DNA of 64,000 nt, from IMG/VR virus record IMGVR_UViG_3300008259_003073, one strand, 5' to 3'. The notes below the pieces were generated by a model. It ran no database searches, was not told where the DNA came from, and was given only the letters and a program-made list of their open reading frames with translations. Both the position numbers and the translations under genes were made by a program. Positions 1 to 64,000 of the stretch are shown here, piece by piece; the first letter of the stretch is position 1; each line of letters starts with the position of its first letter. The stretch is from a virus. Taxonomy: Duplodnaviria; Caudoviricetes.

Positions 1-1
1 T

Positions 2-304
2 ATCAATCAATACTGCTACTCCACCTTTCTTTTGGGTTTCGGCAAGAAGATGGGCAGAGAGCAGAGATTTTCCACTCTGCTCTAAACCCGTAATCTCCGT
101 AATACGTCCAACTGGCAATCCACCATAAGGTCGGTTTGAGATTGCTACATCTAACATTGCGTTTCCGGTAGATACCCAATCCTTTACATTGGTAGGGGCA
201 TCTCCACCCTCATCAGTTAGAAAGTAAGCAATCTTACCATCCTTATTTTGTTTGTTTAGAGAATCGGCAAGTAAACTTGCTAAATCTTCTTCTCTTTTTG
301 CCAT
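2..304 (-). CDS. uvsX: RecA/UvsX-like recombinase, 5' part (runs off the left edge; absent from the ORF track)
   Basis: Manual translation from ATG at 304: MAKREEDLASLLADSLNKQ...STGNAMLDVAISNRPYGGLPVGRITEITGLEQSGKSLLSAHLLAETQKKGGVAVLID. It has the RecA-type GGLPxGRIxEIxG motif and Walker A GLEQSGKS, and lies directly downstream of the SSB gene. Confidence 0.92.
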   Translation of the reverse strand, partial: MAKREEDLASLLADSLNKQNKDGKIAYFLTDEGGDAPTNVKDWVSTGNAMLDVAISNRPYGGLPVGRITEITGLEQSGKSLLSAHLLAETQKKGGVAVLID

Positions 305-315
305 TATAATTTTTT

Positions 316-1173
316 TTAATTGTTAAATAAATCATCGAATGCCGATGCTACATCTTCTTTAAGAGGAGATGCTTTTTGTGCAGTCTTTGGAGTTTCATCT
401 TCCCACGGAAGTTCACCAATATCTTGCGAACCACCCATATCGGTAGATACGGTTGATTGTTTAGGTTGAGGTTTTGCCGCTGCTAATTCCTCATTGATTG
501 GGTTTCCACTACCATTAGCTGGAGCAGATGGGTTTAACCAATTTTCCAATACACCCTTCAATTCATCATAAGATAATTCAGAATACAATTCCGTAATTTC
601 TTTCTGTGCGTTCAACAATTCGGTTACTGCATCTGCATCTGGTAAGATTTTAGATGTTGCAGGTTTAACTCTGATTGTAGTTGTTGGGTATGCTGCATTT
701 GATTCTTCTGCAGATACTACTTCCAATACAATATCACGACCTGTATGTGGGTCTGTAATATCACCATAATCAGGGTCTGCAATATATCCTAAAATATCCT
801 GATATACGGTCTTACCGAATCCCCAAAATTTAACACCTTCACTCTCCTTACCTCTTACGATTACAGGTGCGAATGTTCTTAATTTTGGTTCCATCTTCTT
901 ACCTGCTTTCCAATCATCAGTGTCACCAGTTCGTTTAAGTTTTTCTGCAAACTCTACGATTGGGTCAGGTCTACCAAATGAGATAGGACTCAAATAAGTT
1001 TTGTTGTTAATGTTGTAGTGAAAATACAATTCGATAAAAGGATTATCCTTATTGAATTTGTAAGGTACTAAACGGATTTGAGATTTTCCGTTTGCCGGTT
1101 TCCAAATTGAGTCCGACTTCTTTGTGTTGTTTTGAAGAGAGCTAAATCTCTTGAGTGCTAATGAAATGTCCAT
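316..1173 (-). CDS. gp32: single-stranded DNA-binding protein, T4 gp32-like
   Basis: WKP...IRLVP...FIELYFHY...SP...DPI pattern, VKFWGFGKTVY, DITDP..GRDI, and acidic C-terminal tail (FDDLFNN); adjacent to uvsX. Confidence 0.85.
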   Translation of the reverse strand: MDISLALKRFSSLQNNTKKSDSIWKPANGKSQIRLVPYKFNKDNPFIELYFHYNINNKTYLSPISFGRPDPIVEFAEKLKRTGDTDDWKAGKKMEPKLRTFAPVIVRGKESEGVKFWGFGKTVYQDILGYIADPDYGDITDPHTGRDIVLEVVSAEESNAAYPTTTIRVKPATSKILPDADAVTELLNAQKEITELYSELSYDELKGVLENWLNPSAPANGSGNPINEELAAAKPQPKQSTVSTDMGGSQDIGELPWEDETPKTAQKASPLKEDVASAFDDLFNN

Positions 1174-1272
1174 TGCTTTTTTAAGTTTTAAGTGTTAATA
1201 AATTGTTTTAAGTTTGAAGGTTTTATCGCGATTCCCTTATATCTAAATATAACCTTTTTACTTTTGTTGTAA

Positions 1273-1304
1273 CAAATATACAATATTTTTGTTACATTTC
1301 CAAG
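1273..1304 (-). promoter_or_regulatory. Bacteroidota-type sigma-A promoter upstream of gp32
   Basis: Minus strand reads CTTG (1304-1301), a 20-nt spacer, then TATATTTG (1280-1273). This matches the -33 TTTG / -7 TAnnTTTG consensus. Confidence 0.7.
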
Positions 1305-1306
1305 TA

Positions 1307-1663
1307 TTATTTTGCCCACTTTCCTCTACTCACTAATTGAGAAATTACGGAGTAAACTGCTAGGTCTTGATAGGTATCTTCGATGGTTTCACCCACTTCA
1401 TCAGGGTGTCCTAATACTACCAATTGTTTTAATCTGTTGATTTTATCATTCTTTCTGAACCATAGACCACTCAATGATAATTTAATATCTTCTTTAGTTT
1501 TAAGTTGTGTACCTACTGAAATATTTCCAGGTCCATAGTTTCTTTGCTTTTTACAAAAAGTAGCATACATTTCATCCAAAATGTTTTTGAATTCAAAAGT
1601 CATTTCTGGATAATTTTCTTCACAATACTCAATTGCGGATTGTTCTTTTTTGGTGTTTAACAT
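1307..1663 (-). CDS. DUF1599 / nucleotide-modification-associated domain 1-like protein
   Basis: FCKKQRNYGPGNI ... LWFRKNDKINRL ... ETIEDTYQDLAVYSVI resembles the K-N/Q-x-D/N-YG ... D-x-x-x-DLxxY family pattern (recognised by eye). Confidence 0.6.
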   Translation of the reverse strand: MLNTKKEQSAIEYCEENYPEMTFEFKNILDEMYATFCKKQRNYGPGNISVGTQLKTKEDIKLSLSGLWFRKNDKINRLKQLVVLGHPDEVGETIEDTYQDLAVYSVISQLVSRGKWAK

Positions 1664-1983
1664 AACTTATTTTTTAGTAACTTTTTATTTATTTTATTTT
1701 TTAATTTAACTCCTAAAGCACACATTTCATACTCCTCATATTCTACGAGGGTTTCTATGTTTTCATCCAATAAATTTAAAAATTCTTTACTCTCAATTGC
1801 AAGCATAATAACAATCGAATGTTTGATTATTACATGCGCAAAATCAACGCGTGATTTATCGTTTCGAATTCCGAAAGAAATCGAGTCAATAATTGCTTTA
1901 GATATTTCCATTCTATGAGTTTGGAAAATATCTACAGGGTCTTCAACATAAATTTGGATAGGTTTAAATCTATTTTTTTTCAT
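1657..1983 (-). CDS. hypothetical protein, C-terminal UVR-like helix (EEYEMCA)
   Basis: 108-aa ORF in the genome strand, overlapping the downstream start by 7 nt; function not recognised. Confidence 0.55.
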   Translation of the reverse strand: MKKNRFKPIQIYVEDPVDIFQTHRMEISKAIIDSISFGIRNDKSRVDFAHVIIKHSIVIMLAIESKEFLNLLDENIETLVEYEEYEMCALGVKLKNKINKKLLKNKLC

Positions 1984-2012
1984 ACTATGAATATATGAAA
2001 AAAAAATCAGAA

Positions 2013-2414
2013 TTACAACTCATCTGTGTTAAAACTTTTAAAAACTTTTGTAGGGATTTTTTTGTATCCAATCGAAGATGTTGTAATGATGCAATTTTTA
2101 AATTCATCCCAATCAATCATATAAGAATTATCCAGTATTCCACCTGTCTTTGATTTAACTACTTCGTTGAGTGCATTGATGGTGTATATTGTATTTGATT
2201 GTTTTTTTCTATGAACTAAAATCGTTTTCCATTCGGAATCTATTGCAGAAGAACCTTTCTCTACATTAAACGTAATGTATAGTTCTCCCTCATTTATTTT
2301 ATTTTCTAGTACAAATACGTTTGGATTTGTAAGTATATACTGATTTAGAACGAATTCTACCGATTTATTTAACTCTCCCTTTGTGGTAAAAAGGCATAAT
2401 AACTGTGTATTCAT
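2013..2414 (-). CDS. conserved phage hypothetical protein
   Basis: 133-aa ORF with the LLCLFT ... TILVHRKKQSNTIYTINALN ... DW pattern seen in large T4-like phages; GATAAATAT (variant late motif) lies upstream on the + strand at ~2440. Confidence 0.65.
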   Translation of the reverse strand: MNTQLLCLFTTKGELNKSVEFVLNQYILTNPNVFVLENKINEGELYITFNVEKGSSAIDSEWKTILVHRKKQSNTIYTINALNEVVKSKTGGILDNSYMIDWDEFKNCIITTSSIGYKKIPTKVFKSFNTDEL

Positions 2415-2473
2415 CTATTTTTGGTTTATTAACTTTACCGATAAATATAAAATTTCAAACCAAAAGTGATTTA

Positions 2474-4345
2474 TTAAGGATAAACCTGTCTATTAGCCTT
2501 TATAATTTCTTTAGCAAACTCGTCATTTACCACCATTTCAAACTTAAATTGCCCTCCATAATTTCTACCATCTTCTCTAATATCTATGTTTGCAATAGGT
2601 ATAACTCTACCTCCAACTTTAACTTTAAATGCAATAAATGGTGGTGGTCCAGGTTCTGAAATTAATCCTTGTTTAAATTCTTCAAAATCACTTGTACCAA
2701 ATATAACTTCCATTGTACTCTTATCCAACATATATTCCCCTAATGCAATACTTTCTTCACCATCTGCAACAGATTTTAGTGGAAATTCCGTTTTAACCTC
2801 ATTTAACATACCATCTCTCAATCTCTCATTGGTTGTAATTGCCTTTACCGCCTCTGCAACATAATTAGCATGGTCCGCATCCATTTCATTGATAAAATCA
2901 GTAGCTACTTTAGATGATTCTCCTTCTCCTTTTCTTTGTAAAGCCCGTATCCCTTCAAATAAAACTTTATTCTTTTCTCTACTACCTTTTCCTTTAAGAG
3001 TATCAGCCAGTGCAGTATCGAAATCAATACCTTTTTCTTCCATTGCCTTTTTAAAATCTTCATCTTCTTCGGCAAGTTGTCTAATAGCATCTGCGTTTTC
3101 TTCGCAGAATTTTGCCAGTTTCGCCCTTTCATTTTTTGCAAACATTTGAGGGTTGATATTATCAGGAACATCATCTTTCCCCAGCCATTCAAAAAACTTA
3201 CCTGTTCCAGAATTAAGTAAGTTAACTTTTAGATTTTGTTTTAGAGATATTTCTTCCAAAAGTGGTTCTCCGTTTTCATTCTCAAGTCGTATATAAATGT
3301 CAGTTGAAAATCCTTTATCACCATAACTACCTAATCCAAGTGATTCAACATCAGATTTGGTATCCCAAGATGCTGCGGTGATTTTATGACCTGGATATTG
3401 TTTTTCTACTTTTTTAAGTATTGCTTTTCTGTTGTTTGTAGCAGCCTTTAACCAAGTTTGATTTACAATTCGGGTACCATCTTTTTTCAATTCTGGATTC
3501 TGTGATGTTAATGCTTTTATATGTTCCGATACTGCTGATTGCATTTCATTCCACTCATCATCACTCATCGTACACGCCATCATCGTCATCAACTCACCAG
3601 CTTGAGCTGGCAGTTTACCAGCTCCACCTGGAAAATTTGAAAAGTGAGAAATCTTTTTTGCTGCTCCGACATGTTGTGTATTCATCATTCTCTCAAACAA
3701 TTTCAAATATTTTTTAGGAAATTTTGGATTGTTAGCAATACTTTCTGGTATTTTAAATGGTGGTGGTGGAATCGGATTTGCAAACTTTTTATTTTTTTCA
3801 GCAAATTCTTCATCATTTGGGTCTAAATCTTTTTCAAATTCTTCAGTTTCCAATGGATTTTCCGAACTTAAAGTTTTATCCTTTCCGTTTACAATTCGTT
3901 TTTTAGGTTCTGTTTCGGTTGGTTCTGTGGATGGCTCATCAAATACACTTGCACCGCCACCAGTACCGAATACGTTTGTACCTTTAACTGGCTCTTCTTC
4001 ATCGGAAGATGGAAGTTTGCCACCACTTTTTTCTTTTGCCTGTTTTATTTCGGCAGGTGTTGGTTTATCGTGTTTGTCTGGGTCCATCTTCTGAACTGTG
4101 TAGATATTACCAGATTTTTTACTCTTTACAATATCTTCTTCTTTAAGAACACGTTTTGGTTTTGGAGTATTTTCTAGGATGTATTTGAATACAACGGATG
4201 CTCTATCCACCAATTGTTGTGCAGATGGAATATCTCTTTCTCTTAAAAGTTTTACCAATAATTGTTTATGTGATTCTTTTGTTAAATCAGGAATCCCTAC
4301 GTGAAATTTTAATTCGTCTAGTATTTCATCAAAATCTGGATACAT
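2474..4345 (-). CDS. hypothetical 623-aa protein, possible PD-(D/E)xK nuclease-like domain, candidate internal head protein
   Basis: Long ORF with a late motif at 4371. It has an acidic/Pro-rich N-terminal linker after an LKE site, then AGELM ... STDIYIRL ... EEISLK. Confidence 0.6.
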   Translation of the reverse strand: MYPDFDEILDELKFHVGIPDLTKESHKQLLVKLLRERDIPSAQQLVDRASVVFKYILENTPKPKRVLKEEDIVKSKKSGNIYTVQKMDPDKHDKPTPAEIKQAKEKSGGKLPSSDEEEPVKGTNVFGTGGGASVFDEPSTEPTETEPKKRIVNGKDKTLSSENPLETEEFEKDLDPNDEEFAEKNKKFANPIPPPPFKIPESIANNPKFPKKYLKLFERMMNTQHVGAAKKISHFSNFPGGAGKLPAQAGELMTMMACTMSDDEWNEMQSAVSEHIKALTSQNPELKKDGTRIVNQTWLKAATNNRKAILKKVEKQYPGHKITAASWDTKSDVESLGLGSYGDKGFSTDIYIRLENENGEPLLEEISLKQNLKVNLLNSGTGKFFEWLGKDDVPDNINPQMFAKNERAKLAKFCEENADAIRQLAEEDEDFKKAMEEKGIDFDTALADTLKGKGSREKNKVLFEGIRALQRKGEGESSKVATDFINEMDADHANYVAEAVKAITTNERLRDGMLNEVKTEFPLKSVADGEESIALGEYMLDKSTMEVIFGTSDFEEFKQGLISEPGPPPFIAFKVKVGGRVIPIANIDIREDGRNYGGQFKFEMVVNDEFAKEIIKANRQVYP

Positions 4346-4384
4346 ATTTTATCTGTGTTTCTGTATATCTTATAAATATATAAT

Positions 4385-5649
4385 TTATCCTAAATGAACC
4401 AAATTATTGTAACTGGTTCCTTCATCAATTCGAACGGGAAACCCACCCTTTTCCATAATGGTCGGTAAAAGTTTTAAAATCCCCTCCCTCTCCATCGGAT
4501 GTGTATCTATGAGAAACGCATCATAGGTGTATAGAATCAATTTCGATTTCATCTCACTCATTTGGTTTAGGATATCACTCATCTTTTTATAATTCACTTC
4601 CGTTTCTAGAGCTTGTAAGAGATAATTAAATACCTTTTGTTCAGTCCCTCCTTCTATTTTAGTGAAATGAATTTCCCTTCCGTATAGGGGTGTTTTCAGA
4701 ACTCCGGAGATTACGAACTTTTGGTAAACCTCTTTGATGTATTTATCAACGGTTTGAAAAAACGGTATCTCCCTTGCGAACGAATCCAACCCCCCATAGA
4801 GATACTTAAAGGTTAGAGCTTTGGCCGTTTCGTAATCCGTTCCATAAAGATTGGCAAGGTGTTGGTGAGCAGTTTCTCCTTTTGGAAATTCATACCCTAC
4901 GATTTTCGCAATCAAACGGATGTGGTAAGACTCGTAATCGAATTGTAAGAGAGTACCCCCATCAAAACGGCTAACAAAACAATCTCTACTACCATCGGAT
5001 TTGTTAAGAGCGGAGTAATTTACATTAAGGTGTCTATTGGATGGTCTACCTGTAGTTGTGTATGGATTGTATTTCGTATACACTTTACCATTATGTATGT
5101 GCTTGGGAGAGAAACTAAATCTATCAATAAATTTTTCCTCTTCGACTTGTACCCCAGCCCCTCCAGCCTCCCTAACTCTTTTATGGAATCTGAATAAATA
5201 CGATACCAACTCTTTCTGTTTTTTATATCAGGGATTGATTTTAAGAGTTCGTACCACTTCATTAGCGGGATACAATCATTCAACTCATTATAATCGGACC
5301 TATACCCCTTAAAAAGAGTTTCTACCCATTCAGAGAAATTAAATGGTTTACCATATTCTTCGAAGTAGACCCATTCATAATCTAACCCTTCTGATTGAAT
5401 GTATCGGTTTCCCAAAACCAATGTATTTTCATTACAAAGTTTATGTATTGGAAAATTTGGTAAGGTTGAAGCATCAACATGATTGAAATTTATTATACCA
5501 TCATCGGTTTCAGTTCTGTAATACAGAAACGATAGATGCGTACCAAATTCATGTGCTTTGGGTGAACTCCACACTGGTATCAATAATCTAATGTTTGGAT
5601 TAGATTGGACAAAAAAATGTAGGGTATCCCTATTTTCTATTAAGTTCAT
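4385..5649 (-). CDS. polA: compact family A DNA polymerase-like protein split by a -1 frameshift (ORFs 5020..5649 and 4385..5209)
   Basis: The downstream frame has TTTGRPSN, motif A LLQFDYESYHIRLIA, motif B AKALTFKYLYG and motif C LILYTYDAF. The upstream frame joins as IKELGRLE-G-AGVQV if one base is added near 5158-5161; the joined length is ~421 aa. Confidence 0.75.
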
Positions 5650-5655
5650 ACCCTA

Positions 5656-5687
5656 CAAATATATAAAATTTATTTCAATAATCCAAG
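5656..5687 (-). promoter_or_regulatory. Bacteroidota-type promoter of the polA-like gene
   Basis: CTTG (5687-5684), a 20-nt spacer, then TATATTTG (5663-5656), ending 6 nt before the ATG at 5649. Confidence 0.7.
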
Positions 5688-6467
5688 TTATTCTCCCCAA
5701 TGGTTTTTACGAAGTTCATATACATCGATTGGCTCACGTTTCATGTGATTACCTTGATTAAAGTATGCTCCTTTTTTTAGATATCCACCCAAAAAGTTTC
5801 GTCTAAATCTATTTGATTTATTTGGTTCTGAACCATGAATTGTGTGTGAGTGAAGTAAAACAACTTCTCCTTTACGAAGATATCCTTCTACTTTTCTAAA
5901 ATCATGTCCTTCTGGCATAACACACGGCTTACCTCTTTCGTTTCTCCAAAACTTTGGATTACTCTTTGCTCTTTCCTCATCAATTTCAATCGGTAAGACT
6001 GGTAATCTGTGTGAACCTTCGTAATTCCAAACTGCTCCGTTTTCGGGATCGTGGTTATCCAACGCTAAAGCAGTATTGATAATTTCGTTATGTTTACAAC
6101 CTGTATAGAATCCATTTTGGTGTTGGTCTCTACCCAATTGTCCTGGTGGTTTGAAATATGCCCAAGTTTGTAAGCCTATCAACTCCCCCTCCATCAAAAA
6201 CTCCATTGCTTCAATCAACTTTGGATGGACAAATAATTTTTCTAATTTTGATGATAATTTGTGTGGATATGCAAATGGGTCCCATTCTCCCCATTCATCA
6301 CCATTGTCTTTAGTAGTCAATGACCGTTCTTGACGTAATCTTTCTAATTCATCATTAATTTCATCACATTGTTCCTCTGTAAGGAGTTGTAATACGGTCC
6401 AACCTCGATATCTCCAATCGAAGGTCATTTGTTGAATTTCTTCTTGTGTAAGATGTTTAAATGCCAT
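5688..6467 (-). CDS. PhyH-like Fe(II)/2-oxoglutarate dioxygenase
   Basis: AYFKPPG...HQN, INTALALD..DPENGAV...GSH, GEVVLLHSHTIHGSEPN.S.RFRR match the phytanoyl-CoA dioxygenase family layout. Confidence 0.8.
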   Translation of the reverse strand: MAFKHLTQEEIQQMTFDWRYRGWTVLQLLTEEQCDEINDELERLRQERSLTTKDNGDEWGEWDPFAYPHKLSSKLEKLFVHPKLIEAMEFLMEGELIGLQTWAYFKPPGQLGRDQHQNGFYTGCKHNEIINTALALDNHDPENGAVWNYEGSHRLPVLPIEIDEERAKSNPKFWRNERGKPCVMPEGHDFRKVEGYLRKGEVVLLHSHTIHGSEPNKSNRFRRNFLGGYLKKGAYFNQGNHMKREPIDVYELRKNHWGE

Positions 6468-6489
6468 AACTATTAATTTGTTCTTTAGG

Positions 6490-6521
6490 TAAATATACTA
6501 TAAATATTTTTTATTTCCAAA
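6490..6521 (-). promoter_or_regulatory. Bacteroidota-type promoter with an embedded late-type motif, upstream of the dioxygenase
   Basis: TTTG (6521-6518), a 20-nt spacer, then TATATTTA (6497-6490). ATATTTATA lies inside the spacer (6507-6499). Confidence 0.55.
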
Positions 6522-6534
6522 TTTTTAAATAATT

Positions 6535-6912
6535 TTATGATTTGTAAAATTGTGTTACATTTGGTAAATACAATCCTATATTTTTTAATGTAGTAGATGC
6601 AATGAACAAAGATGATTTATTTGAATCAATGATTCCCTTATCGGTAATATCACCTTTTTCATTATAAACTGCATTTAATGGTCCTGATATTCTCCATCTA
6701 ACGATTTCAACATTCCAATTTGGATTTTCATTTAATTTTTGAAATGTATTTAATGAAATTTCATATACAAATCCGTTTACATCGTTTGCTTTTTGTGCAA
6801 AATATCTATCTATACTTCCAATTGAATAATCGTCTTCGGTTGGAGACGGTACAATCGTACTTGGAGTAGATAGTGGATAAAAAGTTTTATTTTTAATTAA
6901 ATCTTTATACAT
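6535..6912 (-). CDS. hypothetical baseplate-region protein (probable start MYKDLIK at 6912)
   Basis: ATG at 6912 immediately follows the stop of the upstream gene (6914); sequence includes PSPTEDDYSIGSIDRYF...YEIS. Confidence 0.6.
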   Translation of the reverse strand: MYKDLIKNKTFYPLSTPSTIVPSPTEDDYSIGSIDRYFAQKANDVNGFVYEISLNTFQKLNENPNWNVEIVRWRISGPLNAVYNEKGDITDKGIIDSNKSSLFIASTTLKNIGLYLPNVTQFYKS

Positions 6913-6913
6913 A

Positions 6914-9148
6914 TTAATCTTCTTCTTCTTCTTTAACTTCAATTCTATAAGATGCGACAATTGTAGTTTTCCAACCATTTTCATCTAATCCATGTTTTAC
7001 ATTCGTAATTTGAAAATACCCATTTCTGTTGTATATTTCAGGAACTCCATCTATAAGGAAATATTCTCCAGAACTCAATCCAGCAATTCCATCTATTGCT
7101 AGAGTTATTTCTAAAAATGTTAGAGCAGTGGTTCCTTTTGATTGTTTTCCTATTGTAGATTGTATTAAACTTTTATCAGTATAAATTAAATTATTAGCAG
7201 AAGTTTTACTATCTTTATTTGATTTAAATTTAACGAAATTTTGACTCAAAACTTCATTCATATTTGTTTTTTCCTTTTCCCCATCTTTGTTTTCGGTAAT
7301 GTTTGTTACACTTCCTCCAGAAGTTAGAATTTTATTCCATTCATCGGAATCTTTTACCAATTTAATTTCAAGAGCATTTATTGAATAGTATCCATCAGCA
7401 TTTGGTGTTCTATAATTAATAGCATCTTTATATGTTCTACTTGCATTTGTTTCCGTATCTTCAGTTTTATCCTTTTGAATATTATTTATTGCAAGTTGAG
7501 ATGAATATAATGCCTGTGATTGAGCTAAAACATCTAATGCCATATCAAACGTAAATTCTTTTACGATAGAACCCTTTGCACCTATTTTAAATCTATATTT
7601 TTCAACAGGTGGTGGTGGTGTTTGTAATTTTCTATCAATTATAGTATTAGTTGAAGAAGCGTTTGGATTATCATCTGGTTTACCGATTTCTAATTCACAT
7701 AACCCAAACATATTATCATTAATCAAACTTGTTAAAGCATTTACAATATCAGCTTGAGCGTATGCTTGTGAATAAAATTGTACAAATGTGGACCATTTAA
7801 CAAATACATTTAAAAGATTACCACTTATAGATGATAATGAAACAGTTTCAGATGTGTTAGATTTACTGGTTAATGTTATGTTTGTAGCTTCTTTTCCATT
7901 TGAAATATTAAAACTATATCCATTTATCGGCGCATCTACAAAACTTCCGCTTTTATCTATTATTATTTGTTCTTTTAAATTAGCATCAGTTACTACTTTT
8001 ATAGATGGTAATCGTCCTGGTAATATAAAATCTGATGTAGTTGATATAATATGTGGTGATGAATTTACTGGTATAATATCTTTACCATCCAATGTATACG
8101 CCGCATCTAAAATGTTTTTAGATTGTTTATATACCTGAATATTATTTAATATTTTCATTAGTAATCTAAATGAAACATATTGTTCTTTATTAAATTTAGT
8201 ATCTTCCTGCTTTTCGTTTAAAACCCCCCAGTTAAAAAATTCATTCTTGTCATCTTTTTCAGTTATTACGTTTTCAAGTGGTGGTTCATTCATATCCGCA
8301 GCGATTTTTTTAACCCAAGATTGAAATCCTGTTACGTTTGGGTCACTTGAAGGTTTACTTCCTTTCGCTGCTGGTTTTGCTTGTTTTACGGGCATCCATA
8401 ATTGCAATTCATTTCCTGCGGATACTTCTAACATTATATCGTATGTACCATCTTCCTGGGGACTGAATGTGTAATTAGTAACATTCCCTGCCATGTAATC
8501 ATACTCATAGTTAGTTTCCTCTATCGTTTTTAAATACGCCAATCTAGCCTCTCTATATGCGTTATCTTTGTGAGAAAATATTTTCATATAGGCATCTACA
8601 TAATCTGTAAATTTCTTTTTTGCAAATAATTTAGAACCAATTATATATTTATTGGATTTGTTTTTAATATCAGTATTCCACCCCCATTCTACTACAACTT
8701 TAGTAGCAGGTCTTAAAAAAAACAATTCAAACATTTCTAGTTGTTTCAAACTAAATACTTTTATTTGAAGTTGTGCAGTTTTTAGTGTATTATTATTACC
8801 ATCCGTATCCAACTCCATTGATAATATAATTGGAGTAGATATTCTTCTATTTGTTTCTTTTAGAACTTCTATTGGTTTCCCATTTAAATCATATCCAACA
8901 ATTGTGTTACCAGTTTGATATAAGTTTTTTATATCAGTAGTATTTGCAACCACACATCCTTGAAACGCGTTTGTATAATCTTGATTTTTTACTATTTCTT
9001 CATACGGAATACTTTTATCCGTAACTACGGTAGCAGAACTCAACATGATAAATGGTGATAGAGAATTTACATAACTAATATCATTTTCTCTTTCTGTTAA
9101 TTTTTTTACTATACCCGGTTTTAAAGGGGCTAAAAATGGAAATCCCAT
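6914..9148 (-). CDS. putative baseplate hub protein (gp27/GPD-like)
   Basis: Lies after the tape measure, tube-initiator and LysM-like genes. The C-terminus ITLAIDGIAGLSSGEYF...YFQITNVKHGLDENGWKTTI is typical of contractile-tail hubs. Confidence 0.5.
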   Translation of the reverse strand: MGFPFLAPLKPGIVKKLTERENDISYVNSLSPFIMLSSATVVTDKSIPYEEIVKNQDYTNAFQGCVVANTTDIKNLYQTGNTIVGYDLNGKPIEVLKETNRRISTPIILSMELDTDGNNNTLKTAQLQIKVFSLKQLEMFELFFLRPATKVVVEWGWNTDIKNKSNKYIIGSKLFAKKKFTDYVDAYMKIFSHKDNAYREARLAYLKTIEETNYEYDYMAGNVTNYTFSPQEDGTYDIMLEVSAGNELQLWMPVKQAKPAAKGSKPSSDPNVTGFQSWVKKIAADMNEPPLENVITEKDDKNEFFNWGVLNEKQEDTKFNKEQYVSFRLLMKILNNIQVYKQSKNILDAAYTLDGKDIIPVNSSPHIISTTSDFILPGRLPSIKVVTDANLKEQIIIDKSGSFVDAPINGYSFNISNGKEATNITLTSKSNTSETVSLSSISGNLLNVFVKWSTFVQFYSQAYAQADIVNALTSLINDNMFGLCELEIGKPDDNPNASSTNTIIDRKLQTPPPPVEKYRFKIGAKGSIVKEFTFDMALDVLAQSQALYSSQLAINNIQKDKTEDTETNASRTYKDAINYRTPNADGYYSINALEIKLVKDSDEWNKILTSGGSVTNITENKDGEKEKTNMNEVLSQNFVKFKSNKDSKTSANNLIYTDKSLIQSTIGKQSKGTTALTFLEITLAIDGIAGLSSGEYFLIDGVPEIYNRNGYFQITNVKHGLDENGWKTTIVASYRIEVKEEEED

Positions 9149-9152
9149 AACT

Positions 9153-9455
9153 TTATTTATTTATTTTTTCTAAATCATTTAATACCGTAGATATGCTACC
9201 TGGAATTCTTAATTGAGTTCCTGGATTTATAAAAAACGATGCATCATTTAAGTTATTTGCAACTGCTATTACCCACCATAATGCTTTATCTCCAAAATAT
9301 TTAGAAGCAAGTATATCCAATCTATCCGATGCCTCTGAAATAATATAAAAATCATTATCGGATGGTTTTATTTTTGGATATATAGTACTACTTATATACT
9401 GCTTTTTAGTATCTTTGGTTGTTAAATTTTTGGAATACAAATATCTACTTGCCAT
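9153..9455 (-). CDS. LysM-like / tail protein X-like baseplate protein
   Basis: DRLDILASKYFGDKALWWVIAVANNL...PGTQLRIP. Confidence 0.7.
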   Translation of the reverse strand: MASRYLYSKNLTTKDTKKQYISSTIYPKIKPSDNDFYIISEASDRLDILASKYFGDKALWWVIAVANNLNDASFFINPGTQLRIPGSISTVLNDLEKINK

Positions 9456-10909
9456 TATTCTTTTGTTTCATTTATAATAAATTTACCACCATTTATTCGA
9501 GAAGTACTCATTCCCCATACATTGTTAAAATCATTATTAGGTGTTATACCATCGGATTGATATGATAATCCATCGAAATTGTACTTGTATTTAGTTATTC
9601 CTCCTTCGGTTACTGTTTTATGATTTTCAATAATTTTCATACCAATTTGTACATCTATTACAGATGGATATAGTGTATTATCATTATTTAATCCAAATTT
9701 TACATAAATAGGATGTCTTCCATCTTGTGAGCCATTAGGGTCACCATTAGGCCATACGGTATTATCATCTATTTCAAATGATAAACTTTCTATATATCCG
9801 TAAATGTTTTTATACATATCACCAATTGTTAAGTAAAACAAATTTGGAGAAAATGCATATTGTGAAGTTTGCGTATCATTACCATATTTCATTTGTGAAA
9901 TTTCTTCATAAGGAAATGCTAATGATTTAAGATAATTTACCTTTTTTATCATTACATCTTTTTCTTTAACAGTTGTGTAATATAATTTTAAAGTAAATTG
10001 TAAAGTACGCTCCACTCCCAAATATCTATTCACTTTAAATGGTGAACCTAAATATCTGAAATTTGTCCATTCAGGACTTACATTTTCAGATAATCCTGTT
10101 ACTGCTCCCGCAAATGGAACTATTGATTTATTTCCTTCTTTTCTGAATAATACCCAAATTTGATTTACATCTCTATATTTTTGTATATCGGTATTTAATA
10201 AAGTTATATCATCATATTTTTCCTTCTCATTTACATTTTTAGTAGCACCATCCCATCCGTTTCTAGAAATTCCATTTCTAAATTCAGTAGATGTTATTGT
10301 ATCATCAGTAAGTGGACTTTTTGCAGGTGTGAATCCACCAAAACTCAAGTTTGTAATTTGTTTATAATCTGAAAACTTTTTTTCTGGAGCCATAGTCTTA
10401 CCTCCAAGTTGGGTTCTTCCAAATAATGGAGCAAACCCTTCAGGAGCTCCATTTTTTATTTTTAATTCTTTTGCTAATTTTTTTAATTCTCTGGCTGAAC
10501 CAAATTTATTTAAAGCCTGTTGAGCAACAAATCCAGCTGCTGAAGCAGGAGATGTTCCATCTAATAACCTTTTTATTATTGAGTTTGGAGCGGGTGTATC
10601 TTTTACATAATAAGATTTACCAGCTTCTACCGCGTTTCTTAATTGAGCTTGAGTTAATGCAACGAGGGTTATTGGTTTTGCAAATGGTAATTCACTTCTA
10701 AAAATAGTATCATCTGGCCTGTTTGCAAATCCACCTAAAGCACCTCCGACTTGATTTCCAACGATATCTGCTACTTTATTGGGTGATGATGTTAATAATG
10801 CTGCACTACGGGCTACATCAACGAATCCTTTGCTTTCAATTCGGACTTCTCCTAATTTTCCATAAAGGTCTTTTTTTTGTGATTTGAAAAGGTCTCTAAT
10901 TTGTGCCAT
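9455..10909 (-). CDS. putative baseplate tail-tube initiator (gp48/gp54/P2 U-like)
   Basis: C-terminal half WTNFRYLGSP...ERTLQFTLKL...NYLKSLAFP...LTIGDMY..IYGYIESLSFE; position immediately after the tape measure gene. Confidence 0.45.
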   Translation of the reverse strand: MAQIRDLFKSQKKDLYGKLGEVRIESKGFVDVARSAALLTSSPNKVADIVGNQVGGALGGFANRPDDTIFRSELPFAKPITLVALTQAQLRNAVEAGKSYYVKDTPAPNSIIKRLLDGTSPASAAGFVAQQALNKFGSARELKKLAKELKIKNGAPEGFAPLFGRTQLGGKTMAPEKKFSDYKQITNLSFGGFTPAKSPLTDDTITSTEFRNGISRNGWDGATKNVNEKEKYDDITLLNTDIQKYRDVNQIWVLFRKEGNKSIVPFAGAVTGLSENVSPEWTNFRYLGSPFKVNRYLGVERTLQFTLKLYYTTVKEKDVMIKKVNYLKSLAFPYEEISQMKYGNDTQTSQYAFSPNLFYLTIGDMYKNIYGYIESLSFEIDDNTVWPNGDPNGSQDGRHPIYVKFGLNNDNTLYPSVIDVQIGMKIIENHKTVTEGGITKYKYNFDGLSYQSDGITPNNDFNNVWGMSTSRINGGKFIINETKE

Positions 10910-10971
10910 CTATAGTTCTACATTTACTATAAATATCTCTAATTCAGATTTATTATTAATTTTCAAATGTA

Positions 10972-13779
10972 TTATATGAAATCACCAATGGTCTTTCTAC
11001 CGTTTCCACCTAATGCATAAGACCTTCTGGCTTCTTCACGAAGTCTTTCTGAAATTACTTTACCATCCAGATTAAGTGTGCCTTCAAATAGACCTTGTGT
11101 ATTTATAGCAATTTCTGTCAATATTGTAGTAGCCAATCCGAGTAATGAAACGGTTTCTATTTGTAAAGCGGAATTAAATTCGGCTTCAGTTAATTGACTA
11201 GCTCCTGTTTCTTGTAGTTTTTTATCTAACTCTTCTTGAGTTAACGCTTGAGTAAATAACTGACTACCATTGGTTATTGTGGCATTTTTAGCTTCGTCCA
11301 TTTTTAGCTTTACTTCCTCCTGGTTTGCTACGTCAGATAGGCCGTTTGTTGCAACATTATTAGCTAATTCTAATGTTTTCTCTGTATTTTCTTCAGTAGC
11401 TGCAACTGTAGATTTATAACCTACTAAATTTGCCTGTCTTAATTCTTCTAATTTTTTCTGGTCAACAAAATACTCTGTATTGGCTTGGCCTTTAAATCGT
11501 CCTTGTTGTATTATCACCTGTTGTGACCCAACTAAACTCTTTATCATCTCAAATTCTTTATCCGATACTCCCTGCTGCTTTTTCCAATAGGCTCCCCCAT
11601 CACGTAAAATGGGACCTCCTTCATTAATAAAAGATTGCGCAAGATTTTGAATTCGTCTAATTTCTCTATCTGTGTCCTTATTCTTGTCTGCTATTTGAGT
11701 TCCAAATGTAGATTGAGTTACTTGTCCCAATGTTGCTTCTACCGCTGCTTTATCTTTCATATCCACATTATTTTTCTCTAATGCATCATTGAAAGATAAA
11801 ACTAATTTACCAACATCTTCACTTTTTATACGTTCCTCCTTCAATAACTGCATTACTAGATTACTAGTTTCTGCACCTTGTCCTATACTCGCATCTAACC
11901 CATAAGCCGCCATTGCGGTGGCCATATCTGATTTACTTTTCGCACCCATCAAAAGAGCACCACTTGCAACGTCAGCTAACTCCTGTGCTGCTAGGTCTTC
12001 CTTTTCCATATCGGCAGCAAACTTTAATTCCCAGTATGCTCTATATCTTGCTTCTTCTTTTATTAAATCCATTTTTTGAGCCTGTTCTAACAACATCATT
12101 GCCGCTCTCTGTCTCTGCTCAAACTCTAATAACTTTTTTCTCTGTTCTTGCTCTAATGCCAATTTTGCACCAGCATTTGCCAAATCTTGATTAAGAGCCG
12201 CATCTGCAAATGCTTTTCCTTTGGCAGCTTCCGCTTTTAATTCACCAGCAACTTTTGGGTCTTCTTTACCTTCCATTAATGCCATTAACGCAGATATATC
12301 CATTCCGGTAGCCTGTGATAATTGTTGTTTAGCAAATGGATTCATTGCACCGATATCCATGCCACCCAACGCGGATTTAAGAGCAGCTGCACCTCCTGCT
12401 TGGTCACCTGCCATTAATTTAGCTCTTACTTCGGAAAGATTTACATTTTTACCCAACATTGCGGATAAACTCATTTCCGCTTTAATACTATCTTTATAGT
12501 TTAATACCATAGTATCCGATGCCTTCATCATTGATGACATTGATACACTCATTTTACTTAATAAAACCGCTTGTTTTGCAAAACTATCAGCAGTACCATT
12601 ACTGAATTTATATATATCTTCACCCGCTTCTTTAATTTGATTGAAGATTACTTGAGGTGCTATATCATTTATTTTAGCAAATGACTCAAATCCTCCTATT
12701 AAATTTTGAGCCGTTTCAGCTGAAGTTTTACCCATCAAACTGAATAATTTTGTCATATTCATGACATCCTCATCACTTCCACTTAAATGATATGCCAATC
12801 CTTGCGCGTTTTCAGATAGTTGAAAACTTTGTTTAATTCCCAATCCAAATGTAGCAGTGAATTTACCTACACCTTCGAGTATTTGTTTTGTACCAGAACC
12901 GATTGCTTTTAAGGCTCTTTCTGAAATTGTTGCATATTTTTCTATAAATGAGATACCAGAAGCTGATATTGCTTTTCGTTTTTCTAATTCAGCATCTAAT
13001 GTTTCTTTTGCTTGGTCTAATTGGAATTGTAACGCATCTTTTCTTAAACCCATTTCATACTCAACTTCATCCTTGACTAAACTATGTTCGAATGCCATCT
13101 TATCCATCGCAATCCCTTTTGAATGGTCAAAAATTTCTCTCTGAAGTTGTTGTTGTAATTCTAATGGTTTTTGATAAGCATATTTTGCATCTATTTTTCT
13201 AAATGCTTCCGTACCTTCTAAACTACCTTTCATGTCTGCTATCCCACCAGGCCCTAACATACTACCTTTATTTGTAGCCATTTTTACTCCTGCTACCAAT
13301 TTAGCTAATCCACCACTATTCCAAAAATCAAAGGCCATTTTTAAACCACTCAATACCATTCCTGCTGGTCCAGCTGCTCTTAATATCGCACCTCCAGCGG
13401 AACCTAGTCCTGCTGCAGCTTTACCCAACATACCACCTGTTCCACCACCACCCTTTATACCAGCTAATCCTTTTTTGAATCCATTAAAATTTTCCTTACC
13501 CATTAATTTTCCGGCTACGCGCATGGTTTTTTTACCGAACATGTTTTCAAATTGGTCGACAGCATTGGCCACTTTTTTCTGGTCCCCTCTTTCTGCTTTC
13601 TTTTCTGATTCTACCTTTTTCTTTGCTTTTCGGTCTAGCTCTTGTGTTTTTGCAAATCCGGCAAAAGAATCTGCTAATCTTTCTGCTACTTTTGAAAAAT
13701 TGTCAACAGTTGCTTGAAAAGTACCTATACTTCTTTCTTGAGCTAAATCTAATTCTTCTTGTTTGCGACTCTTTGCCAT
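10972..13779 (-). CDS. tape measure protein
   Basis: 935 aa, Ala/Gly/Leu/Gln-rich and helical, with a Gly-rich hydrophobic stretch and coiled coils. It follows sheath, tube and chaperones and precedes the baseplate genes. Confidence 0.75.
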   Translation of the reverse strand: MAKSRKQEELDLAQERSIGTFQATVDNFSKVAERLADSFAGFAKTQELDRKAKKKVESEKKAERGDQKKVANAVDQFENMFGKKTMRVAGKLMGKENFNGFKKGLAGIKGGGGTGGMLGKAAAGLGSAGGAILRAAGPAGMVLSGLKMAFDFWNSGGLAKLVAGVKMATNKGSMLGPGGIADMKGSLEGTEAFRKIDAKYAYQKPLELQQQLQREIFDHSKGIAMDKMAFEHSLVKDEVEYEMGLRKDALQFQLDQAKETLDAELEKRKAISASGISFIEKYATISERALKAIGSGTKQILEGVGKFTATFGLGIKQSFQLSENAQGLAYHLSGSDEDVMNMTKLFSLMGKTSAETAQNLIGGFESFAKINDIAPQVIFNQIKEAGEDIYKFSNGTADSFAKQAVLLSKMSVSMSSMMKASDTMVLNYKDSIKAEMSLSAMLGKNVNLSEVRAKLMAGDQAGGAAALKSALGGMDIGAMNPFAKQQLSQATGMDISALMALMEGKEDPKVAGELKAEAAKGKAFADAALNQDLANAGAKLALEQEQRKKLLEFEQRQRAAMMLLEQAQKMDLIKEEARYRAYWELKFAADMEKEDLAAQELADVASGALLMGAKSKSDMATAMAAYGLDASIGQGAETSNLVMQLLKEERIKSEDVGKLVLSFNDALEKNNVDMKDKAAVEATLGQVTQSTFGTQIADKNKDTDREIRRIQNLAQSFINEGGPILRDGGAYWKKQQGVSDKEFEMIKSLVGSQQVIIQQGRFKGQANTEYFVDQKKLEELRQANLVGYKSTVAATEENTEKTLELANNVATNGLSDVANQEEVKLKMDEAKNATITNGSQLFTQALTQEELDKKLQETGASQLTEAEFNSALQIETVSLLGLATTILTEIAINTQGLFEGTLNLDGKVISERLREEARRSYALGGNGRKTIGDFI

Positions 13780-13816
13780 AGTTAATTATAATAATTACAT
13801 ATAAATATACATATTA

Positions 13817-14050
13817 CTATTTTCTTCGTGCTCTACTAGGAGCAGATGCTGCTTTTTTAGTCGCGTTTTCATACAATTTAGCTTCGGTGTTCTTACTATT
13901 AAGTAATTCATTCCAATAAAATTCTCTTAATTTAGTGGGCATGAAATATACATCATGCCAAGTAAACCCGCCATTTGAGTTATAGATTAGTGAAAATATT
14001 TGTTTGTGTAAAGTTACAGAATGATTAGTCGGCAGGGTAAAAAAAGTCAA
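13817..14050 (-). CDS. tail assembly chaperone C-terminal extension (gp51-like / lambda T-like), probably reached by frameshift
   Basis: QIFSLIYNSNGGFTWHDVYFMPTKLREFY pattern. There is no ATG until codon 37, and the frame overlaps the upstream gene across a T7 run. Confidence 0.65.
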   Translation of the reverse strand: MTFFTLPTNHSVTLHKQIFSLIYNSNGGFTWHDVYFMPTKLREFYWNELLNSKNTEAKLYENATKKAASAPSRARRK

Positions 14051-14843
14051 GTCCTATTGGGACTTTAAGAGCCTCCTTCTCCCCTGTGAACGGTGATGTA
14101 TATTCAAAACTTAAATTTATATCTGGAGTAATTTTTTGTATATATTTTCTTAAAGCTCTGGAGTCAGAAGCTCTCAATTGATTTACAACAAAATTACTGA
14201 TAAAACCCAAATCTCTGTTACCATCTATTTCTAAAATAATTCTTCTTAATCGTGTAGTAACTTCTTTACCTTCTTTCAAAGTTTTTTCAGATGCTTCAAT
14301 ATCTTTATTTATAGCCATTTCATCACCATGCGTCAATAATTTAAATTTAATTATTGATTTAGATTGTGGTAATGTGAATTGATATTCATTTTCTCTGTTA
14401 AGTAAATTTTCATCAATTTCTTTAATTGATAATTTACTCATATCAACTTTAGTTTGAACTGCTTCGTTTTCTACTGGGTCTGTAACGGTAACATCATACT
14501 CTGGTCCGTATGCCAACACTCTAGTTGCAATTAGAATTGCATTCTTATCTCCAATTATCAAATCAGAAAGACTTACTCCTGGTTCTACAATTATTGATTC
14601 TAATAATTTATCAATTACTATACCCTTACGGATAAGATTTGTAGAAGTAAGAATATCTTCTTCTTTAGCAGTCATTAATTTAACAGTCACCTCACCTTTT
14701 GATAATGGAGATGATTCGGGATAACATAATCCCTTTGATGGTAAACTAATAATTTCCGTTGGGAATGGATACGATTTTTGTTGTTGATAAACAGGATTAG
14801 AATTTAATCCTCTACTAACTGCTTGTTCGGTAATTTCTTCCAT
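14025..14843 (-). CDS. gp26: T4 gp26-like baseplate hub / tail assembly chaperone (probable start MEEITEQ at 14843)
   Basis: FPTEIISLPSKG..Y...KLMTAKEEDIL...L.IGDKNAIL.A.R..AYG...FKLLTHGDE...IPIGLDFF; the ATG at 14843 sits downstream of a terminator and a variant late motif. Confidence 0.65.
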   Translation of the reverse strand: MEEITEQAVSRGLNSNPVYQQQKSYPFPTEIISLPSKGLCYPESSPLSKGEVTVKLMTAKEEDILTSTNLIRKGIVIDKLLESIIVEPGVSLSDLIIGDKNAILIATRVLAYGPEYDVTVTDPVENEAVQTKVDMSKLSIKEIDENLLNRENEYQFTLPQSKSIIKFKLLTHGDEMAINKDIEASEKTLKEGKEVTTRLRRIILEIDGNRDLGFISNFVVNQLRASDSRALRKYIQKITPDINLSFEYTSPFTGEKEALKVPIGLDFFYPAD

Positions 14844-14882
14844 AATAATAACATTTTGTTTAATTATAAGTATATGTAAAAC

Positions 14883-14912
14883 AAAAAAATGGGATGTATT
14901 TCTACACCCCAT
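14883..14912 (-). terminator. intrinsic terminator
   Basis: Minus strand ATGGGGTGTA-GAAA-TACATCCCAT followed by a T run. Confidence 0.8.
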
Positions 14913-14940
14913 ATTAAATTATTTTAAAATACTATTTTAA

Positions 14941-15135
14941 CTACCAACCAGGATAACCCCTTTGAGCTAATTCCTGTGTAACCTCATGATACTTCTCCTC
15001 ACTCACTACACCATTCCAAAAACACCAATCATAATTGGTCTTATGGGGGTCATTATGTCCATTGAACTCCGCAGTAGAAATCAACAAATCACAATACTCA
15101 CTTACACTCATGCCAGCAATTTCTTCAGTTTCCAT
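14941..15135 (-). CDS. small acidic hypothetical protein (64 aa)
   Basis: Second gene of a two-gene cassette bounded by its own promoter and terminator. Confidence 0.6.
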   Translation of the reverse strand: METEEIAGMSVSEYCDLLISTAEFNGHNDPHKTNYDWCFWNGVVSEEKYHEVTQELAQRGYPGW

Positions 15136-15153
15136 ATCTTATTTATTTATTTG

Positions 15154-15417
15154 TTAGTATTCAATTAAGGAAATTGGAACGATAAACACACCACCACTCT
15201 TTACACTTAAAGTAGCCTTTGTTCGATTAATTTTATTAACCCACAAATCTTTACCTCGCAATTTCGGGTGATTAACCGTAACTTGCATACCCACACTTAA
15301 ACCCACTTTCTTTTGAAGTGATTCGATATTGCGTTTTTGTTTGATTAACTCAACAACAATCTGATTGATGTTACGCAATTCTGATACTGACAATTTTGAT
15401 AATTCTGAAATGTTCAT
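15154..15417 (-). CDS. small basic hypothetical protein (87 aa; helix plus possible SH3/KOW-like barrel)
   Basis: ORF follows a Bacteroidota-type promoter and an A-rich leader. Confidence 0.65.
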   Translation of the reverse strand: MNISELSKLSVSELRNINQIVVELIKQKRNIESLQKKVGLSVGMQVTVNHPKLRGKDLWVNKINRTKATLSVKSGGVFIVPISLIEY

Positions 15418-15462
15418 AACTTTTAGATTTTAGATTTTAAATGTTTAACTCTTATTACATAG

Positions 15463-15494
15463 TAAAGGTAATACATTCTGCTATAAAAGTCAAG
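15463..15494 (-). promoter_or_regulatory. Bacteroidota-type promoter of the two-gene cassette
   Basis: CTTG (15494-15491), a 20-nt spacer, then TACCTTTA (15470-15463). Confidence 0.6.
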
Positions 15495-15542
15495 TCTTTT
15501 TTCAATTATTTTTTAAATTTATAATGGTTCTAAATAAGACAT

Positions 15543-15572
15543 AAAAAAAGGGATAGAAATCTACCCCTTTTT
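15543..15572 (-). terminator. intrinsic terminator after the tail tube gene
   Basis: GGGGTAG-ATTT-CTATCCC followed by T7 on the minus strand. Confidence 0.75.
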
Positions 15573-15599
15573 AATTATTTTAAAGTTTACAATTAAAGA

Positions 15600-16088
15600 T
15601 TAGTATTCAAGAATTGCGTAATCATAAGTTAAAGTTAATTCTATCGATAGTGGGTCGTTTGAAGCCCAATCCAATTCACCAAAGTTTGCTGAAGTGATAA
15701 ATGCTCCTTTTAAAGTCCATTGTTCAATCTTATCACCTACTGGTCCTAATAAGAAGAAGTTAATATCTTTCTTATAGAATGCCGCGTATCCATCTCTACC
15801 TGTTAGAGATTCGTGTGAACTTCTAACCCACTCCATTACTTGCTGTGCTCCAGATGGAACGATTGGGTCATAAAGAGAGATAGTAATATCATCCCAAGTG
15901 GATTTACCCTTAATCTTTCTTTTTACGTTGATGTGGTCTAGTTCAACTATTTCCGATGTGAAAGTTGGTCTACTAGCCGTTTTGATGATGTATGATTCAA
16001 TACCATTGATTTCCATAATAAATCTATTCCCCAATTTGGGTTCAAAATTTCTGTAGAACATCTTGTCAAACTCTAATATTTCTGGCAT
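15600..16088 (-). CDS. gp19: tail tube protein, T4 gp19-like
   Basis: RF.MEING...IKTASRP...W.DITISLYDP...V.EW...Y..YKKD...LGPVGD.IE.W.LKGAF...F.ELDW...LT.DYA; directly follows the sheath. Confidence 0.9.
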   Translation of the reverse strand: MPEILEFDKMFYRNFEPKLGNRFIMEINGIESYIIKTASRPTFTSEIVELDHINVKRKIKGKSTWDDITISLYDPIVPSGAQQVMEWVRSSHESLTGRDGYAAFYKKDINFFLLGPVGDKIEQWTLKGAFITSANFGELDWASNDPLSIELTLTYDYAILEY

Positions 16089-16134
16089 CTTTTTTTTATT
16101 TAATTGTTTCTAATATAAATATCTAATTTCTAAA

Positions 16135-18369
16135 TTATCCGTTAAAACTTGCTCCAGTTGGTAAGATGTTGAAATCAATTTGAATGAATTCAGCGGTTTT
16201 AGTCGGTTGTAAGAAGATAGCTCCTGCTAATATGTTTCTATCAATTACATCAGGCGTATTGTTAGTATCATCCATCACTACTCTAAACGCGTAAAGTCCT
16301 TGTCTCTGTTGGATGCTATCCAAATATGGATTAACAATGTTTAAGAATCTGTTTCTAGTTTCAGAAGTATTTTGTTCAAACACTAAATATCTAGATGAAG
16401 ATGCGATATACTTTCTAACAGTCAACAACAATCTTCTTACGTTGATTCTATCCAATGCAGATGGTCTATCTTGCAATGTTTTTTGTCCGAATACTACAAT
16501 TCCTTGTCCAGGGAACTGAACGATTGGGTTTACTTTGTTTTCGTATAATGAATCTTTTTCGGATTGAGTTAAACGATTTTGAACACTTACTGCTCCAATT
16601 AAACCACCTCTATTCAAACCTGCTGGTGCAAACCATTCAGCTGCTACTCTATCGTTAGCCGCAAATACCCCAGGCAATAATACTGATGGTGGTACTGCGA
16701 TTAGTTTGTTAGTGTTAACATCGATTGTTTTAACCCAAGGGTAGTAAGTTGCTACCATATTTGAATCGATTGATTGTGCTTCTGTATTTGCTTGTCCAAT
16801 TGAATCACCATAAGCGGTTGTATCCAAAATGTAGAAACAATCATTTCGTTGCTCAACCATATCCAATACTGAAGTTGCTACTGAAGAGTGTAATCGTTTG
16901 ATAACACCTGGAGTTACAACCATATTGATGTCAAATTCATCTACATTTGATAATGCCGCGATATGTTTAGCGTATGCTGCTGAACCACTAGCATTTACTG
17001 TTGATAAGTTAAATCCTTGTGAGTTTCCTGCTGAAATATCTGCTCCTGTCAATATTGGAGTTGCTGGATTCATACCATCAAATCCTTCTTGGAATCCTAC
17101 AATGAATTGTGCCGAAGTTGAACCTACTGCTAATGTACCACCATTTGATGCATCTAATCCAAATACAGAGTTAGAACCTACACCTGCTCCAGTCGGAATT
17201 GGCTTTAAGTAGATATTGTTATCAGTATTACCATCTAAATTGATACCACCATATTGTGTTGCCGATGAAGTTAAGAATGTTACTGCAGGAATCAATGCTC
17301 CAACTGCTGCCGATGCGGATACTGGTAAAGTATACGCTGCGTGTCCGAATGGAACTGCTTGTACGGGAGCCGATGTATTTAAGTTAGCAATTCTAACATA
17401 TTTTGAATTACTTACCCAATCTCCAGATTCAGATATTTTACCCTCTGAATCAATTGATAATTTTCTATCACCGATTACTCTACTAATATAGTTAGGAGAA
17501 TTAGGGTCTAAATTTACATTTGAATAAGTTTCTAATACTACTTTTTTCTTATTTGTATCACCAAATTCTCTTACAACTACGGTGAATGTACCATAATCAG
17601 TACCATTTACAGAACCTGCTGCTTTAATATTTGTGATACCAATTTTTACTTTAGTATTTGCCGCATTACCTGCTCCGATTGTTTCAAATTGGAATAAGTT
17701 ATATCTATCACCAGAGATTACTTGAGATGTAATCATTGGTGTTAACGCCTCTTGCGCATCAAATGTAAAAAGTTGGTCACCCAATACAGTTACTGAAGAA
17801 GATGCACTGGAATTAAATGTTATAGAAGAATTTTTAAAGAATCCATACACATAAGGGTCTTTAGAACCAAACGCAGATGTTCCAAATACTGCTTCAATAT
17901 CGTTTGTATCGGTTACATCCAAAGAAGCAGATAGGTTTAATCCACTACCTCTTAATACGAAATCACCTGCTCCTGCATTAGAAGAAGTTAATTGTGCGTC
18001 TGCAAAACCTCCGTTTGCACTTCCTGAAGTATTGAATAAGATACCTAAAGATGCTGATACAGCTCCTGAAGTTGCAGTTAATAATAAAGGTGCTACTTCG
18101 GTATATCCTCCAACACCCCCAACTCTACAAATTGTAGCAGTTCCTGCCTCTCTTAAATAATTTTGTACGGCTAAAGGAGTAAGATATGTGCCATCTGCTG
18201 CTCCAAATAATTTTTCAAATTCTGCCTGTGAATTTACGATTGTAGGTACCAATGGTCCTTCTTTGAAAGGTCCGATAAATGCTGCTCCAATATCTGCTAC
18301 CCCTTGCTGTAAGAATGAAAGGTCATTTTCTTTTGTAAATACACCTGGTGATACTATTTTGTCTGCCAT
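16135..18369 (-). CDS. gp18: tail sheath protein, T4 gp18-like
   Basis: N-terminal VSPGVFTKENDLS; C-terminal WFAPAGLNRG ... LYENKVNPI ... GQKTLQ..SALDRINVRRLL ... LQPTKTAEFI. Confidence 0.95.
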   Translation of the reverse strand: MADKIVSPGVFTKENDLSFLQQGVADIGAAFIGPFKEGPLVPTIVNSQAEFEKLFGAADGTYLTPLAVQNYLREAGTATICRVGGVGGYTEVAPLLLTATSGAVSASLGILFNTSGSANGGFADAQLTSSNAGAGDFVLRGSGLNLSASLDVTDTNDIEAVFGTSAFGSKDPYVYGFFKNSSITFNSSASSSVTVLGDQLFTFDAQEALTPMITSQVISGDRYNLFQFETIGAGNAANTKVKIGITNIKAAGSVNGTDYGTFTVVVREFGDTNKKKVVLETYSNVNLDPNSPNYISRVIGDRKLSIDSEGKISESGDWVSNSKYVRIANLNTSAPVQAVPFGHAAYTLPVSASAAVGALIPAVTFLTSSATQYGGINLDGNTDNNIYLKPIPTGAGVGSNSVFGLDASNGGTLAVGSTSAQFIVGFQEGFDGMNPATPILTGADISAGNSQGFNLSTVNASGSAAYAKHIAALSNVDEFDINMVVTPGVIKRLHSSVATSVLDMVEQRNDCFYILDTTAYGDSIGQANTEAQSIDSNMVATYYPWVKTIDVNTNKLIAVPPSVLLPGVFAANDRVAAEWFAPAGLNRGGLIGAVSVQNRLTQSEKDSLYENKVNPIVQFPGQGIVVFGQKTLQDRPSALDRINVRRLLLTVRKYIASSSRYLVFEQNTSETRNRFLNIVNPYLDSIQQRQGLYAFRVVMDDTNNTPDVIDRNILAGAIFLQPTKTAEFIQIDFNILPTGASFNG

Positions 18370-18437
18370 TTTATATACTAATTTAAAATTTTATTATCTC
18401 ATTATAAATATAAACTTTTATTTCAAAACAACAATTA

Positions 18438-20165
18438 TTACTTTAATGTTGTTGAGAAATGATTATATACCTGCGCTACTGATGTAGAATTCTGTAATAC
18501 ATTGTAGAATAATACGGCTTGGATACCTCCATTCCAAAATGTTGTTCTTGCACTATTACATCCAATTGTTACAAAGTTAGTAGAAGATGGAGCAGTAAAT
18601 GCTGATGAAGTGAATGTTCCTACTGAACTACCATCAACGTATATGGTACAAGTACCTGATGGTTGGAATGCTGCTGAAATTAAATAGTTTACCCCACTCG
18701 TTAATGATGTGGTTAATTGTGCACTATTTCCTAATGAACTACCATAAAACTTAACTCTATTTAATGTAGAATTATCAGTAGATTCGATTGCTAACCCATA
18801 AAATCCAGCATAATCAAAAATATGTCGCGATGCTACACCCAATGTTGTAGTTGGTCTAATCCAAACGTGGATTGTACCAGTATTTGTATTAAATTGTGAA
18901 TATCCACCATTAATGTTAGTTGTCGTATCTTTGTAGAAGAATTGGTTAGTTCCGTTAAATGTTACAAATGATGCTTTCTTATTTGCACCATTTGTAGATG
19001 TTGGATTACCACCCGTAATTCCCGCATCGTTTATAACACCTGCAGGTCTAACACCTGTATTATATCCACTCAAATCTAACCAGTCTGCTGCTGCAGAACC
19101 TGAATTATAAGATGCCGTTTTATATTGGTCAACATATAATCTTAATCCTGAAGATGGAATATATGGTTGTGTAGTTGTTCCTTTGTTATGAGATATGATA
19201 CCGTTTGCCAAATAAACGTCAGCATTTTCCACATTAAGTGTTACGATTTCAACATCTTCAATTATTACTTCAATATCAGTAATTTCTACCTCATTTAAAC
19301 CAGTTACCGAATCGTATGTTACTACTAAATCACCAATTAATACATCTTCGATATTCTTAAAACGATATTTTTCGATTTCAGAATCCCAAACCCAAAGAGG
19401 GTGAGTTCCAGTTGCTTTTATCAATCCACCATTTAAATCGTAATATCCACTTGCAAAGTTAAATACAATATCTGCTACATTTACTTCTTGATATGAACCA
19501 GATTGATTTTCTAACATATAGAATCTCCAATCAACTTGGTCTGATTCTGGATCCTGGTCTTCATCAGGTAAACCATCAGGTACCCATGCTTTAATAGTAT
19601 CACCTACTGAAAGGTCTTCTACATTTACAAGAGTTCCATCTGCTTTAGTTATTTTTGTTCCAAATAGTAAACAGAAATCTGGTTGGTTAATTGTATTATA
19701 AACATCTACTGCAAATAGGGTTTTGGTAGATGGTGTGTTATATCCAGTTGCTGCCAAATTATAACCATCGGCATAATTTAAAGTCAATACTGAAGATGCT
19801 TCCGAATATGTTGATTGTGCAATAGATGCAGGTGTAATTGGAAATGACGGAGATGCACCTAATGTTGGAGAACCTACTGAAAAGTTTGCGTTATTAAAAG
19901 ATGCAGTATAATTTGCAGCTACACTACCTACTTTCGAACCATGTAATGAACCCGCTGTCCCAAATGAGAATGTTGCGGTTTCTGTTGTAGATTCTACTAT
20001 ATAAGTAAAAGTTGGCAAATTTGGCGTTACGGAGTCTATTGCGAATGAAGTTAGTGAACTATTCGAAGCTCCACCTGATAACCCTCCCAATGAAACTGCT
20101 CCGGCTCTGTTTGAACCACTAACCGCTCTAAATAAATTTCCTAATGATAAATTAGTTCTTGGCAT
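18438..20165 (-). CDS. virion/tail protein with an internal Hint (intein-like) domain and a C-terminal LamG/concanavalin-like domain
   Basis: C165 starts CLLFGTKI, block B is ATGTHPLW, and the domain ends VYLANGIISHN-K (N327). The C-terminus has TIHVWIRP ... CTIYVDG ... GGIQAVLFYN..Q LamG motifs. Confidence 0.75.
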   Translation of the reverse strand: MPRTNLSLGNLFRAVSGSNRAGAVSLGGLSGGASNSSLTSFAIDSVTPNLPTFTYIVESTTETATFSFGTAGSLHGSKVGSVAANYTASFNNANFSVGSPTLGASPSFPITPASIAQSTYSEASSVLTLNYADGYNLAATGYNTPSTKTLFAVDVYNTINQPDFCLLFGTKITKADGTLVNVEDLSVGDTIKAWVPDGLPDEDQDPESDQVDWRFYMLENQSGSYQEVNVADIVFNFASGYYDLNGGLIKATGTHPLWVWDSEIEKYRFKNIEDVLIGDLVVTYDSVTGLNEVEITDIEVIIEDVEIVTLNVENADVYLANGIISHNKGTTTQPYIPSSGLRLYVDQYKTASYNSGSAAADWLDLSGYNTGVRPAGVINDAGITGGNPTSTNGANKKASFVTFNGTNQFFYKDTTTNINGGYSQFNTNTGTIHVWIRPTTTLGVASRHIFDYAGFYGLAIESTDNSTLNRVKFYGSSLGNSAQLTTSLTSGVNYLISAAFQPSGTCTIYVDGSSVGTFTSSAFTAPSSTNFVTIGCNSARTTFWNGGIQAVLFYNVLQNSTSVAQVYNHFSTTLK

Positions 20166-20176
20166 ATTCGTATGTA

Positions 20177-21175
20177 TTATTCTCCGTTATAAATATCTAA
20201 AAGTTTTTCTTTCCATACTTCTTTGTTTGAAAAGTGGTTTATCATCCAACTTTTAAGTTTTTCAAATTCTGTTTTACGGGTTTCGTAATCATCGTTACAA
20301 ATCGTTTGGTAGGTCTGCTTAAATGTTTCCGCATCACTAGCTTTGTATTTGTAGTCAAGTGGAACATGCCAGTCTTCATGTAATATGGGAAGCTTACCCC
20401 AATCCACTGCCTCAAATATACCGTATCCGAAGGGTTCGTACTCAAAACAAGAATGAGAGATTCCCCAATCAAGTCCATAGAACCTTTCTTTAAATTTGTA
20501 ATCAAATTTGTAAACCTTTGACTTTTCGAATTTGAAGCCATATTTCTTTTTATAGTATTTGTTGAATGTTTCTGAATTTGTAGAAATAAATCCACCCAAA
20601 CCATCCATATATTCAACATTCTTTCTACCTTCTACTCTTGCGGCATATCCTATCTCAATAGATTTAGAAAGTTCTTTATTTTGTGTAAATTCATATACAT
20701 TTGGAATGTGATATAAATTTTCTGTTTCGTATGGAAAATGGTATAATCCTACCCAAACTTTATTTTTAATTTTATTAATTAATTCACTTTCGTATTCCCA
20801 ATTACCATACCAATGAAGATATTCATCTTTCTCCATTTGTGCCAATAAAGACACTTTTGTTAAATTGTGGAAAATAATCGAATCAATTTTTTCCAAATTT
20901 TGATGTATAGCTCTGGTTGGAGTGTAATGACCATGTAATATGTGAATACGTCTAGCACTATCTAATATTTTTATAATTTCATCTTCAGATGTTTCCCAAA
21001 TATGTTCAATATCAATAGGGAATTCTTCGTAATTTTGGGGTTTATGTCTATGGAAAAGAAGAAGTGGCTTCACTTCTAAATGAGGAGCCACTTCTTTTAT
21101 CCATTCGGTTACCCACATATCAGCACCGCTATTGAACCAAGGACCTCCAGCGGTGGTGTAGTACACATCATACAT
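20177..21175 (-). CDS. glycosyltransferase, GT-B/GT4-like
   Basis: N-terminal GGPWFNSGADMWV and the donor-binding signature EPFGYGIFEAVDWGKLPIL. Confidence 0.7.
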   Translation of the reverse strand: MYDVYYTTAGGPWFNSGADMWVTEWIKEVAPHLEVKPLLLFHRHKPQNYEEFPIDIEHIWETSEDEIIKILDSARRIHILHGHYTPTRAIHQNLEKIDSIIFHNLTKVSLLAQMEKDEYLHWYGNWEYESELINKIKNKVWVGLYHFPYETENLYHIPNVYEFTQNKELSKSIEIGYAARVEGRKNVEYMDGLGGFISTNSETFNKYYKKKYGFKFEKSKVYKFDYKFKERFYGLDWGISHSCFEYEPFGYGIFEAVDWGKLPILHEDWHVPLDYKYKASDAETFKQTYQTICNDDYETRKTEFEKLKSWMINHFSNKEVWKEKLLDIYNGE

Positions 21176-21178
21176 TGA

Positions 21179-24049
21179 TTATAAACCTTTGTTATTTCTA
21201 CAATTATTTAAATCTATTCTTAATTGCTCTATTTGTAATTGTTGTTCTTTAATACCTTCAATTAGTAATGCTACTAACTTATCGTATTTAACTGCTTTGA
21301 ATCCACTTTCTCTCGTCTGAACTAATTGTGGTAATACTGCTTCAATTTCTTGTGCAATTACACCCACATCGTTTCCTTCGTATCCGTGCTCAACTTTATT
21401 TTCTTCTTTCCAATCGTAAGTGTTACCACTAATCTTTCTGATTTTGTCGATTGCGTTTTCAATTGGTTTGATGTTTTCTTTGAAACGAATATCAGAAGAT
21501 GAGAATGCTACAACATCATTTGCCGCATCAATTCTACCAGCGGTAGCGGATGCTGTCATACCAATACCCAATGAGTTGAATTGTACGTTAGATGATGTTG
21601 CTACTGCTTGTCCGATTGCAATTGTTGGGGTTGCTCCCTCACCACTATTATTTGTAATAGTAACACCAGTTCCTTGTACCAAAGATGCTACATAATCACC
21701 CGTTGTATCAGTGCCCAATGCAACTTGATTTGCCGCTACCGTAGTTGCAAATGAAACATTACCTAAATTTGTAATAGTTCCTGTACCAGTTACATCACCA
21801 GTTAAAGTGATTGTAATATCAGTACCTTCCAAATTACTTAATCTTGTTAATGCAGAAGAACTAAATGCTTCTAAATTAGCAGTTTCAACTTCCAATACAC
21901 CTAATCTAGTGATTGCAGAACCACTTGCAGTTGATAATTGGTCTAATCTACTCGTTTGTGTAGTGTTAGTCGTATCATTTGATGCGGTGTATGAGTTTAA
22001 TGAACTCAATATGCCGATTACTTGCGATGAACCACTAACAACCGTTTCTGCATTTAATCTTGTCTTAATTGTTGTATTAATAGAAGATGTAAATAATTCT
22101 AAATTAGCAGCTTCAACTTCTAATGCCGATAATCTAGTTAATGCAGAAGAACTAAATGATTCTAAATTAGCAGTTTCAATTAGTAAACTCGCAGTTGTGG
22201 AGTTTACATTTGAATTAAATACTGAAATATCAACTCCATCAACTGTTCCTGATATTGTTATACTACCAGTTACTGCTACATTTGAACCCAATGAAATTGT
22301 AGTTCCATCATCAAATATATTTGAATCTACGATATGCTCTTTACCAGTTCCTTTTACTAATCTATTATTTGTTAAGTAAGTTTCATTACCTAAATTATTA
22401 TAAGTTTCAGGACCCATCAATAGAACCGATGATGTTGTATCAGTTCCATTTCCTCTGTGAATAAATAGAAGTTCGTCTTGTACCGCATCGTATAGGAATG
22501 AACCAGAACCACCAGATGAACCACTGTCTATAATTTGTAATCCTGCAAATCTAGATGATGGAGTTGCTGTATTTAATGTTACAATTGATGCTCCAATTAC
22601 TAAATTTGAAGAACTAATAGTTTGAATTGATGAAGAACCTAATACAATTAAATCTTCTGTTACAGTCAATGAACCACTAACAGTTTGAGAACCGTTAAAT
22701 GTATTTGTTGAATTTGTTCTTGCAAAAGTCCCACTAACTGCCTCATTTGCTGCAACTCTTTGTGTTAAACTTGCAGTTGTAGAGTTTAAGTTTGTTATTG
22801 AAATATCTTGTGAGTCATTTGTAGTTTTAGCAGCTGATGCCGAACTAATTAATGAACCTGTGATAGTTGCTAATGCACTATTTTGAGTTAATTGCGAACC
22901 ACTAAAATTATTTAAATTTGATACTGAAATATTTAAACTAGCGGTAGTTGATTCTAAATTAGTTAATCTACCATCTTGTGAGTCATTTGTAGTTTTAGCA
23001 GCTGATGCTGAACTAATTAATGAACCACTTATTGTTGATAAAGCAGTATCAAATGCGGAAAATCCAGTTGTTGATTGTAAAGTTACTTGAGATGAACCAC
23101 TTACAACCCCATTTGTTGCTGCAATGGAACCAGTGATGTTTGCACGAATTGAGCCCGATATTTCAACTACCGAACCACTATTACCTATAGTAATAAACTC
23201 ACTATTATATGCTCCAATTTGTACATAATCACCATATACTAATGCTTGTGATTGTCCATTTTTTAAATCTTGGACAGATACATTTGCTGTATTGCCACCA
23301 AGTACCCCTCCCGAAGGATATGCCTGCATATGTGCTCTGAATGGTGATACATTTAATTCCGCACCATAAGTTGGATTAGAATCATTATCAAAAGAATGTA
23401 TTTGTAAAGAATGTTCGTATGTATCCGTACCATCATTCCAATGTTCAATTGCAATACCAATACCTTCATAAGGTCTGCCATTAGATGCAGTAAATGGTGC
23501 AAGTCTTAAAAAGTGTGACTCGCTTCCTACTGATGGCCATCCTCTTGTAAATTCTATATTAGAACCACTTGCAATCAATGAACCAGTTATACTTACACCG
23601 TTTGAAAAGTTTTGAGAACCATCTGCATTAGCAGATAATGTAGATATAACTGTATTATTTGCTACAAATTTAATAGAGCCTGTTGAAACATACAAATCTC
23701 TCCAAACTTTAGTAGCAGAACCTAAATCAAATGCATTTGTAGTTTGTGGGATAAGTGAAGAACTTAAAGATGCTACAACATTTACAGTATCTGCAGTTGC
23801 ATCACCAATTGTAATAGCTCCACCAATTGTTACGTTACCTCCAATGTTTGCGTTGCCAGTAATATCCAATCCAGAACCTGAAATAGGTCCGAAATTTCCT
23901 GTGCTACCTGTACCACCTGCTGATAAAACGATGTCTCCGTTTGGACCACCGACTAATAGAGTTCCTAATGTTGTGTTTACGAATGGTTCTCCGAATGCTA
24001 ACGAACCTGATTGTTGTGCGGTTGTCCCACGTCTAAATTTAAGTGCCAT
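21179..24049 (-). CDS. tail fibre protein with a C-terminal Peptidase S74 intramolecular chaperone
   Basis: N-terminus LKFRRGT...LAFGEP; S/T-rich coiled-coil repeats; C-terminus SSDIRFKENI...Y.WK...VGVIAQEIE.VLPQLV...AVKYDKLVALLIEGIKE. Confidence 0.85.
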   Translation of the reverse strand: MALKFRRGTTAQQSGSLAFGEPFVNTTLGTLLVGGPNGDIVLSAGGTGSTGNFGPISGSGLDITGNANIGGNVTIGGAITIGDATADTVNVVASLSSSLIPQTTNAFDLGSATKVWRDLYVSTGSIKFVANNTVISTLSANADGSQNFSNGVSITGSLIASGSNIEFTRGWPSVGSESHFLRLAPFTASNGRPYEGIGIAIEHWNDGTDTYEHSLQIHSFDNDSNPTYGAELNVSPFRAHMQAYPSGGVLGGNTANVSVQDLKNGQSQALVYGDYVQIGAYNSEFITIGNSGSVVEISGSIRANITGSIAATNGVVSGSSQVTLQSTTGFSAFDTALSTISGSLISSASAAKTTNDSQDGRLTNLESTTASLNISVSNLNNFSGSQLTQNSALATITGSLISSASAAKTTNDSQDISITNLNSTTASLTQRVAANEAVSGTFARTNSTNTFNGSQTVSGSLTVTEDLIVLGSSSIQTISSSNLVIGASIVTLNTATPSSRFAGLQIIDSGSSGGSGSFLYDAVQDELLFIHRGNGTDTTSSVLLMGPETYNNLGNETYLTNNRLVKGTGKEHIVDSNIFDDGTTISLGSNVAVTGSITISGTVDGVDISVFNSNVNSTTASLLIETANLESFSSSALTRLSALEVEAANLELFTSSINTTIKTRLNAETVVSGSSQVIGILSSLNSYTASNDTTNTTQTSRLDQLSTASGSAITRLGVLEVETANLEAFSSSALTRLSNLEGTDITITLTGDVTGTGTITNLGNVSFATTVAANQVALGTDTTGDYVASLVQGTGVTITNNSGEGATPTIAIGQAVATSSNVQFNSLGIGMTASATAGRIDAANDVVAFSSSDIRFKENIKPIENAIDKIRKISGNTYDWKEENKVEHGYEGNDVGVIAQEIEAVLPQLVQTRESGFKAVKYDKLVALLIEGIKEQQLQIEQLRIDLNNCRNNKGL

Positions 24050-24105
24050 CTAGTTTACCTTTTTTTTAGTACGTTAATAAAATTATTATGTATGTGTATA
24101 AATAT

Positions 24106-25701
24106 CTATTTATTTTCCAATACTTTAATTTTAGCTGATAATTCTTTGATTGCCTCAATTAGTAATGGAACTATTTTTTCATATTGAACTGCTTTAAATC
24201 CGTTATCTCTATTTGTTACAATTTGTGGAAGTATTTGTTCAATTTCTTGTGCAATTACCCCAACATCATTTCCTTTATGAGAATGAACTACATCATATCC
24301 CTCTTTCCAATCGTAAGTGTTACCACTAATTGATTCAACTTTTTCTAATGCATTTTGAATTGGTTGGATATTTTCTTTTAATCTAATATCAGATGAATAA
24401 AATGCAGTAATATCTCCAGTTGCTCTAATCTCACCAGTAGTTGTTGATGCGGCAGTTCCTATACCCAATGAATTGAATTGTGGATTTGCATCGGTTTTTA
24501 TACTCTGTGCTAATGTCAATGTTACATCTGCACTTTCCAATCCGGAACCCGCAGCAGTTAAACCATTAGAAGTATTGCCCGTAATAGTTTGAACATAATT
24601 ACCAGATGTTCTCGTTCCTAATGCAATATCACCCGTTGTGGATGCTACATTGATTTGAGATGAACCAGAAACAACACCATCCGTATTTAATTTATCTTTA
24701 ATAGTTGTATTAATGGATGATGTAAATGTATTTAAACTCCCAGTCGAAGTTTCTAATAAACCTAATCTAGTATTTGCTGATGATGTAAATGTTTCTATAT
24801 TTGTTATAGAAATTTTAGCAGAAGCAGAAAATGTATTTAATTCAGTTAAAATTGATATTATTTGAGATGAACCCGATACAATCCCCGCAGGTATATTTGA
24901 TAAATTAGGATACGAAACTTGTGATGAACCAGATACTAATGTAGTTCCAGTTGCGTAAAATGTTCCGTTTACAACCGAATTTGACCCAAGAGTTATTAAA
25001 GTTCCAGTATCAGTGATATTTGAATCATTGAGGTGTTCTTTACCACTTCCTTTTGGTACTCTATTATTTGTAAGATAGGTTTCATTTCCTAAATCATCGT
25101 ATGTTTCAGGTCCTAATAGGAAATGGGATGATGTTACATTTGTTCCATTACCTCTGTGTACAAATATGAATTCATCTTGAAGTGCATCATATAGGAATGA
25201 ACCAGATTGTCCTGCGGAACCACTATCGATTACTGCAATACCACCAAATCTTACCGATGGTTGATTTACTGCTACAGTAATTAAATTAGTTCCAATATCT
25301 AAAGTAGATGAACTAATATGTTGTATAGATGATGAACCCAAAACTACAAAATCTTGAGTTACAGTTAATGAACCACTAATTATTTGATTATCAGTAAATG
25401 TATTTACCGCAGCTAATCTTGCAAAACTAGATGTTAATTGAGAAGAACCCGAAACTACACCTTCTGGAAGATTTGAACTAACGCTTCCTATTTGTAATTG
25501 AGTCCAACCATTTGAATTTCCAACATTTGTGGTATCAGTCAATACCCATATTGTGTTACTATCTTGTTGAAAAACTAGTAACCCTTCATATACATTAGCA
25601 GATGATAAAGCGTAACGGGCAGTCTGGTCCGCTAATGTTATTCTAGCATCAACGGGTTCGTTGTTAGTTATGTTAAATCCACCAGGTAATATAATTGCCA
25701 T
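24106..25701 (-). CDS. tail fibre protein with a C-terminal Peptidase S74 chaperone (paralogue)
   Basis: SSDIRLKENI...VGVIAQEIEQILPQIV...AVQYEKIVPLLIEAIKE; shares the HRGNGT..TSS..L.GPETY..LGNETYLTNNR module with 21179..24049. Confidence 0.85.
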   Translation of the reverse strand: MAIILPGGFNITNNEPVDARITLADQTARYALSSANVYEGLLVFQQDSNTIWVLTDTTNVGNSNGWTQLQIGSVSSNLPEGVVSGSSQLTSSFARLAAVNTFTDNQIISGSLTVTQDFVVLGSSSIQHISSSTLDIGTNLITVAVNQPSVRFGGIAVIDSGSAGQSGSFLYDALQDEFIFVHRGNGTNVTSSHFLLGPETYDDLGNETYLTNNRVPKGSGKEHLNDSNITDTGTLITLGSNSVVNGTFYATGTTLVSGSSQVSYPNLSNIPAGIVSGSSQIISILTELNTFSASAKISITNIETFTSSANTRLGLLETSTGSLNTFTSSINTTIKDKLNTDGVVSGSSQINVASTTGDIALGTRTSGNYVQTITGNTSNGLTAAGSGLESADVTLTLAQSIKTDANPQFNSLGIGTAASTTTGEIRATGDITAFYSSDIRLKENIQPIQNALEKVESISGNTYDWKEGYDVVHSHKGNDVGVIAQEIEQILPQIVTNRDNGFKAVQYEKIVPLLIEAIKELSAKIKVLENK

Positions 25702-25715
25702 TTCTTATTTTTATT

Positions 25716-28700
25716 TTATGTTAATGTATATGTTATGCTACTTCCTGCACCACCTGCATTCGGAACAGTTGTTCTGTAAACCTTATACTGTCCAATCGTT
25801 GTTAATGTAAATTGTCCTAATACCGCAAAACCACTCGTTGAGATACCTGTTAAGTTTGGTCTTGCTGAATCAAATACTATATAAAGATATTTATCACCCG
25901 TCCAACTAATTGTTAGGGTTTGTCCACTTGCAGTAGTTGTTCCTTTTGATATTGTACCAATTGAACCACCCAATGTAGTATCCCATGCTCCAATATTTTC
26001 CAATTCTCCGGCAGTAAATGAAGATGCGTCACTTGCACCATATCTTAAACTTCTAATTTTTGTATAAGTAGTAGTTGTCGTAGATGTGGTTGTTAAATCT
26101 GGTATATTATCACCTATTGGAGATGCGTAGTTCGCAGTAGCGGTTATACTAATTGAAGTAGAACCCGTTGCAGAACCTGTCACAAAGTATGGTGTACTAA
26201 CATTTGTTGTAGTATTTACCAAATTCCAACTATTAGATGGGTCTGCTGATGAAGATGTGAATGAAATACTACCAGTCGCACCTTGTTCGATTTGATTTGA
26301 TGATGCCCCTAACTGAACTGTCGCAGTTGGTGTCAACGTAGGAGAAGCGGGGCTTGATTTGGAAATTGTTCCAGTAGCCGTAGTTGACGTTTTATACAAA
26401 GTACCATCTAATGGAGAACTTGCAGTATATTCTAATCTATATGTATGTGAACCAGATGTAGTTGTACTGAATGATAATGATGTTCCACTACCAACTTCAG
26501 TTAATAAAGTAGAACCTTCGTATAAAGATGCACTTACTAATGTATATCCCTGATTACTCCAAGTACCATTTACAATGTACGCATCATTTACATTATTAAA
26601 TCTATCTGTTAAAAATCCACTTAAAGATGTTGCTATTGATGTTGGTATTGCTGGAGTTCCGAAAATAAATTTCAAAGTTCCATTTATAAATGTTACTGCC
26701 ACATTACTATCAAAATCTGCCACTTCGATTCCTGTTAATTGTTCTATACTATTTGTTACATAATTGATATATCCACTACTTGATTCTAATGCTGCAATAG
26801 ATGCGGATACGGATTCACTAAAAGATGATGTAAATGTATTTAAATTTTCAATCGAAATTTTAGCAGAAGCAGAAAATGTATTTAATTGTGTTAAAGGATT
26901 TCCTCCACTAATTCCACCAATTCCTTCTAAATACACAAGTCTTTCTTCGTGGTCTTTAACAGACGATGTCATCAATGATGCACTTATATATGATTGAGAT
27001 GCGGATATTATTAATGAACCCGTAATCGTTGCTAATGCAGTATTTTGAGTTAATTGAGAACCTGTGAAATTATTTAAACTTGCAGTAGTTTGGTAAATAG
27101 ATTCCAACGAAGCGGTTACACTTGCACTAAATAAATTTATAGATGCAGTAGTTTGGTAAACGGATTCCAACGAAGCAGTTACACTTGCACTAAAATTATT
27201 TAAACTTGCGGTAGTTTGGTAAACGGATTCTAATGATGATGTTACACTTGCACTAAAATTATTTAAACTTGCCGTAGTTTCGTAAATAGAACTCAACGAA
27301 GCAGTTACACTTGCACTAAAATTATTTAAACTTGCGGTAGTTTGGTAAACGGATTCTAATGATGATGTTACACTTGCACTAAATAAATTTAAAGATGCTG
27401 ATGATTGGTGAATACTTGCCAAATCATTATTTACAGATTGAGTATATAAATTTAAACTCGCAGTCGTCTGATATACGGAAACCAATGAAGCCGTTACACT
27501 TGCACTAAATAAGTTTAATGAAGAGGTAGTTTGATAAATGGATTCTAATGAAGTGGTTACACTTGCACTAAAATTATTTAAACTTGCCGTAGTTTGATTT
27601 AAAGAGGCAGTTGTATTATTTATTTCAGTTAATTGTAGTGAAGATGTAAATACACTATCACCACCTGCTAAAAGTATTTTTGATTCAGCTCCTTTTTTAC
27701 CAGCCTTCCAATAATCGATTGTACTATCCCATAACAATGAACCCGATAGTAAAGAACCACCAGTTGCATCCGTTACTTCAATACCCGCTTGGGTTTGAGA
27801 ATATCCATAATTTAATTGTATTATGTTATCTCCAATATTAACTTCATTACTATGAACTGTTGTAGTTACACCTAATACTGATAAATTTCCTAAAATGGTT
27901 GTATTAACACCATCAACTGTGATTGCAGTTTTTAAAGATGATGTATAGGAATTTAAACTAGCCGTAGTTTGATATATAGATTCTAATGATGAGGTTACAC
28001 TTGCACTAAAATTATTTAGTGGATTTAATATAGATATTATTTGTGATGAACCTGATACTAGCGTTGGTTTATTTAGAACATTTGCAAATTCTACGTCAGC
28101 AGCGGTTACACCAGTCAATCCACTACCATCCCCAACAAATGAAGAACTAATTACCGATGCACTTACATATCCACTAAAGTATGTATTAGATGAACTAATC
28201 AATAGTTCATTTACATTTGCACTGATTGTGTATTCGGATGTAGTTGTTACTTCACCTAATCCAGCCAATTTCAAACTTGCCAATCCTTCTCTTGCGGTTA
28301 AATTAGCCTGTGTAAATGTACCACCTACCAATACATTATCATTTGGTAGAAGTGTTACCGAGTTTACACTACCTGTGTTTAATCTATATGTACTAGTAGA
28401 AAATCCATCTATGAGACTTCCATTATCATAATCTACTATTATAAATCTATTAGTGGTTTGATATGATGCTAGAGGATTTCCAAGACTGGTAAAACTACCA
28501 CCTATTAATATTTTATCACCATCGTAAAAATCAAAATCATTTACATATTGTACTCCTGGAGTATTTTGGTCTGAACCACTTATGTATAGTCTAAATCCAT
28601 TATCATATGCACCCCTTCCAAAAGCCACATCATCGGTTGTTAATCTTGCAAATCCGGCATTTCTACCTTGTGCTCCTACTCTAGTATCTTTAAATCTACC

Positions 28701-30257
28701 AGCAATATAGATATAACCATTATCACCTGCGGTGTAGGCATCAGTTACTTTAATTTTTTGAATTCTATCTAAACTATTACCAGTAGCTATATCTAAATTA
28801 TTACCAGCAAATCCAAAATCTAAAGCACCACTAGGATGAAGTTTTACAAGATGATGGTAGTCGGAGAATGAATTCCATTGTTGAAAATCACCACCAATTA
28901 AAATTGCCTCTTCGGAACCACTAGGTAGTAATGCTACTGAATAAAAATTATCATCTCCAAATCCAGGAGATGTAGATACTACTAAAGAAGTATCAATAGT
29001 ACCATCTGGATTTACTCGTCTACTTCCTGATGGAAAACTACCTACACAAACTATTTTATTATCGCTTTGAATTGCAATATCTCTAATTTCACCAAATGAA
29101 CCCCAAGATTGAGCCTCAAATGATGTATCTAATATACCATCGGAATCTAACCTTGCAAGTCCATAACGCAATGCACCATTAACTCTACTAAAATTACCAC
29201 CTACTATAATTTTACCATCAGATTGAGTAACAAATGTATTTACATATCCGCCAGTATCACCTCCTATTGTTGTACTAAATACAGGTGCGGAGAAAGAAGT
29301 ATCTATCGTACCATTCGAATTTAATCTTGCTATATCATTTGTAGTATGTCCATCTACAGATGTAAATCTACCAGCAATTAATATCTTACCATCACCTAAT
29401 ACTAATGATTTTTTTATAATTGTAGATTCTGAACCTGAAAAATCTAAATTGAATGTGGAATTTAAAGCAGGTATATTTTGTGTCAATGATGCATCTAATT
29501 CAAACCCATCAGAATTAATACTACCACTCACTAAAACTGAACCAGATAGTATTGTTGGACCTATATTTCTAAAAGTAGATGAACCACTAATAGTTAAGGA
29601 ACCACTAATAGTTTGATTACCTACAAATATATTACTTCCAGTAGTCGCATAACTTGCAGTTACACTTTGTAAATTATCTACTTCACCTTGTAATGATGAA
29701 GTGATAAGTTCTATATTATCTAATCTACTATCAGCAGATTGAGTAAAAGTGTTATATCCAGTATTGATTGATTCTTGTGATGCAGTAAATGCATTTAAAG
29801 ATTGAGATACAATTGATATTGCATCAAATTGGGAATCTATTGAAGATGATAATAATACTATATCAATACCATTTACACTACCAGTAAAAGATGCACTTAT
29901 ACTATTAGCATATACAGTTCTCCATTTTGCACCAGATGTTCCTAAATCGAGAGTTCCGTTTCCACCTGGAACTAAATTAGTTGTAAATACACCTGGAACA
30001 CTAATATTATCCCCGGTGTTGTTTCCTAAAAATAAGTTACCAGATATTGCAACATCACCACTAAAATATGCGTTTGATGCGGTTATATTTCCTGTCAATA
30101 TAACATCACCATTTACAGGTGCATTTAAAGTTAATACATTGTAGTTATTTGAACCACTACCAAATTGTAAAGAACCAGAACCCTGATGTAGATATAATTC
30201 ACCTTCTGTAAGTGATTCATTTGTAGTTCCTCTTCTTATTTGAAATATAGCTGCCAT
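25716..30257 (-). CDS. long fibre/adhesin-like virion protein (1513 aa) with a delta-60-type beta-propeller and a 21-aa repeat stalk
   Basis: N-terminus IFQIRRGT..L.EGELY; seven DGK(I/L)xxGxF...R(L)xxxGxxDxxF-type repeats; tandem NNFSASVTxSLESxYQTTASL units; Thr-rich Ig-like C-terminus. Confidence 0.75.
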   Translation of the reverse strand: MAAIFQIRRGTTNESLTEGELYLHQGSGSLQFGSGSNNYNVLTLNAPVNGDVILTGNITASNAYFSGDVAISGNLFLGNNTGDNISVPGVFTTNLVPGGNGTLDLGTSGAKWRTVYANSISASFTGSVNGIDIVLLSSSIDSQFDAISIVSQSLNAFTASQESINTGYNTFTQSADSRLDNIELITSSLQGEVDNLQSVTASYATTGSNIFVGNQTISGSLTISGSSTFRNIGPTILSGSVLVSGSINSDGFELDASLTQNIPALNSTFNLDFSGSESTIIKKSLVLGDGKILIAGRFTSVDGHTTNDIARLNSNGTIDTSFSAPVFSTTIGGDTGGYVNTFVTQSDGKIIVGGNFSRVNGALRYGLARLDSDGILDTSFEAQSWGSFGEIRDIAIQSDNKIVCVGSFPSGSRRVNPDGTIDTSLVVSTSPGFGDDNFYSVALLPSGSEEAILIGGDFQQWNSFSDYHHLVKLHPSGALDFGFAGNNLDIATGNSLDRIQKIKVTDAYTAGDNGYIYIAGRFKDTRVGAQGRNAGFARLTTDDVAFGRGAYDNGFRLYISGSDQNTPGVQYVNDFDFYDGDKILIGGSFTSLGNPLASYQTTNRFIIVDYDNGSLIDGFSTSTYRLNTGSVNSVTLLPNDNVLVGGTFTQANLTAREGLASLKLAGLGEVTTTSEYTISANVNELLISSSNTYFSGYVSASVISSSFVGDGSGLTGVTAADVEFANVLNKPTLVSGSSQIISILNPLNNFSASVTSSLESIYQTTASLNSYTSSLKTAITVDGVNTTILGNLSVLGVTTTVHSNEVNIGDNIIQLNYGYSQTQAGIEVTDATGGSLLSGSLLWDSTIDYWKAGKKGAESKILLAGGDSVFTSSLQLTEINNTTASLNQTTASLNNFSASVTTSLESIYQTTSSLNLFSASVTASLVSVYQTTASLNLYTQSVNNDLASIHQSSASLNLFSASVTSSLESVYQTTASLNNFSASVTASLSSIYETTASLNNFSASVTSSLESVYQTTASLNNFSASVTASLESVYQTTASINLFSASVTASLESIYQTTASLNNFTGSQLTQNTALATITGSLIISASQSYISASLMTSSVKDHEERLVYLEGIGGISGGNPLTQLNTFSASAKISIENLNTFTSSFSESVSASIAALESSSGYINYVTNSIEQLTGIEVADFDSNVAVTFINGTLKFIFGTPAIPTSIATSLSGFLTDRFNNVNDAYIVNGTWSNQGYTLVSASLYEGSTLLTEVGSGTSLSFSTTTSGSHTYRLEYTASSPLDGTLYKTSTTATGTISKSSPASPTLTPTATVQLGASSNQIEQGATGSISFTSSSADPSNSWNLVNTTTNVSTPYFVTGSATGSTSISITATANYASPIGDNIPDLTTTSTTTTTYTKIRSLRYGASDASSFTAGELENIGAWDTTLGGSIGTISKGTTTASGQTLTISWTGDKYLYIVFDSARPNLTGISTSGFAVLGQFTLTTIGQYKVYRTTVPNAGGAGSSITYTLT
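27070..27582 (-). repeat. 63-bp (21-aa) tandem repeat, about 8 units, within the fibre gene
   Basis: Recurrent + strand unit ...acacttgcactaaaattatttaaacttgc(a/g/c)gtagttt... at 63-nt spacing; one further copy near 27960-28020. Confidence 0.85.
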
Positions 30258-30287
30258 TTATTGTTATTTCTGTTTTGTATAAATATC

Positions 30288-31088
30288 TTAAATATTAAAA
30301 TCTAAATCACCTGATTCCGAAATATATTTTGCCAAGTGCATATAGTTTGCAGTTATACTGCCAGTTGTTACATTTATTGCAGATGCACTTACCGATAAAC
30401 GAGTAGTATTACCAATTACAACATCAAATGAACCTGTCCGTGCTATTGCTAGAGTATTAGCAGTTGAATCTTCTATGAAGTTTACAGTTCCTGCTGCTTC
30501 GGGGTCTAAATTAAAATCAAATGTGTTTGGTCCTGCGGATACACCAACTTCTGTTCCATTTACTAAAAATGAACCACTTACAGAAACTGAACCTGTGAAT
30601 GAATGAATATCATCGGATGTATTACCGAATTTAGAACTACCACTTTCAAAAAGTATAGATGAAGAAATTACTGATATATTAAATTGTCTAGCATTTACTT
30701 CACCTAATACGGTTAAATTATTTGTAATGGTTTGAGAACCACTTAATATTAAGCTCCCACTTAATAATGCGGAACTACCTGTAATATCTCCACTTATATC
30801 AATATCACCTGCTCCTATAATATCATTTGTTACATACAAATCTCTAGTTATATTGGCGTCTTGTGTTACTACTAATTCCCCAAAGGAACCCGTTCGAGTT
30901 AAGGCTATAGAGCCAGTTGTAATTGAGTTTGTTACTACAATACCTTCTATGGAATCTAAATTTCCGGAACGCTTAATAAATACCTTACCATCGTAAGTGT
31001 TTATTGCTATTTCCCCAACATTTAATGAACCAGTATCTGGTACTTTGCCAGGTAGCGATGAACGCTTTAGTATAATACTTTGTGCCAT
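30288..31088 (-). CDS. fibre-associated protein with an Mtd_N-like N-terminal domain
   Basis: MAQSIILKRSSLPGKVPDTGSLNVGEIAINTYDGKVFIK. Confidence 0.65.
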   Translation of the reverse strand: MAQSIILKRSSLPGKVPDTGSLNVGEIAINTYDGKVFIKRSGNLDSIEGIVVTNSITTGSIALTRTGSFGELVVTQDANITRDLYVTNDIIGAGDIDISGDITGSSALLSGSLILSGSQTITNNLTVLGEVNARQFNISVISSSILFESGSSKFGNTSDDIHSFTGSVSVSGSFLVNGTEVGVSAGPNTFDFNLDPEAAGTVNFIEDSTANTLAIARTGSFDVVIGNTTRLSVSASAINVTTGSITANYMHLAKYISESGDLDFNI

Positions 31089-31123
31089 ATATATGAGCTG
31101 TAGATTATTTGATATTATGTAAT

Positions 31124-31149
31124 AAAAAAAGGTACTATATAGTACCTTT
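31124..31149 (-). terminator. perfect 22-bp palindrome with T tract (terminator-like)
   Basis: AAAGGTACTATATAGTACCTTT followed by further T on the minus strand. Confidence 0.6.
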
Positions 31150-31176
31150 ATAAATATATGATATTTTTATAATCGT

Positions 31177-31827
31177 TTAAAATTCTCCAGCATCTGGACC
31201 CAATGAAGAAGATGCTTCTAAAGCTGCTAATCTATTAGCTACTGAACCACTAAATGCTAATACATCTCCAATTCCATAAAGTGAACCACTAAAACCATTT
31301 GTAGTTGTAAAAGTTCCTCTAACTTCCTCATTGTATCTAAATTCAACTGCGGTAGGAGTAGTTGCTACTTTATAAAGAGAGCCACTACCTTGTATAAATC
31401 CGATTGTTCCTGCAAATGGTTCCGAATTGAAATCGAAATCATCGGGTCTCATTGAAGCAGTGATACCCGTCAATCCACCACCAAAACCTACATAAGCAGA
31501 TGCTGATACAATAGATGCGGATACTGCTCCTGCAATATCAATATCACCATTGCCAACAATATCTCTAGTTACAAATAAATCCTGTCCAATGTTTGCATCA
31601 AAATCAATACTAGCTTCACCAAATGAACCAGTTCCAGTCAATGTTATTGAACCAGTGGTAATCGAATTGGTAGTAACTAATGTTTGAATTGATTGTGAAG
31701 AACCCGATTTATGTAAATAAACTTTACCATCATATACGTTTACACCTAACTCACCTACTAATAGAGAGCCAGTATCAGGAACTTTTCCTGCTATGAGCGA
31801 CCGTTTTTGTAATATTTTTTGAGCCAT
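31177..31827 (-). CDS. fibre-associated protein with an Mtd_N-like N-terminus (paralogue of 30288..31088)
   Basis: MAQKILQKRSLIAGKVPDTGSLLVGELGVNVYDGKVYLHK, plus shared TNSITTGSI and FDFN segments. Confidence 0.65.
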   Translation of the reverse strand: MAQKILQKRSLIAGKVPDTGSLLVGELGVNVYDGKVYLHKSGSSQSIQTLVTTNSITTGSITLTGTGSFGEASIDFDANIGQDLFVTRDIVGNGDIDIAGAVSASIVSASAYVGFGGGLTGITASMRPDDFDFNSEPFAGTIGFIQGSGSLYKVATTPTAVEFRYNEEVRGTFTTTNGFSGSLYGIGDVLAFSGSVANRLAALEASSSLGPDAGEF

Positions 31828-31860
31828 TATGATTGATGTTTTTTGTTCATTTATAATTTT

Positions 31861-31889
31861 AAAAACCCCCCTCTTTGGAAGGGGGGTTT
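31861..31889 (-). terminator. intrinsic terminator
   Basis: AAACCCCCCT-TCCAAAG-AGGGGGGTTTTT on the minus strand, just after the stop at 31895. Confidence 0.8.
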
Positions 31890-31894
31890 AGTAT

Positions 31895-34510
31895 TTAGAA
31901 TGAACCACCATCAATTGTGTTACTCATTACAAAATCAGTGCCATCCCATTGTAGTAAATCTCCAGCTACACTTGCGGTTGGAACTAAATCCAAATTACCA
32001 TTTGTGTTTCGGAATGCCACTCGTTTAGAACTTCCTGCTGCCGAACCCAAATTAAAGGATGCGGTAACCGCAGGTGCAATTAATGCTACCGATGAAGTAA
32101 ATGATGTAGATGAATGTTGATAAACAAAATTTGCATTTGCTCCAGCGATTTCTATACCAGCGCCATCTGCCGTTGCCGATGATGTTGAACCACTTGCTAA
32201 TGTAATTAATTTATCTTCTACTATTAATGTTGCAGTGTTTAATGTTACAGTATTACCTTGTACTACTAAATCACCACCTACTACTACATCACCTGTCGTT
32301 GTTACTTTTGCAAATGTTACATTATTGCCAGTACCTACTCCTTGTATTGTTCCAGTTCCTTCTAATGTATCTAATCTACTATCTACTGAAGAACTGAATG
32401 TTGTTCCAAAAGATGAAGTAAATGAGTTGATATTCGTAATAGAAATATCTACACTAGCTGATTTCGAATTTAAGTTAGTGATAGAAACACTAGCAGCGGA
32501 TGCCGATGAAATCAATGAACCACTAACTACGCCGATTTCAGTCAATCTCGTATCAACGCTTGCAGTATAAGTTGCTAAAGTTGAATTTTGAGTTAATTGA
32601 GAACCACTAAATGTGTTTAAGTTTGTTATTGAAATATTAGCAGCGGATGCGGAACTAATTAATGAACCACTTACTGTTGCTAATGCAGTATTTTGAGTTA
32701 ATTGAGAACCACTAAATGAATTTAATGCGTCAATTGATACTTGCTGTGATGCAGAGGATGAGTTTAATGCAGTTACCGAAGTATTTACACTTGCACTAAA
32801 TGTATTTAAGTTTGTTATAGAAACTCCTTGTGAATCATTTGTAGTTTTTGCTGCCGAAGCTGAAGCAATTAAACTTCCACTAACTACTCCTATTTCCGTT
32901 AATCTAGTTTCAACTGAAGCAGTGTAGGTTGCTAAAGTTGAATTTTGAGTTAATTGAGAAGATGTAAATGAGTTTAAGTTTGTTATGGAAACTCCAACAC
33001 CAGAACCTACGTTTGCAACTACTTCTGCGATTGATGCGGATACTGAACCACTAAATGAACTAAAGTTTGTAGTTTGAGTTACATCAATTTGAGATGAACC
33101 ACTCACTACTCCGTTAGTTGCGTTTAATGTTCCAACACTCAATGAACCTGTTACGATTACATCACCTGCTACTGAAATACTTGTCGTACCATTCTGTGTG
33201 ATAATGGAACTTCCAATGTGGTCTTCACCAAGCGCAACCATAATTTTACCAGCTGTCAATACGGTTTCATCACCCAATGAACCAGTATTGATTGGACCGT
33301 ATATTAGTACTGCGGAATTGGCAACTTCTGTTGAACTTGAAGGTCTAACTGAAACCCAATGGTCTCTTAATGAATCCCAATAAAGTGAACCTGTAGCTTG
33401 AGTTGAACCAGAATCAATTACATCGATACCTGCAAATCTAATTGCTGGGGTTGAGGTGTTCAATACGATTGTATTATCACCTAATTGTAATACACTCGCA
33501 GTTACATTTAGAAGTGATGATGAACCATAAACAACTAAATCTTGTGTAATATATAATGAACCAGTAATTACTTGTGTTCCATTAAATACATTACCACTAT
33601 CAGTTCTTGCATAAGAACCACTATCTGCTTCAATTGCATCTAATCTTTGTTCGTGATTTGATGCAGTTGCGATTAATGAACCTGTGATGGTTGCTAATGC
33701 AGTATTTTGAGTTAATTGAGAACCACTAAATGAGTTTAAGTTTGTTATTGAAACACTAGCTGCACTTGCAGATGAAATCAATGAACCACTAACAACTCCG
33801 ATTTCAGTAAATCTAGTTTGAGCGGATTCAGTAAATGAGTTTATGTTACTAACTGAAGTATTTAAACTTGCAGTTGTAGAATTCAAATTAGTTATTGAAA
33901 CGTTTTGAGAATCATTTGTAGTTTTAGCTGCTGATGCGGATGCTATTAAACTTCCACTTACAACGCCAACTTCTGTTAATCGTGTTTCAACGGAACCTGT
34001 ATAAGTTGCTAACGTACCATCTTTTTCTAATTGAGAAGAACTGAATGAATTTAGTGCTCCTAAACTAACTAAAGTACTACCACTAAAAGTATTTAATGCC
34101 GCTACAGATGTACCAATTGCACCACTACCAATTGATGCACTTAATGCGTTGATTGATGATGCAACCGATGAACTAAAGTTACTAATGTTACCTGTTAAAT
34201 CAGGAATATCATTGGCTCCTTCACCCAACAAATATAAGGTAGAACTACCACTTGCGTAGTAAGGAACTCCTTTTACTAATCCGTTGTAAGTACCAGCCGC
34301 AAATGTATTTGGTGCTGCGTTTCCTACGAGAAATCTATTTACCGCTTGTACCTGTCCATTTTCTGGAACTGCAAATACAATCGATGCACCATTCGTTACC
34401 GTAAGGTTAGATGAGCCTGAAGCAATTACTAATTCACCTTTCTGTAAGGATGATGTTACTGCGGATAGGGCTTCTAAACTACCGCGTCTGTGTTTAATGA
34501 TTTGTGCCAT
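31895..34510 (-). CDS. tail fibre-like protein (871 aa)
   Basis: MAQIIKHRRGSL...LQKGELVIA N-terminus; repeated LNSFSGSQLTQN..LAT..GSLI.SASAA modules shared with the other fibres; C-terminal IDGGSF. Confidence 0.7.
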   Translation of the reverse strand: MAQIIKHRRGSLEALSAVTSSLQKGELVIASGSSNLTVTNGASIVFAVPENGQVQAVNRFLVGNAAPNTFAAGTYNGLVKGVPYYASGSSTLYLLGEGANDIPDLTGNISNFSSSVASSINALSASIGSGAIGTSVAALNTFSGSTLVSLGALNSFSSSQLEKDGTLATYTGSVETRLTEVGVVSGSLIASASAAKTTNDSQNVSITNLNSTTASLNTSVSNINSFTESAQTRFTEIGVVSGSLISSASAASVSITNLNSFSGSQLTQNTALATITGSLIATASNHEQRLDAIEADSGSYARTDSGNVFNGTQVITGSLYITQDLVVYGSSSLLNVTASVLQLGDNTIVLNTSTPAIRFAGIDVIDSGSTQATGSLYWDSLRDHWVSVRPSSSTEVANSAVLIYGPINTGSLGDETVLTAGKIMVALGEDHIGSSIITQNGTTSISVAGDVIVTGSLSVGTLNATNGVVSGSSQIDVTQTTNFSSFSGSVSASIAEVVANVGSGVGVSITNLNSFTSSQLTQNSTLATYTASVETRLTEIGVVSGSLIASASAAKTTNDSQGVSITNLNTFSASVNTSVTALNSSSASQQVSIDALNSFSGSQLTQNTALATVSGSLISSASAANISITNLNTFSGSQLTQNSTLATYTASVDTRLTEIGVVSGSLISSASAASVSITNLNSKSASVDISITNINSFTSSFGTTFSSSVDSRLDTLEGTGTIQGVGTGNNVTFAKVTTTGDVVVGGDLVVQGNTVTLNTATLIVEDKLITLASGSTSSATADGAGIEIAGANANFVYQHSSTSFTSSVALIAPAVTASFNLGSAAGSSKRVAFRNTNGNLDLVPTASVAGDLLQWDGTDFVMSNTIDGGSF

Positions 34511-34612
34511 ATTGTGTTGGTTAATCCCTTTTTGATTTAATTACGATTATACTTTAATAAATATGTTTTTTTTTACGAACCGAATGTTTCGCATGTTACA
34601 TTTATATTTTTT

Positions 34613-35032
34613 TTACCATTCACCCATGTCGATGTTAATGTTTGATTGGGATAAGGTAAGTTCTGCATCTGTTGCAAATGTATTATCCAACGATGCGGTG
34701 AATTGGTTAATAGATGCGGAATGTTGGTTCAATGGATTTAATATATCAATTACTTGTGATGAACCAGAAACTAATGTTGGTCTATTTAGTATATTTTCAT
34801 ATTCTATTGATGATGCCTGTGTTCCACCAACTACTCTAGAACCTGTGAGACTTCCCGTAGTATCTGATAATACAACTTGTGCCGATGAAGATATAACTCC
34901 TTCGGGTAATACTGCACCAACTTCCGATGTAATAACATTAATTACAGATTGCGAAAAATCGTTACCAACTTGTGCCGCCGTATTTAATGCCGAACCACTT
35001 TCTATTTGTTTTAATCTTATAAAGTTTGCCAT
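34613..35032 (-). CDS. small virion protein (fibre family, VSGSSQ motifs)
   Basis: Shares ENILNRPTLVSGSSQVIDILNPLN with the 1513-aa protein; ends IDMGEW. Confidence 0.6.
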   Translation of the reverse strand: MANFIRLKQIESGSALNTAAQVGNDFSQSVINVITSEVGAVLPEGVISSSAQVVLSDTTGSLTGSRVVGGTQASSIEYENILNRPTLVSGSSQVIDILNPLNQHSASINQFTASLDNTFATDAELTLSQSNINIDMGEW

Positions 35033-35081
35033 ATCCTATAAATATCTTTCTTTATTATAATCCGTTTATTCAATTTTTTTA

Positions 35082-36476
35082 TTATGCAAATCTAGGAGAT
35101 AAGAAATTATATTGTTGTTGTATTTCGTTCAATGATAATTTTCTATTATATAAATACAAATTAGCCAAATATCCCCAAGGTTGACTAACTACATCATTAT
35201 TACCCCAACCCCAATGAATATTTCCACCTACACCTTGTGCAATTGAATTTCCCACTTGTGAACCATTTATATAAAATGTTTGGGATGAATTATCACCAAC
35301 TACTGCAAATTGAGTCCAAACTTCTTGAAATGCCGATGCATCGTATCCTGAACTTCTGAATGCAGTATCCCAATAACCCAATATACTTCCACCATTTGAA
35401 ATAGTAATCGGTGTATATCTTGGTGAACTTGTATAAAGTAATGTTCTAAATCCAGAATTATTATTTATCAATCTTGTCCAAGTAATGTATGTGTATCCCG
35501 TTGTTGGTAGGGTTGGACCTGTTCCGTTTACTGCAACTCTATTATTTCCGGTTGTGCAATCAAAACATTTTACACCATTTAATGTAGTAAATGTTGCACC
35601 TATCATTGTATGATTATACGAATTAGTTAAATCATAAACAGTTGTTCCACTACCAGGATAACTTGTTGAATTATTTGCATCTAATTGAATTAACAATCCA
35701 TCGGTGGTTAAATTAGGAAGTGTTGATACGGTAGAATTATAATTAGATAATATCTGTGCATCGGTTAGAGCAGAATTATATACTCTCATTATACCAAATC
35801 TACCATCGAAATTAGTTCCATCACCTTGACTTGTAGAATCTGCAAAACCAAAATTCATATAAAATGCCATAGAACTATTCATTGGTGAATCCCATGCTAC
35901 ATTTACCGAACCTTTATATACACCATCGATATATCCTTTACATACCGAACCATTATAAGTTAAAACTATTTGATGCCATTGATTAAATGAAACTGCACCT
36001 ATGTTGCCACTTGATGTTACTATACCACCATTCCAAAATCCAACTTCTAAATTACCACCAACTATTTCTATTGCGGAATGGTGATATGATGTGTTTGGAC
36101 TTGTACTATTATTGTACTGAACTAATACTCCATTATTGGTTGGATATACCCATAATTCTACTGAATGGGTTTCATTAGCCGATGTTATTAGTGAACTTAA
36201 ATTTGGTGTTGTTATATAATCATCAACAAAGGTAAAATAATTACCAGTCCAAGTTGGAGAACCTGTAATTGTTCCATTTCTACTATTACCACTTATATCA
36301 ATAATAGTTACCCCACTACCATTATATGATGCCGTATTAAATGTGTTATAATGTAAAAGTAAATTTTGAGTAACTACTGCAGATGTAGTTGGCCATATTT
36401 GATTATTATTCAAAAATGCTTTTGTTGCACTTACTCCGTTAAATTTTATATCGGTTGCATTTCCAAATACTGGCAT
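35082..36476 (-). CDS. tandem LamG/concanavalin A-like domain virion protein
   Basis: Two LxLxxDxxNxxSYxGSG-started domains with HSVELWVYP, WHQIVLTY, GYIDG, GIMRVYNSALT and FYINGS, LYLYNRKLS motifs. Confidence 0.8.
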   Translation of the reverse strand: MPVFGNATDIKFNGVSATKAFLNNNQIWPTTSAVVTQNLLLHYNTFNTASYNGSGVTIIDISGNSRNGTITGSPTWTGNYFTFVDDYITTPNLSSLITSANETHSVELWVYPTNNGVLVQYNNSTSPNTSYHHSAIEIVGGNLEVGFWNGGIVTSSGNIGAVSFNQWHQIVLTYNGSVCKGYIDGVYKGSVNVAWDSPMNSSMAFYMNFGFADSTSQGDGTNFDGRFGIMRVYNSALTDAQILSNYNSTVSTLPNLTTDGLLIQLDANNSTSYPGSGTTVYDLTNSYNHTMIGATFTTLNGVKCFDCTTGNNRVAVNGTGPTLPTTGYTYITWTRLINNNSGFRTLLYTSSPRYTPITISNGGSILGYWDTAFRSSGYDASAFQEVWTQFAVVGDNSSQTFYINGSQVGNSIAQGVGGNIHWGWGNNDVVSQPWGYLANLYLYNRKLSLNEIQQQYNFLSPRFA

Positions 36477-36479
36477 AAC

Positions 36480-37355
36480 TTATCCTATTATAATGTAAAG
36501 AGTTCCACTTACGGGTGTCAATGCTGCGTATGAAGCCGATGTTATGGTTTGTATTGATGCTACATTTGATGAACTAACAAAACTAGCACTCAATGCATAT
36601 CTTGTATCAAATGAAGATGTTAATTGTGATGAACCACTAATTACACTATCTCCACCAATTGTTAAATATCTTGCATCGTATGATGAAGTTAATTGAGATG
36701 AAGAACTTATTGCTCCACTTAAACTTGTCAAAAATGAACCCGTTTCACTTTCAGTAATCCAACTACCACTTACACTCTCAATTGCATTTAATCTATTTAC
36801 TAAACTACCAGTCGAAATACTTGCAGTATATTCATTAAAAGAAGATGTAGTTACTAAATGTGTTAAACTTTGTTCGTTTGTTGCTGCAATAATTCTATTA
36901 TCTACCGATGCACTAAATGTATCAAATGAACTGGTTTGTAATCTAGCATTTATTCCGTTTGTAAATGCAGTATTTAGTGTAGATTGTGAAGATGTAAATG
37001 AATTCAATGAACTTATATCTACTGATTCGGATATAAACCCAAATGATGTTATTTGTGCAGATGAAGATATAGTTCCCGTTGGTATCGTTACCGATGAACT
37101 AATAAATCCAAATGCGGTTATTTGTGCAGATGAACTTATAACACTTCTACCTTTTGATTCAAACGAAGATGTTACAGATTCTAACGATGTTAATCTATCT
37201 CTATCTAATATATTTACTCTCGATGTAACTGCGTCTGCAAGAACATCCAATTCTATTCTATAAGTTGTACCACCATCTACACCAACAATTGTTGTATCTA
37301 ATGATGCGGATGGTAGTGGAGTTAATTCTAGTATTCTTTTTCTTACGTTTGCCAT
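36480..37355 (-). CDS. fibre/collar-associated protein with ISSSAQI/SSQL repeats
   Basis: N-terminal RILELTPL...IVGVDGGTTYRI adaptor-like motif followed by S-rich repeats. Confidence 0.6.
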   Translation of the reverse strand: MANVRKRILELTPLPSASLDTTIVGVDGGTTYRIELDVLADAVTSRVNILDRDRLTSLESVTSSFESKGRSVISSSAQITAFGFISSSVTIPTGTISSSAQITSFGFISESVDISSLNSFTSSQSTLNTAFTNGINARLQTSSFDTFSASVDNRIIAATNEQSLTHLVTTSSFNEYTASISTGSLVNRLNAIESVSGSWITESETGSFLTSLSGAISSSSQLTSSYDARYLTIGGDSVISGSSQLTSSFDTRYALSASFVSSSNVASIQTITSASYAALTPVSGTLYIIIG

Positions 37356-37358
37356 TTA

Positions 37359-37913
37359 TTATATTATTATATCTAAACCATCTTCGGTTGTTATGATAAA
37401 ATTATCTTCAGTTGCAATTGGAATATCTACCAATTTACCTATAACATATATATCGTTTATTGTTATGGAATCATAATCTATATAATTATCTAATAATGTG
37501 ATTACCACATTGTTTCCAACTTCTTTAACAGTGTAATGTCCTGGTAAATGTAATCCATAAACTAATATCTCAAAATTTTCAGGAGATGCTCCTTCAGTTC
37601 CATAATCCAATGCTACATTATAAATCGTAAGAGTTCCAAAACCAGTATTATCAAAAGCATCTATTAGTCTTGATACCACCCTTCCACTAAATTGTAAAAT
37701 TTCATTATGAAATTCTGATATTTTTGTTTTATTATTTACTAATTTAGTTGGGTTTGGATTGGATTTAGAATTTGAATTAAATTTATTTGTAGTCGGTGAT
37801 TCTATATTCAACAAGCTACCTGTGATGTATAACTCATCATTTAAATTATTAGGATTTATTTTTGGTATAATCCTATTTAATTTTTTCGCATTTGAATTAA
37901 ATCTATTAAGCAT
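37359..37913 (-). CDS. hypothetical virion protein
   Basis: 184-aa ORF in the structural operon; C-terminal IATEDNFIITTEDG motif typical of fibre attachment segments. Confidence 0.55.
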   Translation of the reverse strand: MLNRFNSNAKKLNRIIPKINPNNLNDELYITGSLLNIESPTTNKFNSNSKSNPNPTKLVNNKTKISEFHNEILQFSGRVVSRLIDAFDNTGFGTLTIYNVALDYGTEGASPENFEILVYGLHLPGHYTVKEVGNNVVITLLDNYIDYDSITINDIYVIGKLVDIPIATEDNFIITTEDGLDIII

Positions 37914-38235
37914 ATTGTTCTATATCACCTGTTACTTCAATATAATCATCGTCATCCAACTCAAATTCAAAATTATTTTTTATAAATTTGATTAGTATCC
38001 CTTCACTTCCTTGCTCTACTATATAATCGTTTGCAGAAATATATTGAGTGTTAATTATTACTCTCAATCTATCCTGCATTGCTCTGTATTCTATTTCTCT
38101 TAATAACTCAACAAATCTCCAACCTTTTGCTTCCCATATCGAATATGTAGGATGATTTAAATCCTTTGGAGTCAATTCAGGATCACCTAATTTTCTACTA
38201 ATTTTTTGAGTTATATCTAAAAGGCTTCTCTTCAT
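37906..38235 (-). CDS. hypothetical virion protein
   Basis: 109 aa, coupled by a TAATG overlap to the upstream gene. Confidence 0.55.
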   Translation of the reverse strand: MKRSLLDITQKISRKLGDPELTPKDLNHPTYSIWEAKGWRFVELLREIEYRAMQDRLRVIINTQYISANDYIVEQGSEGILIKFIKNNFEFELDDDDYIEVTGDIEQYA

Positions 38236-39350
38236 TACACATTTATAAATTTACCTGTTATGGAAATTTCATCACCGCTATCAACTTCAAATCCTAAATT
38301 TGCTTGAATAAAATTAATAATTAAAGATGATGATGTTATACTGATAGAAAAGTGTGTATTATGATAATATCTTGTACCATTTATATAAACTTTAATATCG
38401 TATGTATTATCACCAACGGTTATACCACCAGTAACTACGGATGTTAAAGCAGCTGGAGTTTTTATTAGTTTTATTCCAGCAAATGTAATCGTATTAGATG
38501 CTATTGGATTTTGTATTTTACTATTATTTAAAGAAAGAAAATCAATCAAATCTTTATTATCATAATATGGTGATGGTGTAGTTAATATACCTTCCAATCT
38601 ACCAGTCCCACTTGTTACATCCGTTTCAGTTGATACCACCACTCTTTTCGTAGAAAATGATTTTTTAGTAGTATCTTCTCCATCAAATTTTTCAGGAAGT
38701 AAATGAGCTTTAACTGATAAACTAAATTCAATTCTGTTAACTCTTTCAGTACCATCCCCAACTTCGTTTATTACATTAAAATCTCCTAAACTAGTTCTAA
38801 ATTGAAACCCATTTTTATCTCCCCAATATGTACCTGTGTATTGTAATTGTTCTATTACAGAATTTAAATGCTCTATATAAGAAGTCCAAACCATACAATC
38901 GTAGTTTAGTTCTACATATTCTGGCATTTGAATTTTATATATTTCATACTTTGGTTGAGAATTATTTCCCAATAATGTAAATCTATCATATCTATTATCT
39001 TTTGAGTATTTTGTGATACCCTGATATGTTACATGCCGATTTTGCATTGGCATAGCATCATCTTTTGCAATAGATGTTCTACGAATCATCATAATCGGTA
39101 ATTGAAGTTTACCGTTTGCATCTCTGAAAACTCCCTGTCTCCTTGCTCCATTCCATCGTTCGGAATTACCATATATGACAGGTATTTTTAAAGCTTTACC
39201 ATTATCATCTAATGTAGGTAATGCAGTATCCTCCAAATAAGACATCATAGCATAATCAATATCAAATAAAGATATCGATTGTCTTAATTCTCCTTTTTCC
39301 TTTTTAGTTTGAAGAATTCTCTCCTGTTTTCTTAATGGGTTTGTAGACAT
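38235..39350 (-). CDS. gp15: tail completion/sheath stabiliser, T4 gp15-like, with a C-terminal extension
   Basis: IPVIYGNSERW ... LQLPIMMIRRTSI ... PEYVELNYD..VWT...LN.VIEQL; follows the neck genes. Confidence 0.55.
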   Translation of the reverse strand: MSTNPLRKQERILQTKKEKGELRQSISLFDIDYAMMSYLEDTALPTLDDNGKALKIPVIYGNSERWNGARRQGVFRDANGKLQLPIMMIRRTSIAKDDAMPMQNRHVTYQGITKYSKDNRYDRFTLLGNNSQPKYEIYKIQMPEYVELNYDCMVWTSYIEHLNSVIEQLQYTGTYWGDKNGFQFRTSLGDFNVINEVGDGTERVNRIEFSLSVKAHLLPEKFDGEDTTKKSFSTKRVVVSTETDVTSGTGRLEGILTTPSPYYDNKDLIDFLSLNNSKIQNPIASNTITFAGIKLIKTPAALTSVVTGGITVGDNTYDIKVYINGTRYYHNTHFSISITSSSLIINFIQANLGFEVDSGDEISITGKFINV

Positions 39351-39354
39351 ATTT

Positions 39355-39810
39355 TTATGTTATTCTCTTTTCAATATTAAGATTAGATTTGCTTACTAAA
39401 AATGCAAAACATACTATACTATAAGTATTATTAGGTAAGCCACCAATAAATTGTACTTCATTCATATTACCTATTTCATAATACTGATTATCAAAATAAA
39501 CAACATCACCTATTTCAGGATGTATATTTCGTTCTTCTAACAATCCTCTATCGAATTTAAATACAACATCTTGGTTTGTATCAGGTCCAAATCCTTCATA
39601 TAGAGCCGATTCGGGTTCTTTATCAATTAATGCGTATAGTTCTACGCCAGTATGCCAGGTTTTATTTAATGCTTCACCATAGATATTTACCTTCGTTTCG
39701 TTCAAATTTATTTTGTATAAAACGACAGTATTTTCTATGACAGTATCAACCAATTCTCTGGCTATACTTTTGAAAAAATCAATATCTCTACCTAATAAAA
39801 ACTTTGGCAT
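39355..39810 (-). CDS. gp14: neck/head-closure protein, T4 gp14-like
   Basis: VVLYK......NIYGE ... PEIGDVVYFDNQYYEI; gp13-gp14-gp15 synteny. Confidence 0.6.
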   Translation of the reverse strand: MPKFLLGRDIDFFKSIARELVDTVIENTVVLYKINLNETKVNIYGEALNKTWHTGVELYALIDKEPESALYEGFGPDTNQDVVFKFDRGLLEERNIHPEIGDVVYFDNQYYEIGNMNEVQFIGGLPNNTYSIVCFAFLVSKSNLNIEKRIT

Positions 39811-39811
39811 A

Positions 39812-41020
39812 TTATCCTACATATATTTTAAGTGGAACTTTTCTCAACATTTCTTGCTGATGAGTTGATTCATGTGCTTTATTTTCCATCACATTTTTTC
39901 TACTCAATTCTTCCAAATTTTCTCTTAATTGATTTATCAACATATCCTTCTCCACTTGTGCTTCAGCTCTTAATGCAGCACCATCCAATGATACTTCACC
40001 ATCAGGTATCGGAACATTTGAGTATTTCTCTCTAATTGCTCCTAATAATTCTTTTGAAAGTGCCAATGTGTATTTTCTAATCCATTGTTTACCAACATCA
40101 TTTATATTTGAGTATTGAATAAAATCATATGGAACATCGGAATAATCGGAAAGAGAATCTGCTTGAACGGTTTGTGAATCATGTTCAAACTCATCTCTAC
40201 TCATATATTCAAAATATATTCTACTAACCGTTCCTTCGGTTGGTATTGGGAATATTTCTAATTTATTATCTACAATGTTAAAGGTATGTGCGGATTTACG
40301 AATGTGGTCATTAAACTCAATTTGTTGCATTCTCAATACATCCTCATATATTGGCATCATTAAGAATTGTGCAGCAGGTGAGAAATTACCAAACCCTAAT
40401 TCACTAATTAAGTTTAGAGTACCTTGTGCACCAACTGAATATGGGTCAAAGAAACGTGCAATAGCAGGGGTTGCTTCGTGATACATTCTAGTTACATCAA
40501 TTGTAGAGCTTCCTGAAAATAATGTTGTAAATGATGCCGATGTTTCCACATCAATAGATGCACTCATTATATTGTATTTCTGTTGTCCAGGAGTTAAATT
40601 GATATATGCTTTCTTAATAGATGTATGCCCCCCAACTCCTGCCAATGTACCATATTGTTGGGACATACGAACTGCAGTTGGAAGAAACGAACCTTCGACA
40701 AGTGTTTGTGAATAGTTTGCAACTTTACCTTTCGGTTGTCCTTTTAGAATATCAAGGTTATTACGAAGATTGAATTGATTTATTTGTGCAGAATACTCTG
40801 AAGTTGCTTCTTCAAAACACGCCCAAATTTGTTGGTTATCCAATTCTATGTTTATAACTGGATACCCCAATCGTTTTGCAACCCATACGGCTGTTTTAGG
40901 TGCATCAGTTCTAAATTCTGAATCTGAATCATATAATCCAAACGGAGTTGCTTCTGCCGATGCCGATGCCGATAAAAATGCTGCTGCCGTTGAACCCGAC
41001 CAATATGTGTTTATAGACAT
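39812..41020 (-). CDS. gp13: neck adaptor protein, T4 gp13-like
   Basis: KRLGYPVINIELDNQQI..CFEEA ... WIRKYTLALSKELLG.IR.KY..VPIP.GEVSLDG. Confidence 0.7.
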   Translation of the reverse strand: MSINTYWSGSTAAAFLSASASAEATPFGLYDSDSEFRTDAPKTAVWVAKRLGYPVINIELDNQQIWACFEEATSEYSAQINQFNLRNNLDILKGQPKGKVANYSQTLVEGSFLPTAVRMSQQYGTLAGVGGHTSIKKAYINLTPGQQKYNIMSASIDVETSASFTTLFSGSSTIDVTRMYHEATPAIARFFDPYSVGAQGTLNLISELGFGNFSPAAQFLMMPIYEDVLRMQQIEFNDHIRKSAHTFNIVDNKLEIFPIPTEGTVSRIYFEYMSRDEFEHDSQTVQADSLSDYSDVPYDFIQYSNINDVGKQWIRKYTLALSKELLGAIREKYSNVPIPDGEVSLDGAALRAEAQVEKDMLINQLRENLEELSRKNVMENKAHESTHQQEMLRKVPLKIYVG

Positions 41021-41072
41021 AATTCTTAATTATAGTTTTACGACTATAAATATAAGAATAAAAAAAGAAGTG

Positions 41073-41756
41073 TTATGCTATTTGTGTAATTGTTGCAATA
41101 ACGGATGGTGTACCTGGAATTGATGGTGTTCCTGCATCCGTATGTAAGATTCCACCATTATCATTACATGTCCATTTTATCTCCAAATAATCATTATCAT
41201 TTAAATCTGATAGGAAATTCCAAGCAGCAGGTACTTTACCCAATTGTGCCGATTGTGCTTTTGCAACATCAACGTGTGTGTTTGAATTTGGTATTGAATT
41301 ACCATTTTTTGCAAACCAAATGTTGAATACTATATTAGTATTTACAGTATTTTCTAATTGTGCACTAAATTGTAAATTATAAACACCTGCATTTTCAACT
41401 TTGATTTGTGAACCACTTACAATTGAAACACCCTCACTTAAATCGGTTGTGTTTAATTTCATTGATTGAATTGAACCAGATGAACCACTTTGAGAAGTCA
41501 TATCATAAAACTGACCATAGTTATATTGTTTGTGGCCATTATAATATAATGAACCACTAATTTGTAAACTACCTGTAATTGTTTGTGTTCCTATTAAGTC
41601 ATTGGAGCCAGTTGTTGCCAATTGTCCTGCGGAAATATACCCCAAATATCCGTCTTCTTGCTTTACTACAAATTCATCGGATTGTTCTAATGTATATACT
41701 TTTGTATATTCTTTTGCGGTTTCTTGTCTATGATATTGTTTTTCTGGATACCCCAT
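41073..41756 (-). CDS. virion protein with a C-terminal jelly-roll (C1q/BclA-like) domain; probable start MGYPEKQY at 41756
   Basis: YGQFYD..SQ ... IKVENAGVYNLQFSAQL ... IWFAKNG..IPNS ... DYLEIKW; has its own late motif (41771) and an upstream terminator. Confidence 0.6.
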   Translation of the reverse strand: MGYPEKQYHRQETAKEYTKVYTLEQSDEFVVKQEDGYLGYISAGQLATTGSNDLIGTQTITGSLQISGSLYYNGHKQYNYGQFYDMTSQSGSSGSIQSMKLNTTDLSEGVSIVSGSQIKVENAGVYNLQFSAQLENTVNTNIVFNIWFAKNGNSIPNSNTHVDVAKAQSAQLGKVPAAWNFLSDLNDNDYLEIKWTCNDNGGILHTDAGTPSIPGTPSVIATITQIA

Positions 41757-41779
41757 TATATGATGTTTTATATAAATAT

Positions 41780-41815
41780 AAAAAAAAAGAGATAACATTT
41801 CTATTATCTCTTTTT
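41780..41815 (-). terminator. intrinsic terminator (possibly bidirectional)
   Basis: GAGATAATA-GAAA-TGTTATCTC plus a T run on the minus strand, with A/T tracts on both sides. Confidence 0.75.
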
Positions 41816-41833
41816 AATAAATTTAATTATACT

Positions 41834-42178
41834 TTATGATAATCTTACTTTAACCGCTCCTTGTGAGTGATACATTTGCCCAACCGCAACACCTGCCGCA
41901 GATGCCGATGCATCGTTCCAAGCCGCCGATGCTGAACCTGTGATATATGCAAATGATGTGTTTGCCATTTTAGTTGCAACACTACCACTTAAATTAGTAA
42001 TATCGGTATCAGTTGCTAAACCTGCACCATCTAATGTTGTTTGTAAGTTGGATGCAGAGATATATCCCCAATTACCATCTTGATTTTTTGCTAATAAAGT
42101 TGTTCCTGTTACACTTTGATATTCAGGAAAGTCCATTGCTGCTCCAAATACGGAGTATTTTTGTTCGGGATATGCCAT
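41834..42178 (-). CDS. small virion protein, candidate capsid decoration
   Basis: Directly after the major capsid gene; N-terminus paralogous to 41073..41756; C-terminus NDASASAAGVAVGQMY...VKVR. Confidence 0.55.
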   Translation of the reverse strand: MAYPEQKYSVFGAAMDFPEYQSVTGTTLLAKNQDGNWGYISASNLQTTLDGAGLATDTDITNLSGSVATKMANTSFAYITGSASAAWNDASASAAGVAVGQMYHSQGAVKVRLS

Positions 42179-42213
42179 TTTTAATTTGTTTTTAGTTATT
42201 GTTAAATTACTAA

Positions 42214-42222
42214 TATAAATAT
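42214..42222 (-). promoter_or_regulatory. representative copy of the putative late promoter ATATTTATA (18 copies noted in the window)
   Basis: The + strand tataaatat starts at 4371, 6499, 10928, 13800, 16114, 18403, 20188, 24097, 30278, 31149, 35037, 41045, 41771, 42214, 48988, 51811, 54159 and 62351. Each copy is 3-61 nt upstream of a minus-strand start codon. Confidence 0.7.
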
Positions 42223-42252
42223 AAAAAAAAGAGGGAACATTACTGCTCCCTC
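42223..42252 (-). terminator. intrinsic terminator after the major capsid gene
   Basis: GAGGGAGCA-GTAA-TGTTCCCTC-T8. Confidence 0.85.
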
Positions 42253-42276
42253 AATTTTTATTTAAAACTCTAAATA

Positions 42277-43890
42277 TTAAAGAGTTTCTAAACCATCTAC
42301 GAGAATCTTACCGTAGAATTCTGGTCTTACGATTTTCTTTGCGTAACGAGTCATAACACCTCTACGTGGAGTAAAGTTGGTTGGGTCGTACACTAAAGGA
42401 GTCATAATCAATGGTACATAAGGTGCGTAAACTGCTCCAGTCTCGAAGAAGTTAGAACCTTTGAAACCTAACAAGATTACGTTTTCAGTCATGTAAGGGT
42501 TTTTGTAAACATCGTATCTGTTAGAGATTGAACCGATGTTAGTTACACCTGCTGCGAAAGTCAACGCATCTTTACCAGGGTTTGCAGAGAATCCGTTCAT
42601 TGATTCCAAAATTGTAGCTACGTTTGGAGAAACAACCAAGAAGTTTGCTCCACCACGCATAGTCAATTGGTGAATTTTGTTAGATACTTTCTGCAATTTG
42701 ATACCCAAAGTTTGGAACCAAGTATTCTTTTGGTAAGCCGAAGCAGCTGCTGCGTTAGAATCAATAGCGAATCCAGCACCAGTCCACTCATATCCTACTT
42801 TAGATGACCAGTATTCAGTTGTGAATGCGTTCTGCTGCAACATCTCAAGGATTTCCAAATCAATCTCCAAAGAGATGTATTCAGATAACATTTGAGTCAA
42901 TTCAGCTTCTGCATCTACAGAGTGATATGCGTTCAAATCTTGCGCCAATTCAGGAGTCCAAATTGCCTTCAACTTACGTGTTTTAGCAACGATAGGCTCT
43001 GATTTCAATTCCAATTCAATTTCTGGAATTGCCAAATCTGTTCCTCTATCTTCGAAATCACCACGAGAAATATCAGTAGGTTGTACGTGATATGCCAATG
43101 ATACACCAACAGTTGTAAGGTTAGATAAACCAGTTACAGATGCAACGAATTCAACATTTGAACCATTTTTAGTTGTGTATTGTGGATAGTATCCTGTTAC
43201 AGAACCTGTTAATAAAGTTGGTTCGAAAGCTCTAACACCATTGAAATCAGCATCAGCTGGTAAAGCTACAACGATTTTCTTCAATGTGTTACCTGCGAAT
43301 GATGCAGAAACTGAACCAGAAGATAAATCATAATCGATATCAGCTAAAGATGCAGATGCAAAAGTAGCAGTGATAGCAGCAGTAGCGTTGTTGATTGTAT
43401 AACCAAAACGTCCTGCACCATAAAGACCTCCTTCTGGAGATTGAGTTGAACCTAGTTTGTTACCAGCTGGAGATAAAGAATCTTTACCGAAAGTACCACT
43501 GTTACCAAACAAAGATGAACCTGTGAAATTTGGATTACCCGCTGGGTTAGTACCATATTTGAAGTCCATGTAGAAAATAAGACCTGATGGTAAGTTCATT
43601 GGTTGAACTGAAACGAATTCTTTCGCTGCAATAGAACCGAAGATACGTCTTACCAAAGGAAGAGCCACACCAGCCCACTCTTCAGAACCTGAAGAAGTAC
43701 CAGTACGAGTTGCCTCATCCAATAATTGTTTAGCCTGGTTTTCTAACATTACTGCCATACCATGCTTTGTAGTTTCAGAACCTACTCCTTCAAGTAGACC
43801 TGTTCTTTCCCATTTGCCTTTCAAACCTCTGGTTTGCTCAAGCATCACGCTCTGTGGGTTCGCGCCGCTCATTAATTTTTTAATGTTCAT
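42277..43890 (-). CDS. gp23: major capsid protein, T4 gp23-like
   Basis: LPLVRR...EFVSVQPMNLPSGLIFY ... AKTRKLKAIWTPELAQDLNAYHSVDAEAEL ... YAPYVPL...DPTNFTPRRGVMTRY. Confidence 0.95.
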   Translation of the reverse strand: MNIKKLMSGANPQSVMLEQTRGLKGKWERTGLLEGVGSETTKHGMAVMLENQAKQLLDEATRTGTSSGSEEWAGVALPLVRRIFGSIAAKEFVSVQPMNLPSGLIFYMDFKYGTNPAGNPNFTGSSLFGNSGTFGKDSLSPAGNKLGSTQSPEGGLYGAGRFGYTINNATAAITATFASASLADIDYDLSSGSVSASFAGNTLKKIVVALPADADFNGVRAFEPTLLTGSVTGYYPQYTTKNGSNVEFVASVTGLSNLTTVGVSLAYHVQPTDISRGDFEDRGTDLAIPEIELELKSEPIVAKTRKLKAIWTPELAQDLNAYHSVDAEAELTQMLSEYISLEIDLEILEMLQQNAFTTEYWSSKVGYEWTGAGFAIDSNAAAASAYQKNTWFQTLGIKLQKVSNKIHQLTMRGGANFLVVSPNVATILESMNGFSANPGKDALTFAAGVTNIGSISNRYDVYKNPYMTENVILLGFKGSNFFETGAVYAPYVPLIMTPLVYDPTNFTPRRGVMTRYAKKIVRPEFYGKILVDGLETL

Positions 43891-43919
43891 TTTAAATGAA
43901 TTTATTTGTTTTATTTAAA

Positions 43920-45173
43920 TTATTTAATAATACCTGCTAATTTCTTAAATCTGTTAGCAAAATTAGCTGATTCATTGATTACCGCTTTAGATTGAGCAGG
44001 TTTTGTAGATTTAACTGCTTTACTAGCGATACCTTCTGAAATAGCCTTTTTAGTTAATTTGTTAGAAGATGAAGTATATTTGAAATTCTCTGCTAATGTA
44101 GAGAACACTAATTTAACCTCTCTTACTGATTTTGTTCTATCCAAAGTTTCAATCACTTTCACTTTTTGTTCGTTAGTCATGTTATGAGCTCTGAATAATT
44201 TGTTTGCAAACAATAATTTGGCGTTCAATAAGTTCACCTCATTAATAGTTTTTTGAAGAGTTCTGATAGTTCGGTACGCCTCATTCAAGTCTTTCTTTAG
44301 AGATTCTGCCTTTGGCTCTTCTTCACTTGAACCATACTCATCTTCCATTTCTCTCAAGATTTCTGCTAAATCAACCGTATCTTCATCTTCTTCTTCACCT
44401 TCGTTAGTTACCACTACTTTAGGGTCTTCACCTTTATCAGTACCTGCTTCTGAACCATCTGCTAAATTTTCGTTAGCTGGGAAAGGGTTTTCTTCGTATT
44501 CTTCTTCTTCACCTTCCATAGCTGGCTCTTCTTCATCACCTAACTGTGCTTCTAATTCTCTGATGATAGCTTCCAATCCCATTTCGTCTTCTTCTTCACC
44601 CTCCATTGGGTCTTCTCCAAAAGAATCTTCTTCACCACCAGCCATTGCCATTGGGTCTTCTTCTTCTGTTGCTGCGAAAGGGTCACCTTCTTCTTCACCA
44701 CCGAATTCATCTGCACCACCAAATTCGTCTTCACCTTCTAATTCTGCTAATCTTGCTTTTAATTCAGCAATTTCTGCATCCTTATCAGATTCTTCTTCAC
44801 CACCGAAGTCGAATTCATCTTCTTCGTTAATATCTGCTACTTTTTTGTAGTCAGTACCTGCTGCCTCTGGCTTACCACTATCTTTCTTTACACCTACTGA
44901 TAAATCAGTAATTGCATCGTAAGATGGATTTGCTCCAGGGGTTTCAGGGTATCCAGCATCTGATTTAGACCCGATACCATCTGAACTTAATTCCTCGTCT
45001 ACTTGTTCTGCATCATCTTCCATTTCTGCTTCTGCTCTCATCTTTTGAGATAAGATAGATTGAAGTCGTGGAGTAAATGCCTCTTCAAGCGCAAGTTTTG
45101 CGTTTGCTAAAGCGGTTTCTTTAACGGCTTTGGCATCAGCGATTGCTTCTTTCAATAATTTTGAATTTGCCAT
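43920..45173 (-). CDS. gp22: prohead core scaffolding protein, gp22-like
   Basis: Extremely acidic middle region; conserved ends LLKEAIADAKAVKE..LANAK..LEEAFTP and EVNLLNAKLLF.NKLFR ... RFKKLAGI; sits directly before the MCP. Confidence 0.8.
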   Translation of the reverse strand: MANSKLLKEAIADAKAVKETALANAKLALEEAFTPRLQSILSQKMRAEAEMEDDAEQVDEELSSDGIGSKSDAGYPETPGANPSYDAITDLSVGVKKDSGKPEAAGTDYKKVADINEEDEFDFGGEEESDKDAEIAELKARLAELEGEDEFGGADEFGGEEEGDPFAATEEEDPMAMAGGEEDSFGEDPMEGEEEDEMGLEAIIRELEAQLGDEEEPAMEGEEEEYEENPFPANENLADGSEAGTDKGEDPKVVVTNEGEEEDEDTVDLAEILREMEDEYGSSEEEPKAESLKKDLNEAYRTIRTLQKTINEVNLLNAKLLFANKLFRAHNMTNEQKVKVIETLDRTKSVREVKLVFSTLAENFKYTSSSNKLTKKAISEGIASKAVKSTKPAQSKAVINESANFANRFKKLAGIIK

Positions 45174-45285
45174 TTTTGTTGTATGTTGATTGTGAAGTTA
45201 TTTCTAAAAAACTCCAATAGGATTATGCTGATTGTTCGGTCACATCTTATATGAAAGAGTATTCGTTAATCAACTGTACTTTAAT

Positions 45286-45310
45286 TAAAAAATCCTATAT
45301 GAGATAGGAT
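45286..45310 (-). terminator. hairpin with T5 tract downstream of bS21 (terminator or attenuator)
   Basis: ATCCTAT-CTCAT-ATAGGAT-TTTTT on the minus strand. Confidence 0.5.
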
Positions 45311-45343
45311 ATTCGAAAATAAATATATAAATTTTTTAGAAAA

Positions 45344-45532
45344 CTAAAGAAAACCCAAATCTTTTTGATTCTTTCTTATAGCTTTTTCTTTTTCTAATCT
45401 ATTTTTAACGGATGGTTTAACAAATGTCTGCCGTTCTCTTAACTGCTCTACTTGTTTAATGTTCTGAACTTTTCTCTTATATTGTTTCAGAGCTAGTTCT
45501 ATATTACCGTTTTTAATATCAATTATAATCAT
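45344..45532 (-). CDS. rpsU: phage-encoded 30S ribosomal protein bS21
   Basis: MIIIDIKNGNIELALKQYKRKV....VEQLRERQTFVKPSVKNR matches the bS21 pattern (I..ALKR.K.K......LR.R..F.KPS..R), Bacteroidota-like. Confidence 0.88.
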   Translation of the reverse strand: MIIIDIKNGNIELALKQYKRKVQNIKQVEQLRERQTFVKPSVKNRLEKEKAIRKNQKDLGFL

Positions 45533-45537
45533 AATTA

Positions 45538-45909
45538 TTATTGATGATTTACTAATTTGTATTTTGTTCTATATAACAGAGATACAACCGTATCAATATC
45601 GTTTTGTAACCAACTATCTTTTAATTTAGGATTTTGTCTTAATCTAGCTACCATATTACATAAAGTATCAAAGTATTTAATGATATTTTTAATATCATTA
45701 TTTTTATCCAATGTTCCAATGCCAGATAATTGAATTAATCCTTCTTTACCCTGATATGTTTCTACTAACCCATCAATCAATCCACCAATTGAATCATAGT
45801 AATCTCCCAATGCCAAATGAGCAGAATGAGAACCAATTCCTTTAACTCCTAAATGAAATGAGTGAGCTTGGGTTCTACTTTGTAATAATAATGATGCTAA
45901 TTCTTCCAT
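45538..45909 (-). CDS. ferritin-like four-helix protein (DUF5856-like)
   Basis: QAHSFHL......AHLALGDYYD.I..LID.LVETYQGK.G ... LQNDID....LL..TKYKL. Confidence 0.6.
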   Translation of the reverse strand: MEELASLLLQSRTQAHSFHLGVKGIGSHSAHLALGDYYDSIGGLIDGLVETYQGKEGLIQLSGIGTLDKNNDIKNIIKYFDTLCNMVARLRQNPKLKDSWLQNDIDTVVSLLYRTKYKLVNHQ

Positions 45910-45915
45910 TTATTT

Positions 45916-46353
45916 TTATGCTTTCCATTTCATTGCCTGCATTTTCTTACTCATGTCAGATGTTATTCCTCTTTCGGTAGCCTCATCATTCATTGCTTTG
46001 GTTGCAGTTCTTGTCAATTCCAATTCTAATTCTTGGTAATTAATATCTGGATCGTCTTTATATTGTTTTAATATCCGTTGTGTATATGAATCGTTAACAA
46101 ATGCAGTTATCCAAGCTGGTCCAATTCCAGTAGTAGAAACAATATCATTCATTCTACTAATAAACCCTCTGTTACCATATAATTTTTTGTAAATATCTTT
46201 TAATGCTCTCTGTACTCCAACACTTCTACCATGATAATATGCATCGACATTATCGGCTAATTTACTAAAGAACATAGTAATAAACCCAAAGAATGCAATA
46301 GTGCCAAGTATTGCCAATAATCCTAGTTCATTCAAAGGTTCTTTTTGTGACAT
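45916..46353 (-). CDS. hypothetical head-region protein with an N-terminal hydrophobic helix after an LNE motif
   Basis: MSQKEPLNE-LGLLAILGTIAFFGFITMFF. Confidence 0.6.
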   Translation of the reverse strand: MSQKEPLNELGLLAILGTIAFFGFITMFFSKLADNVDAYYHGRSVGVQRALKDIYKKLYGNRGFISRMNDIVSTTGIGPAWITAFVNDSYTQRILKQYKDDPDINYQELELELTRTATKAMNDEATERGITSDMSKKMQAMKWKA

Positions 46354-46365
46354 TATTTTTATATT

Positions 46366-47001
46366 TTAATATTTTGGACCCATATTACCTTTTGCCATAG
46401 AATCTGCCCAAATTTGGAACATCTTCTTTAAATCAGCAGGTAATTGTTTATCTCTAATGGATAGTTTTCCATCAGGTGAAATATGTGCGATTATTTTGTA
46501 ATCACCATGTTGTTCTTCTGCTCTATTCCAAATAGTTAAACCATTTCCCATATAGCCAGAACCAATATCGTATTTTTTAGCTTCTTGAATTGAACTTCTA
46601 CCCAATCGTTGCTTCATAACTTCTTCAGATACATCAGCAATTTCAAAGTATCTACCCAATACATGACCCATATCTTCGTACAATGCTTCTAATCTTTCTT
46701 CCTGTGCTTTTGCTTCAAGTGATTCTTTTTCGAATGCAGATTGTAATTTTTTCAATTCATTCATATTACGCTTAATTGTAACTCTATCGAACCAATCACC
46801 ACCCTCTCTTAAAGTATATTCTTGTGCAGCATCTGCAATCCCACCTAAAGTTTCTGCAATAGTTCTGATGTCAGATTTTCTACGCATTCCCTCTCTATGC
46901 TGTCCATAGGTAGAAATAATTTCCAAAAAGTGTCTTTTCAACTCTGTTGGGAGTTGTTGAAGTTCTTCTGATTCTTTGAGTAAATTTTTTAAACGTATCA
47001 T
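46366..47001 (-). CDS. putative prohead core protein
   Basis: MIRLKNLLKE start, DWFD.VT.KRNM, LYEDMGHVLGRYFEI; located in the head operon. Confidence 0.55.
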   Translation of the reverse strand: MIRLKNLLKESEELQQLPTELKRHFLEIISTYGQHREGMRRKSDIRTIAETLGGIADAAQEYTLREGGDWFDRVTIKRNMNELKKLQSAFEKESLEAKAQEERLEALYEDMGHVLGRYFEIADVSEEVMKQRLGRSSIQEAKKYDIGSGYMGNGLTIWNRAEEQHGDYKIIAHISPDGKLSIRDKQLPADLKKMFQIWADSMAKGNMGPKY

Positions 47002-47002
47002 A

Positions 47003-47269
47003 TTATTTCTTTAATATATCGTTTTTCTTAATTTTTGAAACGTATCTCATCATTTCTTGCTTATCAATTCCCATAGCATCGATTACCTTTGCTAATACAA
47101 GAATTTCTTTTTTACGAGAAAGACTCATTCCTTTGATTTGAGCTACCATTTTATCCAAATATCTTTCTATCGATACTGGTAAGTTAGTGTCCAAATCATC
47201 CAATGCTTCTTTGATTGTTGGTTTTGGAGCTGCGTTTCTGCCTGGTATAAAATTTACTAATTTTGCCAT
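47003..47269 (-). CDS. hypothetical head-region protein
   Basis: 88-aa ORF tightly packed between the protease and the core gene. Confidence 0.6.
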   Translation of the reverse strand: MAKLVNFIPGRNAAPKPTIKEALDDLDTNLPVSIERYLDKMVAQIKGMSLSRKKEILVLAKVIDAMGIDKQEMMRYVSKIKKNDILKK

Positions 47270-47276
47270 ATTTTTG

Positions 47277-47867
47277 TTAATTTAATTCTATTATAATTTC
47301 TCTCATTAAATCTTGTGATTTACACCACTTACCACATTCTTCTGCCATTTTAGCCCACTGCTTTGATTCATTCATTGGTGCCATAAATGCTCCATGTGTG
47401 GATGGATTAGAAACGAAATCCCAACCAACCAATTCGAAATCTTCCTGAACCATTACGGTCCCATCTTTTAATTCCTTTACTGAACCTAATCCTCGTGATG
47501 AAATACCTAAACGGATATTATTTTTTAATAATTCTTTTAAGATATTACCAGATGGAGTTGAAAGAATTTCTACTACACCACATACATCATCACCTTCCCA
47601 ATAAATTTCTCTAATGTTGTGGGATACATTTTTTAAGTTGATAACAGGAGAATCTGGATGGTCCAACTCACCTAGCGCTCTACGTTCTTTAATAAGTTGT
47701 TTGTATTTTGCACATTCTCTTTCTAAAATTTCTCTAGGATAGCGTCTACCATTTTGATTAGCAGCACCTGCTCTTTGTAAGATGCCCTTTACCAAATATG
47801 TTCCATTTTCTTCTTGTTGAAGTTTTGCTTCAAACAAATGGGTTTCTATCAATAATCCTTTATTCAT
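47277..47867 (-). CDS. gp21: prohead core protease, T4 gp21-like
   Basis: GILQRA...NQNGRRYP ... RALGELDHP ... VSH ... LGISSRGLGS ... WDFVSNPST.GA. Confidence 0.92.
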   Translation of the reverse strand: MNKGLLIETHLFEAKLQQEENGTYLVKGILQRAGAANQNGRRYPREILERECAKYKQLIKERRALGELDHPDSPVINLKNVSHNIREIYWEGDDVCGVVEILSTPSGNILKELLKNNIRLGISSRGLGSVKELKDGTVMVQEDFELVGWDFVSNPSTHGAFMAPMNESKQWAKMAEECGKWCKSQDLMREIIIELN

Positions 47868-47868
47868 C

Positions 47869-48279
47869 TTACTTTATATCGTTTTTAACCTTTTCAATTG
47901 CTTTCTTACTATCGTTAGACCAAGCTTTCAAAAATATATTTTTTAAACCACTTTCAATATCTTCTTTATCAACATTATCGTTATTTACTTTTTTAATAAG
48001 AGATTGAATATAATCAGATTTAACCATTTTATCTGCAGCTGCAGCGTTTACTCCGTTATTCTTTTCAATATATTCAGTAACATCACTTATAAATTTTTTA
48101 TTTGATTGTAATTCATCTAATATTCCTGATATTTCTTTTTCAGTTTCTTTAGAACCACTAAAGTATTTAATTCCTTTTTCTATTAAACCCCCTATGTAAT
48201 ACATTGCAATTTTACCAATAATGATACCAGTTAGTGTTGCCAGTATTCCAATAGCTATATTTTCATTTACTTTTTTTTT
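47869..48279 (-). CDS. head-region protein; the reading frame is open to 48279 (KKKVNENIAIGILATLTGIIIGKIA) upstream of the first ATG at 48204
   Basis: The same frame as ORF 47869..48204 extends without a stop to the A11 run and is closed by TAA at 48282-48280. Confidence 0.6.
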   Translation of the reverse strand, partial: KKKVNENIAIGILATLTGIIIGKIAMYYIGGLIEKGIKYFSGSKETEKEISGILDELQSNKKFISDVTEYIEKNNGVNAAAADKMVKSDYIQSLIKKVNNDNVDKEDIESGLKNIFLKAWSNDSKKAIEKVKNDIK

Positions 48280-48956
48280 TTAACCCCCTCGTTTGTTGAT
48301 TCAGTTGTTATCTTATTTTTTTTGAAATATGCAATTACATCTTTACCAGTATCAAATGCTTTTTGACCTCCCCAAGAAGAATGATACATCCAATATGAAT
48401 TGCTTCCATCTTCCCAATCAAAATCACCCGAAGATATTTCTCTACCATCATAGGTTAAATACCCAACACCTTGTTTAGAATAAAAACGATATTTACCATC
48501 TCTAAAATTAACATCTTCGTTTACTTTTGATTCGCTTTTGTTTATTTCTTTACCAGCTTTTACCGCATCTTTATGTGCATCAGAATTACCATGTGCAGGT
48601 TCTTCTCCTCTGGCTTTTTTAGCTCTTATGTTAGCCCACAACCCTGGATTTTCTTCTTCTACTTTTTTACCAGCTCTTAATGCTGCTAAATCGGAACCTT
48701 CAATTTCACCATCACCATCGGTATCAATTTTCTTTTGACCCGCAGTTAATTCAGCTTCATTATATCCTCTTAATCTTCCTTCAGATTTCGCTTTGTAAGC
48801 GGTATCTACTGCATTAAAAAATTTCTTCTTTTGTTCATCAGACATATCAGTAATTGATTTACCAACTTTATCCAACATATGTTTAAAAAGTTGTTGATAG
48901 TCTTGTTCCTCTCTAACAACATTTTTAATAAGTTCCAATAATTGTGATTTTTTCAT
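48267..48956 (-). CDS. prohead core-type protein with an EF-hand-like DTDGDGEIEGSD motif
   Basis: Short modules separated by xxE motifs; ends GVKKKK on an A11G run followed by TAA. Confidence 0.6.
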   Translation of the reverse strand: MKKSQLLELIKNVVREEQDYQQLFKHMLDKVGKSITDMSDEQKKKFFNAVDTAYKAKSEGRLRGYNEAELTAGQKKIDTDGDGEIEGSDLAALRAGKKVEEENPGLWANIRAKKARGEEPAHGNSDAHKDAVKAGKEINKSESKVNEDVNFRDGKYRFYSKQGVGYLTYDGREISSGDFDWEDGSNSYWMYHSSWGGQKAFDTGKDVIAYFKKNKITTESTNEGVKKKK

Positions 48957-49003
48957 TATTTGTACTTTTAGTATTACTTCTATAATGTATAAATATATGT
49001 ATT

Positions 49004-50677
49004 TTATTTATCCGTAGTAGATTTACCAAAAACTCTTTGTATTTCCGGTCCTTTTGAAGAATCTACTTTTGATTTTATAATTTTAAGTGCATCTTTTTTT
49101 AATTCACTAGGATGAGAATTAAACCATTCTGAAATATCTTCATTACTCTTTATTGCTCTTCTTCTTTGTCCACCATCATCGATATAATTTGTGTAAAAAT
49201 CATACCATCTTAATACGGAATCCGCTAATTCTTTTCCAGTTTTGGCAGGTGTGTTTTGACTTGCTTCGTTTACTGATTCGTATTTAATCATATCTGGATT
49301 AAACTTTTCAAAATTCTTTCTTGCCCATTTTACGGCAGCTTCATAAGAATTGAATTTAATCCTATCCTGTTTGAACCCCTTTGCCTTATTTAAGAAATCA
49401 ATATAAACTTTTTCTTCGTTTATAGATTCTTGAATTTTATTTCTTTTCATCCATTCTTCTAAATTACGAATTGCTGAATCAAATACTCTACTTCTATCAT
49501 GGTCCATTCCAAAGTTTTTGAAGTATTCTTTCATCATCTGATACGGTGAATCTAATTGCTCACCGTTTCTTTTCATATCTTTGATATTCATAGCAACTTG
49601 ATAAGCTGCCATCTTACCACCAAAGAAAATAGCTTCGGATGTAATATCATTCCAAAATCTATCCACCAATGAAGATAATGGTTTTCCTTTTGAGCGATAC
49701 CCAAATTTTTCGTTACCTAATGATTCTACAAAGTAAATCAATCTTTCTGCGTTGGTTACTTTATCTAAAAACTTTTCCTTTACCATTCCTTGAAGAACTT
49801 TTTCACCCTGTGATGAAATTGGAATTTTGTTGATTCCTAATTCTTTCATTTTAGAATCAACATCACGAGGCATCATAAATTCGTTTATTGATTTACCTTC
49901 ACTAATTACTTTATTACTTGGAAATGATACTGATGGTTGGTTTCCAAATGTTTTATCAACTTTAGCATTGATTCCAAATTGTGATTTTAACATTTTTACA
50001 ACACCACTGCCAAACTTTATATCAGTAAGTTTAAGATAAATGTAATTTCTATTAGGTGCATTCTTAATTTCACCACTTACAAACTTTGAACCTATTAATT
50101 TAATAATATCATCTACTACATCTGCTGCAAGGTATCCTTTAAGTTCGGATTCTTTTACTACGGAATATCCAGTTAAATCGGCTTGCCTCTTTCCCTTTTT
50201 CTCTTCACTATCTTTACCACTAAATGCGAATGGAGTATTGTATCCTTCAACACCACCAGTAGTATTCATCTCATCTACTTTTAATTCGGCATCTTTGTAC
50301 ATATCACTAACTTTGTCATTCAATTCTGCTGCCAATTTTTTCTTTTGTGCAGTTAGTGTTTTTAGTTGTTGTATGTGTTGTTTTTCGGCAGGAGTACCTT
50401 TGGATTTTTTATATGCTTCTAAACTCTTTTCCATAGAATCTAAAACTTTTGCATAATCCGTTTGAATGGCCTTAACAGAACGTAATTCAGCCAACACCAT
50501 TTCTTTTATTTTATCAGGCAATCCTTTGTGAGATGTTGATGCAAAATCTTTAGCATCTTTATCACTCATTGAATCTGCTGCTTTTTCAACTTCTGGGGAT
50601 GGGTTTTCCATATCGCCCTTTTGAGCGGCGTGTACCATACCCATAAATTTTTGTTGTGCTTTAGATACTGCTGGCAT
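49004..50677 (-). CDS. modular prohead/internal head protein (N-terminal DUF3008-like MPAVSKAQQ)
   Basis: MPAVSKAQQKFMGMVHA, EMNTTGGVEGYNTPFAF, and several INE/VNE/IKE-delimited modules. Confidence 0.6.
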   Translation of the reverse strand: MPAVSKAQQKFMGMVHAAQKGDMENPSPEVEKAADSMSDKDAKDFASTSHKGLPDKIKEMVLAELRSVKAIQTDYAKVLDSMEKSLEAYKKSKGTPAEKQHIQQLKTLTAQKKKLAAELNDKVSDMYKDAELKVDEMNTTGGVEGYNTPFAFSGKDSEEKKGKRQADLTGYSVVKESELKGYLAADVVDDIIKLIGSKFVSGEIKNAPNRNYIYLKLTDIKFGSGVVKMLKSQFGINAKVDKTFGNQPSVSFPSNKVISEGKSINEFMMPRDVDSKMKELGINKIPISSQGEKVLQGMVKEKFLDKVTNAERLIYFVESLGNEKFGYRSKGKPLSSLVDRFWNDITSEAIFFGGKMAAYQVAMNIKDMKRNGEQLDSPYQMMKEYFKNFGMDHDRSRVFDSAIRNLEEWMKRNKIQESINEEKVYIDFLNKAKGFKQDRIKFNSYEAAVKWARKNFEKFNPDMIKYESVNEASQNTPAKTGKELADSVLRWYDFYTNYIDDGGQRRRAIKSNEDISEWFNSHPSELKKDALKIIKSKVDSSKGPEIQRVFGKSTTDK

Positions 50678-50689
50678 TTTTAGTAAAGT

Positions 50690-50914
50690 TTAGGCTAATA
50701 CATAAACAGAACCACCATTGGTTACTGTTACACTTTTAACATAGCAAGGGAATGGTTCTCCTGCGGTTAGATGTGCTAACGAAATAGTTGTTCCACCTTC
50801 CAATGTAATTGTACCAGTTACACCACTTACAGGCAATACTCCCCAAACTCTATCTATTAATGAAGCAGAACCAGATGTTACTAATTTTGCGTCAAATGCT
50901 CTATAATTTACCAT
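50690..50914 (-). CDS. small beta-rich hypothetical virion protein
   Basis: 74-aa ORF in the head operon. Confidence 0.55.
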   Translation of the reverse strand: MVNYRAFDAKLVTSGSASLIDRVWGVLPVSGVTGTITLEGGTTISLAHLTAGEPFPCYVKSVTVTNGGSVYVLA

Positions 50915-50916
50915 TT

Positions 50917-51789
50917 TTATTTATTTAAACTATTTTTTAATTCTTTTAACAACTCATAACTCATCATCATTGCCGATAAATGTTGTTCCTTAATTTTTTT
51001 AACTGATTTAATTTTTCTAATGTTAGATATAGTTTCAGCTAATTTAATTTTTGTTACCTTATCTGGTATTTTAGAACCAACTTCTTTCAACCCATTAATT
51101 AATTTAATAATTTCGGTTGAAATATATTCATTCAATTTACCAGTATTATTAATGTTATTTATGTATTCTCTCAATAAAAGTTTTTGTTCTTCTGTAAGGT
51201 TTTTGTATTTGTTATTAAAAGATTCTACCAACATCTTATAAGAGATTGCTCTCAAATCTTCGTCCTGCTTTTTATATTCTTCCAAAACTGCATCTTTGAT
51301 TCTAGCATCTTTATTTTGAATGGATGAATTGATTATACTTTCAGCAATAGTAAAACGAGAACTTACAATATCCGTTGGGTCATATTGTTGATTAGTTGAT
51401 ACTACTTCGAATATTTTATATATAGATGCTAATGTTTTATAATTAGAAATTGGAGATTTAATAAACTCATCTAAACCATAAGTTTCTTTAATTTGTTTAA
51501 TTAAATTATACTTTTCTTTTATAAGCTTCTTTTCATCCAATTGCTTTCGTGCTTCCAGAATTGTATCTATAAATTTTTCAGCTTTAACTTCTGAATTATA
51601 TTTTTCATTTATCAAAAATTGATATAATTTTAATTCTTTGGATAATTCCTTTTTAGAATTAAAATGCTCTTTCAATATACTTTCTGCTACTGATTTATTT
51701 GCAGACATTATTTCTGATGTAATTTGTCTTACAAGCAATTCAAATATAAATCCAGTATTTTTAAACTTTGAATGTTTTATTTTTTTCAT
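50917..51789 (-). CDS. conserved head-module hypothetical protein
   Basis: MKKIKHSKFKNTGFIFELLVRQIT ... EK..LIK.IKE.Y ... YK..ASIYK.FE; follows the portal; late motif at 51811. Confidence 0.65.
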   Translation of the reverse strand: MKKIKHSKFKNTGFIFELLVRQITSEIMSANKSVAESILKEHFNSKKELSKELKLYQFLINEKYNSEVKAEKFIDTILEARKQLDEKKLIKEKYNLIKQIKETYGLDEFIKSPISNYKTLASIYKIFEVVSTNQQYDPTDIVSSRFTIAESIINSSIQNKDARIKDAVLEEYKKQDEDLRAISYKMLVESFNNKYKNLTEEQKLLLREYINNINNTGKLNEYISTEIIKLINGLKEVGSKIPDKVTKIKLAETISNIRKIKSVKKIKEQHLSAMMMSYELLKELKNSLNK

Positions 51790-51836
51790 CAATTTTTATA
51801 ATTTGTCAGATATAAATATATTTTTATATTTCTTTA

Positions 51837-53579
51837 TTACTTTTTGGTTAAATCTTCTGTCAAAATAGTTTTTTTATTACCATCCATATCCTTAAAAACT
51901 TCAAAATATGAACTCTTTCTCGGTTTGTATGGAACAGAACCTTCTTTTGCTTTAAGAGTTTTTATTCCTAATGGGTCTCTACCTTCAGGATGGTCATCAT
52001 GCCCATATCTAACAGGGTCTTTTGGTCTACCAACCTGTCCATCTAATTCAAGTTTTAACTTATTCAACTCCTCTTCAACATTAGTTGGTCCACCTTCAGT
52101 TCCAGTTTCTTTTGCTGGGTCTACACCTTGTGTTTCAATTGAAGTTAAACGGAACATTTGTTTAGTATCATCTAATACCTGCAATGTTAATTCATCCTGC
52201 TCATCTTTTGCCATCTTCATTACGGATTCATACATCCATTCTTTGGAGAACATCTTTGTTTGTTGCATTTGTTGAATTAGGGCTACTTTTGAAGTGTATA
52301 GTTCAACCTGCTCCTGCTCATAAATTCTAGATGGAACTGTTAATTCCAATGTAAAGTCTGTTAAACGGTCATCGTTAATACCTTGTGCGTATAAATGAAC
52401 GATTGCAATTTTAGTTAATTCGGAAATCAATACTCTCTGAACTCTTTCAATTGTTTTGGCAAAACGAATATCCATTGATGCCAATGTTGCTTTACCATTA
52501 GTATCTTCCTCATAACCCAAATATGCTTTTGGAATTTTAAGTGCAGCCATCAACTTCCCTTTTAAGTAATTGATGTCATCAATCATATTGTACTCTAAAC
52601 CTTTTAGGGTATCAATTGAAGTTCCATTATCACTACCTCGAACTGGCATATAATAATCTTCAATAAGATTCATCATATTGTACTTTAAGTTGTACTCACC
52701 CGTTCTTTCATCAACAAATGGAACTTTCTTTGATGCGTTGATGATTTTTTGCATGTAGTTATCCACTTCGTTTGGTGGGATATTACCAACATCCACTTTA
52801 AAAATTCTCTTTTCAGGAGCTCTCATTACTCTGTGGATTAACATTGCATCTTCCATCAACATTAATTGTTTCCAAACTCTTCTAGCTCCTTCAACCATAG
52901 ATTTTCCATAAGGTAAGAAGTTTGAATCTGAATTTAAACGGAAGTGAGCAATCTCATAGTTTTCAAATTCCTTTTTAGTAGTTTGACCTACTGCCATATA
53001 TGGGTTTTGATATGGGGCATATACGAATTTAACTCTTTGTGGATTTTCAGGATCAAATCCCTCTACTCTACTCATTTCGTATGATGATAATGGCATTACG
53101 TTTATAATTCCCAATTCATCTGCAATTTCTAATTCTAAAAAGAAATCACCATATTTTACCAAGTTTCGTGTCCAAGGCCATAAGTTGAACTCAATGTTAA
53201 GAATATCGTAAAATAAGTTTTCTAATATTTGTTTGATGTTATCATCATCGTGATGAATTTTTAAAATACTACCATGTTCGTTTTTAGCGGTACATTCATC
53301 TGCATATACATCCAATGCGGATGATAAAATGGGGTCCATATCCATTGAATCGTAATCTCTAAACAAATCGATACGAACTTGTTGGTATGCCATTGCAGAT
53401 TCCACCCCACCTACACCGTAGTTACTTACTTTGAGTTTCATATAACGGTCTACAAGGTTAGTTGTCATATTCTGATACTCATCAGTATCGACTATTTTAA
53501 CTCCTTTTTCCGTTTTTCTTACTATGGTATTTGTTGAAAATAATTTCTGTAACCTACCGAATAATGTTTTATCTGCCAT
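51837..53579 (-). CDS. gp20: portal protein, T4 gp20-like
   Basis: ALDVYADE ... RNLVKYGDFF ... HFRL ... PYGKS ... EDAMLIHR..RAPEKRIF.VDVGN.P ... EDYYMP.RG...GTSIDTL.G ... ALKIPK. Confidence 0.95.
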   Translation of the reverse strand: MADKTLFGRLQKLFSTNTIVRKTEKGVKIVDTDEYQNMTTNLVDRYMKLKVSNYGVGGVESAMAYQQVRIDLFRDYDSMDMDPILSSALDVYADECTAKNEHGSILKIHHDDDNIKQILENLFYDILNIEFNLWPWTRNLVKYGDFFLELEIADELGIINVMPLSSYEMSRVEGFDPENPQRVKFVYAPYQNPYMAVGQTTKKEFENYEIAHFRLNSDSNFLPYGKSMVEGARRVWKQLMLMEDAMLIHRVMRAPEKRIFKVDVGNIPPNEVDNYMQKIINASKKVPFVDERTGEYNLKYNMMNLIEDYYMPVRGSDNGTSIDTLKGLEYNMIDDINYLKGKLMAALKIPKAYLGYEEDTNGKATLASMDIRFAKTIERVQRVLISELTKIAIVHLYAQGINDDRLTDFTLELTVPSRIYEQEQVELYTSKVALIQQMQQTKMFSKEWMYESVMKMAKDEQDELTLQVLDDTKQMFRLTSIETQGVDPAKETGTEGGPTNVEEELNKLKLELDGQVGRPKDPVRYGHDDHPEGRDPLGIKTLKAKEGSVPYKPRKSSYFEVFKDMDGNKKTILTEDLTKK

Positions 53580-53602
53580 TTTAATATTTTGTATCTAATT
53601 TA

Positions 53603-53634
53603 TAAAGATAAGTAAATTTTTGGAAATTTCCAAG
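53603..53634 (-). promoter_or_regulatory. Bacteroidota-type promoter upstream of the portal, overlapping a 14-bp palindrome
   Basis: CTTG (53634-53631), a 20-nt spacer, then TATCTTTA (53610-53603); palindrome TTGGAAATTTCCAA at 53620-53633. Confidence 0.5.
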
Positions 53635-53636
53635 TT

Positions 53637-54140
53637 TTACCATTTTCTACAAGACCAATATCTAGCTTTATGTCTAGGTCCTGGTTGGTCACAATTATGT
53701 CTTGCTCTAAAACTTCTTCTTCTATCTGGATTGTTCTTTTTAATTTTTACACCCTTTTGTCCAAAGTTTACTTTAACAACATTACCTTGTGGATTTTTTA
53801 CATATACTTTAAATTTCTTAACATCACCTGCCATTGGTTTTCCCAACTGCACTTCTCTACCCTGATATTCTGCTTCTCGTAAACATTGACAACCTTCATT
53901 TAATGTTTTATCGTACCCTCTCATAAAAGAAATAAAATCTTCCATGTCCTCATCTTCTACATCGTATTCTTCTGGTTCAACATATCCATAATTTACATCA
54001 TCATCACTATCTATATCTTCCGACATAGGTACACAATTGGGAACTTCTCTACCATCTTTGGTTTTCATTCCAACTTGCTGATACCCTTTCCAACAAGGTC
54101 CTTGTTTTTCTTTTAAAGGAATTAAATTTATTAGTCTCAT
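53637..54140 (-). CDS. modular head-region protein (CWKGY..VG.K..VPNCVP module plus DUF6321-like C-terminus)
   Basis: GPCWKGYQQVGMK...VPNCVP and KKFKVYVKN..GNVVKVNFG...SFRARHNC....ARYWSCRKW. Confidence 0.6.
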   Translation of the reverse strand: MRLINLIPLKEKQGPCWKGYQQVGMKTKDGREVPNCVPMSEDIDSDDDVNYGYVEPEEYDVEDEDMEDFISFMRGYDKTLNEGCQCLREAEYQGREVQLGKPMAGDVKKFKVYVKNPQGNVVKVNFGQKGVKIKKNNPDRRRSFRARHNCDQPGPRHKARYWSCRKW

Positions 54141-54174
54141 ATTATAATAGTTTCAACATATAAATATATAAAAT

Positions 54175-55782
54175 TTAACGAAGTAACCAAGTTAGGTTTT
54201 CTACATCACCTTTACCTACTTCCATTTCGTATGGATTCTTACCAGACCAACCAGTGGAGTACACACCACTAAACTGATTTATTTGAGTTGAGTTCAACAT
54301 ACTCTTTGTTAAATCAATACCTTCTTGTCTCAAACGAAGTGCAGTGTTACGAACCCACAACCCAATTGCCAATGCCATTACCAAGTCATCATTGTACCCC
54401 TTCATTGCTTCTGCTCTACCACCATGCCATATAAAGGTAAACATCTCATCTATTAAACGATTTGAACGTATTAGAATATCTTTATCACTCATATATGTAT
54501 CCAATGCTGAAATGATAAGAGGACGAGTTTTAGATGTTGTGGAGAATCCGGCAACCATTTGTTTTTCATCTCTGTAAAACTTATTACTCATTTGTTTTTC
54601 AACATCAATATATTTCAAATCGTTACTCATATAAAACAGATTTGGATACCCTCTATCTATGATTTGTTGAATACATGCCCAACCTACGTTTGAATTTTCT
54701 ACAACTAATAAAGCGTTGTTATATTCAGTTGCTAATGAAGTTAAAAAATTACCAAAATCTTTTGTTTCAATTTTACCTCTGTATTCTGCTACTTGACAAC
54801 AATCTTCTATATCAATTACCTGTGCAGTAGAATAATCGGCTCCATCTCCTCTCGCAACGTCAGCACATACCATGTACTGCTTGTTATAGTTTGGGTACTC
54901 CCATATCCATAAGTTATTATCAAACCCTCTCTTCTCAACTGGGTCCATCACATAGGTATCTTTGTACCAAGTTAATAATGCGGGGTCAATTACGGTATCA
55001 CCTGAACCAATAAAGTCACAATCACATTCTTGTGCTGCACCTTTAACCCCCAAAATACGAGTCTGTTCATCTCTCCAAGCCTGGTTTCTTTCAGGGTGTA
55101 CTGTCCAATGTAGGTTAATACAATTGAAACCATTTGCACCACTTTCACCTTCTACCCACATTTTATGGAACCAGTTACCAACACCGTTTGGTGTAGATAA
55201 TACTATTGCGTTACCACCTGTTGATAGGGTTGATTGTGCCGATAACCAAATTTCATCGATATCTCTAATGAATGCCGCTTCATCCACTACTAAAAGTGAT
55301 AGAGCTTCCGAACGACCTGCATCTGGTGAAGATGCAATTGCCTTTACCTGTGAACCATTCTTTAATTTAAGTGATAGTTTGTTATCTTCAGCCGCTGCAG
55401 TTCCACCATCTCTCAACCATACTGGCAATAAATCGTGCATAACCCTAACCTTTTCTACAAGGTTTTTGGCTACCGTTACTTTTGTTGCAATAACCAATGC
55501 GTTAAAGTCCTGATTGAATATCATTTTCCAAAGAATAAATCCCGCAGAAAGTGTTGATAAACCTAACTGACGAGATTTTAGAATGATATTAAAACGATGG
55601 TCTTTAAAATCAGTTAAACACTCCTCTTGAAAAGGATAAAGGTGAAAGGGAATTTTCCCTCTCACCGGATGTTGAATAACACAATACTTCTTCATAAAGT
55701 AAATGGGGTCAGCCGCACATTTACGATATTCTTCAGAAATTATTTCTTTTAAAGTTTTTTTTGGTTGTCCTTGAACTCCCAT
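54175..55782 (-). CDS. gp17: terminase large subunit, T4 gp17-like
   Basis: Walker A ILKSRQLGLST, Walker B LLVVDEAAFI, STPNG, nuclease motifs ADVARGDGADYS and GYNDDLVMA. Confidence 0.95.
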   Translation of the reverse strand: MGVQGQPKKTLKEIISEEYRKCAADPIYFMKKYCVIQHPVRGKIPFHLYPFQEECLTDFKDHRFNIILKSRQLGLSTLSAGFILWKMIFNQDFNALVIATKVTVAKNLVEKVRVMHDLLPVWLRDGGTAAAEDNKLSLKLKNGSQVKAIASSPDAGRSEALSLLVVDEAAFIRDIDEIWLSAQSTLSTGGNAIVLSTPNGVGNWFHKMWVEGESGANGFNCINLHWTVHPERNQAWRDEQTRILGVKGAAQECDCDFIGSGDTVIDPALLTWYKDTYVMDPVEKRGFDNNLWIWEYPNYNKQYMVCADVARGDGADYSTAQVIDIEDCCQVAEYRGKIETKDFGNFLTSLATEYNNALLVVENSNVGWACIQQIIDRGYPNLFYMSNDLKYIDVEKQMSNKFYRDEKQMVAGFSTTSKTRPLIISALDTYMSDKDILIRSNRLIDEMFTFIWHGGRAEAMKGYNDDLVMALAIGLWVRNTALRLRQEGIDLTKSMLNSTQINQFSGVYSTGWSGKNPYEMEVGKGDVENLTWLLR

Positions 55783-55783
55783 A

Positions 55784-56434
55784 TTATTTTTTCAATTTAA
55801 TCTTCCAATATGTTCCAAATCCAACATAAGGAGAGAATGCGCCAGTTGTTCCATCAGTGGTTCTATTGTTAACACCAATGTTTAAGTTGTAAATTTTATC
55901 TTTTTTAGTTTTAAGAATTAAACCAGCTCCAACTGCTGATACATAATCTTCTTTATTAAATCCCCCATTCAAACCGAAATATACTTGATTTTTTGCGGGT
56001 TCTTTAACAATGAGTTCTTCTCTTATAGTTCTTTCTCTAACTTTAGCATCAAATGTTCTACCTAAAATTCTGTTTTGAGATATAGTATCAGTTACCGATA
56101 CGGTTCCCAATGAATCAGGTAATACTAATACATCTTTGTATAAAACTTTAGAATAGTAATTTTTTAACAATGCTGCCGTATCTATTACCGCAGGAATTTT
56201 TACTTCTTTTTCAACAATTATTTCATGATAGATGTCATCTCCTTTTTTGGTTACTACTTTGGTTTTGATTACATCAACGGTATCAATTGTATGTTTAATT
56301 ACTTCGTATTTTTTACCGTCTATTTTAATAATCCTACCACCTGGCATTACTCCACCTGGGTTAAACCATTGTAATAATACATAGATAATTAGTACTGCTA
56401 TTGCAATGTTTTTAAATGTTACAAATTTTTTCAT
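55784..56434 (-). CDS. membrane-anchored protein (N-terminal TM helix), possibly spanin-like
   Basis: MKKFVTFKNIAIAVLIIYVLLQWF, then a beta-rich periplasmic-type region. Confidence 0.5.
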   Translation of the reverse strand: MKKFVTFKNIAIAVLIIYVLLQWFNPGGVMPGGRIIKIDGKKYEVIKHTIDTVDVIKTKVVTKKGDDIYHEIIVEKEVKIPAVIDTAALLKNYYSKVLYKDVLVLPDSLGTVSVTDTISQNRILGRTFDAKVRERTIREELIVKEPAKNQVYFGLNGGFNKEDYVSAVGAGLILKTKKDKIYNLNIGVNNRTTDGTTGAFSPYVGFGTYWKIKLKK

Positions 56435-56437
56435 AAT

Positions 56438-57106
56438 TTAGTTTTTTATTAATTCTGAATGATTCAACTCTCGTAACTTATTTTCTAATGCCAATTTACG
56501 TTCTAACAATGCTTCAATTGCATCGTAAGCACCTTCAATATCAGTTTTTAAATCAGATTTTACTTTTTCAATGTCAATATCCCATTGCCATTTACTAAAT
56601 GTACCATCTTCATTAACCATTTCAATTTGTTGCGTTACACTATCCAACGCTTCTTCTAATTGTGATTTAGTATCTCTAACAAAATCCAATTTATTTAATG
56701 TTATTCTATAATCTTCATAAAAAGGCCAACTACCATCTTCTCGTAATGATTGTTCTATTTTCCTCATACAAGTTACACAATACCCAGTTCTAACAATTAA
56801 TTTTTTATCTGCACTACTGTATTGTATTGTTCCACAATTTTCAGAAGAACAAGTTGTTATTTTTTTCAAATACTCTCTGGCATCATCTAATTTAGTGGCA
56901 TTGATTTTGAAACCTTCTTTTTGTTCCCATTCGATACCATTTTCATCTACCCAAATTTCGCCAACTTCTCGTTTTGTTTCATCTGCCTTTTCATAACCAA
57001 ACACATTTTGATTATCATCAGTTCTACCAAAAACCGTATCAATAATTAATTGACGGGATTTGTGTATGTGTTTATTTTTTTCGTCAAAACTTTTTCTTTT
57101 TGCCAT
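56438..57106 (-). CDS. hypothetical protein with Cys pairs (CSSENC, CVTC) and a coiled coil
   Basis: 222-aa ORF with R.VGE.W.DENG.EW.QKEG and C-x4-C...C-x2-C. Confidence 0.6.
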   Translation of the reverse strand: MAKRKSFDEKNKHIHKSRQLIIDTVFGRTDDNQNVFGYEKADETKREVGEIWVDENGIEWEQKEGFKINATKLDDAREYLKKITTCSSENCGTIQYSSADKKLIVRTGYCVTCMRKIEQSLREDGSWPFYEDYRITLNKLDFVRDTKSQLEEALDSVTQQIEMVNEDGTFSKWQWDIDIEKVKSDLKTDIEGAYDAIEALLERKLALENKLRELNHSELIKN

Positions 57107-57151
57107 TTTTCTATATTGTTATAACCTATTTATTAATTATATATATTAAAA

Positions 57152-60100
57152 TTATTCGTAAAATATACCTAATATCTGATTTAGTGGTGCAAATGTGCCT
57201 GTAAGTTTGTATGTATTACCCTTATACACAAACACTATACCTTCATTAGGAACTATCTTACCCTTACCACCAATACTAGCTAATCTACTTAATTCCATTT
57301 TTAATTTAGCTATTTTAGATACATCACCACTACCTCTTACTTTTTCCGCAGTAGATTCCAATCTGTTTTTCATATCGGCAACTGCTGCATTTGGATTTGC
57401 AGTTAAAACTGAACTCATAAACGAAAGAACATCGGCACCAACTCCCAAAAATATCTCTTCAAATTGTCTAACATTTTCTTTTTGTTGCTTTACTACATTT
57501 ACTTTATCATTATCCATTGCCCACTTTTGAGCTTCCTTATCTACAATTGCATTTAAACGGAATGATTTATCACCAAACGCCCATCTCTTTATTAATGCAT
57601 CTCTTTCAAATTTCTCTAATTTAACTTTTGATTTATCTATAAAATTAGACCACCATGCTTGATGATATTCGGAAACACCATCGTTGTTAGATAATTGAAA
57701 TTCAGATTGTAATTTTTGTAATTTACTTAAATACTTACCTTGCTTTGAACTCAAATTTTCATTTTTAGGAAGTTGTGTAACAGGAGGTCCTTGTATAGTA
57801 TATTTAGATTGAACATCCGCATTCACTTGCTTAATCATCCCTGCCAATTTAGTTGCTGCAGATTGGTCAGCAGAAACTGCTTTACCACTTTCATCATAAC
57901 AAGTTGTGTTATGAAATACCAATAAAGCCTGTCCGTAAGGAATAACATTTACAGAAGTTGGCCATATTACTTCCAAATTCATAAAACAATGTCCTTCATT
58001 AAATATTTTCTTTCGTTGTGGTTCCGAAAGAGATTGGATTGCCGCTGATAAATCTTTCATTGCAAAATTATATGCATCGGTTAATCCACCTCTACCACTA
58101 AATTTAGATGCAACATCTTCAATTCCCATTGCGTTTGCTCCACCATTTGCCAAATGTCCTTTGTTTCTTGCTGCAATCAATCTACCATTCTTCCAGCTAA
58201 TTGCTAATGCCTGTCCATCGGTTTTTTCTCTTGTCAATTCTAACTCACCAGTCAATGCTCCTGTGATTATATTTTTTAAATCACCAAAAGTTAAATCCAT
58301 ATCATCAAATGGGTGAGACATGTGACCGTATGCACCACCTTCAGTTAAAATCGTTTCATTTGTCTTTTTTTTTAAGTTTCTTTTTTGAAGAACTAATTTA
58401 TTTAATTCTGAAAATAAATCAGCAATATCTTTATCCAATTTTTTTTCATCAGCTGACATTGGGGATTCAATATCTACATTGGAATAAAGTTTTTTCTTTT
58501 TAGCAATTAAAGCATCTACTTTTTTAAGTAAATCATTCTTTGCCGTATCTAAATCTTTTATTATATCTTCCGTTGATGATTCGTTTAGCTTAACCCCCGC
58601 ATAATCTAATCTATATTCATAATACGCCTTTTTAATATCAGCAGGAATCTTTGAATTTTTAGTGAATATTTGGTCTACCATCTTACGAGTATCATTTGAT
58701 GATAGATTCCATTTTAACTTATTTTTATCTAATGTAAAGAAAGTATTTAAAGTAAAATCTATCTTACTCAACATTGGTTTCAAAATTTCATTTTCAAAAA
58801 ATGAATCGTATTCCTTTCGCTGCTCTCTCTCTAAATAATTAAGAGCGAAGTTCCCATCATACAAATACGCTTTTAATGCTTTTCCAACCATCACCAACAC
58901 ATACTTTTTATCGTTAGGACCTAAATACTTTTCATCGGAATTACCAATCACATATGTGTACTGATTACCTACCAAGTCCTTTAATTTTACTTCGTTTAAT
59001 TTACCGGTATCCGTTTTAAAGAATGGACCTCTTCTTACACTTCTAAAATCTAAACTCATTTCGTTTCCAAAAATCTCTTTCGGTGCAAGTACTTTTACTC
59101 TAATAGTTCCATTTTTGTTATCTACACCTATTGTTTCAAAATCAATTTCGGAGTATTTTTTACCTTTAAATCCTAAATTTTTACCAGTAATAAACTTATG
59201 AACTTTACCACTACTAACTGCCTGTGCTTCACTTACAGGTTCATATCCATTATCTTCGGTATCTTTTATATTGGGTTGATGTCCTGGCTGTCTTTTTCTA
59301 TTATCATCAAAATCTACAGTATCTAATTCAGCTGATTGCCCAATATCGTTCTTGTGATTGTTTGTAAAATCTTTTACGGCTTGAGATATAGATTCACCAC
59401 GTGGTATTCTAAATGTTGTTGCCTTCTTACCATTGATTGTAGGCATTCCGTGGTCATCTTTACCAATATCTTTAACGGTAACTCTTTTATTTTTAAACTT
59501 ACCCATTAAAACCTCATCACCCTTATCAACATCTACATTAATATCTTCTTTGACAAAATCAGTTTCAACATATTCTACACTTGGTAAGTTTTTTATAGTA
59601 TATTTTATAGTTCTTTCTTCCGCATCATCATCACCAAATATAGCATCTGCTTTTGGAAAATCGGTTTGAGTGTATCCACCATTCGCATACCAGGATTCAG
59701 GTCTATCGGAATCTAATTTTCTTTTTTTACCTTTTTTAATAAATGAACCATCTGGAACATCTGCGGTATTTGCAGTTCCAACATTACTAACCTCTGTGTA
59801 AATTTGTTTGTTGATTCTACCATATTCTCTCATAAGAATACCTGCTACGGCATGTGCTTGGTTTTCAACTGGCGAACCATCTGCCCCATCTTTAACTTCG
59901 TTTCGTATAAACCCCAACTCATCTTGTTTTCTATGAACCATTTCATGTGCAAGTGTTCTCAATATATCCGCAGTTAATCTACCTTCAGTTGCAACATATA
60001 TTGATTTACTAATCGGGTCATATCCACCCAACGATGTTTTGGCTTCTGCAAATTTTCTACCACCAACTAAAGTTATTTTTGGAGTTTCTTTTAATTTTAA

Positions 60101-62347
60101 TCGTTTAGTTGCAAACTCTACAAAATTTTGAATAGATTGTTGTTTTGTTTCTGAAAGATTTTCTTTCATCAAATCCGAAGCATTAGCCATAGATTGATTT
60201 TTAGTTCCTTCTTTTTTATATCTAGCAATCGTTTGTATTAATTGTTCATCGGATAGTTTATAGTTTTGCATTATTTCTAATGTTTTTTCTATAAAGTTTG
60301 GTACAAATTTTTTCGTATCAAATCCTTCTTCTCCCTTTTTATTTTCAAATATACCAGCTACTCCCAATGCAATACCACCTGCAGAAGCTTGTGCCGCATT
60401 AGCACCTAAAGCTTCAAACGCAGAGTGTTTTATTATGTCTTTAACTATGTAAGACCCCAAATGACCTCCACCAAATTTAGCTGCTATTTTTGCTCCGGCT
60501 GCTTGTGCAATACCACTAGCACTAGCACCTTTTGATGCTGCAGATATGCCACCCATTAAACCACCTGTCGTTGCAATTGAACCCATTATTATTGCGGAAG
60601 TTTTTACAAAATTTCCAAGACCCTTTTTTTGTTTTTGACTTTCATTCCAAGACTTTTCTGCTAATTCCCGTTGTTCTGGAGTTAAATCTTTTCTATATAC
60701 AGGTTCTTTTTTTGTTTTTGGTTTTCCTAATATAGTTTTAGCCTGTATAGGATTACCATTTTCATCTTTAATCGGATGTCCATGCTTATCTTCTTTGTAA
60801 ACAGGAACATCTTTCATTTTAGGTTTTACTTTTCCTTGAAAATCTAGTTTACGAGTTGTTGAATCTGGTTCTGTAAAATCATCCCAATGTTTAGTTTTAC
60901 CTTCTGAATCTTTAACAGCCCCAAATCTTCCAGTAGTTGCCAATGATTTTATAGCACTAGCAGTTCCCACCAGCATTTCTTTGTTATGCTTGAATGTATG
61001 CATAATACCATGCCCTACATACGATGCTGCTTTTTTTAGTATATTCATAGCCCCTTTTCTTTCTTCAGATTGTGGGTTATTTGCTTTATCAATTGATTCG
61101 TTATCTCCTTTTGATAAACCTTTTCTGGCATCAGTTACTTGTTGACTTGTTTCCGCATCTTTCTTTTCTTTATCAGATTTTTCAGCAGACGCTTTTAATT
61201 CAGAACCACTTAATTTTTGAGGTGATGTAGGCGGTGGCGGAGGTGGTGGTGGTGGCGGTTTTGGGACACCTTGTTTTTGTTTCGTTGCATCCACCTTACC
61301 TTGTGCAGTAGCTCCCTTATTTACAGGTTGTCCAGGTTGTGATGGTTTTGGTTGATTTGCAGGTGCATCCGATGGTCCCTGTGCCATTCCTTTTTTCTTA
61401 ACTGCATCAGCTTCAGCAGGAGTTAGGGTTCTGATTTTACCATCTTCAGATTTATGACTCGCAGGTTGTCCTTCTTTACCATAGTATCCACCACCCAAAT
61501 GTTTCAATCCCATTTTTTCGGCTTCGGATTCTTCTTTGAAATATGTTCTGGTAAATTCTTCGAACATTTCTTCCATTGCAACTCTACCAATTATTTCTGC
61601 AATTGGATTATATAATTCGTCCGTTGGATGTTCAATTTGATGTCGAGTAGGATGTGGTTCGGGTCTCATTTCATACGATGGCTTCGTATTATTAGTCTCA
61701 TCTACTGAACCCGTTGGTGCTCCATTAATATATCCTCCTGGAAGATTTAATCCAGTTCCTATACCGCCTGGAAACCCATTTTCATTTAATTTACCTGTTA
61801 TCATACCGAATACCTCTTTATCAAATTTTGGATATGCTTTTAAAAATCCCTTTTTCTTTTCATCATCACTTCCCTTACCTAACCAATTACGAACATCTGT
61901 TCCACTAATTGGGTTTGGTTCGGCGGGAACGGCATATACATATCCAATTTCATCGTATCCGTATCCAGCTTTTTCGTTATATGGTTTAAAGTATTTACCC
62001 GCTAATCTATCTGCATCCTTTTCTCCAACTGCTGCTACATACGCAGTAGTTTTACCATCAAATTGAGATAATATTTCTTTTGGAGCATACGGATTACGAA
62101 CTTGAACTATCTTATCTTCCGGTATTCCAAACATTGTAGTAATTATTTTCACCTTCTCATTAAAATTAAAAGGAGATTTAGGACCTGATGTATCATTGGA
62201 TGTTCCAATATATACATTTGATTTTCCAAATTTTTGAGCAAGCTTTAAATAAGAAACATAATGTCCCTTATGGAATGGTTGAAAACGACCTGAATATACT
62301 ACTATGGTCCTTTTTACTATCGGTTTATCTTTTTCGTTCAAATTCAT
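57152..62347 (-). CDS. 1731-aa multidomain protein: HIGH-family nucleotidyltransferase, HExxH metallopeptidase, and C-terminal KxDG ligase-like (DUF6267-like) domain
   Basis: YSGRFQPFHKGH and ISGTDVR (aa 18-153); RTLAHEMVHRKQ (59947-59933); EGGAYGHMSHPFDD...EKTDGQ...ARNKG (58342 to end). Confidence 0.75.
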   Translation of the reverse strand: MNLNEKDKPIVKRTIVVYSGRFQPFHKGHYVSYLKLAQKFGKSNVYIGTSNDTSGPKSPFNFNEKVKIITTMFGIPEDKIVQVRNPYAPKEILSQFDGKTTAYVAAVGEKDADRLAGKYFKPYNEKAGYGYDEIGYVYAVPAEPNPISGTDVRNWLGKGSDDEKKKGFLKAYPKFDKEVFGMITGKLNENGFPGGIGTGLNLPGGYINGAPTGSVDETNNTKPSYEMRPEPHPTRHQIEHPTDELYNPIAEIIGRVAMEEMFEEFTRTYFKEESEAEKMGLKHLGGGYYGKEGQPASHKSEDGKIRTLTPAEADAVKKKGMAQGPSDAPANQPKPSQPGQPVNKGATAQGKVDATKQKQGVPKPPPPPPPPPPTSPQKLSGSELKASAEKSDKEKKDAETSQQVTDARKGLSKGDNESIDKANNPQSEERKGAMNILKKAASYVGHGIMHTFKHNKEMLVGTASAIKSLATTGRFGAVKDSEGKTKHWDDFTEPDSTTRKLDFQGKVKPKMKDVPVYKEDKHGHPIKDENGNPIQAKTILGKPKTKKEPVYRKDLTPEQRELAEKSWNESQKQKKGLGNFVKTSAIIMGSIATTGGLMGGISAASKGASASGIAQAAGAKIAAKFGGGHLGSYIVKDIIKHSAFEALGANAAQASAGGIALGVAGIFENKKGEEGFDTKKFVPNFIEKTLEIMQNYKLSDEQLIQTIARYKKEGTKNQSMANASDLMKENLSETKQQSIQNFVEFATKRLKLKETPKITLVGGRKFAEAKTSLGGYDPISKSIYVATEGRLTADILRTLAHEMVHRKQDELGFIRNEVKDGADGSPVENQAHAVAGILMREYGRINKQIYTEVSNVGTANTADVPDGSFIKKGKKRKLDSDRPESWYANGGYTQTDFPKADAIFGDDDAEERTIKYTIKNLPSVEYVETDFVKEDINVDVDKGDEVLMGKFKNKRVTVKDIGKDDHGMPTINGKKATTFRIPRGESISQAVKDFTNNHKNDIGQSAELDTVDFDDNRKRQPGHQPNIKDTEDNGYEPVSEAQAVSSGKVHKFITGKNLGFKGKKYSEIDFETIGVDNKNGTIRVKVLAPKEIFGNEMSLDFRSVRRGPFFKTDTGKLNEVKLKDLVGNQYTYVIGNSDEKYLGPNDKKYVLVMVGKALKAYLYDGNFALNYLEREQRKEYDSFFENEILKPMLSKIDFTLNTFFTLDKNKLKWNLSSNDTRKMVDQIFTKNSKIPADIKKAYYEYRLDYAGVKLNESSTEDIIKDLDTAKNDLLKKVDALIAKKKKLYSNVDIESPMSADEKKLDKDIADLFSELNKLVLQKRNLKKKTNETILTEGGAYGHMSHPFDDMDLTFGDLKNIITGALTGELELTREKTDGQALAISWKNGRLIAARNKGHLANGGANAMGIEDVASKFSGRGGLTDAYNFAMKDLSAAIQSLSEPQRKKIFNEGHCFMNLEVIWPTSVNVIPYGQALLVFHNTTCYDESGKAVSADQSAATKLAGMIKQVNADVQSKYTIQGPPVTQLPKNENLSSKQGKYLSKLQKLQSEFQLSNNDGVSEYHQAWWSNFIDKSKVKLEKFERDALIKRWAFGDKSFRLNAIVDKEAQKWAMDNDKVNVVKQQKENVRQFEEIFLGVGADVLSFMSSVLTANPNAAVADMKNRLESTAEKVRGSGDVSKIAKLKMELSRLASIGGKGKIVPNEGIVFVYKGNTYKLTGTFAPLNQILGIFYE

Positions 62348-62361
62348 ACATATAAATATAA

Positions 62362-63804
62362 TTAAATGAGAGTCTTATTAAAAGATAGTAAAAATTTTAA
62401 TACTAATTGCATTTCGGCATTGTTTTTTATATCTCCAAATGAAGCTTTACCATATTTTAAAAACAAACTTTGATTATAAATACATATTTCTTTTACATTG
62501 TTTAAAAACTCATCTTTTTCTTCTTTTGTTTTATTTGAAAATTTAGTAATTTCTTGCTGAATCAATCGTAGTCTAGAAAAATCATCACACTCCATATCAT
62601 AACTCTCATCAATATAAGGATGAAATGTTTTAAATCCAAATCTATTTTGTAAGTATTCTAATGATTTTGCAGGTCCTGCTAATATAAATGGTTGACAATG
62701 CCCAATTGGTTTCCATATTTTTTCTGAAAGATATCCTGTTGGGAAATTTACAAATATATCATCAACTCCTTTTGATTGGAAAAATACCGATTCGGTTACA
62801 ATGCTTACATACGAGTTTAGATAGATATTTTTATCTTCAAACCCAAACCCCGCTATTTTAGTTAAATCATTTATATCCAATACAGAAGATGTTTCTTCGA
62901 TTAATTTACCAAATTCTTCATTTCTGTCATGCACATACATTTCTTCCACTGCATTTTTTGAATAAAATCTTTTATCCCAAGATACTAAACTTTTATCCAA
63001 TCCTAATTTATGCAAATGACTCAATAATAATAATCTATGTAATTTCCAATGTCTCGACAACAATAAAAAATCTTTTTTATCTTTTCCAATACTTTCTTCA
63101 AATTCTTCACAAGTTGCAACGGTAGATATGCCAGATTTAATAGCTCCTACCTGTGGTTCGTTTGAGTTCTCACCCCAATAACGAAAATCTGGATTATTTA
63201 TTATATTATTAAATTCTTGAGATTTGGCAACCATATTTAATGCATAATCGGCTACATTGTATTTCAATCCTAGCTTTTTAAGATTATTTTTTAATTTAAA
63301 ATCTGCAAATAAAAAATAAACTTTTTCTTCAGGTATTTCTTTATCACGAATATTTTTAATTAATCTTTCAAAGTTTTCTATTGTAACACCTTCACCACCA
63401 TCTATTGTATAATGAAAAAATAATTTACCATTACCATTTTTTATTTCATCAATTGCTACTTTTGACATGAAATTTAGGGCAAATTCATGTATTGGGTGAT
63501 TTCCAAAAAATTGATTTAAATTGCCAAATGGCTCTACAATGTAAAACCAATCATAATTAATACCGTTTCTTCTATCTTCTTTTATTTGATAAATTGATTT
63601 TTTTTCAACACATCTTTCAAAATAATTACTATTGTATACTGCCCAATCACAATTCCATCTTTTAGAAAAAAAGGCACCTGAATTTGAAAAGTCAAAATCA
63701 GATGCGTTATGTATTGTATTTATATATTTTGGATTCATACAATTAGGCAATTCACCATTGTATGTTATTATATCATACCCAAATATTAATTTTTTATCGC
63801 TCAT
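62362..63804 (-). CDS. putative glycosyltransferase-like protein (GT10-like C-terminal region)
   Basis: SIVTESVFF ... LSEKIWKPI...QPFILAG ... GFKTF...IDESYD pattern. Confidence 0.5.
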   Translation of the reverse strand: MSDKKLIFGYDIITYNGELPNCMNPKYINTIHNASDFDFSNSGAFFSKRWNCDWAVYNSNYFERCVEKKSIYQIKEDRRNGINYDWFYIVEPFGNLNQFFGNHPIHEFALNFMSKVAIDEIKNGNGKLFFHYTIDGGEGVTIENFERLIKNIRDKEIPEEKVYFLFADFKLKNNLKKLGLKYNVADYALNMVAKSQEFNNIINNPDFRYWGENSNEPQVGAIKSGISTVATCEEFEESIGKDKKDFLLLSRHWKLHRLLLLSHLHKLGLDKSLVSWDKRFYSKNAVEEMYVHDRNEEFGKLIEETSSVLDINDLTKIAGFGFEDKNIYLNSYVSIVTESVFFQSKGVDDIFVNFPTGYLSEKIWKPIGHCQPFILAGPAKSLEYLQNRFGFKTFHPYIDESYDMECDDFSRLRLIQQEITKFSNKTKEEKDEFLNNVKEICIYNQSLFLKYGKASFGDIKNNAEMQLVLKFLLSFNKTLI

Positions 63805-63880
63805 TGATTTACATATAAATTATAACTATATTATGATTTTATATCACTTTTCTAAATATGGTGCATATAATTCCCATATC

Positions 63881-64000
63881 TTAAAATGATTTGTAAACAA
63901 ATGGGTCTCTTTTTTTAAGTTCTTCTAATTTTTTCTTAATTTTTTTCTTTGTTTGGTATGCCTGATACCATTTTACAAAGAATGAAATGATAGGTAAATT
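63881..64000 (-). CDS. 3' end of a small basic protein (partial; absent from the ORF track)
   Basis: Manual translation ...NLPIISFFVKWYQAYQTKKKIKKKLEELKKRDPFVYKSF*; the KRDPF(I/V)Y ending is a recurring small-phage-protein motif. Confidence 0.55.
   Translation of the reverse strand, partial: NLPIISFFVKWYQAYQTKKKIKKKLEELKKRDPFVYKSF

Follow-up and report, generated by a model that had tools for sequence, protein, structure and literature searches.

In bacteriophage T4 the prohead protease gp21 cuts after L/I-x-E, and propeptides of 6-20 residues target cargo proteins to the core (PMC9026906, PMC5694885). The enzyme Alt loses six residues at ITE-6 in this way (PMC5694885) and is cut at both of its ends (ITE-6 and LTE-619). 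A comparable arrangement is found in the inner-head and ejection-protein systems of phiKZ, 201phi2-1 and SPN3US (gp175/gp245), in which a gp21-related protease cuts after glutamate in a three-residue motif, many times per protein and at redundant sites. A further group, the polyvalent proteins, combines many disparate enzymatic domains with a zincin-like peptidase module; these proteins are encoded with packaging genes and are predicted to be delivered with the DNA (Iyer, Burroughs, Anand, de Souza, Aravind 2017, PMC5512222).

Here we describe a gene that resembles all three systems and is identical to none of them. It lies in a 64,000-nucleotide stretch of DNA (the window) from a distant T4-like water phage, on the minus strand at 57152-62347, and is open for 1731 amino acids (Table 1). 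All of the motifs that the initial annotation had listed for it are present, namely GRFQPFHKGH from residue 20, ISGTDVR at 147-153, HEMVH at 801-805 and EKTDG at 1374-1378, and the polypeptide unites at least two domains with disparate biochemistry (a HIGH nucleotidyltransferase, a zincin and a ligase-like domain). On balance we lean towards reading the ORF as a T4-style head-targeted polyvalent polyprotein, which would be cut by the prohead protease and whose enzyme pieces would be packaged and injected. Like T4 Alt and IPI-IPIII, it begins with a short leader whose end is hydrophobic-x-Glu and shares its genome with an S77 protease; as in Alt, the cargo would be enzymatic. Unlike those proteins, which are a single cargo with a propeptide, the one ORF would comprise about ten units with internal sites; it has no sequence similarity to them, and packaging is something that we infer here from sequence. 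It differs from the phiKZ-type proteins, which are unrelated to it and belong to another phage lineage, in that those have an S/A/G-x-E motif and long propeptides.

Table 1. Features of the 1731-residue ORF and of associated elements, in window coordinates.
Feature	Residues	Position	Strand	Remarks
Leader MNLNE	1-5	62333..62347	-	Ends L-x-E; candidate propeptide or capsid-targeting tag
HIGH nucleotidyltransferase	6-189	61781..62332	-	HxGH...ISxTxxR, NMNAT-like; ends GKLNE
GFPGG module, basic low-complexity region, Gly/Ala hydrophobic pair	190-729	60161..61780	-	
Minimal zincin (gluzincin-type) module	730-852	59792..60160	-	H801, E802, H805, E828
Cassette	853-934	59546..59791	-	After IYTE, ends FVKE; breakpoint clusters at 852 and 934
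Beta-rich small cassette DINVDVDKGD...TFRIPRGE with linker	935-1040	59228..59545	-	Ends PVSE
Cassette AQAVSSGK...	1041-1119	58991..59227	-	Ends GKLNE
Cassette VKLKDLVG...	1120-1256	58580..58990	-	Ends VKLNE; breakpoints at 1114-1119 and 1254-1256
Linker	1257-1336	58340..58579	-	Ends ILTE
RNA-ligase-like covalent nucleotidyltransferase domain	1337-1731	57155..58339	-	Motif set and AF2 fold
Prohead protease, T4 gp21 type		47277..47867	-	Pfam Peptidase_S77, 1.7e-29; N-terminus MNKGLLIE
Upstream octamer TATTTATA (coding strand)		62351..62358	-	3 nt before ATG

Comparison of module content with more than 300 relatives, a check that had been proposed beforehand, revealed a fixed frame in which a short leader and the HIGH nucleotidyltransferase are N-terminal and the ligase-like domain is C-terminal. 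The slot between these end domains, always within a single ORF, ranges from 6 to more than 1400 amino acids and is filled with shuffled cassettes; in the 1731-residue protein this variable part amounts to about 1130 amino acids. The end domains co-occur in nearly every complete relative and are directly adjacent in Microcystis phage Mel-JY01, so that the earlier description of the protein as a chain of unrelated modules does not fit this conserved pair. Other relatives contain a P-loop kinase, a Nudix domain, an RNase T-like exonuclease or a Zn_protease domain in the slot. A megablast search of a phage collection with the gene gave no match and tblastn gave nine records only, among which the end domains were confined to Mel-JY01 and two uncultured huge phages. 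As judged by the C-terminal domain, the family comprises at least 1946 metagenome proteins (E<=0.001), with 584 confirmed stretches in IMG/VR. A literature search on Mel-JY01 found no paper, and one for a published account of T4-type polyproteins of this kind found general literature only.

The leader MNLNE agrees with the T4 type of N-terminal propeptide in ending with L/I-x-E. Its glutamate is kept in 94% of aligned relatives and the P3 position is hydrophobic in 100%. Elsewhere in the family the leader may be MNLSE, MNIKE or MNLINE, or may extend over 12-16 residues, as in MNKLTKWLVESILTE, with longer versions in distant relatives. Leaders ending in hydrophobic-x-E also occur in the head module of the window, in a scaffold-like protein (MANSKLLKE), in the gp21-like protease itself and in other ORFs. 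The capsid-targeting sequence of T4 has 10-20 residues as against the five found here, and only the six of Alt are comparable. The leader is separable from the transferase, since in four relatives (L125, L134, L146 and L157) a different cassette, of the DINVDVDKGD type, directly follows it. A search with Pfam for a MuF or portal domain, a frequent but non-obligatory anchor of polyvalent proteins, detected none in the 1731-residue protein or in 36 relatives. The protein differs from the described polyvalent proteins (PMC5512222) in showing no recognisable anchor of the MuF, portal, ArdC-N or relaxase kind, and also in its fixed ends around a variable slot and in junctions that follow the code of a T4-type prohead protease. 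The short leader may take the place of a MuF or portal anchor.

The domain behind the leader was confirmed as a HIGH-type nucleotidyltransferase, with FHKGH at residues 25-29 and matches to Pfam CTP_transf_like (4e-5), phrog_395 (2e-12) and the NadM-Nudix structure 2qjt in the PDB (7.7e-5). Its nearest database matches are NMNATs, and it shares HxGH and ISxTxxR with NadM and the archaeal NMNATs. However, the match is confined mainly to the first 60-70 residues, and the NCBIfam NMNAT models reach it at 1e-7 with 31 bits, which is far below their curated cut-offs of 127-403.

Between the end domains, the initial annotation had placed module borders at eight x-x-E motifs (residues 189, 729, 852, 934, 1040, 1119, 1256 and 1336). 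All eight coincide with the clusters of homology breakpoints seen against relatives, the second of which spans residues 729-733. A lack of conservation of these motifs had been set beforehand as grounds for rejecting the reading; the glutamate was found to be kept in 63-92% of aligned relatives, above its flanks, which are 41-65% conserved. Hydrophobic-x-E was present within -6..+3 of 203 out of 369 distinct non-collinear junctions, against 72.7 expected (2.8x), and the maximum in 20000 simulated runs was <=102, a significance that is optimistic because the junctions are phylogenetically non-independent. When D, K, Q, N, S, T, A or G was substituted for E in this test, the ratios were 0.5-1.2. 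The start of the C-terminal domain (GGAYGH) is preceded by [LI]-x-E in 114 of 126 distinct contexts; as the other 12 have M or C, this site is not universally cleavable. A plain count of hydrophobic-x-E is uninformative (42 in the 1731-residue protein if Tyr is included and 33 if it is not), since TerL and portal contain many such sites too (11-13), and we have relied on the tests of conservation and junctions instead.

The cassettes themselves begin after glutamate in most of the distinct contexts in which they occur. This residue precedes the GFPGG module (residues 190-251) in 14 of 20 contexts, the 853-934 cassette in 21 of 27, the 935-1040 cassette in 76 of 76 and the 1041-1119 cassette in 44 of 48, and it occupies P1 at the 1120-1256 cassette in 10 of 15. 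Downstream of the GFPGG module there is a run of 11 prolines (residues 363-373; a P10 pattern matched from 364), and the Gly/Ala-rich hydrophobic region that had been proposed was found by hydropathy to consist of two segments, 580-605 and 646-667 (Kyte-Doolittle mean >1.2). The linker 1257-1336 is probably helical, judging from its heptad-like sequence. The four small cassettes, region 190-565 and the hydrophobic region match no Pfam family, and the Atlas gave no lead for the 1120-1256 cassette. Short proteins of 96-140 amino acids match the AQAVSSGK module alone, although some of these metagenome entries could be incomplete. That the roughly 1130-residue middle arose as an intein or as one mobile insertion was considered and rejected, as no Hint or intein match was found in the 1731-residue protein and the cassettes are independently distributed. 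No paralogues of the cassettes were found elsewhere in the window. A total of 21 proteins mix cassettes of the 1731-residue ORF with those of another ORF of the window (49004-50677), which sits between the portal and protease genes.

The gene is part of a head module. A protease of the gp21 type, on which the proposed processing depends, is indeed encoded 9 kb away and is presumed to be the processing enzyme of the polyprotein; the gp23 of this phage has QLLDE|A after an N-terminal stretch of propeptide length. TerL is located downstream on the same strand in every locus with enough flank (63/63 and 54/54, that is 117/117), and portal lies downstream of the family gene in 56/63 and 46/54 loci. 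One claim about the context failed. A late motif had been reported 3 nt before the ATG, but the T4 motif TATAAATA lies there on the plus strand, in the opposite orientation, and because the gene is on the minus strand the octamer reads TATTTATA on the coding strand. There are 23 copies of the octamer in the window, of which 21 are oriented like this one, and the 15 that were inspected manually are located 3-60 nt ahead of annotated starts on the minus strand.

These observations also bear on the possibility that the ORF encodes an intact cytoplasmic multi-domain enzyme of repair or nucleotide metabolism, made late and never packaged, in which the junction glutamates are a feature of linkers or helix ends, or a by-product of recombination between cassettes. 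Such an enzyme would account for a transferase and a ligase-like domain in one ORF, as in the multi-domain Trl1, one of the closest structural matches, and the two ends could be domains that have to remain physically joined and are not separated by cleavage. The P-loop kinase, Nudix and exonuclease domains of some relatives are usual partners of RNA ligases, and the lack of a MuF or portal fusion is in keeping with a cytoplasmic protein. Against it stand the specificity of the junction enrichment for glutamate, a conserved leader that can be followed by another cassette, cassettes in common with ORFs between portal and protease, and the invariant location beside terminase and portal. We think this explanation unlikely, while giving it real weight.

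The HEMVH motif, which had been taken to mark a metallopeptidase, proved to belong to a module predicted to have the zincin fold. It corresponds to window positions 59933-59947, and the set H801, E802, H805 and E828 (numbered H76, E77, H80 and E103 in the comparison) is invariant in 41 sequences. The AF2 model of the module has a pLDDT of 89.7, and Foldseek matched it to IrrE/PprI, SPRTN and minigluzincins with probabilities of 0.98-0.99. With VIA the matches include YbeY (Z 9.7), ERAP1 (8.7), Wss1 (8.3), SPRTN (8.2) and ArdC (6.2), and the best 50 rows have the zincin fold except for two or three (a TFIID subunit and two uncharacterised proteins). A profile of the module gave nothing useful against the PDB. 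Given an invariant HExxH...E and a confidently predicted fold, a packaged and injected polyvalent protein might be processed by its own zincin instead of by the prohead protease, and autoprocessing by such domains has been proposed (Iyer et al. 2017, PMC5512222). We regard this as improbable, since Mel-JY01, relative L006 and marine forms of 750-830 amino acids, which have no recognisable zincin, retain the leader as well as [LI]-x-E ahead of the C-terminal domain. Furthermore, the zincin is itself flanked by the same junction motif as the other cassettes, and that motif fits the known specificity of S77 proteases and not that of any zincin.

The C-terminal domain has the motifs of a covalent nucleotidyltransferase in order: I at K1375 (EKTDG), Ia at R1394, III at E1459, IIIa at F1478-H1479, IV at E1702-G1703 (within EGIVF, from 1702) and V at K1714 (within YKLTG, from 1713). 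The E-K-x-D-G of motif I is invariant in 51 sequences, as are E130, F149-H150, E373-G374-x-V376-F377 and K385 (model numbering), which we equate with motifs III, IIIa, IV and V by pattern and order, without superposition. The AF2 model has a pLDDT of 82.5, with residues preceding the GG below 50, and its predicted fold is nearest to RNA ligases, in agreement with the ligase-like assignment made originally. VIA aligned it with NgrRnl (Z 7.4 over 188 residues), Trl1 (7.3), REL1 (7.2), T4 Rnl2 (6.9) and T4 Rnl1 (6.8); ligases and capping enzymes align over about 170-200 residues at Z 5.0-7.4, a middling zone, and the remaining rows are short helical matches. The top Foldseek matches are RNA ligases throughout, but with E values of 0.06-0.2.

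The domain shares with the ATP-dependent RNA ligases (NgrRnl, Trl1, REL1, T4 Rnl1 and Rnl2) the order of motifs I, Ia, III, IIIa, IV and V and the absence of an OB domain, and they are its best, though middling, structural matches. It is set apart from them by a helical insert of about 165 residues between IIIa and IV, where they have an appended N- or C-terminal domain, by a conserved GGAYGHMSHPFDD before motif I and by a single lysine in motif V. Sequence homology to these enzymes was not detectable: a profile of the 51 sequences found no ligase in the PDB, Pfam had no match at E<1 for this part of the 1731-residue protein and matched RNA_ligase in just one of the 51 members (0.003), and NCBIfam has no model for the domain. 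The Atlas offered only clusters with DUF6267 in 12-24% of members, an assignment that the Pfam scans did not reproduce. The model suggests a new RNA-ligase-like adenylyltransferase that lies, by sequence, outside the known families Rnl1 to Rnl5. In the huge phage LR756500 the domain stands alone and has a leader of its own, MKFLKSYEEFLNE.

In the close relatives L004/L005 a split intein is inserted directly after the lysine of motif I. The gene is broken there into two halves, ...REK|CIAGD and ...VHN|TDG, with a 244-residue ORF between them, whereas the gene of the window is uninterrupted. Fractured genes with split inteins reportedly can have a free-standing homing endonuclease gene between their halves, an arrangement that L004/L005 resemble. 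The position of the intein, right after the catalytic lysine, suggests that this site is functional. It also bears on the idea that the ORF encodes a core or scaffold-like assembly protein of the prohead, the fragments of which are expelled before DNA packaging, so that the enzyme-like domains would be without function in the next host. There is precedent in T4, where gp22, gp67 and gp68 are each cleaved many times and the products exit the head (PMC9026906), and the ORF does belong to the head module. However, catalytic residues are invariant in three enzyme folds, which together with an intein at the catalytic lysine argues for selection on enzymatic activity, and the middle of the protein is too variable for a size-determining scaffold. 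We consider an assembly role very improbable.

If the ORF is a head-targeted polyprotein, it would be made with the head genes and taken into the prohead core by its leader, where the S77 protease would cut after the junction glutamates to give about ten pieces, among them the transferase (21 kDa), the zincin (14 kDa) and the ligase-like enzyme (43 kDa). Those of larger size would remain in the capsid and reach the host with the DNA. Cleavage, packaging and the enzyme activities are all steps that we infer. The likeliest job of the conserved pair would be the repair of nucleic-acid ends, specifically the sealing of RNA, possibly coupled to the supply of NAD+ or nucleotides, and could counter host defences that cleave RNA or deplete NAD; this role in RNA sealing and counter-defence is the weakest step of the proposal. 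A bolder form, which we put forward tentatively and with less than even confidence, is that in T4-like phages of lakes and oceans the three-residue prohead-protease motif serves, in a way not described before, as a universal cassette junction, such that any module placed between the fixed leader-transferase and the tail would be automatically packaged, released and injected, that the tail represents a new family of RNA ligases with an inserted helical domain, and that the pair forms a virion-delivered kit for RNA-end repair and NAD+ or nucleotide supply acting before phage gene expression.

Capsid targeting in T4 has already been used for the packaging of foreign proteins. If the junctions are truly cleaved, the family would show how an injected arsenal can evolve by the shuffling of cassettes, with no need for new targeting signals, and the T4 principle would extend to natural polyproteins with multiple cargoes. 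With the C-terminal domain family, the superfamily of RNA ligases and covalent nucleotidyltransferases would gain a large branch that is as yet uncharacterised, and the small cassettes are candidates for early-acting factors with which abundant aquatic phages take over the host or counter its defences.

The 1731-aa polyprotein, translated from the window as a single uninterrupted frame on the minus strand (57152-62347), is built of cassettes that meet at a glutamate, and this junction rule, which holds, is the core of our finding. Comparison with more than 300 relatives placed clusters of homology breakpoints at residues 187-190, 729-733, 852, 934, 980-989, 1038-1040, 1114-1119, 1254-1256 and 1331-1336. 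Every sequence motif named in the initial annotation was found in the ORF at its assigned position, and all eight x-x-E borders that it had proposed coincide with these clusters. When each cassette start was projected onto the relatives and the distinct upstream contexts were collected, the residue just before the cassette (P1) was Glu in 76/76 contexts for the small beta cassette, 44/48 for the cassette at 1041, 21/27 for that at 853 and 114/126 for the ligase-like C-domain (residues 1337-1731), while P3 was mostly L, I, V, Y or F, though the preceding sequences are mutually unrelated. The junction Glu residues of the window protein are retained in 63-94% of relatives, and their flanks are 41-65% conserved. 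Across 369 distinct non-collinear junctions, hydrophobic-x-E was observed 203 times within positions -6 to +3 against 72.7 expected, with ratios of 0.5-1.2 when D, K, Q, N, S, T, A or G was substituted for E. Shared descent of the junctions makes the nominal probability of this enrichment too small, but the specificity for Glu is clear despite their kinship.

In T4, gp21 cleaves behind Glu in L/I-x-E, and propeptides of 6-20 residues with a terminal L/I-x-E send Alt and internal proteins to the prohead core (PMC9026906; PMC5694885); Alt itself is cleaved at ITE-6 and LTE-619 (PMC5694885). The junction motif points to the prohead protease as the presumed processing enzyme, and a matching S77 protease is present in the window. 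The protease begins MNKGLLIE, a scaffold-like protein MANSKLLKE and other head-module ORFs MIRLKNLLKE and MSQKEPLNE, while in the capsid protein QLLDE/A closes a propeptide-sized N-terminal stretch. The polyprotein begins MNLNE and its relatives MNLSE, MNIKE or MNLINE, or carry leaders of 12-16 residues, of which MNKLTKWLVESILTE and MSLGKYLADQLLKE are examples. The leader is a separable element, for in four marine relatives the beta cassette, not the transferase, comes after it. ORF 49004-50677 (557 aa, with a DUF3008 motif at its start) lies between the portal and protease genes, a place that T4 gives to core proteins; it and ORF 53637-54140 look mosaic, with hydrophobic-x-E junctions. Polyprotein cassettes are joined in one polypeptide with those of the former in 21 proteins of other phages and with those of the latter in 13, and the cassette pool is therefore common to head-module genes.

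The neighbourhood of the gene is a T4-type head module (see table), and the minus strand carries every gene of the window. Among cultured phages, Flavobacterium phage immuto and Microcystis phage Mel-JY01 come closest by capsid protein (approximately 54% identity), which places the window phage among distant T4-like phages from aquatic environments. The large terminase lies downstream of the polyprotein on the same strand in 63/63 loci belonging to the clade of the window and in 54/54 distant loci whose downstream sequence reaches 3.5 kb or more, and the portal lies downstream in 56/63 and 46/54, respectively; the head-gene context is invariant. Two small ORFs, 56438-57106 and 55784-56434, which showed no family match, are placed between polyprotein and large terminase. 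The 222-aa ORF of this pair keeps its position in 63/63 close and 16/54 distant loci, which makes it a candidate for the small terminase subunit.

Coordinates of head genes, invariant C-domain residues and octamer copies
Feature	Position	Strand
Large terminase	54175-55782	minus
Portal	51837-53579	minus
Prohead protease, S77 (gp21-type)	47277-47867	minus
Major capsid protein, gp23-type	42277-43890	minus
C-domain invariant residues	EK-DG (K1375); A-R-N (R1394); E1459; F-H (1478-1479); E-G-x-V-F (1702-1706); K1714	
Octamer TATAAATA	4371, 6499, 10928, 13800, 16114, 18403, 20188, 24097, 30278, 31149, 35037, 35149, 41045, 41771, 42214, 48988, 51811, 54159, 62351, 62475	+

The two end domains are paired, and it is the middle that varies. 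A 639-aa protein of Mel-JY01 aligns to residues 12-188 and 1317-1729 of the window protein, with six residues parting the two blocks. Relatives of the C-domain are encoded on 293 and 584 stretches in two IMG/VR scans, and nearly all complete ORFs, which range from 650 to 1933 aa, hold transferase and C-domain in one frame. In a search of 1.84 billion representatives, 2950 proteins matched residues 190-1316; the matches form discrete blocks, and those listed include proteins of approximately 100-140 aa covering one block only, several of which (121-141 aa) match the zincin block alone. Two cassettes occur in reversed order in one related locus (L006). Among 36 relatives, a P-loop kinase (Zeta_toxin/AAA_33) occupies the variable middle in four, and Nudix, RNase_T and Zn_protease modules were found once each, the Zn_protease (PF05618) in L130. 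In the marine relatives L146, L109, L125 and L157 the order is leader, small beta cassette, P-loop kinase (AAA_33/Zeta_toxin), HIGH transferase in mid-protein and ligase-like domain.

The N-terminal end (residues 6-189) matches Pfam CTP_transf_like (4e-5) and phrog_395 (2e-12), which establishes the HIGH nucleotidyltransferase proposed initially, at superfamily level only. Among solved structures and curated families it best matches NadM/archaeal-type NMN adenylyltransferases, at only 31 bits, mainly over the first 60-70 residues and far under family cut-offs. The HEMVH zincin is likewise borne out: in residues 730-852, H801, E802, H805 and E828 are kept in 41/41 aligned sequences, and the confident model (pLDDT 89.7) has almost exclusively zincins as structural neighbours (YbeY Z 9.7, ERAP1 8.7, Wss1 8.3, SPRTN 8.2, selecase 7.9, ArdC 6.2), with Foldseek giving IrrE/PprI, SPRTN and minigluzincins at probability 0.98-0.99. 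A Gly/Ala-rich hydrophobic pair lies at residues 580-605 and 646-667; that it is membrane-active, as in some ejection proteins, is speculation.

The C-domain showed no profile match in Pfam, NCBIfam or PDB. In an alignment of 51 diverse relatives its invariant residues follow the motif order of ligases and capping enzymes, and the lysine of the EKTDG motif, on which a ligase-like domain had been proposed, belongs to this set. Foldseek of the AlphaFold model from this alignment (pLDDT 82.5) against PDB returned RNA ligases as all top matches, weakly (Trl1, E 0.06; T4 Rnl1, E 0.14). Exhaustive structure alignment ranked NgrRnl first (Z 7.4 over 188 residues), followed by Trl1 (7.3), REL1 (7.2), T4 Rnl2 (6.9) and T4 Rnl1 (6.8), with DNA ligases and capping enzymes below (Z approximately 5) and the remaining rows only short helical matches to an inserted domain. 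This helical insert of approximately 165 aa separates motifs IIIa and IV, and the OB fold is lacking. We read the domain as a new covalent nucleotidyltransferase family whose predicted shape is most like that of RNA ligases; taken by itself, the evidence from the fold is middling. In the uncultured huge phage LR756500 (L003, 6022-7272) the domain is encoded by a separate gene of approximately 420 aa. It starts with a leader of its own, MKFLKSYEEFLNE, similar to the capsid-targeting sequence of T4 IPIII.

In two related loci, L004 and L005 (84% identity), the gene's homologue is broken exactly behind the motif I lysine, within 8981-10088. The upstream ORF terminates ...LTREK/CIAGDT..., the downstream ORF opens ...ILVHN/TDGQALAISW, and the pieces match the N- and C-terminal parts of an intein splicing domain (5.9e-7 and 2.4e-5). 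Between them stands a free 244-aa ORF with a weak DUF7487 match and a Cys-rich N-terminus, probably a homing endonuclease. Inteins typically occupy catalytic sites in important enzymes, and this split intein is an independent pointer to catalysis by the C-domain. The large terminase of these loci (12458-15675) is seemingly split over three called genes of 305, 396 and 345 aa. The second of these has a weak intein-splicing match, and the head module of the two loci may therefore hold another intein.

A late motif had been reported 3 nt before the polyprotein ATG. The octamer is there (TATAAATA on the + strand, hence TATTTATA on the coding strand), which leaves no leader space before the start, but compared with the T4 late promoter as written it is reverse-complemented, and so not that promoter. 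The orientation TATTTATA on the coding strand is shared by 21/23 copies in the window, with the extended consensus A-TATTTATA; manual inspection placed 15 copies 3-60 nt ahead of annotated starts on the minus strand, and a further copy lies 128 nt upstream of the polyprotein, within the preceding gene. The octamer is probably a real gene-upstream signal, and given its orientation the signal of this phage group may differ from that of T4.

The overall concept is not new. T4 and the phiKZ group have ejection proteins processed by a protease, and Iyer et al. 2017 (PMC5512222) defined polyvalent proteins, which are delivered together with the phage DNA and often include zincins. New here are the junctions in T4-protease code, the fixed frame of transferase and ligase-like domain, and the ligase-like family itself, for none of which did our literature search find a description. 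We infer that the polyprotein would be targeted to the prohead and cleaved, its products being retained in the capsid and then ejected; its enzymatic activities are all likewise predicted. The modules found in relatives (P-loop kinase, Nudix, 3'-5' exonuclease) are enzymes that ready nucleic-acid ends for ligation. Both RNA repair and phage counter-defence have been tied to NAD+ (PMC9503650). With such end-preparing partners, RNA ligases as structural neighbours and this link to NAD+, we tentatively favour a role in repairing RNA ends, possibly along with a supply of NAD+ or nucleotides, although we consider it less than an even prospect.
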